From positions 37,018 to 101,017 of the forward strand of contig JAEUSU010000004.1 in assembly GCA_016788635.1 (NCBI GenBank): 64,000 nucleotides of DNA. Reading direction: 5' to 3'. The translations under genes were made by a program, and so were the position numbers. Shown piece by piece: positions 1 to 64,000 of the stretch. This stretch comes from Flavobacteriales bacterium. Lineage in GTDB: Bacteria; Bacteroidota; Bacteroidia; Flavobacteriales_F; PHOS-HE28. Within the stretch, counting starts at the first letter, position 1, and each line of letters opens with the position of its first letter. The notes beneath the pieces are model-generated. The model saw only the letters and a list, made by a program, of their open reading frames with translations. It was not told the DNA's origin and made no database searches.

Positions 1-2
1 CC

Positions 3-2198
3 ATGGCCGATGCATCCAAGCGTGCCGATGAAGCCCGCAAGGCCAAGGAACTGGAAGAGAAATATCAAGTCGTGATCGGGTCGGCGGACGCCCTCTTCAA
101 GAAGCAGCAGTGGGAACAGGCGAAGGCCAAGTACTCGGAAGCGCGCACACTGAAGCCCGATGAGAAGTATCCGGTGGACCAGTTGGCCGCCATTGAGAGC
201 GCATTGGCCGAGGCTGCCCGCGCGGCCGAAGAGGAAAAGCGCCGCAAGGAACTGGACGCGCAGTACGAGAAGGCCATCGCCACGGGAGACAAAGCACATG
301 CGTCAAAGAAGCTGACGGATGCGCTGAACGCTTACAAGGACGCGCTGCGGTTGAAGCCTGAGGAGCGCTATCCCGCCGATAAGGTGGCCGAGATCGAGCG
401 CACCATGGATGCAGAGGCGCGTGACAAGGCGGAGAAGGAGCGGGCCGAGCGCGAGGCGAAGGATGCCCTTGAGCGGTTCAATAGCCTGATGACAGCCGGG
501 GATAAAGCCTTCCAGGCCAAGCAATACGCGGATGCCCGATCGGCCTATACCGATGCCAGCACCATGCGGCCGGAGGAGAAGCGTCCCCGGGAGCGTCTGG
601 CGGAGATCGACCGCATCTTGGATGAGGAACGGCGCCAGGCGGATGAAGCCCGACTGAAGGCCGAACGCGACGCAGCAGAACGTGCCCGCCTGGAGGAGGA
701 GAAGCGCCGCAAGGAGTTGGAGGCCGCGGGGGAGGAAGCGAAGTATCGCGACCTGATCGCCCGGGCGGATGTGGCCTTCAGCAATGAGCGATGGGATCAG
801 GCACGCGAGGGCTACACGGCCGCAGTGGCCATGCGTTCAACCGACCCTTACCCGGTGAAGCAGTTGGGGGAGATCGAGCGGCTTATCGCCGAGCGGGAGC
901 GCCAGCGCCTCGATGCGGAACGCATGGCGGATGAGCACCGGCGATCGGAAGAAGAGCGTCGTCGACAGGCTGAACTGGATGCCGAGGCAGCACGTCTGGC
1001 AGCTGACGATGAACGCCGCAAATTGGAGGAGGAGAAGGCCAGGGAGGCGCAATACCGCCAGGCCGTGCTGCAGGGGGACGAGGCCATGGGTGCGAAAGAG
1101 TACGAGCAGGCACGCGGACATTATGCCATGGCATTGGACATCAAGCCCCACGAGACCTATCCACAGGCCAAGATGGAGCAGATCGACAAGATCCTGGAAG
1201 AGATCGCACGCCGGGAGCGCGAAGCACAGGAGCGGGCCACGGCCCAGCAGCCTGTGGCCACACGCAAGCGCGCAAATACGACCATTGACATGCGTAAGGA
1301 GGAGGAGGCGGAACGCTTCATGCGCGAAGCGCGTGAGCGTGAGGAGGCCGAGAAGTACGAGCGTGTGCGCCAGCAGCGCACGGACCTTGAAGAACAGGAA
1401 GCACAGCGCCAGGCGACGGCCCTGGCGCGCCGTGAACAGTCCCAACAGGACAACACGCGGATGGTGGAGAGTGGACCGGGCCTGTACCGTGGCAGTGACG
1501 ATGGCCGGCTGGCTGGCATTGAAGCTGTGATCGCCCAGAAAGAAGCGTTGGCAATGGCGGAGGAGCAGCGCCGGGATGCTGCGGCAGAGCGCCGTGACCA
1601 TGCGGTGAGCACGGCACAGGCCCAGGTGGGAGCCTCGCAGGATTCACACCGCACCTGGACGGAGCGCCAACAGGAACTGGCCGATGCGGTCCGGCGCGAG
1701 CAGGATGCCCAGGTGGCCAGGCAGGGATCGGTGGCGACATCAGCGGGTGAACGCACGACCGTTGCCAGACAGCAGGTGGAGGCACAGCAGCTGGCTCAGG
1801 AACGGGTCCAGCAAAGAGGGGACTTGCTCGCTGACCGGAACAAGGACGTGGTGGCAGATGAAAAGCAGATGCATGCCAACCGGGAGGCCCAGTTGATGAA
1901 CCGCTCGCAGGACAGGCGCATGTCCGCCCAGGAGCAACTGGCTGGCCTGCCGTCCGCACAGCAGCGCGCCATGGAAGCCCATCCGAACAGTCGTCTGGCC
2001 ACCGAATACCCGCCGGGTGTAACGGAGGAGAGCTACACCGAAGGCAACAAGGTGATCATCCGCCGGGTGGTGGTGCAGGGCAACCGGGCCGATGAGTACA
2101 GCAAGGTGATCGCCCGCTGGGGCACGTTCTATTTCAAGAACGGCCAGAGCATCTCCGAACACATCTGGAACCTGGACACGGACCCCTCACAGTATTGA
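3..2198 (+). CDS. Repeat-rich protein, 731 aa in frame from the window edge and probably 5' truncated. About 9 degenerate ~65-aa repeats (A..Y..A..LKP.E.YP...L.EIE..) precede a Q/R/E-rich low-complexity region and a conserved ~45-aa C-terminal tail.
   Basis: Periodic motif visible in the ORF-track translation; ORF begins at window position 3, so the N-terminus may lie upstream; no enzymatic motif recognised. Confidence 0.55.
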   Translation: MADASKRADEARKAKELEEKYQVVIGSADALFKKQQWEQAKAKYSEARTLKPDEKYPVDQLAAIESALAEAARAAEEEKRRKELDAQYEKAIATGDKAHASKKLTDALNAYKDALRLKPEERYPADKVAEIERTMDAEARDKAEKERAEREAKDALERFNSLMTAGDKAFQAKQYADARSAYTDASTMRPEEKRPRERLAEIDRILDEERRQADEARLKAERDAAERARLEEEKRRKELEAAGEEAKYRDLIARADVAFSNERWDQAREGYTAAVAMRSTDPYPVKQLGEIERLIAERERQRLDAERMADEHRRSEEERRRQAELDAEAARLAADDERRKLEEEKAREAQYRQAVLQGDEAMGAKEYEQARGHYAMALDIKPHETYPQAKMEQIDKILEEIARREREAQERATAQQPVATRKRANTTIDMRKEEEAERFMREAREREEAEKYERVRQQRTDLEEQEAQRQATALARREQSQQDNTRMVESGPGLYRGSDDGRLAGIEAVIAQKEALAMAEEQRRDAAAERRDHAVSTAQAQVGASQDSHRTWTERQQELADAVRREQDAQVARQGSVATSAGERTTVARQQVEAQQLAQERVQQRGDLLADRNKDVVADEKQMHANREAQLMNRSQDRRMSAQEQLAGLPSAQQRAMEAHPNSRLATEYPPGVTEESYTEGNKVIIRRVVVQGNRADEYSKVIARWGTFYFKNGQSISEHIWNLDTDPSQY

Positions 2199-2217
2199 GG
2201 GCCAGTTCTGTTCCTTG

Positions 2218-3705
2218 CTAACGCTTCTTCGCTGCGCGCAACCGCTCGATCAGGTCTGCGGCCTGTTCGGGTGTGATGGACTTGCCCACGATCTTCCGGT
2301 CACCGTCAAGCACAAAGAACTTGGGGGTGCTGTGCACATCCCAGGTATCCATGTAGTTCAGGCTTTCGATGGTGGTGATGGACGGGACGTACTTGCCCGG
2401 GTTCTTCCGGGCGTCCTTGAAGACGTTGGCGGTCAGCCCCACGTTCACCCAGCGCATGTCGTGTTCGCGGATGAACTTCCTCCAATCGGCGAACAAGGTG
2501 CTGTCCGTGGCCTTCGCCACGCTGAACACCTCGATCCCCTTGGGCTTGAGTATCTCCTGGTACTGTTTGTAAATGTCCGGGAGGGTCTTCTTGCAATGTC
2601 CACAATGGGGGTCCCAGAACACCACATATATGTACTCGTTCGGCAGCTTGTGCAGATCGATCCAGCGCTGTTCGGTGGTATCCGGCAGGATGATGTTGCG
2701 GCTCTTTGCACCGATCACGATCGGGGCCATCTTTCTGGCGCGTTCGCACATCTTTTTCAGTTTCTCCTCATCCATCCACACGGCGCGGCTTTTCTGGCCC
2801 GGGGGGGGGCAGTAGTAGGTTTCGGCCATGTGCACGAAAACGGCATCCATGCCCATGATCTCGCTGGTCTCGTACTTGTAGGTGATGTTGTGCACCACGA
2901 ACTTGAAGAGTTCTTCACTGGTGCCCAGCCGGCCAATGAGGTCGTCCGCCAGGCGGTTGATCGTATCGGGTATTTGAGGCACGATCTTGCCGATGTACTC
3001 TTCCAGCTTGTTCTGGAACATGGGCGTGCGCACGATGCGCTCATCCGTCAATGCCGTGTTGTCCCAGAAATGTTGCCGGAAGTTGTAATAGCTCGCCAGG
3101 CTGTCCACTTTGCCATCAGGGGTGGTCAACTCCACCTGCTCTGTAGGTATTCCCATGTTCACGATCACGGAGAACAGGGTGCCCGGGTATTGCTTCACCA
3201 ATTCAGCCTGGTGCTTTCGCACGCCAAGGTCGAGGTCTTCCAGCTGCTGCTTGGCCATGGAGCGCTGCAGCGGGTTCGTGGATGACTCCCGTTTCTCGCG
3301 GATGGCATCACCTTCCTTCTTCTTGTCGTTCAAAAAGCGGATGTAGTCATAGAAAGCCTTGTTCTGGACCGAATTCTTCACCACCATGCGCCCGTTCAGG
3401 TCCTCCCTGTCGGATTCCATCAGCACTTCAGGCTCATCCGCGATGAACTCGAAGTACTTCGGGCCGGGCACCACCACGGCATAAATGCCGGCCTTGTAAC
3501 CGCTGGGTCGGGCGAAGACCACCTCGGCTTTGGCGTTGGCCAGGGCCGTATCGGCGTAGTACAGGCGGTTGCCGTAGTAGTTGGCCAGATAAACCGTATC
3601 CCGGTCCTTCAGGCCGGTGATCTTGAACTCCAGCTTGCGCTTGTCCTGGGCTGAGGTCAACACCGGCAGGCCAAGCAGGAATAGAATGAAAAGGCAGTTA
3701 CGCAT
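2218..3705 (-). CDS. Secreted TlpA-like thiol-disulfide oxidoreductase (thioredoxin fold, CGHC active site) with a large N-terminal domain of unknown function
   Basis: Signal peptide MRNCLFILFLLGLPVLTSAQ; C-terminal WDPHCGHCKK CxxC motif and thioredoxin-like context (FFVLDGDRKIV). Confidence 0.75.
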   Translation of the reverse strand: MRNCLFILFLLGLPVLTSAQDKRKLEFKITGLKDRDTVYLANYYGNRLYYADTALANAKAEVVFARPSGYKAGIYAVVVPGPKYFEFIADEPEVLMESDREDLNGRMVVKNSVQNKAFYDYIRFLNDKKKEGDAIREKRESSTNPLQRSMAKQQLEDLDLGVRKHQAELVKQYPGTLFSVIVNMGIPTEQVELTTPDGKVDSLASYYNFRQHFWDNTALTDERIVRTPMFQNKLEEYIGKIVPQIPDTINRLADDLIGRLGTSEELFKFVVHNITYKYETSEIMGMDAVFVHMAETYYCPPPGQKSRAVWMDEEKLKKMCERARKMAPIVIGAKSRNIILPDTTEQRWIDLHKLPNEYIYVVFWDPHCGHCKKTLPDIYKQYQEILKPKGIEVFSVAKATDSTLFADWRKFIREHDMRWVNVGLTANVFKDARKNPGKYVPSITTIESLNYMDTWDVHSTPKFFVLDGDRKIVGKSITPEQAADLIERLRAAKKR

Positions 3706-3863
3706 GGGGCCGAAAATAGGTGGCGCTCCGGGGTGGGGCAGGCGGCTTTAACTTCTTGTTCACGAACCCGTTGCCAACGATCATGCCAGGGTAAAGGCAA
3801 CGCACGGGCATGGCCATCCGTCTTCCGGACGACTATCTTTACCGCTCATAACACTCTCCGCAC

Positions 3864-4214
3864 ATGTTCCGCACCCTGACCGCCCTTGCCTTTAGCGCCC
3901 TGACCACCTTCGTGGCGGCGCAGGACCGAACGGCCGATACCCCTGAAATGCTGGCAACCGCCACGGAACGCACTGCCGTGGTGGACCGTACAGTGAGCCT
4001 CAATGCCACCCAGAAGGAGGAAGTGAACGCAATGTACGTGGAGGTGGAACGCTACATGGCGGCCATCCGCCAGCGCTATGCCGGCCAACCCCAGGAAGTG
4101 ATCGATGGGGACATGCCCCTGCAGTATGCCAACATGGACCGGTACGTAACGGACCGGCTGGCCACGATCCTCACACCTGAGCAGTACTCCAGGTGGCAGG
4201 AAGCCAACAAATAA
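3864..4214 (+). CDS. Small secreted hypothetical protein (116 aa)
   Basis: N-terminal signal peptide MFRTLTALAFSALTTFVAAQ; no recognised domain. Confidence 0.45.
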   Translation: MFRTLTALAFSALTTFVAAQDRTADTPEMLATATERTAVVDRTVSLNATQKEEVNAMYVEVERYMAAIRQRYAGQPQEVIDGDMPLQYANMDRYVTDRLATILTPEQYSRWQEANK

Positions 4215-4234
4215 GGATCTGCAACAAGCTCGCG

Positions 4235-4263
4235 AAAGGCCGCCCCTCAAGGGTGGCCTTTTT
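4235..4263. terminator. Bidirectional hairpin terminator between the convergent small ORF and prfC
   Basis: GGCCGCCC-ctcaa-GGGTGGCC stem-loop followed by TTTTT on the + strand, immediately after both stop codons. Confidence 0.6.
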
Positions 4264-5867
4264 CATGTTGCCGCGACCGTGCTCAGTTTGAACTCGCTCG
4301 TGGTGTGGAAAGTGATCGCTGGATTCTCCCTGCGCTCCAAGTCCAGCATATAGGCGGAAGGGGCCATGTAAACAGGCGCACCATCCTTGTCATACACGAT
4401 CTGGGTCGTTTTCGCACGGATGAAGCGGTCCAGCGCTTCCTTATCCTCACTGGTAAGCCAGCAGGCCTTGTGCAGGTTCAACGGAGCAAAGGAGCACGCG
4501 GCGTTGTATTCGTGCTCCAGCCGGTAGCGGATCACGTCGAACTGCAGTTCACCCACGGTGCCCACCACTTTCTTGCTGCCCACTACTTGGGTGAACAACT
4601 GGGCCACCCCTTCGTCGGTGAGCTGCCGGATGCCCTTCTCCAGCTGTTTGCTCTTCATGGGGTCGTTATTCACCAGCTCGCGGAAGATCTCCGGCGAAAA
4701 GGTGGGCATGCCACGGAAGAAGAAGTTCGCGCCCTCGGTCAGGGTGTCGCCGATCTTGAAGTTGCCCGTATCGAAGAGCCCCACGACATCACCCGGCCAG
4801 GCTTCCTCCACCAGTGTCTTGTTGGCCGCAAGGAAGGTGGTGGGGTTGGCGAAGCGCAGCGGGCGACTGAGCCGCACGTGGTGGTAGAAGGTGTTGCGTT
4901 GGAAGCGACCGGAGCATACGCGGAGGAAGGCGATCCGGTCGCGGTGGTTGGGGTCCAGGTTCGCGTGGATCTTGAAAACGAAACCGCTGAAGGCAGGTTC
5001 ATCCGGTCGCACCTCACCGTGGTCGGTTGGGCGGGGCCCGGGCTGGGGGGCCAGTTCCGCAAAGGTCTCCAGGAGTTCCTTCACCCCGAAGTTGTTGAAG
5101 GCGCTGCCGAAGAACACAGGTGCCAACAGACCGCTGTGATACGCCGCCACGTCGAACGGGTCATAAACCCCCTGCACCAACTCGACATCCTCGCGCAGTT
5201 TGGCCGCGGCATCCGCACCGATCGTGTTCGCGAGCACGGGGTCACCCAGGTCCGATACAGCCACTTGGCTGTGTTCCACCTTGGTCTTGCCCGCCTCGAA
5301 CAGGCGCAGCCCTCCGCGGTAGAGGTCATATACCCCTTTGAATGTGGCACCGATCCCAATAGGCCAGGAGAGCGGCCTTACATGGATCGCGAGCTTTTGC
5401 TCCAACTCATCCAACAAGTCGAAGGCATCGCGGCCTTCAAGATCCATCTTGTTGATGAAGATCATTACCGGCGTGTGGCGCATGCGGCACACCTCCATGA
5501 GACGTTCGGTCTGGGCCTCCACGCCCTTCACACAATCCACCACCAGCACCACGCTGTCCACGGCGGTCAGGGTCCGGTAGGTGTCCTCGGCAAAATCCTT
5601 GTGTCCCGGGGTATCCAGCAGGTTCAGAAGCCGGTCCTTGTAGGGGAAGGTCATCACCGAGGTGGTCACCGAGATGCCGCGTTGCCGCTCGATCTCCATG
5701 AAGTCGCTGGTGGCCCCGCGCCGGATCTTGTTGCTCTTTACCGCACCGGCCGTCTGGATGGCACCTCCATACAGCAGGAACTTCTCCGTAAGGGTGGTCT
5801 TACCCGCGTCGGGGTGGCTGATGATGGCGAAGGTGCGTCGCCGGGCGATCTCTTCCTGGAGGGACAT
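4263..5867 (-). CDS. prfC: Peptide chain release factor 3 (GTPase)
   Basis: Motifs [24 protein letters not shown] and NKMD, with full-length RF3 collinearity. True start taken at MSLQEE (ATG at 5867), not the longer ORF-track start. Confidence 0.95.
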
Positions 5868-5987
5868 GCTCTTGCACTGCGCGGCTTTCCACGCGAAAGG
5901 CGGCAAAGGTACGGGGCACCAGCGCATGTAAGAGTGGAGAAGAGCGGTCCGCAGATACCTTTGGACTTCAACCTGACACCCGCCCCC

Positions 5988-7610
5988 ATGCGTCGAACAT
6001 TTTTCCTGCTGCTGACCCTTGCTGGCCTTTCCACCCAGGCCCAGAATCCCGTACAGCTCGAGCTGGTGCCTTGGGCGCAGAACATCACCAAGGTGGTGGA
6101 CCTTGCCCATTGCGGCGATAGTCGCTTGTTCGCCGTTCGCCAGGCCGGTGTCATCGTGATCATCACCGATAGCATGACGGTGCTTCCGACCCCCTTTCTT
6201 AACATCACCTCACTCCTGAACACCGGTAGTGAGCGCGGCCTGTTGGGTCTGGCCTTCGATCCGGACTATGCCACCAACGGACATTTTTATGTGTACTACA
6301 CCTTCGGTTCGGGTTCGGGTAGCTGCCGGATCTCGCGCTTCACCGTGAGCGCAGACCCCAACGTGGCCGACCCTGCGAGCCGTGTGGACATGTATGAGTG
6401 GACGCAACCATACAGCAACCACAATGGAGGAGGGCTGCTCTTCGGCCCGGATGGGAACCTGTACCTCGGCTTGGGCGATGGTGGCAGTGCCGGTGATCCA
6501 CAGGACAATGGGCAGGACCTGAGCAACCCCCTGGGCACCATCATCCGCATCCATCCCGAAAGCGATGGCTCATGGACGGTGCCAGCAGACAACCCCTTCG
6601 CTAATGCGGTGTCGGACACCCTGCCCGAAATATGGGCCTTTGGCCTGCGCAACCCCTGGCGCTTTGGTTTTGATGCGCTTACGGGTGATGTATGGATCGG
6701 TGATGTGGGGCAGAACAAATGGGAGGAAGTGGACTTCTGGCCCGGCGGGAACAACGATGGGCCGAACTTCGGCTGGCGCTGCTTCGAGGGGAATGCGGTG
6801 TATAACAATTCCGGCTGCGGCCCATTCAGCGATTACGTGCCCCCTGTTGCGGTGCACAATAACGTGGCCAACGGTGGCCCTTGGTGCTCCGTGATCGGCG
6901 GCAGGGTCTATCGCGGCTCGGTGTTCCCCAGGCTCTATGGCCGCTACATCTACACGGACTACTGCGCCGGCCAGTTCTGGTCCTTGTTACCCAATGGTTC
7001 CGGTGGTTGGGTGAACCAGAACCTGTTGTCAAGTGGACTGGCAGGTTTCGCGAGCATTATTGAAGGGCCTGACGGCGAGTTGTACGCCTGCAACGAATCG
7101 AACAACCGCGTTTACAAGATCAAGGACAAGTGCCCGATGGACCCGCCTGTGATCACAGTGACAGGGAGTGGGTTGGAAAGCTCACCCGCCAGCAGCTATG
7201 TATGGTATGTGGACGGCGTGGCCATTCCGGGTTCCAACAGCCAGACCTGGGTGCCAACCTCACCAGGCAACTACCACGTGGTGGGCAACATGGGGAATGG
7301 CTGTCTGCTTGCCAGCGATACCGTAATGAACGTGATGCCGGGCTTTCTGGAGCGGATGAACGAAGGATTCTCCATGATGCCCAACCCGGCTCGCGATGAA
7401 GTGTGGATCACCATGCCTGTAAATGCCGGCCCCGATGTGCGTGTGGAACTGCTCGACGCATCCGGCCGCGTGGTGCGTGACGCTCGCCCGGGAAGTGATG
7501 GCCGGGTGATGATGCGTACGGCTGACCTGATGCCAGGCACCTATGCCGTGGTGCTGCGCTCCGGTGCGCAGCGGGTGGCGGTCCCGCAACGCTTGGTGGT
7601 GGCCCGTTGA
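5988..7610 (+). CDS. PQQ-type soluble sugar (glucose/sorbosone) dehydrogenase-like beta-propeller protein with T9SS C-terminal sorting domain
   Basis: Signal peptide [19 protein letters not shown]; GSDH-like motifs ([41 protein letters not shown]). The C-terminal ~80 aa are a typical Por-secretion tail. The 5' part of the ORF-track ORF 4305-7610 is antisense to prfC and was discarded. Confidence 0.8.
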
Positions 7611-9223
7611 TCGTGAGCAACGGTTCAGTGAGCGTATCGCGGCGCGTGGCGCTGGATCTCGCGGCCACACACCGGTTCGAGCCCATTGTGCTCGACCACC
7701 TGGCTGATGACCTCTTTTTGAAGGACTTCCGCACCCATCCGTTCGATCGCCAGGGATTGGAAGCCGCCGCCGCTGCGCGTGCGTTCCCGGAGGAACGGCG
7801 GGCCGTGCTCTTCGACGCGTTGGAACGCCAGTATCTGAATAGCGATCCGCATCCCGCCGTCCGTGCCAATCTGGACCTGCTCGCCCGGCCGGGAACATTG
7901 ACCGTGACCACGGGACATCAGCTCTGCCTGTTCACGGGTCCCCTGTACGTACCGTTCAAGATCCTCAATGCAGTCCGCCTTGCCCGTGAGTTGAGTACGG
8001 TGGAAAGGCCGGTGGTTCCGGTTTTCTGGATGGCCACGGAAGATCACGATCGCGCCGAGATCGACCATGCCTGGTTGAACGGCCACAAGGTGCATTGGCC
8101 TGGCGATACAGAAGGTGCGGTGGGGCATTTGTACCTGCATGGAATGGCTGCGGTGCTGGATGCTGCAAGGGCCGCACTGGGCCAAGGGCCGCATGTGCAG
8201 GAAGTTGAGGATGCCCTGAGGAACTGCTACCGCGATGGGGTGACCCTCGCACAAGCCACGCGCGACTTCGTGCACCACCTGTTCGGCCGCTTTGGTGTCG
8301 TGGTCATCGACGGCGATGATGCCGCGCTGAAAGCGCAGTTCGCACCCATCCTGCAGGAGGAGTTGCTCAACAGCATCACCGAACGAACGGTGCGTTACGC
8401 GAATGACAAGCTCAGCGTGCGGTACCATACCCAGGCGCACGTCCGGCCCATCAACGTATTCCATCTCCTTGAAGGGAAACGTGAACGCATCGTGGCTGAG
8501 GATAGCGGTTATCGTGCGCTCGAGGGGCCTTCATGGCCAACGCCGGACACCTTGATGGATGAAGTGGTGGCGCATCCGGAGCGTTTTTCCCCGAATGTGC
8601 TCCTGCGTCCGGTCTATCAGGAGTTCGTATTGCCCAACATCGCCATGGTGGGCGGGGGGGGTGAGATCGCCTACTGGTTGCAGTTGCGCTGGTTGTTCCA
8701 GGCCGTTCAGGTGCCCATGCCGGTGCTGGTGCTGCGCACCTCCGCGTTGCTCCTGGGCGCGCGGGATGCCCATCGCCTGCTTGACCTGGGCCTGGACCTG
8801 TCCGACCTCTTCGCACCGTTGGATGACCTGCGGTCCCGTGTGGCCAAAGACACGGCCTCTTTCCGTACCGATCTCGCCGATGAGCGTTCGCGATTGAACG
8901 AACTGTTCGAGACGCTTGCCCAACGCGTGAAGGATGCGGATCCGACCCTTGAAGCCAGTGTGCGCGGGGAGGCCCAGAAAGCCGCCAAGGGATTGGACCA
9001 TCTGGAACAAAAGCTCATCCGTGCAGCCAAGCGCGAACAGGAGCAGATGCTGCAGCGGCTTGACCGGATCCATGCCCATGCATTTCCCGAAGGAGTGCTT
9101 CAGGAAAGAAGGGAGAACATACTGCCGTGGCTCGTACGCCATGGCACTCCACTGCTGGACCATCTGCTGGCCGGCCTGGACCCGCTGGAGAAGCGGTTCA
9201 GCGTACTTGTGCTCGATCAGTGA
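7607..9223 (+). CDS. bshC: Bacillithiol biosynthesis cysteine-adding enzyme BshC
   Basis: TGHQLCLFTGPLYVPFKILN and VPVFWMATEDHD motifs and ~540 aa length, characteristic of BshC (YllA family). Confidence 0.8.
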   Translation: MIVSNGSVSVSRRVALDLAATHRFEPIVLDHLADDLFLKDFRTHPFDRQGLEAAAAARAFPEERRAVLFDALERQYLNSDPHPAVRANLDLLARPGTLTVTTGHQLCLFTGPLYVPFKILNAVRLARELSTVERPVVPVFWMATEDHDRAEIDHAWLNGHKVHWPGDTEGAVGHLYLHGMAAVLDAARAALGQGPHVQEVEDALRNCYRDGVTLAQATRDFVHHLFGRFGVVVIDGDDAALKAQFAPILQEELLNSITERTVRYANDKLSVRYHTQAHVRPINVFHLLEGKRERIVAEDSGYRALEGPSWPTPDTLMDEVVAHPERFSPNVLLRPVYQEFVLPNIAMVGGGGEIAYWLQLRWLFQAVQVPMPVLVLRTSALLLGARDAHRLLDLGLDLSDLFAPLDDLRSRVAKDTASFRTDLADERSRLNELFETLAQRVKDADPTLEASVRGEAQKAAKGLDHLEQKLIRAAKREQEQMLQRLDRIHAHAFPEGVLQERRENILPWLVRHGTPLLDHLLAGLDPLEKRFSVLVLDQ

Positions 9224-12200
9224 ACGAAGCGCACCGTGCCCATGCGGCCATTGGCCAGCACGCGTATCAAATAGGTCCCGCTGGGAATGTGGAGCAGGTG
9301 CAACACCGTGCGACCCTCCTGTTTGGTGATGTGGGCAGGTATCATGCGGCCCATGGCATCGATCAGGTCCCACTGGGCTTCCATGTCGTGCGCATGCAGC
9401 ACCACCAATGTGCCATCATCAGGCCTTAGAACGACATAGCCGCCCTGCGGTCCGTTGAACTGCACGGCCACCATGGGGCTCACCGCGCTGATGCCATCAT
9501 GGTCGGTCTGCCGCAAGCGGTAGTAATTCGTTCCCGTCTTCGGCTGCGGATCGAAGGTCTGGTAATGCAATTGTGCCTGGCTGTTGCCCGCGCCGGCCAC
9601 TTCTGCAAACGCTGTGAACAGGTCGCCATCCAGCGAGCGTTCCACAGTGAAGAAGGCATTGTTGTGTTCGGTGGCGGTGGACCAGTTCAAGCGCACCTGG
9701 TGGCCATCCGGCGTGGCTGTGAACCAGAGCAGTTCAACCGGCAGTGGGTTCTCGATCGTGTTGGAGGCCAGCGTCCATGGACTGAACTGGGTCTGCTGGG
9801 CGGCTGTCACCACTGTACCCTGCAGCAGGTTCCCCGTGGTGCCGCCATTGCCGCGGTCGCGCCACATGAGGCCGTCCCACCGCGCCACACGCAGGTCAGA
9901 GAGCAGCGTTACGCCTCCGCTGGTGCTTCCCCAGCTCAGGACCACATTGGCATCGGCCGCTCCCGCACTGCGTGCGATGTTCCACCATTCGTTCCCCGAA
10001 ATATGGTGCAGGCTCAGTTCGCGCGCGGTCCCATGGGTCACCTTCGGGTTGTCCAGGTGGTACTCCACAATGAACGCGTCAGTAGGAAGGCCTGTGATAC
10101 CGGTGAGTGCCGCCGGCCGGTGGAAGTTCGCCTTGCCCACCGGGTAGGTGAAGTTCGTGGTGCCCACCTTCTGCACGGGCCCGTGCACAAAGCTCAGGTC
10201 GCTGGCATTGGTTGCCGTGGCACCGGCCGGAATGGTCAGGAGCGTGGTGGCCGTGTTCATGATCCGGCCGTTGAGCAGGTTCAGGTTGTTGTGAATGGTG
10301 ATGGGTGCCAGCAGGGTGAGGTCCCCGGATGGCTTGTCCATGCGCAGGTTGTGGAAGGACTGGTCAAGACCACCTGCGGTGAGCACGGATTGTGCTCCGC
10401 CCCCCATCATGTTCACTGTGGAGAAGGTGTACAGGAATCCATTCACGCCGTCCAGGTTCGCGAAGTTCCCGGCCACGGATAGGGTGCCGCCCAGTGCTGC
10501 ACCGGCCAGGTCCAGAGTGCCGCCACTGGCTATTGTCACCGGTCCATAGATCTGCACGGTGTTGCCCGGGGCTTCATGCACGAACAGCGCACTGCCCGTG
10601 GTGAAACCCTGCAGGGTCAGGCTGTTCGCAGCCAGTGTACCGTTGAGCACCGTGATGCCGATGGGTGTGGCGCTGGCCACGTTGTTCACCAGCGCTGCGC
10701 CACCCACCACCAGGCTGTTGCCGTTCTTAATGGTCAATTGCCGTGCGGTGGAGGTGCTGGTCACCGTTACCGAGGCGCAGTTGGCCGTGGTGGTGGGGAA
10801 ACCCGGTGCCACGGAATTATCCACGTCGCAATGCCGGATCGCGGTCTGGTTGATGAGCACGTCCGTGGTGGTCGAGGGAACTGTGGCATCGTCCCAGTTC
10901 GTGCAATCGAACCAACTGGTGCTCTTCGCTCCGGTCCACAAGCCGGGGGTGAAACCACCGGGGATCACGGGAAGCACGGGGGCCAGAGTATAGTCTGGCA
11001 AGCTGCTGTTGTAGTTGGTGCAATTGCCGTAGGTCGAGGTCCAATTCGCGGGGTCGTCAATCCGAATGATCCATTGCCGTTGGGTGGCAGGGGTGGTGGG
11101 CCCGGTGTATTTGTTGAAGTCCGATACCGCCACCGGTGCCATGCTGAAGCAATCCATTTGTATGGGCAGCCCGCTGTTTTGTGAACTGGCGCATTGCCCG
11201 GCCAGCCATTGCCCGTTGGTGCTGAAACCGTAGAGGATGGACCCGCCCGTGTAGGTGGCATCATTGGCCCCTGCGGGATTGGTCCACACACCACCTTGCA
11301 TGAAGAAGATCTGGTCACCCGAAGCGTTCAAGTTGAAGGTGCTGGTCCCCCCATTGAGCGATGCGCATTTCCAGAACACATCCGGCCCGATGGCCACCAC
11401 GTTATTGGCGCCCGAGGTGTTGCGCGCCCGCCAGGTGATCACCGTGCCGGCGGGGATCGTGGGTCCCGTGCGGGTGAGCCGCACGGTGCCTTCCGTATCG
11501 CCCCACAGCCCCGGGGTACAGCGGCTGTACCCATTGTCCGTGATATCCAGCGTGGTGCCCGGGGTGATGTCCTTGAAGCAGAAAAAGCTGATCTCATCCT
11601 CACCGGTGAAGGTGCTGCATAGCCCGTTGTTCACGTTGATCGCCACGATGGCCAGGTCGCCTGGGCCCAACACGGTCTGGGGTGCATCATCGTCAATGAT
11701 GTTCAACAGCCGGGTGCTCGCCGTGCCGATGGTCAACCCTGGTCCTGTGGCGCTGATCGTCATGGAGAGCGTCTCGTCGGGCTCCACGATGGCATCGTTC
11801 AGGATGTTCACCACCACGCTCACGGACATCGCGTTCGCCGGCACATTGAGCGTCACGATCCCCGCTACGGCGGCGGGTGTGGTGGTGTAGTCCACGCCGG
11901 GGGTGGTGCCCAGGTCGGCCAGCGACACGGTGATCGTTTGCGGCGTGTTCGCAACGGGGGCGATGCTTATGGTGAAGGTGTGGCTTCCGCTGCTCTCCAG
12001 GTCCGTGATGTCGCCGGAGCTGAAGTTCACCGTGGGGGGGATGACGGGACAGGGGTTGGGCACGAACACATTATCGAACCGGGCCAGGTCCGTGGTACTG
12101 GTATTGTGGTTGTACAGCAGGCTCACGTAAGGGAGGTCGGTGAGCGTATGGGTCACGTCCATTGCCGTACCAGCCGATACCACCACGGTCATGGGCGGAA

Positions 12201-12795
12201 CGAATGTTGCTCCGGCCTGCACGAACAACTCCCATTCATTGTTGAAGGGGTTGAAGGTGACACGGACCGAGACGTACTGCTTGTCCGTGATGGGCGCACT
12301 GATGAGCGTGGTGATCCCCGGATTGGTGAGGCCGGTGGCGAAGCGCACCAGCCGCACAGGGTCGGGGCTGCCACTGTTGCCGATCACCACGGCATAGCCG
12401 CTGTTGGTCGCGGCGGTGGGATCCAATGTCGTTCCGCCCAGGATGAAGGCCGCACCATAATTCCCATTGTCAAATCCAGAAGGGGCATCACGGTCCAGTT
12501 GCATGTTAACCCCCCAGGTCAGCCCGCACGTGCTGGTGCCAAAAGTGGTGTTGTACAGCCCGGTGGCGCTGCGCGAGACCCAGTCCTGGCCATTGAGCCC
12601 GGCTGTGTTATTGACCCACAACATATTCCCCGTGATCGCACCGCTGGATGAAGCGCCTCCCTCGGTCCAGCCGTTTCCCACTGCGGTATTGTTCGCGCGG
12701 TTGAAATCGTCCAGCAGGAACTGGGCATGGCTCGACCCGGCCAGGATGATGGACATCACAGCCACAAGGACGACCCGTCTCGATCTTGCCGACAT
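9217..12795 (-). CDS. Very large (1192 aa) cell-surface adhesin-like protein with a Calx-beta-like domain and T9SS C-terminal sorting domain
   Basis: Signal peptide MSARSRRVVLVAVMSIILAGSSHAQ; Calx-beta-like segment (ITVSLADLGTT...VEPDETLSMTI); Thr/Gly/Asn-rich beta-rich repeats; C-terminal CTD (…GTYLIRVLANGRMGTVRFVH). Confidence 0.8.
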   Translation of the reverse strand: MSARSRRVVLVAVMSIILAGSSHAQFLLDDFNRANNTAVGNGWTEGGASSSGAITGNMLWVNNTAGLNGQDWVSRSATGLYNTTFGTSTCGLTWGVNMQLDRDAPSGFDNGNYGAAFILGGTTLDPTAATNSGYAVVIGNSGSPDPVRLVRFATGLTNPGITTLISAPITDKQYVSVRVTFNPFNNEWELFVQAGATFVPPMTVVVSAGTAMDVTHTLTDLPYVSLLYNHNTSTTDLARFDNVFVPNPCPVIPPTVNFSSGDITDLESSGSHTFTISIAPVANTPQTITVSLADLGTTPGVDYTTTPAAVAGIVTLNVPANAMSVSVVVNILNDAIVEPDETLSMTISATGPGLTIGTASTRLLNIIDDDAPQTVLGPGDLAIVAINVNNGLCSTFTGEDEISFFCFKDITPGTTLDITDNGYSRCTPGLWGDTEGTVRLTRTGPTIPAGTVITWRARNTSGANNVVAIGPDVFWKCASLNGGTSTFNLNASGDQIFFMQGGVWTNPAGANDATYTGGSILYGFSTNGQWLAGQCASSQNSGLPIQMDCFSMAPVAVSDFNKYTGPTTPATQRQWIIRIDDPANWTSTYGNCTNYNSSLPDYTLAPVLPVIPGGFTPGLWTGAKSTSWFDCTNWDDATVPSTTTDVLINQTAIRHCDVDNSVAPGFPTTTANCASVTVTSTSTARQLTIKNGNSLVVGGAALVNNVASATPIGITVLNGTLAANSLTLQGFTTGSALFVHEAPGNTVQIYGPVTIASGGTLDLAGAALGGTLSVAGNFANLDGVNGFLYTFSTVNMMGGGAQSVLTAGGLDQSFHNLRMDKPSGDLTLLAPITIHNNLNLLNGRIMNTATTLLTIPAGATATNASDLSFVHGPVQKVGTTNFTYPVGKANFHRPAALTGITGLPTDAFIVEYHLDNPKVTHGTARELSLHHISGNEWWNIARSAGAADANVVLSWGSTSGGVTLLSDLRVARWDGLMWRDRGNGGTTGNLLQGTVVTAAQQTQFSPWTLASNTIENPLPVELLWFTATPDGHQVRLNWSTATEHNNAFFTVERSLDGDLFTAFAEVAGAGNSQAQLHYQTFDPQPKTGTNYYRLRQTDHDGISAVSPMVAVQFNGPQGGYVVLRPDDGTLVVLHAHDMEAQWDLIDAMGRMIPAHITKQEGRTVLHLLHIPSGTYLIRVLANGRMGTVRFVH

Positions 12796-12995
12796 GGGAA
12801 AAGGGTACGCGAAGATCGCATGATCCTGGGAGATATAAAAGCCGGAAGCTCAGAAGGTTGGAAATTATCAAGGGCTTGACATTTACTTCATGCAGGGATC
12901 GGTGTTCATAAACCTGACCAGTGGCTGTCATTCGTCAGGAACACGCCGTCCGGCTTGGGCTATTCTTGCTGGACCCCACGAACGTTCATCACCCT

Positions 12996-13358
12996 ATGAG
13001 AACCTTGACCTTGGTTTTGCTGGCCGCGCTGATGAGCAGCCCGGTGGCTGCTGCCCCTGCGGATGATATTAATGCCGTGTTCTCCTCATATGATGCGCAC
13101 GTGGTCATGCACATCGCGCTGTTCGATGAAGCAGCACTGGAACGGCTTACCCGGGAGGTGGGAAGGTCGAAGGATGTGACCTTGGAATACAGCTGCGTGT
13201 GGTCCGGCATCGTGGTGTTCAAGTGCACGGGTATTCCCGTTGGTGAGCGCGCGGATGTGATCACCTATGTGCGGCGGATCCTCACCTCGGCTGGCATCGA
13301 TCGCGGAGTGGAGTTCCTCAAGGTGCATGTGGAGCCTGCGGGCCCTGGAAAATGCTGA
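12996..13358 (+). CDS. Small secreted hypothetical protein (~120 aa)
   Basis: Signal peptide MRTLTLVLLAALMSSPVAAAP; start chosen at ATG 12996 inside the longer ORF-track ORF. Confidence 0.45.
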   Translation: MRTLTLVLLAALMSSPVAAAPADDINAVFSSYDAHVVMHIALFDEAALERLTREVGRSKDVTLEYSCVWSGIVVFKCTGIPVGERADVITYVRRILTSAGIDRGVEFLKVHVEPAGPGKC

Positions 13359-13438
13359 AGGGCTGACGCTTTACCCCACCCGGTTACCTTTGTGGACGCC
13401 GCACCGGACACATCGGTGCGCTTTCCCATCCGCTCCAG

Positions 13439-14974
13439 GTGCACGACAAGATCCTCATCCTCGACCACGGTTCGCAGTACACCCAGCTCATCGCGCGCCG
13501 CGTCAGGGAACTGAACGTCTATTGCGAGATCCATCCCTTCAGCAAAGCGGCGGCCTTTGCCGATGACCCCACCATCCGCGGTGTCATCCTTTCGGGCAGC
13601 CCCTTCAGTGTGCACGACGAAGGAGCACCCGATACGGATCTCGCCGGGTATCTGGGCCGTGTGCCCGTACTGGCCGTTTGCTATGGTGCGCAGCTCCTGG
13701 CCAAGCGCGCCGGAGCGCCGGTAGTGCGCAGCAAGGTGCGCGAGTATGGCCGTGCCCACCTCACCACCATCGCCGCGCAGGAACATCTGTTCGATGGCAT
13801 CGCTGCGGGCACCCAGGTGTGGATGAGCCATGGCGATACCATCAGTCACCCCACCGAGGCCATGGAGGTCATCGCCTCTACAGAGCATGTATTGGTTGCC
13901 GCCTACCGCCTGGTGGGTCAGGAGGTGTACTCCGTGCAGTTCCATCCAGAGGTGTACCATACCACAGACGGGCTGCAGTTGCTCCACAATTTCGTCATCG
14001 GCATCTGTGCGTGCACAGGCGACTGGACCCCGCGTGGTTTCGTGGAGGACACCGTGGCGCAGCTCACCAAGCAATTGGGTGATGACCAGGTGGTGCTCGC
14101 GCTCAGCGGAGGCGTGGACAGTTCGGTGGCCGCGCTGCTGCTGGACCGTGCCATCGGCGATCGCCTGCACTGCATCTTCGTGGACAACGGGCTGCTGCGC
14201 AAGGATGAGTTCAACAGTGTGCTGGAGAGCTACCGCCATTTGGGTTTGAATATCACCGGTGTGGATGCGCGTGAGCAATTCTATGCAGCATTGCAGGGCC
14301 TGGATGAACCCGAGGCGAAGCGCAAGGCCATCGGCCGCACCTTCATCGAGGTCTTCGACCGCGAGGCCCACCGCATCAAGGATGTGAAATGGCTGGGCCA
14401 GGGCACCATCTATCCGGATGTGATCGAGAGCGTGAGCGTGAACGGCCCCAGCGTCACCATCAAGAGCCACCACAACGTGGGCGGCCTGCCTGAGCGCATG
14501 AAGTTGAAGGTGGTGGAGCCTTTGCGCCTGCTCTTCAAGGACGAGGTGCGCCGCGTGGGGCGCGAGATGGGCCTGGACCCGAACATCCTTGGGCGCCATC
14601 CCTTCCCCGGCCCTGGGCTTGGCATCCGCATCCTGGGCGAGATCACACCCGAAAAAGTCGCCCTCCTGCATGAGGTGGACCACATTTTTATTCAAGGGTT
14701 GAAGGAGGAGGGCTTGTATGACCAGGTCTGGCAGGCGGGCGCTATCCTGCTCCCTGTGCGCAGCGTTGGCGTCATGGGCGATGAGCGCACCTACGAGAAC
14801 GCCGTGGCCTTGCGGGCTGTGACCAGCACCGATGGCATGACGGCGGACTGGTGTCACCTGCCTTATTCCTTCCTGGCACGGATCTCGAACGCCATCATCA
14901 ACCGGGTGAAGGGCGTGAACCGCGTGGTGTACGACATCAGCAGCAAGCCCCCCGCCACGATCGAATGGGAATGA
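13439..14974 (+). CDS. guaA: GMP synthase (glutamine-hydrolysing)
   Basis: N-terminal class-I glutamine amidotransferase ([20 protein letters not shown]), ATP-PPase motif SGGVDSSV, and the conserved C-terminal dimerisation domain. Confidence 0.97.
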
Positions 14975-16725
14975 TGAGGAAGGTACTGGTATTGGTAATG
15001 CTTCTGGCGCTGCCGGCGCTGCGGGCCGTGGCGCAGGAGGTGCGCGTGGTGGACGGCCGCAAGTACATCGTGCACACGGTGGAGCAGGGGCAGACGCTGT
15101 TCGCCATCTCACGCCACTATGCCGTCAGCGTGGAGGACCTTCAGCGCGCCAATCCGGGCGCGGCGCAGGGCATCGCCATCGGGCAGGTGCTGCTGGTGCC
15201 GCAGGAGGGCGTGGCGAAGAAGGAGCTGAAGAGCGCGCCCGCCCTGAAGCGCGGTGAACTGGTACACACCGTTACGAAGAAGGAGACCCTGTTCGGCATC
15301 AGCCGCAAGTACGGGCTGGATGTGAACGACCTGCTCCAACGCAATCCCGAAGCATCGCAAGGACTACGTGAGGGCATGGAACTGGTCATCCCCGTGGCCA
15401 AAGTGGAAGGTGCACGGCCCGAAGTGACGGCCCCCGCTTCGGCCGCCACGGAAAAGCAGCACCTGGTGAAGCCCGGGGAAACGATCTACTCCCTTTCCAA
15501 AGATCACGGTGTGGAGCCGGATGCATTGAAAGCGGCGAACGGTGGCCTGGCCGAAGGCTTGAAGGCGGGCTATTACATTACCATTCCGCAGCCCGCGCCG
15601 GTGGCAGTACCCGTGGATACCGTGGACCGCCGCCGCCGCTACCAGATCGCCTTCCTGCTGCCCTTCAGCCTGGACCGCAACGACAGCCTGCTAGCTGCCG
15701 ATCCACAGGCGCGCATGCCGTTGGAGGTCACCGAGATCGCTGCGCAGTTTTATGGCGGTGCCCGTCTGGCGCTGGATTCCCTAAGCGATCGCGGTCTGCG
15801 CGCGGATGTACTGGTGCGCGATGTGGGCACGGATGCCAAGGTGTGGGGCCCCGTTTTGCGCGATGCCGAACTGCGCCGCAGCGATATCTTCATCGGGCCC
15901 TTCCACCGCGGGGCGATCGAGGAACTTGCCCGGGCCGTGCATGGAAGCCTCATTGTTTGCCCTGTCCCCCAAACGAACAAGATCATTCTGGGGCGTCCGG
16001 ACGTGTGCAAGGTGATCAGCGCGCGCGCCGACCAGGTGCAGACCCTCGCCCGACATGCCGCCCGCACGCATGCACGGGACAATCTGCTTCTGGTGCGGCC
16101 GGATATCTTCTCCGACAAGGAGGTGCAGGATCAGATGAGCGAAGCGCTGCAAGCCGCCTATGCGGGCATGCCCGGCCGTAGCGCGGACAGCTTGCGCACG
16201 GTGGCGCCGGGCCGTCGGGACATTACAGCTGTGATCAATGCCCTGGATGCAGCGCGCATGAATGCACTGGTTGTGCCCAGTGAGGATGTTGAGTTCGTCA
16301 CTACACTCGTCACCAAACTCGCCCTGCTCACCGAGAAATATCGCATCACTGTATATGGCCTTTCGGCCTGGCTGGATTGGGAATCGCTGGACCCAGCGGA
16401 CCTCGACCGCTTGAACACCCATGTACCCCGCAGCACCTTCGTGGACCGAAGCGACCCTCGCGTGATCGCCTTCGCACAGCGCTTCCGCGACCGGTTCGCA
16501 GCGGACGCAGGGCCGTATGCCTACCTTGGCTACGACGTCACCATGCACTTCCTCACGGGACTCATGGACCTGGGTGGCAAATTGCCGGACCGATTGGATC
16601 GTGTGAGCACGCAGCCGCTCCACATGGGCTTCCAGTTGCAGCGCACCGGCCCTGAGAACGGCTTCCGAAACACCAGCAGCGTGGTGGTGAGATTGGCGGG
16701 CCTTGAGTTGCAGCGAGCGCGGTGA
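14971..16725 (+). CDS. Secreted LysM-repeat (x3) protein fused to a periplasmic-binding-protein type I-like domain
   Basis: Signal peptide [22 protein letters not shown]. Three LysM-like segments ([69 protein letters not shown]). Start ATG overlaps the guaA stop by 4 nt. Confidence 0.75.
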
Positions 16726-17077
16726 CCTTGTGAACATTCGGCGAGTTTTCCACCACTTGCGCGAGCCGGGCCCTGAGGACTTACATTCGTACCAGCATCG
16801 TTCATTGCCAATCCGCCTCAGGGCTCAACGCAAGGCCCACGCAGGTAGAGATGTTCGGGGAACCAACAGCATTCCATCAGGGAAAGCACTTCCAATGGGC
16901 AACGGCGGGCCTCATCCACGACCTGGTCGCGGATCCCTTCGGGGACAAGAGGATTACGGACCCCATGCGCGCTTTCCCGCTCATGTGAACCATGGGTTTC
17001 TTTGAACTCGACCCTGCGTGGGCTTTTTTTGTTCCGTGAGCAACACCTCTGCCTTTTCGGCCACAAAGCTTCCGGTG

Positions 17078-17659
17078 ATGGAGCACTTCCATACCGTGCA
17101 AGGCGAAGGGGCCTTCAGCGGGCAGGCCGCCTTTTTCATCCGCCTCGGCGGCTGTGACGTGGGCTGCACCTGGTGCGATGTGAAGGAAAGTTGGGAGATG
17201 GACGAACACCCCCGGCTTGGTGTGGATGCCCTGGTGGCGGAAGCCTTGCAGCGCCCCGCGCGCATCGCGGTGGTAACTGGTGGCGAGCCGCTGATGCATG
17301 ACCTCACCACCCTGACCAACGCCTTGCGCGAGGCCGGTTTTCGCACCCATTTGGAGACCTCAGGCACGCATCCCATCACCGGCACCTGGGACTGGGTCTG
17401 CCTTTCGCCCAAAAAGTTCAAGGCCCCGTTGGAAGGCATGCACCTTGTGGCCCATGAATTGAAAGTGATCGTGTTCAACAAGCACGATCTGCAATGGGCG
17501 GAGGAACACGCGGCACGGATGAAGAAGGGCAGCCTGCTCTTCCTGCAACCGGAATGGGGGAAGCGGGAGGCCATGATGCCCCTGATCGTCGAACACGTGC
17601 AGGGGAACACCCGATGGCGCATTTCGATCCAGACACACAAGTACATGGGCATACCATGA
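17078..17659 (+). CDS. queE: 7-carboxy-7-deazaguanine synthase (radical SAM), queuosine pathway
   Basis: MEHFHTVQGEG N-terminus, CDVGCTWC radical-SAM cysteine triad, ~195 aa length. Confidence 0.85.
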   Translation: MEHFHTVQGEGAFSGQAAFFIRLGGCDVGCTWCDVKESWEMDEHPRLGVDALVAEALQRPARIAVVTGGEPLMHDLTTLTNALREAGFRTHLETSGTHPITGTWDWVCLSPKKFKAPLEGMHLVAHELKVIVFNKHDLQWAEEHAARMKKGSLLFLQPEWGKREAMMPLIVEHVQGNTRWRISIQTHKYMGIP

Positions 17660-17721
17660 GCGGAGAACGATCGAACGCGCGACCTATGATCAATGCCATG
17701 CCCGCATGGAACGCGGAGCGT

Positions 17722-19677
17722 ATGAAGCGGCTCGCATGGATCGCCTTGCTGATCGCCTTGTGCGGTCTGCTGGCCCTTTCCGTTCAGGCCCAGAGCAGGC
17801 GCTACAGCTCGCAGGATGGCAAGGCCATCAAGTTGTACGAACAAGCGCTGGAGAACATGCGCCAGCAGAAGTGGCAGGCGGCGGAGAGCGACCTGAAGCG
17901 CGCCATCGGGCTGGATGAACGCTTTGTGGAGCCGCGTTTCGCACTGGCCGAACTGTATGCCGACCAGGGCCGCTCTGCGCAGGCCATCACCGCCTATCGC
18001 GAAGCCCTGGCCCTTTCCCCACGCTTCTTCCCGAACGCCTACCTGCACCTGGCCGAGCTGGAGTTCAGGGACCAGCAGTACACCGCTGCGGAACAGCACT
18101 ACGGTGAGTTCATGAAGTTGAGCGACGATGCTGTGCGAAGGGCGCGGGCCGAGCTGGGCATGCGCAGTTGCGCGTTCGCGCGCGAGGCCGTGAAGAACCC
18201 CGTACCCTTTGAGCCCCGCAACCTGGGCCCCGGCGTGAACACCAAACAGGGGGAGTACTACCCCTGCGTTACGGCGGACGATCAATTGTTGCTCTTCACC
18301 CGTGATGTGCATGACGGCACACCGCCCTACGGGCACCAGGAGGACTTTTTCATGAGCTACCGCGATGCGCAAGGGCAATGGGGCAAGGCCCTGCCCTGGC
18401 CCTTGAACCTGAAGATGAACGAGGGCGCCGGCACCCTCAGCCCCGATGGGCGCTTCCTCATCTTCACCGCCTGCTCCATGGCGGATGGCACCTATGGCGC
18501 GGGGCGCAAGGGTCTCGGCAGCTGCGACCTCTTCATCAGCCGGCGCGTGGGCGAGCGCTGGAGCCCTCCGGAGAACCTGGGCCCACCGGTGAATTCCCGC
18601 GCCTGGGAAAGTCAGCCTTCGCTGGGCAGCGACGGCCGCACGCTCTATTTCATCCGTGGCATGCAGGCCATGGATGGCATCAAGGGCATGGACATCTTCA
18701 TGAGCCGCCTGCAGGATGATGGCTCATGGAGCAAGCCCGAACGCCTGGGCGAGCACATCAACACGTCCTTTCAGGAGGAGAGCGTGCAGATCCACCCCGA
18801 TGGCCGCACGCTGTTCTTCAGCAGCAACGGGCACCCGGGCATGGGGGGGCTGGACATCTTCGTGAGCCGCATGCAGGATGATGGCACGTGGGGGCAGGCG
18901 GAGAACCTCGGCTATCCCATCAACACCGGTGCGGACGAGAACAGTCTGGTGGTGAGCGCTGACGGCCTGCTGGCCTACTTCGCCAGCGACCGTCCCGGCG
19001 GCCAGGGCGACCTGGACCTGTACAGCTTCGCACTGTACGAGCAGGCGCGGCCCGTGCCCGTGAGCTTTGTGAAGGGCCGCGTGTTCGACAAGGAGAGCCG
19101 CGACCCACTGGAGGCGGACGTGATGCTCTTCGACCTGTCCACCGGAAAGATGGCCACGGCCGCCTACAGCGATCCGCGCAGCGGCGAGTTCCTTGTGTGC
19201 CTGCCCACGGGACGCACCTACGCATTGAACGCGGGCACGGAAGGCTACCTCTTCTTCTCGCAGAACTACGATGTGCAGGGCAGCGGCACGGCGGTGAAGC
19301 CCTTCACGCTGGACGTGCCCATGGAGCCCTTGAAGGCGGGCGCCACCATCGCCTTGCGCAACATCTTCTTCGCCACGGGCAGTGCGGCGCTGTTGCCCAC
19401 CTCCAATGCGGAGCTGGACCAACTCTCGCGTCTTCTCTTCGTGAACCCCACGCTGCGCCTGGAGCTTTCGGGCCACACGGACAATGTGGGTGACGATGCC
19501 AGCAACCAGAAGCTGAGCGATCAGCGGGCGAACGCCGTGCGGGACTATCTGTTGGGTAAGGGCATTGAAGCGGCGCGCCTGGTGGCGAAGGGTTACGGTG
19601 AAAGCCGGCCCATGACCACCAACGACACCGAGGAGGGGCGTGCACTGAACCGCCGCACGGAGATCACTGTGCTTTGA
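17722..19677 (+). CDS. Outer-membrane-associated TPR + WD40-like (TolB-type) beta-propeller + OmpA-domain protein
   Basis: Signal peptide MKRLAWIALLIALCGLLALSVQAQ; TPR segment; repeated PD40-like G..N...E..P..S.DG..L.F blocks; C-terminal OmpA peptidoglycan-binding domain (LSGHTDNVGDDASNQKLSDQRANAV...NRRTEI). Confidence 0.85.
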   Translation: MKRLAWIALLIALCGLLALSVQAQSRRYSSQDGKAIKLYEQALENMRQQKWQAAESDLKRAIGLDERFVEPRFALAELYADQGRSAQAITAYREALALSPRFFPNAYLHLAELEFRDQQYTAAEQHYGEFMKLSDDAVRRARAELGMRSCAFAREAVKNPVPFEPRNLGPGVNTKQGEYYPCVTADDQLLLFTRDVHDGTPPYGHQEDFFMSYRDAQGQWGKALPWPLNLKMNEGAGTLSPDGRFLIFTACSMADGTYGAGRKGLGSCDLFISRRVGERWSPPENLGPPVNSRAWESQPSLGSDGRTLYFIRGMQAMDGIKGMDIFMSRLQDDGSWSKPERLGEHINTSFQEESVQIHPDGRTLFFSSNGHPGMGGLDIFVSRMQDDGTWGQAENLGYPINTGADENSLVVSADGLLAYFASDRPGGQGDLDLYSFALYEQARPVPVSFVKGRVFDKESRDPLEADVMLFDLSTGKMATAAYSDPRSGEFLVCLPTGRTYALNAGTEGYLFFSQNYDVQGSGTAVKPFTLDVPMEPLKAGATIALRNIFFATGSAALLPTSNAELDQLSRLLFVNPTLRLELSGHTDNVGDDASNQKLSDQRANAVRDYLLGKGIEAARLVAKGYGESRPMTTNDTEEGRALNRRTEITVL

Positions 19678-19692
19678 ACCAGTTCCCGGCGC

Positions 19693-20025
19693 TCAAGGTG
19701 TCACCACCTTCAGCCCGATGATGCTGGCGATGAGCGTACCCAGGAAGAGCATACGCCAGAGGTCGGCCGGTTCCCTGAACCATAAGATGCCCACCAGCAC
19801 GGTACCCGCCGCCCCGATGCCCGTCCATACCGCGTAGGCCGTACCGATGGGTAGCGTCCGCGTGGCCTTGTACAGCAGCAGCATGCTCAGGGTAAGGCAC
19901 AGGAGGAATCCCGCCATCCATGCGGTCCACGCCGTGCCGGTGGACTCGCGCGCCCGGCCCAGGCAGGCGGCGAAGCCCGTTTCAAAAAGCCCCGCAAGGA
20001 AGAGTATGAGCCAGGCGTTGTTCAT
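19693..20025 (-). CDS. sugE: SMR-family small multidrug / guanidinium exporter (SugE/Gdx-like)
   Basis: 111 aa, four TM segments, N-terminus MNNAWLILFLAGLFETGFAACL typical of SugE. Start chosen at ATG 20025 inside the longer ORF. Confidence 0.75.
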   Translation of the reverse strand: MNNAWLILFLAGLFETGFAACLGRARESTGTAWTAWMAGFLLCLTLSMLLLYKATRTLPIGTAYAVWTGIGAAGTVLVGILWFREPADLWRMLFLGTLIASIIGLKVVTP

Positions 20026-20035
20026 GGGGCAAAGT

Positions 20036-21343
20036 TCACCAGCCCACGCCAAGCACCACGCCCAATTGCTGCCCGCGTGCCTGCCGCGTGAAGAGGCCGA
20101 TGAGGTCGGTGCTGCGGACATCCAGATAGAGATGTCTGCCAAGTTCAAAGGAGGTTTGCGCACCCACCTGCCAGGTGCCGAAGCCGCCGTAACTCGTGTT
20201 CACACCTATATGGCAGCGACCCACATCCCGGGACGCATAGATCAGCGCGCGTGGCACATAGCCCGGCACCAGGCGCTGGTCCGCGGCCATGGTCCAGTGC
20301 CAGCGCAGGTCTCGGCTCAGCAGGGTCCATGAGGCGCCCACGCGCATGGGCAGCATGCGGTTGAAGGATCCTTCGCTGGGCGCCACCCCCAGGGTGTCCA
20401 GCAGGTCACCCTCGCCGATCAAGGGGTCGGGCAGGTCGAAGAGGTTCTCCACGGCAAGGCCCTGGAAATCGATCACGCTGTCCTTGTGCAACTGTTGCGA
20501 ACGGTTCCGCCAATGCACGAAGCCGAGGTCCTCAACCCAGACCGCCACCGCCATCGGGTGTTCCTTCCACGGCTTCGGGGTGAAGTTCCAGCGCCCGCTC
20601 GCGGCTAGCCCCCAGCCGTTGAAGAATTCGCTCTGGTCGGCACTGGCCCAATAGTCCCCATCCAGATCGGCCACCAGCGCGGTGCCGTTGGTGGCGGTGT
20701 GGAGGTCGGCAGTGCGCAGGCGCGAGGCGCTCAGGAGCTGTCCGTTCACCGCGTCCAGGCGGAAGAATGAGGCGGTGTGCTTGTCCTGCAGGCCGAAGCC
20801 GATGGTCTGGTAGCGCTGTTGCTCGTGCGCGCTCGGGGCCAGGCGTGCGGTGCTGTCCTCGTAGGCGGCATTGCCGAAGAAGGTCACGCGGAAAAGGTCA
20901 CGGGTGAAGCGCAGGCCGGTGATGTCGTGGTGTGCCACGGCCACCATGGGCCGCCAGCGGGAACGGCCCAGCATGCTGTCCGGCCCCACATAGGTGATCC
21001 GGAACAGGAGCTCCTGGCCGAAGCGGTTGTTGTCCCGCAATGCATCCGAGGAGCGCTGCCGCGTGGCCTGGTCCACATAGCCCCCGTCGCGCAGGCCCAG
21101 GATCAGGTCGTTGTAAACGGTGCTGGCATCGAACATTCCACTGGCCTCCACCCGCAATTGGTGCGGCTGCTTCCACATGCGGTCGGGGGGGGTGGTGCCC
21201 ACATGCCCCCGGTATTCGTAGTTCGCCTGGAGTTGCGTGGCACGGGAAGTATCCGCAGGCGAAGGGACGACTGGCTCCTGCGCATGGGCGAAGCCTGCAG
21301 ACAGCAAGAACAGAAGGAAGAGGGACCGCCTACTCGTTGCCAT
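20036..21343 (-). CDS. Hypothetical secreted / outer-membrane protein (435 aa)
   Basis: Signal peptide MATSRRSLFLLFLLSAGFAHAQ; alternating beta-strand-like composition and aromatic C-terminus (…VVLGVGW); in operon with the upstream lipoprotein and downstream sugE. Confidence 0.5.
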   Translation of the reverse strand: MATSRRSLFLLFLLSAGFAHAQEPVVPSPADTSRATQLQANYEYRGHVGTTPPDRMWKQPHQLRVEASGMFDASTVYNDLILGLRDGGYVDQATRQRSSDALRDNNRFGQELLFRITYVGPDSMLGRSRWRPMVAVAHHDITGLRFTRDLFRVTFFGNAAYEDSTARLAPSAHEQQRYQTIGFGLQDKHTASFFRLDAVNGQLLSASRLRTADLHTATNGTALVADLDGDYWASADQSEFFNGWGLAASGRWNFTPKPWKEHPMAVAVWVEDLGFVHWRNRSQQLHKDSVIDFQGLAVENLFDLPDPLIGEGDLLDTLGVAPSEGSFNRMLPMRVGASWTLLSRDLRWHWTMAADQRLVPGYVPRALIYASRDVGRCHIGVNTSYGGFGTWQVGAQTSFELGRHLYLDVRSTDLIGLFTRQARGQQLGVVLGVGW

Positions 21344-22997
21344 TCACCATGTAGCGGGCGCGGGCCGTGAGCTGTACTTCCATCCGGTAACTGTCCAACA
21401 GGCGTAGATGCTGGGTCTGGTCACTGGTGTTCAGCACGGTGCGTACGCGGATTCGGCCACCCACGTAGAGCAGGTCCACCTGTGCCGGGGTGAGCCGCGT
21501 GGTGAGCTTGCTGCGCACCGCGCTTTGCACCAGGCCATCGGCACCCAGAATGCCCGGGGCCACCGCGCCGGTCACCGGAAGCACGGACCAGACAACGCCT
21601 TCATCGTTCACGATCTCCAGCGCCAGGTCGGCAGCGAGCGGAAAGCCGTTGAGCACATGCAGCATCAGTTCGCCTTCCATCAGCGCGTGAGCTTCGGCAC
21701 TGCCCGGTAGTTCGCCGCTGGGCAGGCTCTGCTGCAGGGTGAGCCCTGTGACGATCACGCTCAAGGGCACTTCCAGCTCGGCGCGGGCTTCCAGTTCGCT
21801 GTCATAGTAAAGGAAGTCGTTGCCGTTGCTGATGTTGCCGAGGGGGTTCACCTCCAGGTCCAGCTCGTAGTCGAAAGCGTCGGGCATCAGCTCGATCATC
21901 TGGTCCACGTTGCTGTTGCTTTCGGTGAGCAGGTTCTCGTAGATGGCCGCCTGGAAGCCCCAGCCCAGGTCCAGGGCGCGGTTGATGTTGATGGGGCCGG
22001 TGACGATGGGATGGGCAAGGTCCGCCGAAGCGCCGGTGCTGCTGTTGCGCGCGCGCAGGTAGGCGAGGCGAACGCGCATGTCCGCCCCCACGCCATTGGT
22101 CACCACAATGCGCAGGCCCACCTGCTGCAGGTCGATCGCGCCTGCGATCACGGCGTCGAAGAGGCGGAAGTCCGAGGTTTCCGGCCCGATGTGCACGGTA
22201 CGCTGACCGAAGTAGCCTTTCGCGTATTGTGGAACCAGGCCCTGGTAGGCTACGATGGCGGAGATGGAATCTTGATTGGTGAGCAAGGCACCGCTGCCGT
22301 TGGGGTCCAGTTGCAGGTTCAGCAGGGTGGCCAGCGTGTTATAGGTGTTGAAGGCCGGGCCGGTGAGGTCGAATCGGTAGCCACCGATGTTGCGCTGCAC
22401 AGTGGCCAGGCTTGGACTGCCCGGGGTGCCGGCTAGCACGGTCTGCTGCACGCTGAGCACATTGCCTTGGTAATTGGCGCCGGGCAGGCTGAAGGTGCCG
22501 ATGATCACGCTGTTGATCTGGTTGCGCAGGGTGAGGTCCATCACCCCTTCGCGCAATTCCACCAGACGCAACTGCATGCCGTCCAGCTCGAAGTTGGTGG
22601 CATCGCTGTTGGTGGGCAGGGTGGTGCCGGCCGGCAGGTTCACCGGGCCGAAGGGCCACACATAGTCGTAGGCGATGGCCGTGTCAGGGATCGCCAGCAG
22701 CGTGTCCAGGTCCAGAACGAAAAGGCGGTCCGAGTAGATAAGCGTAATGAAGCCGTCTGGACCCACCTCAAAAAGGCTGTCCGGCGCCAGGTCGCGGATG
22801 GTAAGGGTGCTGCGGAAGATGGGGGCCAGCAGGTCCACGTCCCACTGTGGCTTCGAGTTCTCCTTTCGGCAGGCGGCCAGGGTCAAGGCCATGGCCATGG
22901 TCATCAATAAGGGGCAGGTGCCGTTCCCGATCCGGGCAGACTTCGTATGCGCTCTCCAGCTGGACATGGCGTTGCGGCGGCTCAAGATAGAAGGCAT
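21330..22997 (-). CDS. Hypothetical lipoprotein (~555 aa)
   Basis: Probable lipobox ...MTMAMALTLAAC. Start chosen at ATG 22997 (or 22967); the upstream part of the ORF-track ORF 21330-23567 is His/Gln-rich antisense of a membrane-protein gene and was discarded. Confidence 0.5.
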   Translation of the reverse strand: MPSILSRRNAMSSWRAHTKSARIGNGTCPLLMTMAMALTLAACRKENSKPQWDVDLLAPIFRSTLTIRDLAPDSLFEVGPDGFITLIYSDRLFVLDLDTLLAIPDTAIAYDYVWPFGPVNLPAGTTLPTNSDATNFELDGMQLRLVELREGVMDLTLRNQINSVIIGTFSLPGANYQGNVLSVQQTVLAGTPGSPSLATVQRNIGGYRFDLTGPAFNTYNTLATLLNLQLDPNGSGALLTNQDSISAIVAYQGLVPQYAKGYFGQRTVHIGPETSDFRLFDAVIAGAIDLQQVGLRIVVTNGVGADMRVRLAYLRARNSSTGASADLAHPIVTGPININRALDLGWGFQAAIYENLLTESNSNVDQMIELMPDAFDYELDLEVNPLGNISNGNDFLYYDSELEARAELEVPLSVIVTGLTLQQSLPSGELPGSAEAHALMEGELMLHVLNGFPLAADLALEIVNDEGVVWSVLPVTGAVAPGILGADGLVQSAVRSKLTTRLTPAQVDLLYVGGRIRVRTVLNTSDQTQHLRLLDSYRMEVQLTARARYMVNGNE

Positions 22998-23063
22998 CCT
23001 TTTCGCGGGTGGCACATCCGCGAACGTGCTACATTTCAACCGTCCTTTTCCGCAGTACCCCAC

Positions 23064-23513
23064 ATGTTGCTTTTGAGACGCCGGATCCTGGTGCCCTGGC
23101 TGCTGGCCTCGGTGGTCATGTTCGGCCTGTCCTTTCTGTGGCACGGGGTCTTCCTGCGTGACCTGGTGATGGTGCGCCTGCCCATGGGGCTCTACTTCAC
23201 GTTGGCCGCCCTGGTGTACCTGTTGGTGGGCATGGGCATCACCCTGGCGGTGCATCAGGCCATTGTGCACGAGTGGATCAATCTCAAGCATGCCTTCCCC
23301 TTCATGAGCATGCTGGTGGGTGCCATCGTGGGCTTCATCGTGTTCCTCATCGTCTTCACGCTGGGCTTCAGTTTCACCAAGGACGGTATGGTGCACATGC
23401 TGGTGGACGTGCTCTGGCAGATGTTCGAGCAGGCCATGGGCGGCCTCATGGTCAGCCTCGGCATCATCTACGACCTGCACCGTTCCTTCCTGGAACAGGA
23501 GCGGGCGAAGTGA
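23064..23513 (+). CDS. Hypothetical integral membrane protein (149 aa, ~4 TM)
   Basis: Strongly hydrophobic translation (MLLLRRRILVPWLLASVVMFGLSF...), divergent from the lipoprotein gene. Confidence 0.45.
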   Translation: MLLLRRRILVPWLLASVVMFGLSFLWHGVFLRDLVMVRLPMGLYFTLAALVYLLVGMGITLAVHQAIVHEWINLKHAFPFMSMLVGAIVGFIVFLIVFTLGFSFTKDGMVHMLVDVLWQMFEQAMGGLMVSLGIIYDLHRSFLEQERAK

Positions 23514-23517
23514 TCGG

Positions 23518-24804
23518 TCAGGCTCCATATGGGTAGCGCTTCTTCCAGACCTGTGCGAGCCAGGCACGCCATTCCTTTTCCCGTGGATTGTCGCCGGGCT
23601 CGTACAGCAGCTGGCCGTTTATGGCATCGGGCAGGAACTGCTGATCGCCCACGTGGCCGGGCTGGTCGTGGCTGTATTGGTAGGCCTGGCCGTAGCCCAT
23701 TTCCTTCATGAGCTTGGTGGGGGCGTTGCGCAGGTGTAGCGGTACGGGCAGGTCGCCACTGCGCTGCACCTCGGCCTGCGCCGCTCCGATGGCGGTGTAT
23801 GCACTGTTGCTCTTCGGTGAACAGGCCAGGTAGATGGCGCACTGGCTCAGGATGATGCGGCCCTCCGGCCAGCCGATCATCTGCACGGCCTGCATGGTGG
23901 TGGTGGCCATCAGCAGCGCGTTCGGGTTGGCATTGCCGATGTCCTCGCTGGCCAGGATCACCATGCGGCGCGCAATGAAGAGCGGGTCCTCGCCGCCCTC
24001 CACCATGCGCGCCAGCCAGTACACGGCCGCCTGGGGGTCGCTTCCGCGCATGCTTTTAATGAATGCGCTAATGATGTCGTAGTGCTGCTCACCCTGCTTA
24101 TCGTAACGTGCCGCGTTACCCTGCACCACCTGTTTCACCAGCTCGTCGGTGATCACCACGGGATCGCCGGTGGCGGCCTTCACGCACAGCTCGAAGGTGT
24201 TCAGCAACCGCCGTGCATCGCCGCCGCTGGCGCGCATCAGGGACGTGGTCTCGCGCAGCTCGATGCGGCGTTCATGCAATTCCGCATCCTCGCGCATGGC
24301 GCGGTGCAGCAGGTCCAGCAGTTCTTTTTCGGCGAGCGGGCGCAGGGTGTACACCTGGCAGCGGGAGAGGAGCGCACCGATCACCTCGAAACTGGGGTTC
24401 TCCGTGGTGGCGCCGATCAGGGTGATGGTCCCCTTCTCCACGGCGCCGAGCAATGAATCCTGCTGCGCCTTGCTGAAGCGATGGATCTCGTCGATGAAGA
24501 GCACGGCGCTACGCGCGAAGAGCCCCGCGCCGCCGGCCTTCTCGATCACCTCGCGCACGTCCTTCACACCACTGTTGATCGCGCTGAGCATGTGGAACGG
24601 GCGCTTCAACTCCTCGGCGATCAAACGGGCCAGGGTGGTCTTGCCCACCCCCGGCGGGCCCCACAGGATCATGCTCGGCAGCATGCCGCCGGCCAGCGCC
24701 TTGCGCAGTACGCCATGGGCCCCCACCAAGTGCTCCTGGCCCACCACCTCATCGAGGCTGCGCGGGCGCATGCGTTCGGCCAGGGGGGCGGGGTCGGGGA
24801 GCAT
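23518..24804 (-). CDS. rarA: Replication-associated recombination protein A (AAA+ ATPase)
   Basis: Walker A GPPGVGKTT, DEIHRF, GATTENPSFE and the conserved C-terminal MgsA domain. Start at MLPDPAP (ATG 24804). Confidence 0.9.
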   Translation of the reverse strand: MLPDPAPLAERMRPRSLDEVVGQEHLVGAHGVLRKALAGGMLPSMILWGPPGVGKTTLARLIAEELKRPFHMLSAINSGVKDVREVIEKAGGAGLFARSAVLFIDEIHRFSKAQQDSLLGAVEKGTITLIGATTENPSFEVIGALLSRCQVYTLRPLAEKELLDLLHRAMREDAELHERRIELRETTSLMRASGGDARRLLNTFELCVKAATGDPVVITDELVKQVVQGNAARYDKQGEQHYDIISAFIKSMRGSDPQAAVYWLARMVEGGEDPLFIARRMVILASEDIGNANPNALLMATTTMQAVQMIGWPEGRIILSQCAIYLACSPKSNSAYTAIGAAQAEVQRSGDLPVPLHLRNAPTKLMKEMGYGQAYQYSHDQPGHVGDQQFLPDAINGQLLYEPGDNPREKEWRAWLAQVWKKRYPYGA

Positions 24805-24934
24805 GGGGTGCAAAGGAAAGCAACGTGCGGGGCGGAGTGGGACCACCCGGTTCGGGTTGTTTGCCTACGTATGACTTTTTTACTTTTGCCGTATAAAATG
24901 AAGACTTCGCATTGAGTAACGACCGCTGCCGACC

Positions 24935-25198
24935 ATGGATGCCAAGATCACCCTCAGTTTTGATGCCGGCGTGGCCGAGCGCGCCAAGGCTTTCGCCGAG
25001 GCGAACAACATCAGTCTTTCGCGCCTCATCGAGTTCATGCTCAGCAAGGTGACCGACAAGCGCTACCGCAGCCTGGATGAACTCCCGGTCAGCGATTGGA
25101 TCCACCAGGTGGCGGAAGGGGAGGTGACCTATGTACGCAGGAACGCTGCCGGTCGGAATGTGAAGAAGGACTACCTGGCCAGCCGGAGGAAGCGGTGA
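24935..25198 (+). CDS. Putative type II antitoxin (DUF6364-like small protein)
   Basis: 87 aa; KITLSFDAGVAERAKAFAEANNISLSRLIEFML resembles Bacteroidota antitoxins encoded upstream of PIN toxins; paired with the downstream PIN gene. Confidence 0.55.
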   Translation: MDAKITLSFDAGVAERAKAFAEANNISLSRLIEFMLSKVTDKRYRSLDELPVSDWIHQVAEGEVTYVRRNAAGRNVKKDYLASRRKR

Positions 25199-25296
25199 GG
25201 GTCATTTTGGCGGCTAGGACACGGTGCCATGATCGATGGTCACAGTATGCGCAAATTCGAACGTGGCGTGCCACGCGCCGTAGTGAATAGTCTGCC

Positions 25297-25746
25297 ATGC
25301 CCCCCAAGCGCATCTTTCTCGACGCCAATGTGCTGGTGACGGTGCTCTGCAACGAGTACCCGCGCTTCAGCGCCTGCGCCCGTGTGTTGAGCCTGGCGGA
25401 CGATCCGCGTTTCACGGCCCACACTTCGCCGCTCTGCCTGGCCATCGGGGCCTATTTCGCAGAGAAGAAGAACGGCGGCAAGGTGGCACGCCGCAAGATC
25501 GCTCTGCTTGCCCAGAAGCTGGCCGTTACCACAGTTGGCCCGCATGCCGTGGAACGCACACTGGCCGATGTACGCATAGTGGATATCGAGGACGGTTTCC
25601 AGTACCATTCGGCCATCGATTCCGGCTGTACCTGCATCATCACCCACGACAAACGCAACTGGAAGTTCGCGGAGATCGAGGTGATGGACCCCGAGGCCTT
25701 TTTGCTGAAGTACGTGGTGGGCGAGGGCCGGAGGGGGAAGAAGTGA
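25297..25746 (+). CDS. PIN-domain (VapC-like) type II toxin
   Basis: N-terminal IFLDANVLV with conserved acidic residue, ~150 aa, follows the small antitoxin-like gene. Confidence 0.7.
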   Translation: MPPKRIFLDANVLVTVLCNEYPRFSACARVLSLADDPRFTAHTSPLCLAIGAYFAEKKNGGKVARRKIALLAQKLAVTTVGPHAVERTLADVRIVDIEDGFQYHSAIDSGCTCIITHDKRNWKFAEIEVMDPEAFLLKYVVGEGRRGKK

Positions 25747-25927
25747 CTCCAGCGCGCGAGCCTGTTCAAAACTTTTCCTGACGAAAAACTTGGCGGACCC
25801 GTCTCCGTGATGCTTAATTGTCCGTCGAAAAGTTGACGGAATATCCGTCAGCCGGTGGGGCCGGGCCCACCGACATGGAACGAACAACGAAGCAAACACG
25901 CGCCGGCGGCGCACAACACGAAGCGAA

Positions 25928-26944
25928 ATGGCCACGGAGATCAACAAGGAGAAGCTGAAGGCCCTTCAGCTGACGATGGATAAGATGGAGAAGACCTTCG
26001 GGAAAGGTGCCATCATGAAACTGGGGGATGATGTGGTGGAACAGACGGAGGTGATCCCCACGGGATCCATCGGTGTAGACCTAGCCTTGGGCGTGGGCGG
26101 CTTCCCCAAGGGCCGCGTGGTGGAGATCTATGGACCGGAGTCATCCGGCAAGACCACCCTGGCCATCCATGCCATTGCCGAATGTCAGAAACGCGGGGGC
26201 ATCGCCGCCATCATCGATGCAGAGCATGCCTTCGACCGGTTCTATGCCGAAGCACTGGGAGTGGACACCGAGAACCTGCTGATCAGCCAGCCGGACAACG
26301 GCGAACAGGCGCTGGAGATCGCCGACAACCTGATCCGCTCGGGCGCCATCGACATCCTGGTGATCGACAGTGTGGCGGCGCTTACGCCGCGTGCCGAGAT
26401 CGAGGGCGAGATGGGCGACAGCGCCGTGGGCATGCAGGCCCGCCTGATGAGCAAGGCCTTGCGCAAGCTCACGGGCACCATCAGCAAGACGGGCTGCTGC
26501 TGCATCTTCATCAACCAGCTGCGCGAGAAGATCGGTGTGATGTTCGGTAACCCCGAGACCACCACCGGCGGCAACGCACTGAAGTTCTATGCCAGCATCC
26601 GCATCGACATCCGCCGCACCAATCAGATCAAAGAGGGCGAGAACGTGATCGGCAACCGCACCAAGGTGAAGGTGGTGAAGAACAAGCTGGCCCCGCCCTT
26701 CCGCAAGGCCGAGTTCGACATCCTCTTTGGTAAAGGCGTGAGCAAGTCCGGCGAGATCATCGACATGGGCGTGGAGATGGGCATCATCAAGAAGAGCGGC
26801 AGCTGGTTCGCCTATGCGGACAACAAGCTGGGGCAGGGTCGTGATGCCGTGCGCCAGTTGCTGGAGGACAACCCGGAGCTCAGCGAGGAGCTCGAGAACC
26901 GCATCAAGGAGGTCCTCGGCAAGACAGAGCAACAGCCTGCCTGA
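25928..26944 (+). CDS. recA: Recombinase A
   Basis: [11 protein letters not shown] Walker [10 protein letters not shown]1/L2 loops, ~338 aa. Confidence 0.97.
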
Positions 26945-27078
26945 CCACCCGGGCCACTTTCCGCGGCGATCTCAGGTTGTGTGGAGTGTCGCATTCCGCG
27001 GAACGGCATCACCGGACCAGGCAACGTGCCATGAGGAGGATCCCGGCCGAGTACCTTCGGCCGGGATCTTTCCTTTTC

Positions 27079-28110
27079 ATGCGTCACCTCACCATCCTTC
27101 TGTTCGCGGCCGTGCTGGCCGGCTGTGATCGTCAGCCCAAGACCGCAGCGCCGGCGGAAGCGCCGGTGCTGGATGAGCTCTCCACGGCGCTGCAGGACAT
27201 GGAACAGCGCATCCTGCGCGATCCGCAGAACGCCGCGCTCTATGCCGAGCGGGCCCGCCTCTTCGAGCGCTTTGCCAAGCCCAACGAGGCCATTGCCGAT
27301 TGGAAACGCGCCCTTGCCGTGGACAGTGCGAACGCCGCGTACCACATCGCCTTGGGCGATCTGTACTACCACAGCCTGAAGGTGGATGAGGCGGACGCCG
27401 CCTTCAACAAGGCGCTGGCGTTGGAACCGGGCAACAACGAGGCGCGCTTGAAGGTGGCGGAGATGAAACTGATGCTGCGCCAGTACAAACCCTCGATGGA
27501 CCTGGTGAACGAAGCCTTGCGCAGCGATCCGAACCTGAGCCACGGCTATTTCCTGAAAGGTTGGATCTACATGGAGACGGGCGATACGGGCCGGGCTATT
27601 TCCAGCTACCGCACGGCGGTGGAACAGGAGCCGGACAACTACCGCGCATGGATGGAACTGGCCACCCTGCACGCGCAGCGCAGAGATCCGTTGGCCCTGC
27701 AGTACTACACCACCGCTCTTTCATTACAGCCCAACAGCGTGGAAGCCTGGTATGGCAAAGGCCTGTTCGCACAGGAGAATGGGCGTGACAGCCTGGCCCT
27801 GGCGTGCTACGACAGCATCAAGTACATCGACCCGCGCAATCCTGCGGCGTGGTACAACAGCGGCTATGTGCGGTTGGAGCATCTGAATGATGCGCTGCGC
27901 GCCGTGAAGGACTTCACAGCGGCCACCAAACTGGCGCCCAAGGACGTGAACGCCTGGTACAACCGCGGCCTCGCGTACGAGCGCAAAGGCTCACTGGACA
28001 GTGCCGCAGCGGACTACCGCCATGCGCTGGACCTGGAGCCGCGGTATGAGCCCGCCGCGATGGGCCTGCAGCGGTTGCAGGATGAAGGAGTGAAGGTGAA
28101 GGTGCGCTGA
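27079..28110 (+). CDS. TPR-repeat lipoprotein
   Basis: Lipobox LLFAAVLAGC; multiple TPR units (AYHIALGDLYY..., AWYNRGLAYERKG...). Start at ATG 27079. Confidence 0.7.
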   Translation: MRHLTILLFAAVLAGCDRQPKTAAPAEAPVLDELSTALQDMEQRILRDPQNAALYAERARLFERFAKPNEAIADWKRALAVDSANAAYHIALGDLYYHSLKVDEADAAFNKALALEPGNNEARLKVAEMKLMLRQYKPSMDLVNEALRSDPNLSHGYFLKGWIYMETGDTGRAISSYRTAVEQEPDNYRAWMELATLHAQRRDPLALQYYTTALSLQPNSVEAWYGKGLFAQENGRDSLALACYDSIKYIDPRNPAAWYNSGYVRLEHLNDALRAVKDFTAATKLAPKDVNAWYNRGLAYERKGSLDSAAADYRHALDLEPRYEPAAMGLQRLQDEGVKVKVR

Positions 28111-28166
28111 GCAGGGCCACGGCGTGGAGTGCCTGGTCATCCAATAGGCACGCGGGCAAACATGAA

Positions 28167-28208
28167 GAAGCCCCGTCCCGATGATCCGGGACGGGGCTTC
28201 TTCTTTTG
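28167..28208. terminator. Bidirectional intrinsic terminator between the convergent TPR and universal-stress-protein genes
   Basis: Perfect 14-bp stem GAAGCCCCGTCCCG-atgatc-CGGGACGGGGCTTC followed by TTCTTTTG. Confidence 0.75.
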
Positions 28209-28246
28209 AACCCTTCAAAAGAGTTCGAAGGACCCTGCTCGCGCGG

Positions 28247-29026
28247 TCAAACGCACAGCACGGGGATCCCCGGTTCGTTGGTCAGCAGGCGTTCCTTCTC
28301 GGCATCGGCGATCCAGCGGTACTCATCGCTGGCATGTGCCATGATGGCGATGCAGGCCGCACCGGCCCTGGCAGCATGCGCGATGGTCTGCATGGCAAAG
28401 CCGACGCTGAAACCCTGCATCGGTTCGTTCACCTCTTCATGCCGGATGCCTTCCTCCTGCAAACGATACAGCGCTTTGCGCTTGTTCTCCAGCAACTGGT
28501 CGCTGGGCGACTCGCCGGGCCGCATGATCTGATACACCTGCACGGAATTACCGCCCAGGCGCGCCAACATGCATACCGCATCAAGCAGGGGTGCGGTGTT
28601 GGCATGGCCGGATACGGGCATCACAAGGGGACCGTTGCCGAAGGCGGTAGTTGAATGCTCCTGCACCACCATCGATGGCACGGCGGAACGGCGGATCAGC
28701 TTCAGGATGTCCGCACCGAGCAGCGTTTGCCGCAAACCGCGTGCGCCATGGGTGCCACACACCAGCAGAGCATGCCCGCGTGCGCTCTCCAGGCCGATCT
28801 CCTCCAGGAAGTCGCCGTTGCGCAGCAGGGTGCGCATGGGGGCCTGGCCATTGGTGCGGCTGCGGAAGGCTTCCAGCGCGGCGGCGGCATCCTCGCTTTC
28901 CTCCTTCCGGTCGGTCACGTGCAACAGGGTCACTTCACCACCTGTGCGGCGGGCCAGGTCGCTGGCCAGGTCAGCGGCCACCAGGGCGGCTCCGCTCAGG
29001 TCTACAGGGCACAGCAGGTCGTTCAT
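28247..29026 (-). CDS. Universal stress protein (tandem UspA domains)
   Basis: UspA-like ATP-binding pattern (VMPVSGHANT..., C-terminal GSV/ARAGA... block). Start at MNDLL (ATG 29026). Confidence 0.75.
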   Translation of the reverse strand: MNDLLCPVDLSGAALVAADLASDLARRTGGEVTLLHVTDRKEESEDAAAALEAFRSRTNGQAPMRTLLRNGDFLEEIGLESARGHALLVCGTHGARGLRQTLLGADILKLIRRSAVPSMVVQEHSTTAFGNGPLVMPVSGHANTAPLLDAVCMLARLGGNSVQVYQIMRPGESPSDQLLENKRKALYRLQEEGIRHEEVNEPMQGFSVGFAMQTIAHAARAGAACIAIMAHASDEYRWIADAEKERLLTNEPGIPVLCV

Positions 29027-29174
29027 GAGTGAAGGGTGTGAGGGACAAAAAGAAGCACTGGCCGCGAGACGGCGAAACATGAAGCGGACCACGGTCGTGA
29101 TCCATCGGATCCCCAAAGTCAGGTGGGAGCGGGGAGGGGGGCCTCCCTACCTTGCACGCGTATTCATCCGATCC

Positions 29175-31562
29175 ATGCTCCGAAACGCGCTCCTTATGGC
29201 CGTTGTGGCCGCTTCGTTCCATGCCCATTCCCAGGTCAACATGACCCAGGTGGGCCAGCTCAGCTACCAGGCCTTGCGCAACAGCGACCTGAGCAACCTG
29301 TGGGGCTACACCGATGAGTTCGGGAACGAATACGCCCTGGTGGGCGTGAACGGCCAGAACGGATCACCCAACACCGGCGGCCTTTCGGTCGTGGACCTCA
29401 GCGACCCGGCCAACCCCCAGGAGATCTTCTTCCACGCCGGGCCTAACAGCATCTGGCGCGAAGTGAAGACCTGGGGTGACTATGCTTATGTGACCACGGA
29501 GGCGGATTACGGTCTGCTCATCGTGGACCTTTCGCCCCTGCCCTTCTCCAACGTACTGCCCGTGGTGCTCTTCGAAGGGAACGGGTGGGAGACAAGCCAT
29601 TCGCTGTTCATCGACGAGAACGGCAGGCTATACATCCACGGGGCCAACCGCGGCAACGGCGGCGTGATCATGTATGACCTCACCGCCGACCCCATGAACC
29701 CGGTTGAGGTGGGCGAGTTCGACATGTGGTATTGCCACGACAGCTATGCGCGCGGCGATACGCTGTATGCGGCCCATGTATATGCCGGCTTCTTCACCAT
29801 GGTGGATGTGAGCGATCCCGCAAGCCCCGTGCTTCTTGGCCAGCAGTCCACCCCCAACCAGTTCACCCACAACGTGTGGTTGGATGACTCCGGTGACCAC
29901 CTCTACACCACCGATGAACGGACGAATTCCTACATCGGGTCCTACAACGTGGATGACCCTACGGACATCCAGTTCCAGGACAAGGTCCAGAGCGATCCCG
30001 GTTCCGGTACCGTGCCACACAACACGTATTGGTTGAACAACTACCTGGTCACCTCTTACTACACTTTCGGTGTGGTGATCCATGATGCTTCGCGCCCGGA
30101 CAACCTGGTGGAGGTGGGTCACTTCGACACTTCTCCCAACTTCAGCGGCGACGGCTTCAATGGGGCTTGGGGAGTCTATCCCTTTTTTCAATCGGGCCGG
30201 CTGATCGTGAGCGACATCCAGGAGGGCTTGGTGATACTCGACCCCACCTATGTCCAGGCCTGCTGGCTGGAGGGCACCATCACCGATGCCATTACCGGCC
30301 AGAACCTGGTGAACGCCACGGTTACGCTGGACGGCACCGGCATTTCGGATGTCACGGGGTTCAATGGTCGCTACACCAGTGGCTACCATACGGGTGGCAC
30401 CTTTTCCATCACCGTGCAGCGCTTCGGCTATTTCCCACAAACGGTGGGTGGCATCGTGCTGGCGAATGGCTTGTTGACCATTCAGGATGTGGCGCTCACG
30501 CCGCTGCCCTCCTTCACCTACGAGGCTGATGTGCGCGATGCGGTCACGCTGGCCGGCATACCGGATGCGCAGGTGCAGTTGGAGGCCACCGGTCTGCTCT
30601 TTAATGAACTGACGGATGCGGACGGCAACGTGAGCATCTCCACGGTGTTCGAGGAGACCTATGCCACCACGGTGGGCCGATGGGGCTGGCGTACCACCTG
30701 CCAGGCGCCGCAGCCCATGAACATCGGCTTCCCCGCCCAGAGCTTCCTGCTCGATCCCGTGTATGCGGATGACTTCGCCCTGGACCTCGGCTGGACGAGC
30801 GGCGGTGATGCAGAGTCCGGTGGCTGGGTGCGTGCCATTCCCATCGGAACCAATTTCGGCGGCACCCCAGTGGCACCAGGGGCTGACCTGGCCGGGGATT
30901 GTTTCGGCTATGCCTATGTGACCGGCAATGGCGGTGGTGCAGCAGGTGATGATGATGTGGACGACGGTGAGGTATGGCTCGCGTCCCCCGTCTTCGATGC
31001 CTCGGCCATGCCCGACCCCCACGTGCGGTACAGCCGCTGGTTCTACAACGTTGGCGGTTCCGGCAACCCCAATGACACCCTGCATGTGTACCTCACCAAT
31101 GGCACGGATACCGTGGAGGTGGAGACCGTGACCGTTCTTTCGCCCGGCCTTTCCCAATGGGTGAACCGCCTGCGCAAGGTGTCGGACTTCCTCAGTCCAT
31201 CAGCCACCATGAAGTTCATCATGCGCACGGCGGACCGTTCGCCCGGTCACCTGCTTGAAGCGGGTCTGGACGGTTTTGAGGTGCTGCCCAATGGAACGGT
31301 CGGTGAGAATGAAATGGAGCAAAGCGCCGGAGGCCTGTTGGTGTGGCCGGTACCGGGTGACGACCAGCTCTGGGTGCGCGATGCGCAAGGACGCAACGGC
31401 CTCGCACAAGTGCTTGACCTCGGTGGTCGTGTGGTGCGTGACGGACTGGTGATGCGTGACGGCCTGATGAGCGCAGGCATGACGGTGCCATCCGGTGCCT
31501 ACCTCGTACGCGTGCAGTTCGCGGATGGCAGCGTGGCCACCGTGCGATGGATGCGGCGCTGA
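29175..31562 (+). CDS. Choice-of-anchor-B / LVIVD-repeat beta-propeller protein with T9SS C-terminal sorting domain
   Basis: Signal peptide MLRNALLMAVVAASFHAHSQ; LVIVD-type repeats (GGLSVVDLSDPANP, YGLLIVDLSPLP, GLVILDPTY); C-terminal CTD (…AYLVRVQFADGSVATVRWMRR). Confidence 0.75.
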   Translation: MLRNALLMAVVAASFHAHSQVNMTQVGQLSYQALRNSDLSNLWGYTDEFGNEYALVGVNGQNGSPNTGGLSVVDLSDPANPQEIFFHAGPNSIWREVKTWGDYAYVTTEADYGLLIVDLSPLPFSNVLPVVLFEGNGWETSHSLFIDENGRLYIHGANRGNGGVIMYDLTADPMNPVEVGEFDMWYCHDSYARGDTLYAAHVYAGFFTMVDVSDPASPVLLGQQSTPNQFTHNVWLDDSGDHLYTTDERTNSYIGSYNVDDPTDIQFQDKVQSDPGSGTVPHNTYWLNNYLVTSYYTFGVVIHDASRPDNLVEVGHFDTSPNFSGDGFNGAWGVYPFFQSGRLIVSDIQEGLVILDPTYVQACWLEGTITDAITGQNLVNATVTLDGTGISDVTGFNGRYTSGYHTGGTFSITVQRFGYFPQTVGGIVLANGLLTIQDVALTPLPSFTYEADVRDAVTLAGIPDAQVQLEATGLLFNELTDADGNVSISTVFEETYATTVGRWGWRTTCQAPQPMNIGFPAQSFLLDPVYADDFALDLGWTSGGDAESGGWVRAIPIGTNFGGTPVAPGADLAGDCFGYAYVTGNGGGAAGDDDVDDGEVWLASPVFDASAMPDPHVRYSRWFYNVGGSGNPNDTLHVYLTNGTDTVEVETVTVLSPGLSQWVNRLRKVSDFLSPSATMKFIMRTADRSPGHLLEAGLDGFEVLPNGTVGENEMEQSAGGLLVWPVPGDDQLWVRDAQGRNGLAQVLDLGGRVVRDGLVMRDGLMSAGMTVPSGAYLVRVQFADGSVATVRWMRR

Positions 31563-32510
31563 TCAGCGCCTGGGTGGTGGCACGTTGTTGCAATGCTCCT
31601 TGAGCAGCGCATCCACGCCATCCACCCCGCCGATCATCCGGGCCATGTTCAGGTCCGCACAGGCCTTGTCGCGTTCACCCTTGCGCAGGCGGATGATGCC
31701 CCGCGTACGAAGCGCAAAGGCATTGCCGGGGTAGGCCCGCAGGCTCTTGTCCAGGTCCTTCATCGCTTCGTCATCACGTCCCATCTTCATCAGGCTGTAA
31801 GCCCGGTTGCTCAGGGCCACGGGCTCATCCTTGTCCAGTTTCAGGGCCTGCGTATACATGATGAGCGCCTCCTCATGCCGCTCCAGCATGGCCAGGGTAT
31901 AGCCCCGGTTGGACCAATGCGCCACCTCGCCCGGTTCCAGCACGCATAGTCGCTCGTGAATGACAAGTGCTTCGGAATACTTCCCGATGTTGTTCAGGCA
32001 GCGCGCCAGTTTTTCAAGCGCCTCCACATTGTCCGGGTCGCTGGCCAGGCCCGCCCGAAGGTCCTCGATCGCTTCAGCCTGGTGGCCCAGTTCGGTGCGC
32101 GATTCCCCGCGCAGGAGCAGCGCACGGGAACGCAGCGGATCATAAGCGCCCAGGTCCAGCGCACGGGTGCAATGCAGGTCGGCCCGGCCATAGTCCTGTG
32201 CCCGGTAGGCATAGAGGGCCCGTTGGTAGTGCGCCTCCACGTTCGTGCTGTCCAGCCGCAGGGCACGCTCCACGTCGAGCAGGAAGCTGTCCATGTGTTC
32301 CAGCACATACAGCGCCCGGGCCCTGGCGGAATAGCTGCGGGATACCGGTTCGGCCTGCACGGCCTTGTCGTACCACGCCAGGGCCTTCGCGGCTTTGTCC
32401 AGGCGCAGAAGGCTGTCTCCCTTGGTGATGAAGCCCCCGGCCTGCTGGGCCTGTGTGCCCGAGGGAAGGCAGCAGGCGAACAGCAGGATGAGGAGGAGGG
32501 GCCGGAGCAT
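31563..32510 (-). CDS. Secreted TPR-repeat protein
   Basis: Signal peptide MLRPLLLILLFACCLPSGTQAQQ and ~7 TPR units. Confidence 0.7.
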   Translation of the reverse strand: MLRPLLLILLFACCLPSGTQAQQAGGFITKGDSLLRLDKAAKALAWYDKAVQAEPVSRSYSARARALYVLEHMDSFLLDVERALRLDSTNVEAHYQRALYAYRAQDYGRADLHCTRALDLGAYDPLRSRALLLRGESRTELGHQAEAIEDLRAGLASDPDNVEALEKLARCLNNIGKYSEALVIHERLCVLEPGEVAHWSNRGYTLAMLERHEEALIMYTQALKLDKDEPVALSNRAYSLMKMGRDDEAMKDLDKSLRAYPGNAFALRTRGIIRLRKGERDKACADLNMARMIGGVDGVDALLKEHCNNVPPPRR

Positions 32511-32530
32511 TGCTGCTCAAATGTAGTCGC

Positions 32531-33535
32531 TCACAAGCGCGCACGCGGCAGGTCGGCCGGGGTGGCCAGACGGCCCGCTTCCAATAGGAAGTGTCCGGCC
32601 ATGGCGATCATCGCGGCATTGTCGGTGCAATAGGCTGGCGGGGGTATATGCACCACCCAGCCTTCGCGTTCACCCAGTGCAAGCAGCCGTGCGCGCAGGG
32701 CCGAATTGGCGGACACACCACCGCTGCACCCCACCTCACGCAGGTCATGCTGTCGCATGGCCTGCCGCACACGCGTAAGCAGCACGCGCAGGATGCCTTC
32801 CTGCAGGGATGCACAGAGGTGCGGAAGTTCCGTTGGGAGCTGGTCCGTCGACACGTTCCGCACCACACGTTGGAAGGCCACCTTGATGCCGCTGAAGCTC
32901 ATGTTCAGGCCTTGCACCTCGGGAAAGGGCAGGGGATACTTCGCGGCATCGCCGGTGCGTGCCAGCCGGTCCACCTCGGGCCCGCCGGGGTAGGGCAGCC
33001 CCATCACCTTGGCACCCTTGTCGAAGGCCTCGCCGGCCGCGTCATCCAGGGTTGTGCCGATCACTTCCATGTCCAGCGGTCCGTGCACCAGCACCAACAG
33101 GGTATGCCCGCCGCTCACCGTGAGGTTGAGGAAGGGGAAGGAGGGCGCCGGACGATCTATCTCATCTCGAATGAAGTGGGCCAGCACGTGTGCCTCCATA
33201 TGGTGCACGGCCAGCAGGGGTATGCCCAGCGCCTGGGCCATGGAACGGGCGAAGCTGCCACCCACAAGCAACGCACCGATCAGTCCCGGACCCTGTGTAA
33301 AGGCTATGGCTGACAGGTCGCGCGGGCGGATGCCCGCCTGTTCCAGCGCAGCGTGCACCACGGGCACGATGTTCTCCTGGTGGGCGCGTGAGGCCAGCTC
33401 CGGCACCACGCCACCCCAGGCGCGATGCACGCTTTGGCCCGCCACCACGTTGCTCTTCAGGCGCCCATCCTCCAGCACAGCGGCCGCCGTATCATCACAG
33501 GAGCTCTCGATGCCCAAGATCAGGCGGGGGCGCAT
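32531..33535 (-). CDS. tsaD: tRNA N6-adenosine threonylcarbamoyltransferase
   Basis: LILGIESSCDDTAAAV, HMEAH, GGVSAN motifs; start at MRPRLILG (ATG 33535). Confidence 0.92.
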   Translation of the reverse strand: MRPRLILGIESSCDDTAAAVLEDGRLKSNVVAGQSVHRAWGGVVPELASRAHQENIVPVVHAALEQAGIRPRDLSAIAFTQGPGLIGALLVGGSFARSMAQALGIPLLAVHHMEAHVLAHFIRDEIDRPAPSFPFLNLTVSGGHTLLVLVHGPLDMEVIGTTLDDAAGEAFDKGAKVMGLPYPGGPEVDRLARTGDAAKYPLPFPEVQGLNMSFSGIKVAFQRVVRNVSTDQLPTELPHLCASLQEGILRVLLTRVRQAMRQHDLREVGCSGGVSANSALRARLLALGEREGWVVHIPPPAYCTDNAAMIAMAGHFLLEAGRLATPADLPRARL

Positions 33536-33666
33536 GGGGGACGGGTTAATTTCGCAGCAGGCACGGTGTTCGCACCGCGCGCACAAAACTACCCGCCCTG
33601 GACCGCGCCCGCATCATCCGCATCGCACGCCGCATTCTGCGTTGGTCGGGCCGTCTCACGCTCCTC

Positions 33667-36600
33667 TTGTTCATTCTGGTGCTTGTGGTGGCGGGCCTGC
33701 TGCTGCTGCCCCCAGTTCAAACGTGGACCGCCCATCGGGTGAGCGCCTGGCTGGCGAAGGAACAAGGTGTCACCATCCAGATCGGCCGCATCGCCATCCA
33801 TCCATTCGGCCGCATCGCCCTGCATGAGGTGTACATCGCCGACCTGCATGGCGATACGCTCATCCGTGCCAGCGAGGTCCGCATCGCACGTTTGCGCATT
33901 CACCCGGGCACGCACGTGGTAAAGGCCGGTGAGCTGGTGCTGAATGACGCCCGCTTCAATCTGGCCAAGGACAGCGGCGACCACATCAGCAACCTCACGC
34001 ATTGGCTGGAGAGTTTCGGCGCTGGCGATACAGCGGACGTGGGCGGTGCACCCTGGCGCATGGAAGCGTTGCGTGTGCAGGTGCGGAACCTGCACTTCAC
34101 CTACCATGACGGCAGCGAACCTTTCGATGCCCACGGGGTGGACTTCAGCCACGTGGACACCCGCCTACACCTGTTGGATGCGAGTGGGCTGCGGATCCAT
34201 GGCGATACGGTGAACGTGCACCTCGCCCAGGTGCGCCTGACCGATCAGGGCGGACTTGACCTGCTGGACTTCGGAGGCCTTGCGCATGTGAGCCCCGAGC
34301 GCATCGCGGTGGATGATCTGCGCATCCGCACACCGCGTTCGGATGTCCACGGCGACCTGGCCCTGCTGGCCACGAGCTACGATGACTACGACAACTTCGA
34401 GGAACTCGTCACCATGCGGCTTGACCTGGACAGTTCCTTGCTCTGGAGCGGCGACATCGCACTGTTCGCGAGCGATCTGAAAGGCATGGACCTGCCTGTG
34501 CACGCCAGTGGCCGTTTCCGTGGAACGGTGGCACAGCTGAAGGCGCGGGATATGCGGCTGCACTGGGGTAAGGGTTCGCACCTGCGCGCGGATGCCGAGC
34601 TTGTGGGTTTGCCCGACTTCCGCTCCACCTTCATGCTGGTGGATGTGGAGGAAATGCGCACGGAGAGCACGGACATCGAGGTCATACCGCTGCCACCTTT
34701 TGGCGTGGAGGACCACGTGCGCCTGCCAGAGGAACTGAGAGCCCTCGGCGTGGTGCGCTTCACGGGCAACTTCACCGGCTTTCCGGGGTCCTTTACGGCG
34801 TATGGCCGCACGGCCACCGCACTGGGCACCCTGCGCACGGACATGACCTACACGCGCGACACCCTTTCCGGCGCGTTCCGCCTGGCTGGACAGGTGCGCA
34901 CCGATGGCTTCAACCCGGGTCCTCTGGCGCGCACCAATACCCTGGGCCCCTTGGCTTGCGACCTGCGCGTTCAGGCGGAAGGCCGGAATTTCCGCGAGGC
35001 CAAGGCGGAATTGGATGGCACTGTACCGATGTTCACCTTGAACGGGGCCACGGTCACGAACATCACGGTGAAGGGTTCCCTGGAACGCGACCGTTTCAAT
35101 GGAGCGCTCACCTGCGACGACCCCAACCTGATGCTCGACTTCAAGGGGCTGGCCGATCTGCGCGGGAAGTATCCGCTGGTGGACTTCGTTGCCCGCGTGG
35201 CCCATGCTGACCTGGTGGCTTTGCGACTGGTGGACGGTCCTGGTCCGCACGAGATCATGTGCGAAGTGATGGCCGAGGGCGAACTGGCCATTGACAGTTT
35301 GAAGGGCGAAGCCTTGGTGCGCAACATCGTCTATTGCCATCCGAAGGGCGAGTGCATGTTCGGCAACATGGACGTGCGCAGCCTGCGCGCCGAGGGAAGG
35401 CCGGAGTTGCAGGTGCGCAGCGAAATGTTCGATGCCACCGTGCATGGCCCCTTCCTGCCCACGCGTCTGCCGGAGGCGGTAAGCAGCATCGTGTTCAGCG
35501 TGTTCCCTTCATTGACCAGCGAGGTCACCTACCGCCAGGAGGACCAGGCCTTCAACTTCGCCATCGATATAAAGGACATTTCCCCGATCCTGGGCCTGTT
35601 GCTACCTGAGCTGGACCTGCCCCAAGGTGCCATGGTGGATGGCGCCCTGGACACGCGCACCTTCGATATCTCACTCACGGCCACCGCGCCACGCCTGGTC
35701 TATGGAAGCTTGAAGGCGGATTCCGTGAACATCGTGGTGGACAAAGCCCTTGACGTGCTGGCTTTCCGCGTGATGAGCAGCCGTGGCACCCTGCGGGACA
35801 GCACCCTGTACGGGGGGGCTTACCTCACCGGTACGGCCTATCAGGACGACATCCGTATGGACCTGGGCTGGCAGGATGCGATCGGCGGCACCCGCGCACA
35901 CTTCGCACTGCAAGGCGAGGTGCTGGGCCCGGCAAGTGCCGAACTTCAATTGATGCCATCGGAGATCGCGCTGGGACAGGGGCTCTGGCGCAACACGGAA
36001 CCGGCCGGCATACGGTGGGACAGCTCCGTGGTGCAGGTGCGCGCGCTGGACCTGCACAACGGCCGGCAACGCGTACTGCTGGACGGTGCGCTGGGCACCA
36101 CGCCGGGCCTGTCCATGGCCTTCGAATTGGAGGATGTGGACCTCCATGGCTTCCAGCGCTTCCTCGATGGACCGGACCTCTACGGCCGCATCACGGGAGA
36201 GGGACGTGTGATCGATGTGTTGAAGAAGCCCTACCTGCTCAGCTACATCTGCCTGGACAGCCTGCACGTGGGCCGCGAACCCGTGGGTGACCTGCGCTTC
36301 TCCGCCAACTGGAACGAAGGCTCCCGCGACATCGCGGTGTACGGCCAGCTCCAGCGCAAGACCCTCACGGCGCTCGACTTCGAAGGACGTTTCTCCCCCG
36401 GGACTGAGGATGAACTGGACATTGCCCTGAAGCTGGAGCAGTTCGACCTGCGCTTTGTGGAGCCCTATCTGCCCAAGGAGGACCTGAGCGATCTGCAGGG
36501 CCGGGTCACCGGAACCATCAACCTGAAGGGCACCTTGGGCGATCCGCTGTTCACCGGCGAGGTGCTGCTGGAGGAGGCAGGCATTCGCATCAACTACCTC

Positions 36601-38034
36601 AACACCTTTTACACCTTCACCAGCAAGGCCGGCATACGGCCCAATATGTTCTTTCTGGACAATGTGACCGTGCGGGATGAGGAGGGGCGCACCGCCCGCA
36701 TGGGGGCCACCATCGTGCACAAGGCGTTCAGCAAGTGGAACTACAATATCTGGGGCACCATGGATAACCTGTTGTGCCTGAACACCAGCCCCAACGAGAA
36801 CGAACTCTACTACGGGAAGGCCTACGCCATGGGTGACATTGAGGTGAGTGGTTACGCCGGCAGCCTGGAGATCACCGTGGACGCGCGCACCGGGCCGGGC
36901 ACCACCATCGCCTTTCCCCTGGGCGGAAGCACCGAAGTAGGCGGCATTGACTTTGTCCGGTTCGTGAGCGCCAGTGCGGCGGCGGACACCCTGGAGAAGG
37001 AGATCGACCTCACCGGAGTGAAGCTGAGCCTCGATGTGGATGTCACGCCCGAAGCGAAGTTCGAGCTCATCTTCGACCCCACCGTGGGCGACATCATGTC
37101 CGGCTCAGGCCAGGGCCACATGGAGATGAGCGTTAGCCCGGCGGGTGAATTCAGCATGCGCGGAGGGGTGGAGGTCACCGAGGGCGATTACCTCTTCACG
37201 TTGAAGAGCCTCTTGAACAAACGCTTCAGCCTGCAACCCGGCGGCACCATCACCTGGTACGGCGATCCCTTCAATGCCACGCTGGACCTGAACGCCGTTT
37301 ACCGCCTGCGCACCGGGTTGTATGACATCATGCGCGAGAAGAACGAGGCTTACCGCAAACGCGTGCCGGTGGAGGTGCACATGAGCCTGCGCGACCGCCT
37401 GATGAACCCGGTGATCGGGTTCAATGTGAAGCTGCCCACGGTGGATGACAACGTGCGCACGGAGGTGATGAGCGTGCTGAGCAATGAGACCGAGGTGAAC
37501 CGCCAGGTGTTCGCCCTCATCGTGTTCAACAAATTCCTGCCCCCGCCGGACCAGGCGGCCAGCGCCAGCTCGGGCAACTTTGCCACCACTTCCGGCAGTG
37601 AGCTGCTCAGCAACCAGGTGAGCAACTGGCTGAGCCAGGTGAGCGACAAGGTGGACCTGGGCGTGAACTACCGCCCCGGCGACCAGGTGACGCGTGACGA
37701 GTTCCAGGTGGCGGTGAGCACCCAGATCCTGAACGACCGCCTGCTGGTGAGCACCAATGTGGGCGTGTCCTACGGTGCCGCACAGCAGAGCAACCAGTTC
37801 ATCGGCGATTTCCAGATGGAGTACCTGCTGCCCCCGCGCGGCCGCATGCGCATGAAGGCCTACAGCGTGGCCAACGATCAGAACCTGAACCAGAACGACC
37901 AGGCGCCCACCACACAGGGAGCGGGCATCGGTTACCGCATCGATTTCAACCACTGGAGCGAACTGTTCCGCCGCAAGAAGCCCACCTATTCCGTGCCGCC
38001 ACCCGCGCTGCCGCCGGCCGCGGTGGAACCGTGA
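33667..38034 (+). CDS. tamB: Translocation and assembly module protein TamB (DUF490 family). The start is uncertain: the ORF track opens on TTG 33667 and there is no in-frame ATG upstream.
   Basis: ~1455 aa with N-terminal TM anchor (…RLTLLLFILVLVVAGLLLLPP), a long beta-rich body and the conserved C-terminal DUF490-like region (…YLLPPRGRMRMKAYSV…GAGIGYRIDF). Confidence 0.8.
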   Translation: MFILVLVVAGLLLLPPVQTWTAHRVSAWLAKEQGVTIQIGRIAIHPFGRIALHEVYIADLHGDTLIRASEVRIARLRIHPGTHVVKAGELVLNDARFNLAKDSGDHISNLTHWLESFGAGDTADVGGAPWRMEALRVQVRNLHFTYHDGSEPFDAHGVDFSHVDTRLHLLDASGLRIHGDTVNVHLAQVRLTDQGGLDLLDFGGLAHVSPERIAVDDLRIRTPRSDVHGDLALLATSYDDYDNFEELVTMRLDLDSSLLWSGDIALFASDLKGMDLPVHASGRFRGTVAQLKARDMRLHWGKGSHLRADAELVGLPDFRSTFMLVDVEEMRTESTDIEVIPLPPFGVEDHVRLPEELRALGVVRFTGNFTGFPGSFTAYGRTATALGTLRTDMTYTRDTLSGAFRLAGQVRTDGFNPGPLARTNTLGPLACDLRVQAEGRNFREAKAELDGTVPMFTLNGATVTNITVKGSLERDRFNGALTCDDPNLMLDFKGLADLRGKYPLVDFVARVAHADLVALRLVDGPGPHEIMCEVMAEGELAIDSLKGEALVRNIVYCHPKGECMFGNMDVRSLRAEGRPELQVRSEMFDATVHGPFLPTRLPEAVSSIVFSVFPSLTSEVTYRQEDQAFNFAIDIKDISPILGLLLPELDLPQGAMVDGALDTRTFDISLTATAPRLVYGSLKADSVNIVVDKALDVLAFRVMSSRGTLRDSTLYGGAYLTGTAYQDDIRMDLGWQDAIGGTRAHFALQGEVLGPASAELQLMPSEIALGQGLWRNTEPAGIRWDSSVVQVRALDLHNGRQRVLLDGALGTTPGLSMAFELEDVDLHGFQRFLDGPDLYGRITGEGRVIDVLKKPYLLSYICLDSLHVGREPVGDLRFSANWNEGSRDIAVYGQLQRKTLTALDFEGRFSPGTEDELDIALKLEQFDLRFVEPYLPKEDLSDLQGRVTGTINLKGTLGDPLFTGEVLLEEAGIRINYLNTFYTFTSKAGIRPNMFFLDNVTVRDEEGRTARMGATIVHKAFSKWNYNIWGTMDNLLCLNTSPNENELYYGKAYAMGDIEVSGYAGSLEITVDARTGPGTTIAFPLGGSTEVGGIDFVRFVSASAAADTLEKEIDLTGVKLSLDVDVTPEAKFELIFDPTVGDIMSGSGQGHMEMSVSPAGEFSMRGGVEVTEGDYLFTLKSLLNKRFSLQPGGTITWYGDPFNATLDLNAVYRLRTGLYDIMREKNEAYRKRVPVEVHMSLRDRLMNPVIGFNVKLPTVDDNVRTEVMSVLSNETEVNRQVFALIVFNKFLPPPDQAASASSGNFATTSGSELLSNQVSNWLSQVSDKVDLGVNYRPGDQVTRDEFQVAVSTQILNDRLLVSTNVGVSYGAAQQSNQFIGDFQMEYLLPPRGRMRMKAYSVANDQNLNQNDQAPTTQGAGIGYRIDFNHWSELFRRKKPTYSVPPPALPPAAVEP

Positions 38035-38041
38035 GCGGGCC

Positions 38042-39262
38042 TCAGCCCACGTCGTCCAGTCCCAGGCTGTGGCCGAGCTTCTCCTTCTTGGTACGCAGGT
38101 AGCTGCGGTTGTGTGGGTTGGAAGGCACTTCGATGGGTACGTTCTCCACGATCTCCAGCCCGTAACCCACAAGCCCGGTGCGTTTGCGCGGGTTGTTCGT
38201 CATCAGCCGCATCTTGCGCACGCCCAGGTCGTGCAGGATCTGCGCACCCACGCCATAGTCGCGCGCGTCCATCTCGAAGCCGAGCATCAGGTTCGCCTCC
38301 ACCGTATCGGCGCCCTGCTCCTGCAGTTTGTAGGCCTTTAGCTTGTTCAGCAGGCCGATGCCGCGGCCTTCCTGCTGCATGTACACGATCACCCCCTTCC
38401 CCTCACGCTCCACCATTTCCATGGCCTTATGCAGCTGGGGGCCGCAGTCGCATCGGCAGCTGCCGAAGATATCCCCCGTTACACAGCTGCTGTGCACGCG
38501 CACCAGTACAGGCTCCTTCAGGTCCCAATGTCCCTTGATGAGCGCAATGTGTTCCTCGCCCGTGGTGGTCTGCTGGTAGGCCACCAATTCGAAATTGCCG
38601 TGGGTGGTGGGCAGCTTCACATCCACCTGCCGTTCCACGATGCGCTCGGTGCGCATGCGGTAGGCCACCAGGTCGGCGATGCTCACCAGCTTCAGCCCGA
38701 AACGCCTGGCGATCACACGCAGTTCGGGTAGGCGTGCCATGGAGCCATCCTCGTTGAGGATCTCCACAATGCAGCCGGCCGGCTCAAAACCCGCCAGCCG
38801 CGCCAGGTCCACCGCCGCTTCGGTATGGCCGGTGCGGCGCAGCACCCCGCCGTTGCGGGCCTTCAGGGGGAAGATGTGGCCGGGGCGGGCAAGGTCCTCC
38901 GGCCGCGCAGCCGGGTCGATCAGGGCCATCATCGTCTGGCTGCGGTCGCTGGCGCTGATGCCCGTGGTGGTGCCGCGGCCCTTTACGTCCACACTGACGG
39001 TGAAGGGCGTTTCGTGCAGCGCCGTGTTGTCGCGCACCATCAGTTCCAGGCCCAGTTCCGCACAGCGCGCCTCGGTGAGCGGCGCGCAGATGAGCCCGCG
39101 GCCGTGCAGGGCCATGAAGTTGATCACCTCGGGCGTGGCGTTGCGTGCGGCGGTGAGGAAGTCGCCTTCATTCTCACGGTCCTCGTCGTCCACCACGATC
39201 ACCACCTTGCCCGCGCGGATGTCCGCAATGGCGTCCTCTATCCGGTCCAACGGTTCTTCCAT
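38042..39262 (-). CDS. ribBA: Bifunctional 3,4-dihydroxy-2-butanone-4-phosphate synthase / GTP cyclohydrolase II
   Basis: DRENEGD (DHBP synthase) and CxCxxC..., RGHTEA, NNPRK (GTP cyclohydrolase II) motifs. Confidence 0.95.
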
Positions 39263-39459
39263 GCGTCCGCAAAGGTAGCTGGGGACGTGGGGCCACGCGG
39301 CCGATCAGCCGGTCCACATAGAGGAGGAGGGTCGCCAGGTCCGGTGTATGGTACGGTGGAAGCCGCTTGCTATCTTGCTCCGGTCAGTAATGCCCGTACG
39401 ACGTGCATTTGCGCAAGCCGTACGACCGACAACGAACAACCGACAACTTCCACTCCCGC

Positions 39460-42156
39460 ATGAGGATCCTCGACCTGAAAGCCATGCGCGGCCCGAACCA
39501 CTGGTCCGTGCGCCGCCACAACCTCATCATCATGCGGCTGGACATCGGTGAGTTGGAGGAGCGCCCCACCGACAAGATCCCCGGTTTCCTGGACCGCATG
39601 AAGGCCCTGATGCCCTCCCTGCACAGCCACCGCTGCAGCGAAGGGCACGCCGGCGGTTTTTACGAACGGGTGGAGCGTGGCACCTGGATGGGCCACGTGA
39701 TCGAGCATTTCGCTTTGGAGATCCAGACCCTGGCTGGCATGGAGACCGGTTTCGGGCGCACCCGCAGCACCAGCGAACGCGGTGTGTACAACGTGGTCTT
39801 CAGCTACATCGAGGAGCCCGTGGGCCTCTATGCGGCCAAGGCGGCGGTACGCATAGCCGAATCGCTCATCGAAGGCAGGGAGGTGGATCTGGCAGCGGAC
39901 CTCCAGGCCATGCGCGAACTGCGCGAGGACAGCCGCCTGGGCCCCAGCACCGGCAGCATCGTGCAGGAGGCCGCAGCGCGCGGCATTCCCTACTTGCGCC
40001 TCAACGGCCAGAGCCTCGTGCAACTGGGCCATGGCATACACCAGAAACGCATCCGCGCCACCATCACCAGCCGCACCAGCAACATCGGGGTGGAGATCGC
40101 CTGCGACAAGGAGGAGACCAAGCAGCTGTTGGAGAGTTACGAGATCCCCGTGCCCAAGGGCCGTGTGGTGCGCACCGAGGAAGGGCTCATGGACGCGCTC
40201 AGCGTGGTGGGTTTCCCCTGCGTCATCAAACCCATCGGCGGCAACCATGGGCGCGGCGCCACCATCGGCATCAAAACGAAGGATGAGGCCATTGCGGCCC
40301 TGGCCAAGGCCAAGGAGATCAGCCGCAGCGTGATCGTGGAGCGCTACATCACCGGCCTGGACCACCGCCTGCTCGTCATCGACCACCAGTTCGTGGCCGC
40401 CGCCAAGCGCACCCCCGCCTGCGTGATCGGCGATGGCAAGCGCAGCATCCGCGCGCTCGTGGAGGAGGTGAACACCGACCCCCGCCGTGGTTACGGCCAT
40501 GAAAAGGTCCTCACCCGCATTGACATTGACGACCATACGGAGAAGCTGCTCGCCCGCCGCGACATGACGCCCGACAGCGTGCCGCCGAAGGACGAGGTGG
40601 TGTACCTGAAGGCCACGGCCAACCTCAGCACCGGTGGCACCGCCACCGACGTCACGGAGGTCGTGCACCCCTACAACGTCTTCATGGCCGAGCGCATCTC
40701 GCGCATCATCGACCTGGACATCTGCGGCATCGACATCATGACCGATGACATCACGCAGCCGCTTACCGAGACCGGTGGTGCCGTGCTGGAGGTGAACGCC
40801 GCGCCCGGCTTCCGCATGCACCTGGAGCCCACCGAGGGCATCGGGCGCAACGTGGCCGAACCCGTGGTGGACATGCTCTTCCCGCCCGGCGCGCCCAGCC
40901 GCATCCCCATCATCGCCGTCACCGGCACCAACGGAAAGACGACCACCACGCGCCTCACCGCGCACATCATGCGCAGCGTCAACTTCAAGGTGGGCATGAC
41001 CTGCAGTGATGGTGTGTACATCATGAACCGCATGCTGATGAAGGGCGACTGCACCGGCCCGGCCAGCGCGCAGTTCGTGCTGAAGGACCCGCTTGTGGAC
41101 ATGGCCGTGCTGGAGACCGCACGCGGCGGCATGCTGCGCAGTGGCCTCGGCTTCGAGCATTGCGACGTGGGCATCTGCACCAACGTGGCCGCCGACCACC
41201 TCGGCCTCAAGGACATCAACACCCTGGAGGAACTTGCACATGTGAAGAGCACCGTGCCCCGCAGCGTGCGCAAGGACGGCTACGCCATCCTCAACGCCGA
41301 CGATGACCTGGTTATGGCCATGCGCAAACAGTGCGATTGCAGGATCGCCCTTTTCAGCCTCGACGAGAACAACCGCCTCATCCGCCAGCACTGCAAGCTC
41401 GGCGGCCTCGCGGCCATCTATGAGAATGGCTTCATCACCATCAGCAAGGGCGAGTGGAAGCTGCGCATCGAGAAGGCGGTGAACGTGCCGCTCACTTACG
41501 GAGGCAAAGCGGTTTTCAATATCCAGAACATCCTGCCCGCCGTGCTGGCCGCCTACACCCAGGGTGTGAAGATCGAGGAGCTCCGCCAGGCGCTGATGAC
41601 CTTCGTGCCCTCACCGGCGCAAACGCCCGGCCGCCTCAACCTCTTCCAGTTCCGCAACTTCCAGGTGGTGGTGGACTATGCCCACAACCCGCATGGCTTC
41701 GAGGCCTTGGGCCGTTTCCTCAGCAAGGTTCCCGACACACCCAAGATCGGCGTCATCGCCGGCGTGGGCGACCGCCGCGACGAGGACACCGTGAACCTCG
41801 GCAAGCTCAGTGCCCGCATGTTCGACGAGATCATCATCCGCCAGGATCGCAACCTGCGCGGCAAGACCGACGACGAGATCATCGCGCTGCTGGTGAAGGG
41901 CATCCAGGAGGTGGACCCCAACAAGCCCTTCAAGATCATGAAGAAGGAGGACGAGGCCATCCGCCACGCCATCGGCACCGCGCCGAAAGGTGCCTTTGTG
42001 GTGCTCTGCAGCGATGTGGTGCCCGATGCCTTGGCGCTTGTCCTGAAGTTGAAGGAGGAGGATGAGCAGGTCAGCTTCAACAAGGAGGATATCCCGAATA
42101 GGAATAAGGAGTTGGTGGGAAGGGCAGAAGTGCCGGTGGAAGGGCATGGGCAGTGA
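39460..42156 (+). CDS. cphA: Cyanophycin synthetase
   Basis: N-terminal cyanophycin-synthetase domain (MRILDLKAMRGPNHWS...), central ATP-grasp, C-terminal Mur-ligase-like domain (VTGTNGKTTTT). Start at ATG 39460. Confidence 0.9.
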   Translation: MRILDLKAMRGPNHWSVRRHNLIIMRLDIGELEERPTDKIPGFLDRMKALMPSLHSHRCSEGHAGGFYERVERGTWMGHVIEHFALEIQTLAGMETGFGRTRSTSERGVYNVVFSYIEEPVGLYAAKAAVRIAESLIEGREVDLAADLQAMRELREDSRLGPSTGSIVQEAAARGIPYLRLNGQSLVQLGHGIHQKRIRATITSRTSNIGVEIACDKEETKQLLESYEIPVPKGRVVRTEEGLMDALSVVGFPCVIKPIGGNHGRGATIGIKTKDEAIAALAKAKEISRSVIVERYITGLDHRLLVIDHQFVAAAKRTPACVIGDGKRSIRALVEEVNTDPRRGYGHEKVLTRIDIDDHTEKLLARRDMTPDSVPPKDEVVYLKATANLSTGGTATDVTEVVHPYNVFMAERISRIIDLDICGIDIMTDDITQPLTETGGAVLEVNAAPGFRMHLEPTEGIGRNVAEPVVDMLFPPGAPSRIPIIAVTGTNGKTTTTRLTAHIMRSVNFKVGMTCSDGVYIMNRMLMKGDCTGPASAQFVLKDPLVDMAVLETARGGMLRSGLGFEHCDVGICTNVAADHLGLKDINTLEELAHVKSTVPRSVRKDGYAILNADDDLVMAMRKQCDCRIALFSLDENNRLIRQHCKLGGLAAIYENGFITISKGEWKLRIEKAVNVPLTYGGKAVFNIQNILPAVLAAYTQGVKIEELRQALMTFVPSPAQTPGRLNLFQFRNFQVVVDYAHNPHGFEALGRFLSKVPDTPKIGVIAGVGDRRDEDTVNLGKLSARMFDEIIIRQDRNLRGKTDDEIIALLVKGIQEVDPNKPFKIMKKEDEAIRHAIGTAPKGAFVVLCSDVVPDALALVLKLKEEDEQVSFNKEDIPNRNKELVGRAEVPVEGHGQ

Positions 42157-42197
42157 CCGCATGCTGACCAGTGGTCGAGGCATGCCATGCAGCTTTA

Positions 42198-43055
42198 TCA
42201 GCGTGCGCTACCCATCCACCGGAACCCATCCATCACGGCTTGGTGCATGATGGTCGCATGGTCGAGTTGCGGCAGGTAGCCGAAACCCACACGGATGCGC
42301 TCGTCCTTCCGGAGCATGGCGACAAGGCGACGCGCCTGGCCTTCCATCACGGAACCTTCCCGGCCCACTGCGATGTAGACATGGCTGGGCACCGTGTCGG
42401 AATTCAGGGTGCCTGTGGGATGTCCTTTCAGCAAGGAGCCATTATCCCACCACAGGCTGGGGCTGATGATCAAATAGCGGGTGAATAGCCTGGGCTGTGT
42501 GAACATTGCTTCAATTGCAAGGAGCCCACCGAGCGATTGACCAATGAGCATACGCTCGCCGTCGGTATGGTACATGGAATCGATGTACGGCATCAGTTCA
42601 TCGGACAGAAAATGAAGAAAGGCTGCGGATCCACCGGTGGTGGGGTAGTCTGCCTTGTCCTTGGCTATGGAGGTGGGATAGGTGAAGTCGCGCTTGCGGT
42701 CCACATTCGCGATGCCCACCACGATGCTGGGCGGAAGCCAGCCCACCCACGGCATACTGGCGAACTGCACCAGGCCACCCAGGTGGAAGATGTCCTCGTC
42801 AGCAGCGCCATCGAGCACATAGATCACAGGGTAGCGTGCCGCACTGTCAGGCGAATACCCATCGGGCATCAGAATGTTCAACTTGCGGTCCTCGGCGAGT
42901 ATGGCGGAATGGAGCGTACGCGTCTCACCCCACACGAAGGGGACCGATGCAGGATCCTGTGCAGAAAGCGAGATCGTCAGCAGGGCAGGCAAGAATGGCG
43001 CGCACCACCAGCTTGGATCTTGGAAGGAGTTGATCACAGTAGCTGGGTTCCGCAA
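42198..43055 (-). CDS. Alpha/beta-hydrolase 'putative esterase' family protein
   Basis: GQSLGG nucleophile elbow and esterase-family length; convergent with cphA. Confidence 0.65.
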   Translation of the reverse strand: MRNPATVINSFQDPSWWCAPFLPALLTISLSAQDPASVPFVWGETRTLHSAILAEDRKLNILMPDGYSPDSAARYPVIYVLDGAADEDIFHLGGLVQFASMPWVGWLPPSIVVGIANVDRKRDFTYPTSIAKDKADYPTTGGSAAFLHFLSDELMPYIDSMYHTDGERMLIGQSLGGLLAIEAMFTQPRLFTRYLIISPSLWWDNGSLLKGHPTGTLNSDTVPSHVYIAVGREGSVMEGQARRLVAMLRKDERIRVGFGYLPQLDHATIMHQAVMDGFRWMGSAR

Positions 43056-43092
43056 GCGCTTGATCCTGTTCGCTCCGCAAAATGAAGAAGGA

Positions 43093-43872
43093 TCACTCCC
43101 CCGTGTACACCGGCTTCCGCTTCTCCAGGAACGCCTGCACCCCCTCGTTGTAATCGTGGCTGCGGCCGGCGAGGGTTTGCAGCTCGTTCTCGTGGTCCAA
43201 CTGGGTATCGAGGCTTGTGTTCTGCGCGCGGTTCAACGCCTCCTTGGTGAGGGCGATCGCCTTGGTGGGCATGGTGGCCAGCTTCTTCGCGAGGGCGGTG
43301 GCCTCGTTCATTAGTTCAGCGTCGGGCACGGCCTTCCAGATCATGCCTTGGGCCTCGGCTTCCTTGGCGCTCACCTTCGGGGCCAGGATCATTTGGCCGA
43401 AGGCGCATTGCATGCCTACCAAGCGCGGCAGGGTGTAGGTGCCGCCACTGTCGGGGATCAGGCCGATGTGGATGAAGCTCTGGATGAAGTTGGCGCTCTC
43501 GGCCGCCAGCGTGAGGTCGCAGGCGTAGGCGATGTTGGCCCCGGCCCCGGCCGCCACGCCGTTCACCGCGCACACCACCGGCTTGGGCAGGTTGCGGATG
43601 CGCCGCACGATGGGGTTGTACTGCTTCGTCAGGATCTCCTCGATCTGGGAGCCCGGCGCGATGGCCTCAGCCAGGTCCTGTCCGGCGCTGAAGGCCCGCC
43701 CTTCGCCGGTGAACAGCAAGGCCCGCACGCTGGTGTCGTTCTTCGCCTTGTCCAGCGCATCGATCACTTCCAATGACATCTCGCGGTCGAAGCTGTTCAG
43801 CTTGTCCGGACGGTTCAGGGAAAGGGTGGCCACGCCATCGACGATGGTGAAGAGGATCTTGGTGTAGGGCAT
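43093..43872 (-). CDS. paaG: Enoyl-CoA hydratase/isomerase (crotonase fold); likely PaaG-type isomerase of the phenylacetate pathway
   Basis: Crotonase motifs (FTGEGRAFSAGQDL, NGVAAGAGANIAYACD) and co-orientation at the distal end of the paaABC(D) cluster. Confidence 0.75.
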   Translation of the reverse strand: MPYTKILFTIVDGVATLSLNRPDKLNSFDREMSLEVIDALDKAKNDTSVRALLFTGEGRAFSAGQDLAEAIAPGSQIEEILTKQYNPIVRRIRNLPKPVVCAVNGVAAGAGANIAYACDLTLAAESANFIQSFIHIGLIPDSGGTYTLPRLVGMQCAFGQMILAPKVSAKEAEAQGMIWKAVPDAELMNEATALAKKLATMPTKAIALTKEALNRAQNTSLDTQLDHENELQTLAGRSHDYNEGVQAFLEKRKPVYTGE

Positions 43873-43876
43873 GGGG

Positions 43877-44092
43877 TCAAAGTTCTGTCTTGTCGATACC
43901 GGCTTGCCGAAGGATGCCTATCAGTGTGCCTTTCGGAAGGTCGCCCCTGTGCATGGGTACTACTGTCATTTTGCCGTTCGAACGGTTCTTGAAGATCCGG
44001 TGGGAGCCCTTGGCGCGGACGTACTCAAAGCCGTGTGCCTCCAAGACACGGATCAACTCGGCGGCTGTCATCGTGGGCGACTTCGCCATCAC
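43877..44092 (-). CDS. hicA: HicA-family mRNA-interferase toxin
   Basis: 71 aa; AAELIRVLEAHGFEYVRAKGSHRIF...TVVPMH..DLPKGTLIGILRQAGI matches the YcfA/HicA consensus. Confidence 0.8.
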   Translation of the reverse strand: MMAKSPTMTAAELIRVLEAHGFEYVRAKGSHRIFKNRSNGKMTVVPMHRGDLPKGTLIGILRQAGIDKTEL

Positions 44093-44316
44093 GAAGCGAG
44101 CACAAGGGAATACTCGAAAGTCTTGCTGTCATCCGGGACCGGATCGCCCTCGGCTTCCAAGGTCTCCACGTACAGTTCGATGGCTTCCTTCGCCATGGCC
44201 AGCGCATGGTCGATGTTCTCGCCGTAGGTGATGCATCCCGGAAGCGCCGGGACCATCACAGTAAATCCGCCTTCAGGTTCCTGAGTGAGCAGGATGCGAT
44301 AGGTGCGTTGGGACAT
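44089..44316 (-). CDS. hicB: HicB-family antitoxin
   Basis: 75 aa; RILLTQEPEGGFTVMVPALPGCITYGENIDHALAMAKEAIELYVE (UPF0150/HicB fold); 4-bp overlap with hicA. Start at ATG 44316. Confidence 0.75.
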   Translation of the reverse strand: MSQRTYRILLTQEPEGGFTVMVPALPGCITYGENIDHALAMAKEAIELYVETLEAEGDPVPDDSKTFEYSLVLAS

Positions 44317-44335
44317 GGTTGCAAGATACTGAGCC

Positions 44336-44827
44336 TCACAAGCACTTGAACTGATCGAATGGCTCCAGGCAATCCTGGCACTTCCATAGCGCCTTGCAGG
44401 CCGTGCTGCCGAAGAGTGATAGCAGCACCGTGTTCGTGGAACCGCACTGCGGACAGGCCACCACCGGTTGCTCGCCTTTGAGCGCACGGATATCAGCGGT
44501 CTTCTCCGGCGGGGCGATGCCGTATTGCTTCAGCTTGCGTTTGCCCTCGTCGGTGATCCAATCGGTGGTCCAGGCAGGGGAGAGGCTCAGCCTCACTTCC
44601 ACCGCGGGCACGCCGGCCTCCAGCAGTTCCTTCTTGATGTCGGCCGCCATCACGTCCATGGCCGGGCAGCCGGTGTAGGTGGGGGTGATGGTGACGATGG
44701 CCTTGCCGCTCTCCTCCACCTCCACGCCGCGCACCACGCCAAGCTCCAGCACGTTGATGGCCGGGATCTCCGGGTCCTTAACGTAGTCGAGGAGCTCGAG
44801 AATGCGGTGTTTGGTGGGGGTGGGCAT
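44336..44827 (-). CDS. paaD: Phenylacetate-CoA oxygenase subunit PaaD
   Basis: DUF59/MIP18-like domain (PEIPAINVLELGVVRGVEV…ITPTYTGCPAMD) plus C-terminal Cys-rich finger (CPQCGS…CQDC). Confidence 0.8.
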   Translation of the reverse strand: MPTPTKHRILELLDYVKDPEIPAINVLELGVVRGVEVEESGKAIVTITPTYTGCPAMDVMAADIKKELLEAGVPAVEVRLSLSPAWTTDWITDEGKRKLKQYGIAPPEKTADIRALKGEQPVVACPQCGSTNTVLLSLFGSTACKALWKCQDCLEPFDQFKCL

Positions 44828-44869
44828 CTCGTGGGGTAAGCGAACATAGAGGCCAATGCGCCAACCAGC

Positions 44870-45238
44870 TTAGTAGTCCTCCATCGTTGATTGAAATTCT
44901 GTGGAGCTCAACACCTCGGTCACGCGATTTCCACCTTCCACATAGTTCTCGCGTGATCGGATCGTATCCCCGTTCGCGAGTATCGCTGTCAGGCCGTAGG
45001 TATTCTCACCCGGACTGAGAAACGAGGTGGATGCCTGTCCGTTCGCTTCAATAGGGCCGAAGGACTCCTTCCCACGTTCGTGCGATAAGATCAAGGTGGA
45101 GATGATTTGGTCATTCCGATTGACCACTTTGATGCAGACGTGCTCCAGGGATCGTGGGCACTCAGCGTATGGAGACGAACAACCGACGAATACGGTGCAA
45201 AGCGCAATTACCGTTAGGAGTCTTGTCAATCGCTCCAT
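44870..45238 (-). CDS. Small hypothetical lipoprotein (122 aa), low-GC insert within the paa operon
   Basis: Lipobox TVFVGCSS; GC content (~50%) clearly lower than flanking paa genes (~65%). Confidence 0.5.
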   Translation of the reverse strand: MERLTRLLTVIALCTVFVGCSSPYAECPRSLEHVCIKVVNRNDQIISTLILSHERGKESFGPIEANGQASTSFLSPGENTYGLTAILANGDTIRSRENYVEGGNRVTEVLSSTEFQSTMEDY

Positions 45239-45256
45239 GGATGGATCCGCGTTGCG

Positions 45257-46039
45257 TTACCATTCCACCCCCGGAAACGCCCGTGTCACATGCTGCATCT
45301 CCGCCAGGATGAAACCCATGTGCTCGCTGTGCAGGCCCTTGCGGCCGCCTGTCATCATGAAGGCATCAGCGGGGCGCTTCAACGTGGCTTCGGAAAGCAC
45401 CTGGTCCATGGTCTTGCTCCAGGCTTCCCTGATGGCGGCGATGTCCGGTGCGATGCCCGCCTTGGTCATCTCCTCCAGAACAGCATCGCTCTCGAAGAGC
45501 TCGCCAGTGTATGTCCACAGGTTGTCGAGGGCGGCTTGGGCACGTTGGTGGCTCTCCTCGGTGCCATCGCCGAAGCGGATCAGCCATTCGCTGCTGTGGC
45601 GCAAGTGGTAGGTGGCCTCCTTCACGCTCTTGCCCGCGATGGCGGCCAGTTGTGCATCGCTGCTCTTGGTCAGGGCCTGCATCAGCGGCAGGTGGTAGGC
45701 ATCGAAGAGGAAGCTGCGCACGATGGTGTGGGCGTAGTCGCCGTTGGGCTGCTCCACTAGTTTCACGTTGGTGAACTGCCGCTCCAAGCGCAGGTAGGCC
45801 AGGTCGTCCTCGGAACGCGGGCCCGCCGTAGCCTTGGCGGAGGCGGGGCCTTTCCCTTCCACCTGCCCGGCATAGGTGAGCAGGTTGCGGGCCTCGCCAA
45901 GGTGGTCCAGCGCGCGGTTGGTGAGGGCGATGTCCTCCTCCAGCACGGGGCCGTGGCCGCACCATTCACCCAGGCGTTGGCTCAGGATGAGGAGGTCGTC
46001 CGCCAACCGCAGTGTGTATGTAAAAAGTGCGTTGCTCAT
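45257..46039 (-). CDS. paaC: Phenylacetate-CoA oxygenase subunit PaaC
   Basis: PaaC/PaaI collinearity (MSNALFTYTLRLADDLLILSQRLGEWCGHGP…). Start at ATG 46039. Confidence 0.85.
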   Translation of the reverse strand: MSNALFTYTLRLADDLLILSQRLGEWCGHGPVLEEDIALTNRALDHLGEARNLLTYAGQVEGKGPASAKATAGPRSEDDLAYLRLERQFTNVKLVEQPNGDYAHTIVRSFLFDAYHLPLMQALTKSSDAQLAAIAGKSVKEATYHLRHSSEWLIRFGDGTEESHQRAQAALDNLWTYTGELFESDAVLEEMTKAGIAPDIAAIREAWSKTMDQVLSEATLKRPADAFMMTGGRKGLHSEHMGFILAEMQHVTRAFPGVEW

Positions 46040-46049
46040 TTCAAGCGCA

Positions 46050-46122
46050 GGTTGGGGGTTGGAGGTTGGTGGGTTGGGGGTTGAGGGCCAACCCTCAACC
46101 ATCGTCAACCTTCAACCATCAA
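46050..46122. repeat. Intergenic heptamer tandem repeat (GGTTGGR x5) immediately followed by its inverted copy (CCAACCY x~4), forming a ~73-bp imperfect palindrome between paaB and paaC
   Basis: Read directly: GTTGGGGGTTGGAGGTTGGTGGGTTGGGGGTTGAGGG-CCAA-CCCTCAACCATCGTCAACCTTCAACCATCAA; central perfect 8-bp stem GTTGAGGG/CCCTCAAC. Confidence 0.7.
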
Positions 46123-46125
46123 TGA

Positions 46126-46419
46126 TCAGATGTATTTCGCCCCCTCAGGCATGGTGTAGAACGTTGGGTGCCTGTAGACCTTGTCATCCGCTGGGTCGTA
46201 GAAGCTCTCCGCGTCCTCGGGGCGGCTGGCGTGGATATGCTCGGCCTTTACCACCCAGATGCTGTTGCCTTCCTGGCGGCGGGTGTACACATCACGGGCG
46301 TTCTCGATGGCCATCTCGGCATCGGCGGCGTGCAGGCTGCCCACGTGCTTGTGGTCGAGCCCGCGCTTGCTCTGGATGAACACTTCCCAGAGGGGCCAGT
46401 TGTTGGGGTTGTCGCTCAT
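46126..46419 (-). CDS. paaB: Phenylacetate-CoA oxygenase subunit PaaB
   Basis: 97 aa; conserved PaaB sequence (WPLWEVFIQSKRGL…HVGSLHAAD…). Confidence 0.9.
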   Translation of the reverse strand: MSDNPNNWPLWEVFIQSKRGLDHKHVGSLHAADAEMAIENARDVYTRRQEGNSIWVVKAEHIHASRPEDAESFYDPADDKVYRHPTFYTMPEGAKYI

Positions 46420-46427
46420 TTTCTATT

Positions 46428-46500
46428 GAGTAACGAGTGGCGAGTGTTGAATGTCGAGTGGTGCTGCCGGGGCAGCTCCGCCACTCGTTACTCGCCACTC
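46428..46500. repeat. Intergenic overlapping inverted repeats (15-bp and 12-bp perfect arms plus an inner GCTGCC..GGCAGC hairpin) between paaA and paaB
   Basis: GAGTAACGAGTGGCG (46428-46442) pairs with CGCCACTCGTTACTC (46480-46494); GAGTGGCGAGTG (46435-46446) pairs with CACTCGCCACTC (46489-46500). The two pairings are mutually exclusive. Confidence 0.7.
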
Positions 46501-46504
46501 CGTA

Positions 46505-47455
46505 TCATGCTGCTTGCTTGCGTTTCGCCTTCTTGGCGGCGTAGGCCACGGCTGCTTCGCGCACCCAGGCGCCATTGTTATGCGCCTTGTTGCGTGCTGC
46601 GAGCCGTTCCTTGTTGCAGGGGCCATTGCCGGCCACCACATTGTTGAACTCGGTCCAGTCGATGGTGCCCCAGTCGTAGTGCTTGGTCTCCGCGTTCCAC
46701 TTCAGGTCGGGATCGGGGATCGTGAGGCCGATCACTTCGGCCTGCTGCACGGTGCGGTCGATGAAGGTCTGGCGCAGTTCATCATTGCTCTGGCGCTTGA
46801 TCTTCCACTTCATGCTCTGTGCGCTGTGCGGGCTGTTGGCGTCTGTGGGGCCGAACATCATCAAGCTGGGCCACCACCAGCGGTTCAGGGCGTCCTGCGC
46901 CATTTCCTTCTGCGCGGGACTTCCCTTTGCCAGCACGGCCATGATCTCGTAACCCTGTCGCTGGTGGAAGCTCTCCTCCTTGCAGATGCGCACCATGGCG
47001 CGGGCGTAAGGGCCATAGCTGGTGCGGCACAGCATCACCTGGTTCATGATGGCGGCACCGTCCACCAACCATCCGATGGCACCGATATCCGCCCAGGTGA
47101 GGGTGGGGTAGTTGAAGATGCTGCTGTACTTGGCCTTGCCGCTCAACAGGTCGTCGATGGTCTGTTCCCGGCTGGTGCCCATGGTCTCCACTGCGCTGTA
47201 GAGGTAGAGTCCGTGCCCGGCCTCATCCTGCACTTTGGCCAGCAGGATGGCCTTTCGTTTCAAGCTGGGCGCACGGGTGATCCAGTTGCCCTCGGGCAGC
47301 ATGCCCACCACTTCGCTGTGCGCGTGCTGGCTGATCTGGCGCACCAAGGTCCTGCGGTAGGCGTCCGGCATCCAGTCCTTCGGCTCGATCTTTAGTTCGG
47401 CGTCGATCTTGGCTTGGAAGAGCTCCTCCAGGTTCTTCACGTCGGTCATGGACAT
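46505..47455 (-). CDS. paaA: Phenylacetate-CoA oxygenase catalytic subunit PaaA
   Basis: Di-iron ferritin-like motifs ([10 protein letters not shown]…, EESFHQRQG) and PaaA length. Confidence 0.92.
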
Positions 47456-47609
47456 GGCGGCTTTTGTCGGTTGGCTAAGGTAGGGTGGACGCGCATTGCA
47501 GGACTGATGCCTGTCATTCCAGGAACAAGCAGGCCATTCGGGTGTTCGCCGTTGGAGCCGGGTACCGAGGCCCTCCTACGGTCGATGGTGCCTATTTTCG
47601 CCACCCCCG

Positions 47610-48707
47610 ATGACGACCCCACGCATGGCCCGCTTCCATACCCTCGAGGTTGCCGATGTCACTCCAGAAACGAAGGATGCGATCTCCGTGGGGCTGAAGG
47701 TCCCACCCGCCCTGCGCGAGGAGTTCAAGTTCATCCACGGCCAGTACCTGACACTGAAGTTGAAGGTGAAAGGGGAGGAGCTGCGCCGCAGCTACAGCAT
47801 CTGCAGCAGCCCATTCGAGCCGGAAGTGATCCGCATTGCGGTGAAGCAGGTGCCCGGCGGCCGGGCCAGCACGTTCCTGGTGGAGCATCTCAAACCGGGA
47901 GACCGGCTGGAGGTGATGACGCCCATGGGGAATTTCTACACCCTATGTGACCCCAGTCACGAACGGCACTATGTGGCTTTCGCGGCTGGCAGCGGCATCA
48001 CGCCCATCCTCAGCATTCTGATGACCGTGCTTCGAAGCGAGCCCAAGAGCCGTTTTACGCTGTTCTATGGCAATACGGACACGGACCGCATCATCTTCCG
48101 CAGCAAGCTGGAGGAGTTAAAGGTGCACTATGGTGGCCGGCTGGATGTGATGCACATCCTGAGCCGGGGGAAGGATGAGGACATGCTCTTTAACGGAAGG
48201 ATCACTGCGGAAAAGGCGGTGGAGCTGGTCAAACGCTTCGTGTCCGACCGGAATGACAATGAGTACTTCATCTGTGGCCCGGAACAGATGATGGTGAACG
48301 TGAGCGAAGCTTTGGAGAACCTTGGGGTGGGGAAGAAGCGGATCCATGTGGAACTCTTCACTTCACCGGTGACCAGCGCCGCCCCCAAAGCGGAACAGAC
48401 CACCTCTGCGAACGGCTTCAGTGGCCTTTCCAACGTGATGGTGATCTTGGACGGCCGTGAGTTCGAAATGCAGGTTCCGGGTAAAGGAGATGCCATCCTG
48501 GATGCGGCCATCGAAGCCGGCCTGGACGTGCCTTTCGCCTGCAAGGGGGCGGTGTGCTGCACCTGCAAGGCCCGCATTACCGAGGGCAAGGTGGAGATGG
48601 CCATGAACTATGCCCTGACCGATGAGGAGGTGGCCGATGGCTACGTGCTCACCTGCCAGGCCCACCCACGCACGGACCGTGTTGTGGTGGATTACGACCA
48701 GCATTAA
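47610..48707 (+). CDS. paaE: Phenylacetate-CoA oxygenase reductase subunit PaaE (FNR-like + 2Fe-2S ferredoxin)
   Basis: FAD/NAD-binding RSYSICS and GSGITP motifs; C-terminal CKGAVCCTC…C 2Fe-2S cluster; divergent from paaA (alternative start ATG 47625). Confidence 0.88.
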   Translation: MTTPRMARFHTLEVADVTPETKDAISVGLKVPPALREEFKFIHGQYLTLKLKVKGEELRRSYSICSSPFEPEVIRIAVKQVPGGRASTFLVEHLKPGDRLEVMTPMGNFYTLCDPSHERHYVAFAAGSGITPILSILMTVLRSEPKSRFTLFYGNTDTDRIIFRSKLEELKVHYGGRLDVMHILSRGKDEDMLFNGRITAEKAVELVKRFVSDRNDNEYFICGPEQMMVNVSEALENLGVGKKRIHVELFTSPVTSAAPKAEQTTSANGFSGLSNVMVILDGREFEMQVPGKGDAILDAAIEAGLDVPFACKGAVCCTCKARITEGKVEMAMNYALTDEEVADGYVLTCQAHPRTDRVVVDYDQH

Positions 48708-48712
48708 CGGAT

Positions 48713-48745
48713 GAAGGCGGCCCACCGGACCGCCTTCACGAATTT
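48713..48745. terminator. Probable hairpin terminator after paaE
   Basis: GAAGGCGG-cccaccgga-CCGCCTTC stem-loop followed by a T-containing tract (acgaaTTTg); U-tract is weak. Confidence 0.45.
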
Positions 48746-48760
48746 GAATGCCGCAAGGCC

Positions 48761-49273
48761 TCAGGGCCGTGCCTGAACAAGGCTGCCTTGACGGGCGCGG
48801 ATGTGGGTGGCGTAGACCGGGCTGGGCGCGTGCCCGCCGAATTCGGTGCTGTAGCGAATGATGGCGTTGGGGAAATCCTCGAAGAAGGGGTCTCCACCGG
48901 TGAGCGCGTTCTCCGGCTCCAGGTCCACCTGGCAGGGGAAGGCCGGATAACGGCCCACTTCCACAGGTACGTTGGTATCCACCAGGATGAGCTTGCTCTT
49001 GTAACCCGGTTTGCTGATCAGGAGCGCGTATTGGGTGCCCATATCCAGTTCCACTTGGAACCGGCCCTTTTGAATGGCGAAGGACGTGAGCTCGGTATTG
49101 TCCTTGAACACCTTCACCGTGATGTCGGTGGGCTTGGTGCGGCCATTGTCCACTTTCACCCGGCCATCCACGGGCATCACTGGCTTGGCAGGGCCCTTCT
49201 TGCCCTGTGCGCTAACGGTGGCCAGGAGGGCACCGATGAGGCTGAGGAACAGGAATGTGCGACGGAAGTTCAT
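48761..49273 (-). CDS. Secreted hypothetical protein with a carboxypeptidase-regulatory-like (transthyretin-like) beta-sandwich signature
   Basis: Signal peptide MNFRRTFLFLSLIGALLATVSAQ; DGRVKV…VKVF…GRFQVEL…YALLISKPGYKSK pattern. Confidence 0.45.
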   Translation of the reverse strand: MNFRRTFLFLSLIGALLATVSAQGKKGPAKPVMPVDGRVKVDNGRTKPTDITVKVFKDNTELTSFAIQKGRFQVELDMGTQYALLISKPGYKSKLILVDTNVPVEVGRYPAFPCQVDLEPENALTGGDPFFEDFPNAIIRYSTEFGGHAPSPVYATHIRARQGSLVQARP

Positions 49274-49345
49274 GTGCGTAGGCCGGTGACCGGCGGTTTT
49301 GGTTCGGTGCGTTCGTACGGGGATGTGATGACCGGGGTTTCGGTC

Positions 49346-50875
49346 TCAGGAGGCCATGGGCAACTGCGCGGGCTGGCCCACATCGGGCAGCGTCATGGTG
49401 AAGCTGGCCCCACGCCCGGGTGCGCCTTCCGCAATGATGCTTCCCCCGTGTTTGGTGACGATGCGGTGAACGATGGCCAGGCCCACGCCCGTGCCCTCGA
49501 ACTGGTCCGCCCGGTGCAGCCGCTTGAAGACCCCGAAGATGTGACCACCGCGTTCGGCCTCGAAACCCACTCCGTTGTCCGTGACACGAATGACATGGCC
49601 ATCCGGGCTCCTTTCATGTGCGAGCCGGATCTGCGGTCGCTCCACGGTGCGGCTGTACTTCAACGCATTGCTGAGCAGGTTGCTCAACGCCACCTTCAGC
49701 ATGGCTTGATCACCGCTCACCTGTGTGCCAGGCGCGATGTTCAGTTCAACTTGTGCGCGGCGTTCGGCCGGCACCAGTTCCACCACGAGCTCGTTCACCA
49801 GCGTGTTCAGGTCCACCTGCACATGGTTCACCTCCTTGGCGTTGGTCTGGGAGAAGCGCAAGAGGTCGTCCACCAGTTGCAGCATGCGCTGAGAGCCGTT
49901 GTGGATGCGTTGTGCGATGTCCCTGCATTCCTGGATGTCGGTTGCGGTGGAAGCTGCTCCGGCAAGGTGCTCGCTCATGGCGGCGAGTGTCTTCAGCGGC
50001 GAGCGCAGGTCATGCGCCACCGAATAGGAGAAGGAGCCGAGGTCCTCAAGGGCTTCAAGCAGCTGCCTGGTGCGCACTGCCACGCGCCGGTCCAGGTCGG
50101 CGTTCAAGCGCCTCAACTGCAGCTCCTCCTGCTTGCGGTCCGAAATGTCCTTGATGATGGCTTGGTAGAGCCGGCGTCCCTCTCCGTCCACGCCAAGAGG
50201 GTTGGCGGTGAGAAGGCAATCGATGAGGCGGTCGTTGGTGCTTTTCAGTGTCAGGTCCACGTTCACGAAACCGCTTCCGTCGCGTTTGGCGCGTAGGGAG
50301 CGCAACAGCGCGGCGGGGTCCTCAATGCGGGTGCGCATGTCCGTACCGGCCGCCTGACCGGGGGGCAACCCCAGCAGTTTCTCCGCCGCTGCGTTGGCCT
50401 CCACCAGAACACCGCGGTCGGTAACAATGATGATCGGGTCGCCGCTGTTCTCAAATACCTGATGATAGCGCTGCAGCAGCAGCTCGCGCTCGTCGCGCAG
50501 GTTGTACACCTCAAAGGCCTGCTGCACGCGCAGCCGCAGATCGTTCGGATCCCAGGGTTTGGTGGCGTACGCGTAGATGCCGCCCTTGTTCACCGCCTCC
50601 ACCACAGCCTCCAGGTCGGCATAACCGGTAAGGAGCATGCGCATGATGCGCGGGTGGCGCTCGCGCACCTGGGCCAGCAGTTCGGAACCGGTGGTGCCGG
50701 GCATGCGCTGATCGCTGACCAGCACATGGACCGGATGTTGAGCAAGGATGTCGAGCGCTTCCTGGGCGGAAGAGGCCACGTGCACCTCCCATTCGCGGCG
50801 GTAGGTGGCCTTGAAGGCGGTGAGGTTGCCCGCCTCGTCATCGACGTACAGGACCTTGATGCGTTCGGTGCTCAT
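49346..50875 (-). CDS. Hybrid response-regulator receiver + PAS + histidine kinase (HisKA + HATPase_c)
   Basis: REC (VLYVDDE…SDQRMPGTTG…), PAS-like middle, H-box SVAHDLRSPL, N/G boxes (LLSNALKYS, GTGVGLAIV). Start ATG 50875, 5 nt after the stop of the upstream kinase. Confidence 0.85.
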   Translation of the reverse strand: MSTERIKVLYVDDEAGNLTAFKATYRREWEVHVASSAQEALDILAQHPVHVLVSDQRMPGTTGSELLAQVRERHPRIMRMLLTGYADLEAVVEAVNKGGIYAYATKPWDPNDLRLRVQQAFEVYNLRDERELLLQRYHQVFENSGDPIIIVTDRGVLVEANAAAEKLLGLPPGQAAGTDMRTRIEDPAALLRSLRAKRDGSGFVNVDLTLKSTNDRLIDCLLTANPLGVDGEGRRLYQAIIKDISDRKQEELQLRRLNADLDRRVAVRTRQLLEALEDLGSFSYSVAHDLRSPLKTLAAMSEHLAGAASTATDIQECRDIAQRIHNGSQRMLQLVDDLLRFSQTNAKEVNHVQVDLNTLVNELVVELVPAERRAQVELNIAPGTQVSGDQAMLKVALSNLLSNALKYSRTVERPQIRLAHERSPDGHVIRVTDNGVGFEAERGGHIFGVFKRLHRADQFEGTGVGLAIVHRIVTKHGGSIIAEGAPGRGASFTMTLPDVGQPAQLPMAS

Positions 50876-50880
50876 GGTAT

Positions 50881-53028
50881 TCAAGCGCGTTTGCGGGTCA
50901 TTTCAACGGCACGGATGGGCAGGATCAAACGGAACTCCGTGCCTTCGCCGGGCATGCTGTCCACCTCGATGCGGCCTCCGTGCTTTTCCATGATGCTGTA
51001 GGCGATGGAGAGGCCAAGGCCGGTGCCTTCACCCACGTCCTTGGTGGTGAAGAAGGGTTCGAAAATGCGTTGCTTGACATGCTCGGGCATGCCGGGGCCG
51101 TTGTCCTTGATCGCGATCACCGCGTCATCGCCCTGCGTGCAGGTGCGGATCACCACCCTGCCCTCTCCCGGGTTGGAATGGAACCGGGCGGCGACGGCCT
51201 GCACGGCATTGGTGAGCACGTTCATCACCACCTGGTTAAGCTTGCCTGGGTAGCATTCCACTTCGGGAAGGTCCCCGAAATCCAGTTGGATGTCGGCCCT
51301 GTCCCGCAATTGCGAACCCAGCACGGTGAGCGTGCTCCGGATGCCCTCGTGCAGATCGGCGTGCTTCAGGTCATCCTCATCCAAACGGCTGAAGTTGCGC
51401 AGGCCCCGCACGATGGCCGCCGTACGGCTGGCGCCCTCTTCAATGCTGTTCAGCATTTCCTTGATCTCCGCAATGCACACATCCACATCATACTGGCGCT
51501 CCACTTCGGCAATGGCCTTGATCTCCGGGGCGGTCAGCGTGTCCTGCAGGGACCTGTAGCGCAGCATGAGGTCCAGCATGTCCTCCAGGTTCCGGCGCAG
51601 GGGGGGGATGTTGCTGGAGATGAAGTTCACCGGGTTGTTGATCTCGTGGGCGATTCCGGCGGTGAGCTGACCGAGCGAGGCCATCTTCTCGGCGTTGACC
51701 AGTTGCGATTGGGTGCGCTTCAGGTGATCGTTGCTTTCACGCAGTTCAAGTGTGCGCTCGTTCACTTTCTGTTCCAACACCACGTTCTGTTCCCGGATCA
51801 TCTTCTCGTTCAACTGCGAGGCCAGCAGGGCGGCCGCCTGCGATTCCTCCTTCTCCCTGCGAAGGATGTTGATCTTGTCCGCCAGACCGAAGGAGAGCAG
51901 CACCACTTCCACGGCGGAACCCACGGGCATGGTGTATTTGGTGACGTCGTTGAAGGGGAGCAAGCCCCAGTCCTTGAGGACGAACATGGTGATGCCCACC
52001 AGGAACAAGCTCCACGCGATGAGGAAGAAGATGGCCGGACGGAAGCCCTTCCGCATGGTCTGGTACGCGCCCAACAGGATATAGGTGGCGAACGCTGCGG
52101 AGACCACCTGAACGGTCTTGTAGGCCTCAATGGCGAAACCCCCGAACTGAAGTGCCATGCCCAGGGCGAAGAGGACATAGAACAGCATGCGGGTGTTGTC
52201 GAAGCCGGGCAGGTATTGTGACGTTTGGAGAAAACGCCGCATGAACTCGCTGGCCGCGATGGCGGTCATGGCAGTGAACAGCAGCGATGCATGAGGGGCG
52301 AACCACGAGGCGTTCGGCCACAAATGGATGGGTCCGAAGCCGAGGAAGGTGAGCTGGGCCAGACAGACCAGCGCGATGTAAATGACGTACACCAGGTAGC
52401 TGCGATCACGGATCGAGAGGAACACGAAGAGGTTGTACAGCATCATCACCAGCATGATGCCGATGTATCCTCCGGTGAAGAGGTTCCTCATGTGCTGCCC
52501 CTTCACCAAGTGGGCCTTGGTATGCAGGCTCAGCGGAAGCTGCAGTTGTTTGGCACTGCGCACACGCAGGAAGATGCTGGCGCGTCCTCCGGGGGGTATG
52601 GGAATGCCGTAGGAGAGGTCGCCACCGGAGCGTGCCAGCTGATCGGAGGGGCGCTTGAGCCCCGCACTGGCCAGCTTCAGGCGTATGTCCCCGCTGACCA
52701 GGTGGATGTCCAGTTCATCGATCTCGGGGTTGCCCACGAGCAGGTAAAGCATGTCCTCGCGGCTAAGCTGTTCCACATCCAGGCGCACCCAATGCCAATG
52801 GTCGCTAAGGCCCAGGTTGGGCACCCCCTTGGTAACCTGTTCCCAGCCCGGCGCGCGCAGGACATCCTCCAGTTCCATTGCCCCGGTTGGGTCGGTAAGG
52901 ACGGACAGGTGATGACCGAGCGGTCCGCTGTCCGGTTCCCCTCGGTAGGGGTATGCGCTTCCCTGTAGCGCGCTCGCCTGGGCAAGTGCAAGAAGAATGA
53001 ATGAGGCGGTGACGCGCCAGCGCAACAT
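50881..53028 (-). CDS. 7TMR-DISM sensor histidine kinase (periplasmic 7TMR-DISMED2 + 7TM + HisKA + HATPase_c)
   Basis: Signal peptide; extracytoplasmic domain; seven hydrophobic segments (GGYIGIMLVMMLYNLFVF…); H-box AGIAHEINNPVNF; G-box GEGTGLGLSIAYSI. Confidence 0.85.
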   Translation of the reverse strand: MLRWRVTASFILLALAQASALQGSAYPYRGEPDSGPLGHHLSVLTDPTGAMELEDVLRAPGWEQVTKGVPNLGLSDHWHWVRLDVEQLSREDMLYLLVGNPEIDELDIHLVSGDIRLKLASAGLKRPSDQLARSGGDLSYGIPIPPGGRASIFLRVRSAKQLQLPLSLHTKAHLVKGQHMRNLFTGGYIGIMLVMMLYNLFVFLSIRDRSYLVYVIYIALVCLAQLTFLGFGPIHLWPNASWFAPHASLLFTAMTAIAASEFMRRFLQTSQYLPGFDNTRMLFYVLFALGMALQFGGFAIEAYKTVQVVSAAFATYILLGAYQTMRKGFRPAIFFLIAWSLFLVGITMFVLKDWGLLPFNDVTKYTMPVGSAVEVVLLSFGLADKINILRREKEESQAAALLASQLNEKMIREQNVVLEQKVNERTLELRESNDHLKRTQSQLVNAEKMASLGQLTAGIAHEINNPVNFISSNIPPLRRNLEDMLDLMLRYRSLQDTLTAPEIKAIAEVERQYDVDVCIAEIKEMLNSIEEGASRTAAIVRGLRNFSRLDEDDLKHADLHEGIRSTLTVLGSQLRDRADIQLDFGDLPEVECYPGKLNQVVMNVLTNAVQAVAARFHSNPGEGRVVIRTCTQGDDAVIAIKDNGPGMPEHVKQRIFEPFFTTKDVGEGTGLGLSIAYSIMEKHGGRIEVDSMPGEGTEFRLILPIRAVEMTRKRA

Positions 53029-53071
53029 GCCGGCCTTCTACGACCGGCCCACGGGCATGGTTATGGCCTGC

Positions 53072-53830
53072 TCAGGCGCTGAAAAGCTGGTACTGTTCCT
53101 CCACCGGCCGGTAGTCCTCCAGGTCGATCAGGCTGCCGTGGAATTTCATCCGGTAGGTCACCTCCAGGTTGTGCTTGCCAGGCCGCTCCAAGCGTGTCTG
53201 GTCGGGCCTTAGGCGCAGGCTGTATACGAGGTGCCGCTGGTCCTGTGAAGCGTGTTCAAGCATCAGTGTGTCCGGATTCACCATGGCCACTGCGGTGATC
53301 GAGGGAATGGGATAGATGAAGGTCCCTTTCTCGCCCACGGCATCCAGCACCACGAACCCGTTGCGACTGGGGTGTCGTTGGGTATACGTGGCCACCAGGC
53401 ACACCATTCGCTGCGCACCTACCATGACAGATAGCGCCGTGACCGCCTGGCTCAGCAGGACCGGGACGCCGTGCATGGCGTACCGATTCGCGTTCCACAG
53501 GCCGCAAACCTCGCCATTCCCATAGGGCTCGAGCACCTTGAGGTGGTCGTGGATGCTGGGGTCGAGCTTGCGCAGGGCCAGTTCCATGGGAAGGCCCCTT
53601 CCGGGCCTTGCCATCTCTAATCGGATGCCGCCCACCATGCCCAAGGTCTCGTGCAGCGCAACGATCACATAGGTCCCGGGGTCGCGCGTCCATTCATCGT
53701 TGTTGGTGGTCACATTGGATATACCGTAATCCTCGAGCACTTTACGGTGTTCACGAAGGAACTCGCGGCACAATTCAGGTTCGCGTGGGGCTTGGAACGC
53801 CCTGAGGGTGATCCGGTCGGGTCGTTCCAT
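53072..53830 (-). CDS. Uncharacterised 252-aa protein, translationally coupled to the upstream E1-SagB fusion gene; weak resemblance to GNAT-fold / autoinducer-synthase-like N-acyltransferases
   Basis: No signal peptide. Spacing of conserved blocks (…YVIVALHETLGMVGGIRL…, …GEVCGLWNANRYAMHG…) is loosely like the LuxI/FeeM fold; this is an inference only. Its start lies 4 nt after the stop of the 776-aa gene. Confidence 0.45.
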   Translation of the reverse strand: MERPDRITLRAFQAPREPELCREFLREHRKVLEDYGISNVTTNNDEWTRDPGTYVIVALHETLGMVGGIRLEMARPGRGLPMELALRKLDPSIHDHLKVLEPYGNGEVCGLWNANRYAMHGVPVLLSQAVTALSVMVGAQRMVCLVATYTQRHPSRNGFVVLDAVGEKGTFIYPIPSITAVAMVNPDTLMLEHASQDQRHLVYSLRLRPDQTRLERPGKHNLEVTYRMKFHGSLIDLEDYRPVEEQYQLFSA

Positions 53831-53833
53831 GGG

Positions 53834-56164
53834 TCAGGCGTGAAGGGGTTGGGGCTTGTACACCATATCCTGAAGGGGACGGCGCAGGGCACGGGCGCTG
53901 GGAGGCCCAGCCTGGCTGAGCCGCATCATGAACAAGGGCCTGCCGGGCCGGGTGGAGAGCAGGTGGTCAAAGCGGACCTTCAGGCGCTCCATTTCGAGCA
54001 TGAGCTGCGGCTCCAGATCAGCCACCCAGGGAATGGCATGGAATAGAAAGATCGGTGCGCTGATGGGGTGAACAGCCCAGCCCAGGCGGTTGGCTTCCAT
54101 CCATGCGCGTTGGGCGGCGCGCCCCCCCTGAAGCCGCTGGGCAAGGGAGTCTCCAGCGCCGCAGACCAGCATGACCGCCGCACTGTTCACGATGCCGGAA
54201 TGTGCGAATCGTTCCAAGCCGCGTCCTGCGTCCCAATCGCGCAGCAGGGCCATGGCACGCGCGTCAGACCCCATGCGCAGGGCGGCCGCTGCGGTGGGGG
54301 ATACCTCCATGGTGGCCAGGTCCAGGCCATCCGCGGTACGCGCGGCTTCCTCCGGGGTCCAGCGCACCTCGGCGGCAAAAAACTCGTGATGTCCCACCGG
54401 GTCCAGTACGCGCACACGCTCGGCCCCACCACAGATACCCGCCAACTCGTTCAGGTCGGCTTGGGAAGTAAACATGTGAAGGTGGCAATCCGGCACGGCC
54501 TGCACTGCGCGGTGCAATGCCTCGACCATGTCGGCGGGTAGCGGCGTGCGCGTGGCGACCTTGCGGTTGGTGCAGCGTTGTGTGATCCAGTCTGCCAGCG
54601 GATCAACAGCCGGTGGTTGGCCGGTGGCAGAAGGGACCAGCAGGGCCGTAAGCGCAGGACGGTCGGGCAGGGGATGGTGAACGATGTCCAACGCTACCCC
54701 CATCGCACCCGCTCTCAGGCGCATGTTCTCCAATGCGGTGCCCAAGGCGATCTGCGCGATCAGGTGGTCCGGGTCCCAACGGGAAGCCGAACGGGCCGCA
54801 TCATGGAAGAGCAGCAGCAAGCCCTCGTGCAGCATGAAACGCCAGGGCTGCATGTTGCCTGCGGAAGGGGCCAGCGCGCCGGCTTCGAAAATGCGCATGG
54901 CCTGGGCCGTGTCCAAGTGCGGGTAAGCTTTATGGTGCGCGGTGGCCTCTTGCGCACAGCGTTCCATGAACTCGGTCGTGAGCGGAGGAACGGATCGGTG
55001 TTCTACGGATTTGACCGCCACTTGCTCTTCGCCGAAGTGGTCGTTCAGGTCCACATACCAGCGGCCTGAGGTGCGGAATTGATCCAGGGCGATCCTCCGG
55101 CACACCTCGGCCACCAAGGCGCCGCCCAACATGACCGCACTCCCCAACTGAGGCCATGTGCTTACCGATCGTCCCAATTCAAGCACCGATGCTTTGAGTC
55201 GCGGGCTCAGTGTGTCCGTGCCTACGATGGGCACCATGTAAGGCACCTTTTCCTCACTGGTCATTTTCCGGCCCGCAGCGGCCAGGTCCAGGTGGTCTAT
55301 CCAGCCGTGCAGGATGGGGCGTCCCGGCTCCAGGTCGAAACGCTCCACGTCCACGCACCCGCGATCGCTCATGTCCATCACCACGGGGATGCGCATGGCC
55401 TTGGCCTTCTGCCGCGCGAGGATCTTGATGTCCACACTGTCGCACTCCTCCACCAGCAGGTCAAGCGGACCACCTTCCTCAAAGAACTGGTCCAGGTTGT
55501 GCTGGGTGATGCCTTCCGTGAAGCAGGTCACCTGCAAGTAGGGGTCCAATTCAGCGATCTGCCGCGCACAACTGATGGCTTTGTTCAAACCCAGCTCATG
55601 CACCCCGCCCGCAAGCCGGTTCAGGTTGCTGAGGTCAAGTCCATCGAAGTCAGCAAGGCGCAATTCGGCGAAGCCGCGTTCCAAGGCCAGGGTGATGGCC
55701 GCAGACCGCCCTACCGACAGCCCAATGATGCCGATCCGTAGTTGCCCCAGGCGTTCCTGCTCGGCGCGCGTGATCTTGTTCCTGTTGCGGTCGGTGCGCA
55801 CCCTGGCGAATTCCTCTTCATCGAGGAGATGCACCAACACATTGCGCCAGGGATAATGCACCCATGTGCCGTAGTCCTCCATGGGAACGCCGGCCAGATG
55901 CCGCTGCACCTCCTGGTCCAATTCGGCGGCGGAGAACGTGCGGTCGGGCCGCAGGGAGCGGATCAATTCCTTCAACTGATCATCCAGCGTATCCAGCTGG
56001 GTGATCCCGCGTGCCCTGAGCACGTGCAACGCCTCGCGGTCCGCTTCCAAGCGCGGGCGAAGGATCAGGGGGCGGTGGCCGGTGGTGTTGTTGGGTGGCG
56101 GGTGGAGCGGTCCGCCGGTGGGTCGGGTCATTGTGGGTGCCCCGAATATCATGCAGTTGAGCAA
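53834..56164 (-). CDS. Fusion protein: N-terminal E1-like/ThiF-type adenylyltransferase-fold domain + C-terminal SagB/McbC-type (nitroreductase superfamily, FMN) dehydrogenase domain (Rv1355c-like architecture)
   Basis: ThiF-like region with IGIIGLSVGRS (degenerate Gly-rich loop) and the E1 hallmark LRLADFDGLDLSNLNR; C-terminal nitroreductase-like blocks (SAGNMQPWRF…, …AGICGGAERVRV…). 776 aa; exact start uncertain. Confidence 0.75.
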   Translation of the reverse strand: MLNCMIFGAPTMTRPTGGPLHPPPNNTTGHRPLILRPRLEADREALHVLRARGITQLDTLDDQLKELIRSLRPDRTFSAAELDQEVQRHLAGVPMEDYGTWVHYPWRNVLVHLLDEEEFARVRTDRNRNKITRAEQERLGQLRIGIIGLSVGRSAAITLALERGFAELRLADFDGLDLSNLNRLAGGVHELGLNKAISCARQIAELDPYLQVTCFTEGITQHNLDQFFEEGGPLDLLVEECDSVDIKILARQKAKAMRIPVVMDMSDRGCVDVERFDLEPGRPILHGWIDHLDLAAAGRKMTSEEKVPYMVPIVGTDTLSPRLKASVLELGRSVSTWPQLGSAVMLGGALVAEVCRRIALDQFRTSGRWYVDLNDHFGEEQVAVKSVEHRSVPPLTTEFMERCAQEATAHHKAYPHLDTAQAMRIFEAGALAPSAGNMQPWRFMLHEGLLLLFHDAARSASRWDPDHLIAQIALGTALENMRLRAGAMGVALDIVHHPLPDRPALTALLVPSATGQPPAVDPLADWITQRCTNRKVATRTPLPADMVEALHRAVQAVPDCHLHMFTSQADLNELAGICGGAERVRVLDPVGHHEFFAAEVRWTPEEAARTADGLDLATMEVSPTAAAALRMGSDARAMALLRDWDAGRGLERFAHSGIVNSAAVMLVCGAGDSLAQRLQGGRAAQRAWMEANRLGWAVHPISAPIFLFHAIPWVADLEPQLMLEMERLKVRFDHLLSTRPGRPLFMMRLSQAGPPSARALRRPLQDMVYKPQPLHA

Positions 56165-56266
56165 TACCGGTCAAGTTCCCTGCGCGGTCTTTTGTTAACA
56201 GTCGGCGGCACGAAACCCCAACCATTCGTCCGCGTATGAGGCCGGTAACGCCGCTTTGGCGAACCC

Positions 56267-56752
56267 ATGCACACCATGCTCAGCGCCCCCCGCAACCTGT
56301 TGCCTTGCGTGCTTTTCGTGGACGACGAGCCCACGAACCGCATGACCTTTCGCGCAGCATTCCGACGCCAGTTCCGTGTGTTGCTAGCCGGCACACCCGA
56401 AGAGGCGTTCGATCATTTGAACTCCAGCGAGGTGGATGTGGTGATCAGCGACCAGCGCATGCCCGGCACGGTCGGCAGCGAGTTCCTGGCCCAGGTGAGG
56501 CAGCGCTTCCCCAAGGTGCGCCGCATGTTGGTCACCGCCTACAGTGACCTCCAGGCCTTGGTGGATGCGGTGAACAGGGCCGGTGTCTCACAATACATCC
56601 AGAAGCCCTGGGACGCGGGCCAGCTGGCAGAGGCTGTTCGCCAGGCGCACCAGGACCGTGTTCGCGAAGTGGAGCAGGATGCCCAGGTGACCTACCTGGC
56701 CGAGTTGAACCAGCAGCTTGAGTTCGCCTTGCGGCAGCGCCTGCTTTCCTGA
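56267..56752 (+). CDS. Stand-alone response-regulator receiver (CheY-like) protein
   Basis: VLFVDDE…DVVISDQRMPGTVGSEFL…YIQKPW; paralogous to the REC domain of the hybrid kinase at 49346-50875. Confidence 0.8.
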   Translation: MHTMLSAPRNLLPCVLFVDDEPTNRMTFRAAFRRQFRVLLAGTPEEAFDHLNSSEVDVVISDQRMPGTVGSEFLAQVRQRFPKVRRMLVTAYSDLQALVDAVNRAGVSQYIQKPWDAGQLAEAVRQAHQDRVREVEQDAQVTYLAELNQQLEFALRQRLLS

Positions 56753-56803
56753 TCTTTTTGAGGTTGGCCGCGCGGATCACCCGCTGGCCGGATATTTGCC
56801 CGC

Positions 56804-58633
56804 ATGGCATATCCCATGCGGTTCCGTCTTTTCATCCTGCTCCTGGCCCCGTACTCGACCATTCTTGCGCAATGCGATCGCTGGCAGCAGCGGGTGCGGT
56901 ATGAGATGGATGTGCATCTGGATGTGACCACCCACCGTTACAGTGGCGTGCAGCGGCTGGCATATGTGAACAACAGCCCGGACACGCTCCCCGAGTTGTT
57001 CTTCCATCTTTACTTCAATGCCTTCCAGCCGGTCAGCGAAATGGACGTGCGTTCTCGCACCATCAGCGATCCGGACCCCCGCGTGGCAGACCGCATCGTG
57101 CAACTGAGCCCCGAGGAGCAGGGAAGACTGGCCGTGGAGCGAATGACCATGGATGGGCAGCCCTGCCAGCTGGTCCACCGGCGCACGGTCTTGTGGGTGG
57201 GACTCCCCAAGCCCTTGCTTCCCGGGGCCACAGCCACCTTGGAGCTCGCCTTTGATGGCCAGGTGCCGGTGCAGATCCGCCGCAGCGGGCGCAACAACCG
57301 CGAGGGCATCGCCTATAGCATGACCCAATGGTATCCCAAGGTGGCGGCCTACGATCAGCGGGGATGGCACCCGGACCCCTACGTGGGACGTGAGTTCTAT
57401 GGGCCTTTCGGCGATTGGGAGGTACGCCTGACCCTCGACAGCAGCCATACCGTGGCGGCCACGGGTGAACTGGTGAATGCCGATGCAGTGGGCCATGGCT
57501 ATGCCATCAGGACCTCCGACGCAGCCGCGCGGGGGGGCGAGCTCACCTGGCATTTCAGGGCCGCCAACGTACACGACTTCGCCTGGGCCTCCGACCCGGA
57601 TTATGTGCACGTGATCACGCAGGTGCCGGATGGTCCTTTACTGCGCTTTTTCTACCAGGACAAGCCCGAGGAGAAGGCTGCCTGGAAGAACCTGCCCGGT
57701 CAGATGGTGAAGGCGTTCCAGTACATGAACCAGCGCTTCGGGAAGTACCCATACCCGGTGTATAGCTTCGTGCAGGGAGGCGATGGCGGGATGGAATACC
57801 CCATGCTCACCTTGATCGTGGGGCGCCGCAACCCCGTGGGGGTGAGCGTGCATGAAAGCGTGCACAGCTGGTTCCATGGGGTGCTGGCCAGCAACGAGAA
57901 ACGCTACCCCTGGATGGACGAGGGATTCACCGAATATGCTTCGCACCTGGTCATGCGCGAACTGAACGGGGGGGAAGGCGATCCGCATGCTCCGGCATAC
58001 AAGGGCTACTTTGAATTGGTGCGCTCGGATGCGCATGAGCCCATGAGCCTGCATGCCGATCACTACCGCACCAATTACGGCTACTCCACCACCGCCTACA
58101 ACAAGGGCGAGGTGTTCCTGCATCAGCTCGGATACGTCATCGGTGACAGCACCCTGCAGCGCGGGCTTCGGCGCTATTTCGCCACCTGTCAGTTCAAGCA
58201 CCCGGAACCCCAGGATGTGGAACGCGTCATGGAAAAGGAGAGCGGCCTGGTGCTCGACTGGTACTTCGATGAATGGATCAACACCACCCGCACCGTGGAC
58301 TATGCCGTGGATACCCTTGTGGCCAGCGAAGGCGGCAGCTCCATCGGGCTGCGCAGAAAGGGTGATATGCTGATGCCCATGGATGTGCTGGTGACCACCA
58401 AGGACGGCAAACGGACCTACTACCACATTCCCCTTTCCCTGATGCAAGGGGCCAAGCCGAAAGGGAGTGAGGCCTTCACGTTCGAGGCCCTGGCACCCTG
58501 GCCTTGGACCGACCCGCTCTATTGGATCCAGTTGCCCGTGCCGCCCCGGCAGATCGTGAGTGTGGAAATAGACCCCAGTGAGCGCCTGGCCGATGTGAAT
58601 AGGCTGAATAACATCAAGTCACCAAGACGTTGA
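56804..58633 (+). CDS. Secreted M1-family zinc metallopeptidase (aminopeptidase-N-like)
   Basis: HEXXH-(18)-E gluzincin motif VHESVHSWFHG…WMDEGFTEY; signal peptide MRFRLFILLLAPYSTILAQ (the true start may be the second Met at 56816). Confidence 0.85.
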   Translation: MAYPMRFRLFILLLAPYSTILAQCDRWQQRVRYEMDVHLDVTTHRYSGVQRLAYVNNSPDTLPELFFHLYFNAFQPVSEMDVRSRTISDPDPRVADRIVQLSPEEQGRLAVERMTMDGQPCQLVHRRTVLWVGLPKPLLPGATATLELAFDGQVPVQIRRSGRNNREGIAYSMTQWYPKVAAYDQRGWHPDPYVGREFYGPFGDWEVRLTLDSSHTVAATGELVNADAVGHGYAIRTSDAAARGGELTWHFRAANVHDFAWASDPDYVHVITQVPDGPLLRFFYQDKPEEKAAWKNLPGQMVKAFQYMNQRFGKYPYPVYSFVQGGDGGMEYPMLTLIVGRRNPVGVSVHESVHSWFHGVLASNEKRYPWMDEGFTEYASHLVMRELNGGEGDPHAPAYKGYFELVRSDAHEPMSLHADHYRTNYGYSTTAYNKGEVFLHQLGYVIGDSTLQRGLRRYFATCQFKHPEPQDVERVMEKESGLVLDWYFDEWINTTRTVDYAVDTLVASEGGSSIGLRRKGDMLMPMDVLVTTKDGKRTYYHIPLSLMQGAKPKGSEAFTFEALAPWPWTDPLYWIQLPVPPRQIVSVEIDPSERLADVNRLNNIKSPRR

Positions 58634-58651
58634 TATTCAATTTATTGTGTA

Positions 58652-60445
58652 CTATCTATTAAACTGAAGAGCGAAGGTGCTTCGGTTGCCACGTTCGTCC
58701 GTGACCTCCAGCTTGAATTGGCGCTGTCCGGTCCCCTCGCTGTAGCGGTCGAAGTGGTGGACAAGGGTCTTGTTCTTCGGGTCGTACTCCATCAAGACCC
58801 ACTTCCCATCCAGCGTGGCGGTCCATTTGTCCACCCCGCTCAGGTCATCCGTCACCTTCAGGGTGAATGAACGCCTTCCTTTCATGTCCACACGCAGGTC
58901 CACGTTGGCGATCTTGGGTGCTACGGTATCCACCATCAGGGTGAAGCCGCCGAAAGCCTTGGCCTTGGCCGAGACCCAGCCATTGGCATGGGTGCTGGGC
59001 AGGGCGTTCGGCTTGTTCTTGTGATCGTACCGCACCACCACGGTCTTTCCGATCAGCGCGGCAGACAAGCTATCCGGCCGGATAGATACCTCGCAGGGTA
59101 CGCGGATGGGCACGGAGGTGCTCATGATGCGGTGCAGGGGGGCCACCGCCTTGGGTGGTCGCACTGCCTTTGCATACTGTATCGGCGCATCCTCGAACAG
59201 GGCCCCGGCCGGCACCACGCACTTCACACCCATCTGGCTGAATTGGTTCTCGCGGTCCCAGGCCATGCGGTTGCTGGCGGTGTCCCGCCTGGTCCAGTGC
59301 CGTGCTTTATCCCAAGCCACACCTTTCAGTGTGAAGGCCACCACCGAACGATTGCCGGCCGCATCAATGGCCGTTATGCGGACCTTCCGTTCCGCGCCGG
59401 GGGCCACGGTGATGCGCCCTTGGGCGGGTTCGTTGCCATAGATGCGCAGCTTGTTGTTGGGCAGCTTGTACAAGCGGTGGTAATGCAGGTCGCTGTCCTT
59501 GTGCAGCGCGTAGTCCATGTGAGCGTTCACGTAGCGTTGCAGGTCGAAGTCCACCTCGCTCAGGTCCACGCTGAAGGCTGGTGCGGAATCCACTTCCAGT
59601 TCGATCCGGCGCACGCCGCACGAATTGCTGGAGCCGTCATACCGGTCGATCACGTTCAGGGCAAGGCCGATGGTGCCGAAGACTTCGATAGCACCTTGAT
59701 GTTTCAGGTGGTATCGCCCGCCTGCGCCCTCTGCTCCATACCCCATGGCCTGGCCCGGATAAGGAGCAGTGCGGCTGCTATCGCCCAAAGAATAGGTGCG
59801 GATGCCGCGGATCTCCGGCGGGATGCCGTCGATCAAAGGAAGCCCATGGGCCTGGGGGTCAAGCGCGTGCTGGTCGCGGGTGCGGCGCACTTCGAAATGC
59901 AGGTGGGGAGCGGAAGAGCCACCCGTATTACCGCTCAGGCCGAGTATATCACCGCGCTTTACCGGAACCTCCGCCGGGCCCAGTTCCAGGTCCACTGAAA
60001 AGTCGCGCCGTTTGTACTGGGCATCCAATACCACGTCGGCCAAAGCGCCTTTCAGTTCCTTGAGGTGCGCGTAAACGGTGGTGGTGCCGTCCGGGTGCTG
60101 CACGTACACTGCCTTGCCGTAGCCCCAGGGGCTGATCTTTACGCGGGCCACGAAGCCATCGGCCACCGTGCGCACGGGCAATCCTTCCACACCCTGGGTC
60201 TTGAAGTCGATGCCCGAGTGGAAATGGTCCGACCGAAGCTCCATGAAATTGCCGGACACCAGGAGCGGGATGTCCAATGGCGGCAGCAGGGCGCCGGACG
60301 GCGCTTGTGATCGGGCGCTCAGGCAGAGGAACGATGGGCCGGCGAGCAGGGAAAGAAGGGCATATCTCACGAAGGGCAAACTTGGACGCCCCGGGCTTGG
60401 CGAGGGAACGCGTGGAGCGGAGGGTGTCAACACAGCAGGGTTCAA
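58652..60445 (-). CDS. M23/LytM-family metalloendopeptidase. The probable true start is GTG at 60370, which gives signal peptide MRYALLSLLAGPSFLCLSA.
   Basis: HFHSGIDF and HLHFEV zinc-ligand motifs; long beta-rich C-terminal extension. Confidence 0.8.
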   Translation of the reverse strand: MNPAVLTPSAPRVPSPSPGRPSLPFVRYALLSLLAGPSFLCLSARSQAPSGALLPPLDIPLLVSGNFMELRSDHFHSGIDFKTQGVEGLPVRTVADGFVARVKISPWGYGKAVYVQHPDGTTTVYAHLKELKGALADVVLDAQYKRRDFSVDLELGPAEVPVKRGDILGLSGNTGGSSAPHLHFEVRRTRDQHALDPQAHGLPLIDGIPPEIRGIRTYSLGDSSRTAPYPGQAMGYGAEGAGGRYHLKHQGAIEVFGTIGLALNVIDRYDGSSNSCGVRRIELEVDSAPAFSVDLSEVDFDLQRYVNAHMDYALHKDSDLHYHRLYKLPNNKLRIYGNEPAQGRITVAPGAERKVRITAIDAAGNRSVVAFTLKGVAWDKARHWTRRDTASNRMAWDRENQFSQMGVKCVVPAGALFEDAPIQYAKAVRPPKAVAPLHRIMSTSVPIRVPCEVSIRPDSLSAALIGKTVVVRYDHKNKPNALPSTHANGWVSAKAKAFGGFTLMVDTVAPKIANVDLRVDMKGRRSFTLKVTDDLSGVDKWTATLDGKWVLMEYDPKNKTLVHHFDRYSEGTGQRQFKLEVTDERGNRSTFALQFNR

Positions 60446-60481
60446 ACAAGTACCGGGCCTGAATGAACGGGTGGGTTAACT

Positions 60482-60808
60482 TTGGCGGTGGACTTGGAAC
60501 GGACTGCCGTGAACAGAACCATGGAAACACCCGCACAACGTTTGCGCCAGCTGGCCGGGCGTGTGGAGCAGGTCCTGCGGGAGCGGGACATGCTGCGCGC
60601 CCAGACAGGCCGGATGGAGCAACAGCTGCGCGACGAGCGGCAGACAGCCGCCGTGCTGCGTGCCCGGGTGGAGGAACTGGAGCGGGAGAACGAAGTCCTT
60701 CGCAGTGCCCGGCCATCGACAAGTGGCCCGGGGAATGGTGGAACGATCGCACGCATCGATGACCTGGTGGTCGAGATCGATCGCTGCCTGGCCTTATTGG
60801 AAGCCTGA
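60482..60808 (+). CDS. Coiled-coil protein upstream of zapA (ZapB-like cell-division factor candidate)
   Basis: Heptad-rich (LRERDMLRAQTGRMEQQLRDER…VEELERENEVLR); position immediately upstream of zapA. Start may be ATG 60521. Confidence 0.5.
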   Translation: MAVDLERTAVNRTMETPAQRLRQLAGRVEQVLRERDMLRAQTGRMEQQLRDERQTAAVLRARVEELERENEVLRSARPSTSGPGNGGTIARIDDLVVEIDRCLALLEA

Positions 60809-60819
60809 AGCAACGAACG

Positions 60820-61113
60820 ATGAACGACCACGACGAACTGTCCATCCGTGTGGAGATCGCCGGACGAGCCTATCCGCTCACCGTGGCGCGTCATGAGGAA
60901 CCCCTCGTGCAGCGCACCGCCCAGGAGATCAACGAGAGCATTGCCCGCCTTCGGTCCAACTACCCGTTGACCGACAAGCTGGACCTGCTGGCCATGGCCG
61001 CTTTGGAAGTGGCCTCGCGTGCCAATATCGGGGCGGAGCGCCGCACCGATACCGAACTGCTCGCCGCGTTGGAAGAGCTATCGGCCCTGCTCCCGTCCAC
61101 CGCCGGATCCTGA
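60820..61113 (+). CDS. zapA: Cell division protein ZapA
   Basis: 97 aa; V.I.G..Y.L.…EE…A..…N..…L.…R…D…LAALNLA-type ZapA pattern; followed by rny as in many genomes. Confidence 0.75.
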   Translation: MNDHDELSIRVEIAGRAYPLTVARHEEPLVQRTAQEINESIARLRSNYPLTDKLDLLAMAALEVASRANIGAERRTDTELLAALEELSALLPSTAGS

Positions 61114-61167
61114 TCCCCGGCTGCGAACTTCCCCCGTTCCAAGGCCACGGTTGAACTAAAAAAACAC

Positions 61168-62724
61168 GTGGAAATGGAGACCATTGAACCCATGGGACTG
61201 CTCCTGGGAGCGCTTGCCGGCCTGGTGCTGGGAGGCGGTCTGGTGTATGCCCTGCTGAACAGTCTGTTGAAGAGGCGCCGCGAGAGCGCCCTGCGCGAGG
61301 CAGAGGCCGAAGGAGAGGCCCTGAAAAAGGAGAAACTGGTGCAGGCCAAGGAGAAATTCCTGCAACTGAAGGAAGAGCACGAGAAGGAGGTGCGCGAGCG
61401 AGATCGCAAGATCCAGCAGGGTCAGGAGCGCATCAAACAGCGCGAGCAGCAGCTGGCCCGCCAGCAGCAGGACCTGGCTAACAAGGAGAAGCAGATCGAC
61501 AACCTGAAACGTGACCTGGAGCAGAAACTCGAGGGCATGGAGCGCCGCCGTGAGGAGATGGAGAAGGCGCACCAGAAACAGGTGGGTGTCCTGGAGAAGC
61601 TCAGCGGCCTCAATGCGGAGGATGCCAGGAAACAACTGGTGGAATCGCTGAAGGACGAAGCCCGCACCGCGGCCATGGCCCACATCAAGGAGGCGCAGGA
61701 GGATGCGAAGCTCACGGCCAACAAGGAAGCCAAACGCATCGTCATCCAGACCATCCAGCGGGTGGCCACCGAGCATGCGATCGAGAACGCCGTAAGTGTG
61801 TTCCACATCGAGAACGACGATGTGAAGGGCCGCATCATCGGGCGCGAAGGCCGGAACATCCGCACCCTGGAGGAGGCCACCGGAGTGGAGATCGTGGTGG
61901 ACGACACCCCCGGAGCCATCATCCTGAGCTGCTTCGACCCTGTGCGCCGGGAGATGGCGCGTCTGGCCCTGCACCAGCTGGTGAAGGACGGCCGCATCCA
62001 CCCCGGGCGCATTGAAGAGATCGTGGCCAAGACCAAGCGCCACCTTGAGGAGGAGATCATTGAGACCGGCAAGCGCACCTGCATCGACCTGGGCATCCAC
62101 GGGCTGCACACCGAGCTCATCCGCATGGTGGGCCGCATGAAGTACCGCAGCAGCTATGGGCAGAACCTGCTGCAGCACAGCCGCGAGGTGGCCAACCTCA
62201 GCGCCATCATGGCCGCCGAGCTGGGCCTGAACACCAAGACCGCGAAACGCGCCGGCCTGCTGCACGACATTGGCAAGGTGCCCGATGAAGAGCCCGAACT
62301 GCCGCATGCCCTGCTGGGCATGAAGCTGGCGGAAAAGTTCGGGGAGAAGCCCGATGTGTGCAACGCCATCGGTGCCCACCACGACGAGATCGAGATGACC
62401 ACGCTGCTGAGCCCGATCGTGCAGGCCTGCGATGCGATCAGTGGTGCCCGGCCCGGCGCTCGGCGCGAGGCGGTAGAGGCGTACATCCAGCGCCTGAAGG
62501 ATCTGGAAGGCATGGCCATGAGCTACAACGGTGTCACCAAGGCCTTCGCCATCCAGGCTGGGCGCGAACTGCGCGTGATGGTGGAGAGCGAGAAGATCAC
62601 CGACCAGCAGGCCGATGAGATGAGCATCAGCCTGGCGGAGCGCATCCAGAACGAGATGACCTACCCCGGACAGGTGAAGATCACCGTGATCCGTGAGAAA
62701 CGGTCCGTGGCGGTGGCCAAGTGA
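61168..62724 (+). CDS. rny: Ribonuclease Y
   Basis: N-terminal TM helix, long coiled coil, KH domain ([15 protein letters not shown]), HD domain ([13 protein letters not shown]…LLHDIGK). Confidence 0.95.
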
Positions 62725-62752
62725 TGCATAGGACCTGAATTGGAAAGGGACA

Positions 62753-62780
62753 GGGGCGGCGGTTAGCCGCCCCTTTCTTT
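62753..62780 (+). terminator. Intrinsic terminator after rny
   Basis: GGGGCGGC-ggtta-GCCGCCCC followed by TTTCTTT. Confidence 0.75.
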
Positions 62781-62786
62781 GTGCCC

Positions 62787-63470
62787 ATGCCCCAAACACA
62801 AATGCCTGCTCTGCGCGACGTGTTGCAATGGGAGGTGCGCACCTGGTCGCGCGCATTGCCCCTGTGGGCCCGGGACTTGCCTGCGCAGCGCCCTTTGAAG
62901 GCCTTGGCAGTCGGGGAGCGGGAGGGGGGGCTGGCCCTATGGCTGGCCGCGCAGGGGGTCGATGTCACTTGCACCGACCTGAACCCATTCCCAGCGGCCA
63001 TGCGTGCGCTCCACGAACGCTACAAGCTCTCTGAACGCATCACCTACGCACAGGCGGATGTCACGGCATTGGAGTTCCCCAGCGGGACCTTCGATGTGGT
63101 GGTATTCAAGAGCGTGATCGGTGCCCTGGGTTCGAAAGAGCGCCAGGCCGTGGCGATAAAGGAGACGCAGCGGGTGCTCCGCCCAGGGGGAGTGTTGCTT
63201 TTCGCCGAGAATCTCTCCGGGTCTTCGTTGCATGGCTATTTGAGGAAGCGTTTCGTACGCTGGGCCACCTATTGGCGCTACCTCTGCTGGCCTGAGGATG
63301 CCGACCTGTTCTCGTCCTTTTCCCGCGTGGAAGTGGCACGCACCGGCTTGCTCGCCCCCTTCGGCCGCAGCGAATGGCAGCGTGATCTGCTCGCCCGGCT
63401 GGATCGGCTTCTGGAGCTGGTCACACCCGCCGCTTGGCGGACCGTGCTGTATGGTGTGTGCACCAAGTAG
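62787..63470 (+). CDS. Class I SAM-dependent methyltransferase
   Basis: Methyltransferase motif I-like LAVGEREGGLALWLAAQG and post-I/II spacing (DVVVFKSVIG…LRPGGVLLF). ORF-track start is GTG 62781; ATG 62787 chosen. Confidence 0.7.
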   Translation: MPQTQMPALRDVLQWEVRTWSRALPLWARDLPAQRPLKALAVGEREGGLALWLAAQGVDVTCTDLNPFPAAMRALHERYKLSERITYAQADVTALEFPSGTFDVVVFKSVIGALGSKERQAVAIKETQRVLRPGGVLLFAENLSGSSLHGYLRKRFVRWATYWRYLCWPEDADLFSSFSRVEVARTGLLAPFGRSEWQRDLLARLDRLLELVTPAAWRTVLYGVCTK

Positions 63471-63543
63471 CACCTGTTGATAAGCGCTCCATTCATTGCG
63501 AAGGCGGGGCCATGGCCCCGGTAGTTTTGCCGCGTTCCCACCC

Positions 63544-64000
63544 ATGAGCACGGCCCGTCAGCGCAAGAAGATCCTGGTCACTGGTGGCGCGGGTTTCATC
63601 GGTTCGCATGTGTGTGAGGCATTGACCGATGCGGGCCACACGGTGCACTGCCTGGACAACTTCGCCACGGGGAAGCGCGAGAACATCGCGCATCTCGACG
63701 GGCGGAAGAACTTCCGTTTGGTCCCGGCGGACATCCGTGTGTTCACTGAGGTCCGCAAGGCGGTTGAGGGTATGGACGCCGTGGTGCACCTGGCCGCGCT
63801 GGGGTCGGTGCCGCGCTCCATCGCAGAGCCAATGGCTTCCGAGGCAGCCAACCTCACCGGCTTCCTGCATTTGTTGGAAGCGTGCCGGGCTGCCGGTGTG
63901 CATCGGGTGGTCTATGCCAGCAGCTCCAGTGTGTATGGTGACTCCGCCACTCTCCCGAAGCGGGAAGGCACCGAGGGACGGCCGCTTTCACCTTACGCCG
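63544..64000 (+). CDS. NAD-dependent epimerase/dehydratase (UDP-sugar 4-epimerase-like); 3' end truncated by the window edge
   Basis: ATG 63544 followed by KILVTGGAGFIGSHV Rossmann motif and YASSSSVYGD; no stop before position 64000. Confidence 0.8.
   Translation, partial: MSTARQRKKILVTGGAGFIGSHVCEALTDAGHTVHCLDNFATGKRENIAHLDGRKNFRLVPADIRVFTEVRKAVEGMDAVVHLAALGSVPRSIAEPMASEAANLTGFLHLLEACRAAGVHRVVYASSSSVYGDSATLPKREGTEGRPLSPYA

What the first reader, a model, noticed from the sequence alone, without database searches (positions are those of the whole stretch)
53072..56164. Orphan E1-like (ThiF) + SagB-type nitroreductase fusion protein coupled to an uncharacterised 252-aa partner, with no YcaO and no visible precursor peptide
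The 776-aa protein joins an E1/ThiF adenylyltransferase-fold domain to an FMN nitroreductase-superfamily SagB/McbC-type dehydrogenase-like domain. The E1 hallmark DFDGLDLSNLNR is present, but the Gly-rich nucleotide loop is degenerate (GLSVGRS). Such E1-like and SagB-like domains are established components of thiazole/oxazole peptide (TOMM) and related RiPP machineries and of Rv1355c-like proteins of unknown function. Here there is no YcaO cyclodehydratase and no small precursor ORF nearby. Instead the gene is translationally coupled (4-nt spacing) to a 252-aa protein with no assignable family, which may be a GNAT or autoinducer-synthase-like acyltransferase. That combination is not a described pathway and is the best candidate in this window for an uncharacterised peptide or small-molecule modification system.
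Basis: partly seen in the sequence, partly recalled or inferred. Interest (0 to 1): 0.8.

Follow-up and report, generated by a model that had tools for sequence, protein, structure and literature searches.

The report
Acyl-oxazolone genes wired to sensor kinase
The two genes are a Bacteroidota version of the recently described TrzA/TrzS (OxzA/OxzB) pathway that turns an amino acid into an N-acyl oxazolone, so the chemistry is already known; what is new is that across Bacteroidota the pair sits in a fixed cassette with a membrane sensor kinase, which hints that these molecules are signals.

Summary
A 776-codon ORF (probable start M12, 765 aa) encodes a ThiF/E1-like domain fused to an FMN nitroreductase-superfamily domain. 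It lies 3 nt upstream of a 252-aa gene with no Pfam or NCBIfam family.

The claim that this is not a described pathway is wrong. The fusion scores 751 bits against the NCBIfam equivalog 'Rv1355c family protein' (cut-off 476). Rv1355c is TrzS, shown in 2025 to be an ATP-dependent cyclase plus O2/FMN-dependent desaturase that makes N-acyl tryptazolones. OxzB (2021) and TyzB/TyzC (2023) are related enzymes.

The undescribed part is the context. In 74 of 74 genome loci and 49 of 50 metagenome loci with enough flank, the acyltransferase gene lies beside a 7TMR-DISM histidine kinase. A receiver-kinase hybrid and a divergent receiver gene usually accompany it. The tailoring enzyme varies: ThiF-oxidase, ThiF only, ICMT-like or class I methyltransferase, or none. 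This suggests a signal synthase and receptor module, which remains untested.

The parts
53834..56164 (-). [quoted passage not shown] The ORF runs from TTG at 56164; the probable start is ATG at 56131, giving 765 aa.
   Evidence: NCBIfam NF005901 'Rv1355c family protein' equivalog, 751.2 bits against a cut-off of 476, covering residues 26-767. Pfam ThiF plus Nitroreductase. It is 35-38% identical over about 94% of its length to actinobacterial Rv1355c-family proteins. The AF2 model has pLDDT 84.
55040..56077 (-). N-terminal half (residues ~30-375 of the 776-codon frame): an N-terminal extension plus the ThiF/E1-like adenylating domain. Pfam ThiF covers residues 125-262, which is nt 55379-55792.
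   Evidence: The motifs GLSVG, ADFD, SNLNR, NK, EECD, SDRG and TWPQL are invariant between the window protein and actinobacterial Rv1355c-family proteins. Foldseek hits AclA, PaaA and E. coli ThiF 1zfn. This half alone is retained in 13 of 80 genome loci.
53864..54919 (-). C-terminal half (residues ~416-767): single-chain, Acg-like flavin-dependent oxidase of the nitroreductase superfamily.
   Evidence: phmmer hit to 2ymv Acg nitroreductase over residues 416-703. NCBIfam Acg family NF047509, 132.6 bits. Foldseek top hit 2ymv, E 6.3e-14, TM (target) 0.73. PSxGNxQPW, RxTxR and further Arg, His and Trp residues are invariant.
53072..53830 (-). trzA/oxzA-like N-acyl amino acid synthase (GNAT fold), 252 aa.
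50881..53028 (-). Sensor histidine kinase: 7TMR-DISMED2 extracellular domain, 7TMR-DISM seven-helix membrane domain, HisKA-like H-box and HATPase. It starts 43 nt downstream of the acyltransferase gene.
   Evidence: Pfam. An orthologue lies next to the GNAT or tailoring gene in 74 of 74 genome loci and 49 of 50 metagenome loci with enough flank.
49346..50884 (-). Hybrid receiver-PAS-HisKA-HATPase protein. Its start overlaps the stop of the kinase gene by 4 nt.
   Evidence: Pfam. It is conserved downstream of the kinase in most loci. In Sphingobacteriales, Chitinophagales and similar groups it lacks the PAS domain and is about 361-372 aa.
56267..56752 (+). Single-domain response regulator (receiver only), transcribed divergently from the trzS-like gene.
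   Evidence: Pfam Response_reg, E 3.9e-22. It is present and divergent in most loci; some Pedobacter genomes have two copies.
56132..56266 (.). Divergent intergenic region between the receiver gene and the trzS-like gene. It presumably carries both promoters.
   Evidence: Read directly. The sigma-70-type scan found no more sites than chance, and Bacteroidota promoters are not covered by that scan. Its function is inferred.

Best explanation
The two genes are a Bacteroidota orthologue pair of the TrzA/TrzS (OxzA/OxzB, TyzA/B/C) N-acyl-oxazolone pathway.

Proposed steps: (1) The 252-aa GNAT enzyme N-acylates a free L-amino acid with an acyl-CoA (or acyl-ACP), giving an N-acyl amino acid. In characterised homologues the amino acid is aromatic. 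(2) The ThiF-like domain of the fusion adenylates the carboxylate with ATP. The amide oxygen then attacks and closes a 5(4H)-oxazolone ring. (3) The C-terminal FMN-dependent oxidase domain uses O2 to desaturate C-alpha/C-beta, giving the conjugated 4-ylidene-oxazolone. These steps have been shown experimentally only for homologues. Here they are inferred from homology. The identity of the amino acid and of the acyl chain is unknown.

The pair is the first half of a probable four-gene operon: trzS-like, trzA-like, 7TMR-DISM histidine kinase and receiver-PAS-kinase hybrid. A receiver gene is transcribed divergently. This cassette is conserved across Bacteroidota, so the product is functionally tied to that phosphorelay. 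It is most likely either the ligand the kinase senses or the output the relay controls. Which of the two applies is not established.
For: Fusion protein:
- It meets the NCBIfam equivalog for the Rv1355c family: 751 bits against a cut-off of 476, end to end.
- Rv1355c is TrzS. Its chemistry was shown with ATP and O2 omission and with the D217A and R540A variants (PMC12856293). Related enzymes are OxzB and TyzB/TyzC.
- The domain order and all conserved ThiF and oxidase motifs are shared with actinobacterial members.
- Foldseek on the AF2 model gives Acg 2ymv first and then ThiF-like enzymes. TrzS was compared with the same structures, 2YMV and 1ZFN.

Partner protein:
- Its fold is closest to FeeM and to AHL synthases, which are the same nearest structures reported for TyzA.
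- Its family profile matches the proteins encoded beside Rv1355c-family genes in Nocardia, Rhodococcus and Gordonia at 98.2%, E 3.3e-14.
- One of these, in N. seriolae, has the gene order trzA-like, ThiF-NTR (715 aa), GAF-GGDEF-EAL (623 aa). That matches the Mtb arrangement: Rv1356c in an operon with Rv1355c, next to the c-di-GMP turnover gene rv1354c.

Pairing and cassette:
- The pair is adjacent in 78 of 80 genome loci spanning Flavobacteriales, Sphingobacteriales, Chitinophagales and Cytophagales. Both gene orders occur.
- The kinase is adjacent in 74 of 74 and 49 of 50 loci with enough flank.
- Flanking genes differ completely between lineages.
Against: No enzyme of this Bacteroidota clade has been assayed.
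- Identity to actinobacterial Rv1355c-family proteins is only 35-38%. The acyltransferase is related only at profile level (17% identity).
- No Pfam or NCBIfam model covers the acyltransferase.
- I could not obtain the M. smegmatis or M. tuberculosis sequences, so the exact equivalents of D217, R540 and Q651 are not mapped.
- About one locus in six lacks the oxidase half. In others the whole fusion is replaced by a methyltransferase or is absent. The oxazolone is therefore not the obligatory end product of the cassette family.
- Conserved adjacency does not show which way information flows between the metabolite and the kinase.
Confidence: 0.8

Rival explanations
1. Signal and receptor reading. 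The GNAT enzyme and its tailoring enzyme make a neutral N-acyl-amino-acid derivative. This acts as a diffusible autoinducer-like signal and is sensed by the co-encoded 7TMR-DISM kinase. This is a more specific version of the best explanation, not a contradiction of it.
For: The invariant core of the cassette is GNAT, 7TMR-DISM kinase, receiver-kinase and receiver. The tailoring slot varies: ThiF-oxidase, ThiF only, ICMT-like methyltransferase, class I methyltransferase or none. ThiF acts on the carboxylate, and ICMT-family enzymes typically methylate carboxylates. Swapping of tailoring enzymes around a fixed synthase and receptor is typical of signal diversification. ThiF-only and methyltransferase variants fall in several separate branches of the GNAT tree. 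The fold is AHL-synthase-like. The authors of the oxazolone papers already note the resemblance to AHLs, the lability in water and the adjacent c-di-GMP genes in Actinomycetota. No DNA-binding regulator is encoded in the cassette.
Against: The evidence is purely comparative. No ligand is known for this kinase. The extracellular 7TMR-DISMED2 domain is usually described as carbohydrate-binding-like (my own knowledge). In Actinomycetota tryptazolones were mainly intracellular. De Rond et al. saw no phenotype when they added oxazolones to cultures.
Confidence: 0.35
2. Output reading. The two-component system senses an envelope or environmental cue. It controls synthesis of an N-acyl-amino-acid-derived lipid or stress metabolite, either through expression or through direct binding of the single-domain receiver to the enzymes. 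The metabolite is the effector and not the signal.
For: Conserved co-localisation is equally compatible with this reading. The receivers have no output domain. Oxazolone production in Proteobacteria is induced by antibiotics, and tyz mutants of M. tuberculosis are sensitive to oxidative stress. N-acyl amino acids are known membrane lipids in Bacteroidota.
Against: Short-chain or cyclised products are poor membrane lipids. This reading does not explain why the tailoring enzyme is so variable while the kinase stays fixed. No transcription factor is encoded in the cassette.
Confidence: 0.35
3. One reading: a RiPP or TOMM-like peptide-modifying system, with an E1-like docking or adenylating domain and a SagB/McbC dehydrogenase, acting on an unseen precursor peptide.
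For: ThiF-like and nitroreductase-superfamily domains do occur in such systems. PaaA appears among the weak hits.
Against: No YcaO was found in the window ORFs scanned. No SagB-type or TOMM docking model hit at E<=1. The protein is an equivalog-level member of the TrzS family, which acts on free N-acyl amino acids. The conserved partner is an N-acyltransferase and not a peptide.
Confidence: 0.03
4. A conventional MoeB/ThiF/MoeZ sulfur-carrier-activating enzyme for molybdopterin or thiamine biosynthesis.
For: The historical annotation of Rv1355c is 'MoeY' (my own knowledge). Weak hits to MoeB and ThiF models occur.
Against: All MoeB, ThiF and MoeZ models score far below their cut-offs, for example 63.7 against 159 and 48.2 against 266. 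There is no rhodanese domain and no ThiS or MoaD-like neighbour. The experimentally shown function of the family is different.
Confidence: 0.02

Closest known systems
TrzA/TrzS (Rv1356c/Rv1355c) N-acyl tryptazolone pathway of Mycobacterium tuberculosis, M. smegmatis and Rhodococcus jostii RHA1 (Kleetz et al., J Biol Chem 2025, PMC12856293)
   Same: The two-gene logic is the same: a FeeM-like N-acyltransferase plus a single polypeptide with an N-terminal ThiF-like cyclase and a C-terminal Acg-like flavin-dependent oxidase. The fusion is an equivalog-level family match. The motifs are shared. The acyltransferases are profile-homologous. Signalling genes are adjacent in both phyla.
   Different: The phylum is Bacteroidota rather than Actinomycetota. 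Identity is 35-38%. In this window the order is trzS then trzA, whereas the actinobacterial loci have trzA upstream or divergent. The neighbours are a 7TMR-DISM histidine kinase, a receiver-kinase hybrid and a receiver, instead of GGDEF/EAL proteins. The substrate amino acid and acyl chain are unknown. The clade has not been studied experimentally.
OxzA/OxzB oxazolone synthetase of Pseudoalteromonas rubra and other Proteobacteria (de Rond, Asay and Moore; bioRxiv 10.1101/2020.06.11.147165)
   Same: An N-acyltransferase plus a ThiF-nitroreductase di-domain enzyme. The products are N-acyl tyrosine- or phenylalanine-derived oxazolones. The reaction depends on ATP.
   Different: OxzB falls in a different oxidase subcluster (FDO-A8) from Rv1355c (FDO-A4). 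The window protein matches the Rv1355c model. The other ThiF-nitroreductase models, PRK14851 and PRK14852, score far below their cut-offs. Whether either of those models corresponds to OxzB was not tested.
TyzA/TyzB/TyzC tyrazolone pathway of M. tuberculosis (Grigg et al., J Biol Chem 2023, PMC10404671)
   Same: The three chemical steps are the same. TyzA's nearest structures are FeeM and an AHL synthase, as for the 252-aa protein here.
   Different: The cyclase and the oxidase are separate proteins in Tyz. The ThiF-only variants of the Bacteroidota cassette resemble TyzB, but no TyzC-like gene lies nearby.
LuxI/LuxR-type and LuxM/LuxN-type acyl-homoserine-lactone systems (synthase gene next to receptor gene)
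   Different: There is no sequence-level membership: neither Pfam nor NCBIfam returns any AHL-synthase model for the 252-aa protein. The predicted acceptor is a proteinogenic amino acid and not SAM. The receptor is a 7TMR-DISM kinase. No signalling activity has been shown.
FeeM and other N-acyl amino acid synthases (NAS, NasY)
   Different: Identity is 14%. The Pfam FeeM model is not matched by the window protein; one distant family member reaches only a sub-threshold score. A C-terminal extension of about 60 residues is absent from FeeM.

Membership tests
TrzS / Rv1355c family (ThiF-like cyclase fused to flavin-dependent oxidase) | Full-length match to the curated family model above its cut-off | tested here: met
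   NF005901 equivalog, 751.2 bits against 476. Residues 26-767 align to profile positions 7-717 of 722.
TrzS / Rv1355c family | N-terminal ThiF/E1-like domain with the adenylation-site residues conserved | tested here: met
   GLSVG, ADFD, SNLNR, K184, EECD and SDRG are invariant in an alignment with five actinobacterial and eight Bacteroidota members.
TrzS / Rv1355c family | C-terminal single-chain Acg-like FMN oxidase domain | tested here: met
   Sequence hit to 2ymv. Foldseek top hit 2ymv, E 6.3e-14, TMt 0.73. PSxGNxQPW and RxTxR are invariant.
TrzS / Rv1355c family | Adjacent gene for a TrzA/OxzA-like N-acyltransferase | tested here: met
   The spacer is 3 nt in the window. The two genes are adjacent in 78 of 80 genome loci. 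Profile homology to trzA-position proteins is 98.2%.
TrzS / Rv1355c family | ATP-dependent cyclisation and O2/FMN-dependent desaturation of an N-acyl amino acid to an oxazolone | not testable with these tools
   Shown only for TrzS(Msmeg), OxzB and TyzB/TyzC.
TrzA / OxzA / TyzA N-acyl amino acid synthases | GNAT fold of the FeeM/AHL-synthase type | tested here: met
TrzA / OxzA / TyzA N-acyl amino acid synthases | Sequence homology to proteins at the trzA position in Actinomycetota | tested here: met
   hmmsearch E 1e-8 to 6e-6. hhalign 96.4% and 98.2%, E 3.3e-14 with a 26-sequence profile. Synteny check in N. seriolae. Rv1356c itself was not among the sequences retrieved.
TrzA / OxzA / TyzA N-acyl amino acid synthases | Acyl-CoA-dependent N-acylation of an (aromatic) L-amino acid | not testable with these tools
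   Biochemistry exists only for TrzA(Mtb), TyzA and OxzA.
TOMM / azoline RiPP machinery (YcaO, E1-like partner, SagB/McbC dehydrogenase) | YcaO cyclodehydratase in the cluster | tested here: not met
   No YcaO domain was found in the cassette, its neighbours or the other large ORFs of the window, or in the loci annotated by the collection.
TOMM / azoline RiPP machinery | SagB-type dehydrogenase or TOMM docking-domain model match | tested here: not met
   Neither appears among the 21 NCBIfam families listed at E<=1.
MoeB / ThiF / MoeZ sulfur-carrier E1 enzymes | Score above the equivalog cut-off, and a ThiS/MoaD or rhodanese partner | tested here: not met
   The best ThiF model scores 63.7 against 159, MoeB 48.2 against 266 and MoeZ 30.6 against 647. 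No such partner is present in the neighbourhood.
LuxI-type AHL synthases | Match to an autoinducer-synthase sequence family | tested here: not met
   No Pfam or NCBIfam hit of that kind. The resemblance is at fold level only.
Signal synthase and cognate receptor cassette (functional class) | Synthase gene conserved next to a sensor gene across distant lineages | tested here: met
   A 7TMR-DISM kinase is adjacent in 74 of 74 genome loci and 49 of 50 metagenome loci with room. GNAT identity falls to 32-33%. Gene order is rearranged and the flanks differ.
Signal synthase and cognate receptor cassette (functional class) | The product is released and elicits a kinase-dependent response | not testable with these tools
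   No experiment exists for this clade.

The most novel reading that the evidence does not exclude
Many Bacteroidota carry a modular, autoinducer-like signalling system: at least 543 species genomes by one strict motif scan, spanning at least four orders. A TrzA-like GNAT makes an N-acyl amino acid. An interchangeable enzyme then modifies it, probably capping its carboxylate: ThiF cyclase with or without the oxidase gives an oxazolone, and an ICMT-like or class I methyltransferase would give a methyl ester. The co-encoded 7TMR-DISM histidine kinase, receiver-kinase hybrid and receiver relay would sense the resulting neutral molecule. This would give N-acyl oxazolones their first physiological role. 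It would also give Bacteroidota a dedicated synthase and receptor pair.
Probability: 0.35. Interest if true: 0.85.

Novelty: new variant of a known kind. Interest (0 to 1): 0.55.

Why it matters
The chemistry is known, so as a 'new pathway' the finding is explained. Two things remain of value.

First, N-acyl oxazolone or N-acyl dehydro-amino-acid producers have been reported only from Pseudomonadota, Actinomycetota and Planctomycetota. This locus and its hundreds of relatives extend the pathway to Bacteroidota. They include cultured strains such as Pedobacter steynii DSM 19110, P. duraquae DSM 19034, Daejeonella oryzae DSM 19973 and Parapedobacter luteus DSM 22899.

Second, the physiological role of oxazolones is stated to be the major open question. 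Here the biosynthetic genes are hard-wired to a sensor kinase, and the tailoring enzyme is swapped around a constant synthase and kinase core. That turns the 'are they signals?' question into a direct experiment on a defined receptor candidate.

Tried and rejected
Searches and jobs that failed or gave nothing:
- A 61-sequence family alignment (A2) was too diverse for the search for related loci. I replaced it with A3.
- I could not retrieve the M. tuberculosis or M. smegmatis TrzA and TrzS sequences. Word-index searches returned only Flavobacteriales for the fusion and Nocardia, Rhodococcus, Gordonia and Williamsia for the acyltransferase. The residues D217, R540 and Q651 therefore could not be mapped exactly.
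- P0486 was not on record.
- The promoter and terminator scan was not above chance and does not model Bacteroidota promoters.

Leads that went nowhere:
- The contexts of the TIR- and LRR-fused family members were short or uninformative.
- The mycobacterial plasmid loci L087, L091 and L093 carry an Rv1355c-family gene without a detectable trzA-like neighbour. They have a P450, TetR and dienelactone hydrolase instead. The pairing is therefore not universal.
- The M1 peptidase, the 170-aa secreted protein and the paa genes next to the cassette are syntenic only within the closest Flavobacteriales. They are not part of the module.

Readings considered and rejected: RiPP/TOMM, MoeB-like, and a true LuxI family member (see rivals and membership tests).

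Full report
**What is in the sequence**

On the minus strand, an ORF of 776 codons runs from a TTG at 56164 to 53834. It is followed after TGA-ccc by the ATG of a 252-aa ORF at 53830-53072. The identical protein in NCBI is annotated from the ATG at residue 12 and has 765 aa (P0270). Pfam finds ThiF at residues 125-262 and the start of a Nitroreductase domain at 417-445. The 252-aa protein matches no Pfam family, no meaningful NCBIfam family and no PDB sequence. The only corrections are the spacer, which is 3 nt and not 4, and the likely start codon.

**What the fusion is**

NCBIfam places it in the equivalog 'Rv1355c family protein' (NF005901). The score is 751 bits against a cut-off of 476, aligned end to end. 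All MoeB, ThiF and MoeZ models score far below their cut-offs. No SagB-type or TOMM docking model appears at E<=1.

The C-terminal half matches the Acg family and the structure 2ymv. An AlphaFold2 model (pLDDT 84) gives 2ymv as the top Foldseek hit (E 6e-14). ThiF-like enzymes follow: AclA, PaaA and E. coli ThiF 1zfn.

A literature search for Rv1355c found three linked studies:
- OxzA/OxzB of Pseudoalteromonas rubra make N-acyl tyrazolones (de Rond et al., bioRxiv 10.1101/2020.06.11.147165).
- TyzA/TyzB/TyzC of M. tuberculosis do the same (Grigg et al. 2023, PMC10404671). That paper already named Rv1355c-Rv1356c as an oxzAB-like cluster.
- Rv1356c and Rv1355c are TrzA and TrzS (Kleetz et al. 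2025, PMC12856293). TrzA N-acylates L-tryptophan with short acyl-CoAs. TrzS contains FMN. [quoted passage not shown]

The statement that the combination 'is not a described pathway' is therefore wrong.

**Is the window protein a competent family member?**

tblastn against plasmids found actinobacterial 'Rv1355c family' genes at 35-38% identity over about 94% of the length. I aligned the window protein with five actinobacterial and eight Bacteroidota proteins. The following are invariant:
- in the ThiF half: GLSVG, ADFD, SNLNR, the Lys of NK, EECD, SDRG and TWPQL;
- in the oxidase half: PSxGNxQPW, RxTxR and further Arg, His and Trp residues.

The 'degenerate' glycine loop is thus the family's normal form, and the characterised member is ATP-dependent. 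I could not obtain the M. smegmatis sequence, so the residues mutated by Kleetz et al. are not mapped one to one.

**What the 252-aa protein is**

A word-index search found 137 relatives, all from Flavobacteriales or otherwise unclassified Bacteroidetes MAGs. An exhaustive profile search found 574 clusters at 50% identity, mostly 225-260 aa.

ORFs next to Rv1355c-family genes in Nocardia farcinica and in Rhodococcus plasmids hit the family HMM (E 1e-8 to 6e-6). A 26-sequence profile of that actinobacterial family aligns to the Bacteroidota profile with 98.2% probability, E 3.3e-14, over 184 columns.

In N. seriolae the order is trzA-like (249 aa), ThiF-NTR (715 aa), GAF-GGDEF-EAL (623 aa). This matches the Rv1356c-Rv1355c operon of M. 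tuberculosis with the c-di-GMP turnover gene rv1354c beside it. The partner is therefore a distant TrzA/OxzA homologue.

**Most likely mechanism**

The steps are inferred by homology. They have been shown only for homologues.
1. The GNAT enzyme joins an acyl-CoA to an L-amino acid, giving an N-acyl amino acid.
2. The ThiF domain adenylates the carboxylate, and the amide oxygen closes a 5(4H)-oxazolone ring.
3. The FMN oxidase domain uses O2 to introduce the C-alpha/C-beta double bond.

The amino acid and the acyl chain cannot be predicted from these data. A YcaO enzyme or a precursor peptide is neither needed nor present.

**The surroundings, which are the new part**

Downstream on the same strand lie two more genes:
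- a 715-aa histidine kinase with 7TMR-DISMED2 and 7TMR-DISM_7TM domains (50881-53028, 43 nt after the acyltransferase gene);
- a receiver-PAS-HisKA-HATPase hybrid (49346-50884, overlapping the kinase stop by 4 nt).

Upstream and divergent is a receiver-only gene (56267-56752).

This five-gene arrangement recurs in every relative first examined. A scan of one genome per species found 543 loci with the strict motif GE[VIL]CGLWN[SA]. The best 80 come from Flavobacteriales, Sphingobacteriales (Pedobacter, Mucilaginibacter, Daejeonella, Parapedobacter, Hufsiella), Chitinophagales and Cytophagales, with acyltransferase identity down to 32-33%.

Scoring their ORFs with the window's proteins gave these results:
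- The fusion gene is adjacent in 78 of 80 loci.
- The kinase is adjacent in all 74 loci with enough flank.
- The receiver-kinase hybrid and the divergent receiver are present in most.
- In the Mucilaginibacter branch and its relatives the order is acyltransferase then fusion.
- The flanking genes are unrelated between lineages: T9SS cargo and OmpA in Pedobacter, against M1 peptidase and paa genes here.

The cassette is therefore a discrete, co-inherited module.

**The tailoring enzyme is the variable element**

In the 80 genome loci:
- 13 loci keep only the ThiF half, about 370-400 aa. They include the isolates Daejeonella oryzae DSM 19973 and Parapedobacter luteus DSM 22899.
- 2 loci replace the fusion with a class I SAM methyltransferase.

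More distant family members have acyltransferase, ICMT/PEMT-family methyltransferase, 7TMR-DISM kinase and receiver-kinase.

A metagenome scan centred on that branch returned 80 loci. The kinase was adjacent in 49 of the 50 loci with room. Among the 45 loci where both sides were visible, the tailoring slot held an ICMT-like gene in 23, ThiF only in 10, ThiF-oxidase in 5 and nothing in 7. The one exception, L180, has VWA and AAA genes instead of the kinase.

On a neighbour-joining tree of the acyltransferases, the ThiF-only and methyltransferase variants fall in several separate places. The tree is rough.

The constant core is thus acyltransferase, sensor kinase and relay. The variable part is an enzyme that in the best-understood cases acts on a carboxylate: ThiF by adenylation, and the ICMT family by carboxyl methylation.

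**Interpretation of the coupling**

The pattern is what one expects of a signal synthase and receptor module with diversifying signal chemistry. It parallels the GGDEF/EAL genes beside trzAS in Actinomycetota.

It is equally compatible with the relay controlling production of the metabolite. The receivers have no output domain, and oxazolones are induced by stress in other phyla. I give the two readings about equal weight. Neither is shown.

None of the oxazolone papers, the ThiF review or the N-acyl tyrosine paper mentions histidine kinases or two-component systems, and none reports the pathway in Bacteroidota. Searches for 7TMR-DISMED2 and for related terms found nothing on this link.

**Verdict**

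The finding is real, but its headline claim of an undescribed pathway is superseded by work from 2021-2025. It is a Bacteroidota member of the TrzAS/OxzAB N-acyl-oxazolone system. The acyltransferase is a divergent homologue that no curated model covers.

The added value is the conserved wiring to a 7TMR-DISM phosphorelay and the modular tailoring slot. Together these offer a concrete and testable handle on the open question of what oxazolones are for. I rate it a new variant of a known kind, with interest 0.55.

Noticed in passing
L086:10789-11553 (Hufsiella ginkgonis HMF7056) and L080:10725-11564 (Mucilaginibacter MAG): The ThiF-oxidase gene is replaced by a 254-aa class I SAM methyltransferase lying between the trzA-like gene and the 7TMR-DISM kinase.
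   Followed up: partly
L098:7743-8387 and L100:1431-2072; 23 of the loci L101-L180: A distant branch of the acyltransferase family is followed by an ICMT/PEMT-family membrane methyltransferase and then by the same kinase and receiver-kinase. This is the commonest arrangement in the metagenome sample. It suggests N-acyl amino acid methyl esters as products.
   Followed up: partly
L012, L013, L021, L022, L025, L031, L041, L054, L063, L064, L073, L082, L085: The oxidase half of the fusion is cleanly absent, leaving a ThiF-only protein of about 370-400 aa. This occurs in several separate branches and includes the isolates Daejeonella oryzae DSM 19973 and Parapedobacter luteus DSM 22899. No separate oxidase gene lies within 10 kb.
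   Followed up: partly
P0233 (570 aa), P0209 (662 aa), P0123 (479 aa): Some members of the acyltransferase family are fused to an N-terminal TIR domain or to leucine-rich repeats, or are duplicated in tandem. The TIR and LRR versions are not next to a kinase on the short contigs available. The LRR one follows a VWA gene.
   Followed up: partly
L180:8865-11488: This is the one cassette without the kinase. After receiver, ThiF-only and acyltransferase come a VWA-domain protein and a MoxR-like AAA ATPase.
   Followed up: no
L089 (Streptomyces sp. NBC_01471 plasmid) and hits H13-H15: Streptomyces and Kitasatospora plasmids carry ThiF-only homologues. Over their shorter aligned regions, these are more similar to the window's N-terminal half (44-49% identity, matched stretches lying within residues 7-403) than mycobacterial full-length proteins are over theirs. 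In the one locus examined the neighbour is a 211-aa 'GNAT family protein' that does not match the trzA-like profile.
   Followed up: no
L087, L091, L093 (Mycolicibacterium and Mycobacterium plasmids): Rv1355c-family genes occur here without a detectable trzA-like neighbour. They lie beside a cytochrome P450, a TetR regulator and a dienelactone hydrolase.
   Followed up: no
L088 and L092 (Rhodococcus plasmids); L097 (Nocardia seriolae chromosome): GGDEF or GAF-GGDEF-EAL genes lie directly beside the trzA/trzS-like genes. This extends to plasmids and to Nocardia the c-di-GMP link noted for M. tuberculosis.
   Followed up: partly
window 39403-42156 (+): A 917-aa cyanophycin synthetase-like protein (Cyanophycin_syn, ATP-grasp and Mur ligase domains) is encoded in this Flavobacteriales MAG.
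   Followed up: no
window 9217-12795 (-), 21330-23567 (-), 61156-62856 (-): Three large ORFs of 1192, 745 and 566 aa have no Pfam domain at the thresholds used (E<=1e-5 for the first two, E<=1e-3 for the third).
   Followed up: no
window 48761-49273 (-): A 170-aa protein with a hydrophobic N-terminus resembling a signal peptide and no Pfam family lies directly downstream of the cassette. It is conserved there in most of the close Flavobacteriales relatives examined and is not found in other orders.
   Followed up: partly
PDB 9egb (Foldseek hit to the ThiF half): The second-best structural match is AclA from Tenacibaculum discolor, a ThiF-like enzyme from another member of the Bacteroidota solved with its substrate in 2025. 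I did not look into its function.
   Followed up: no
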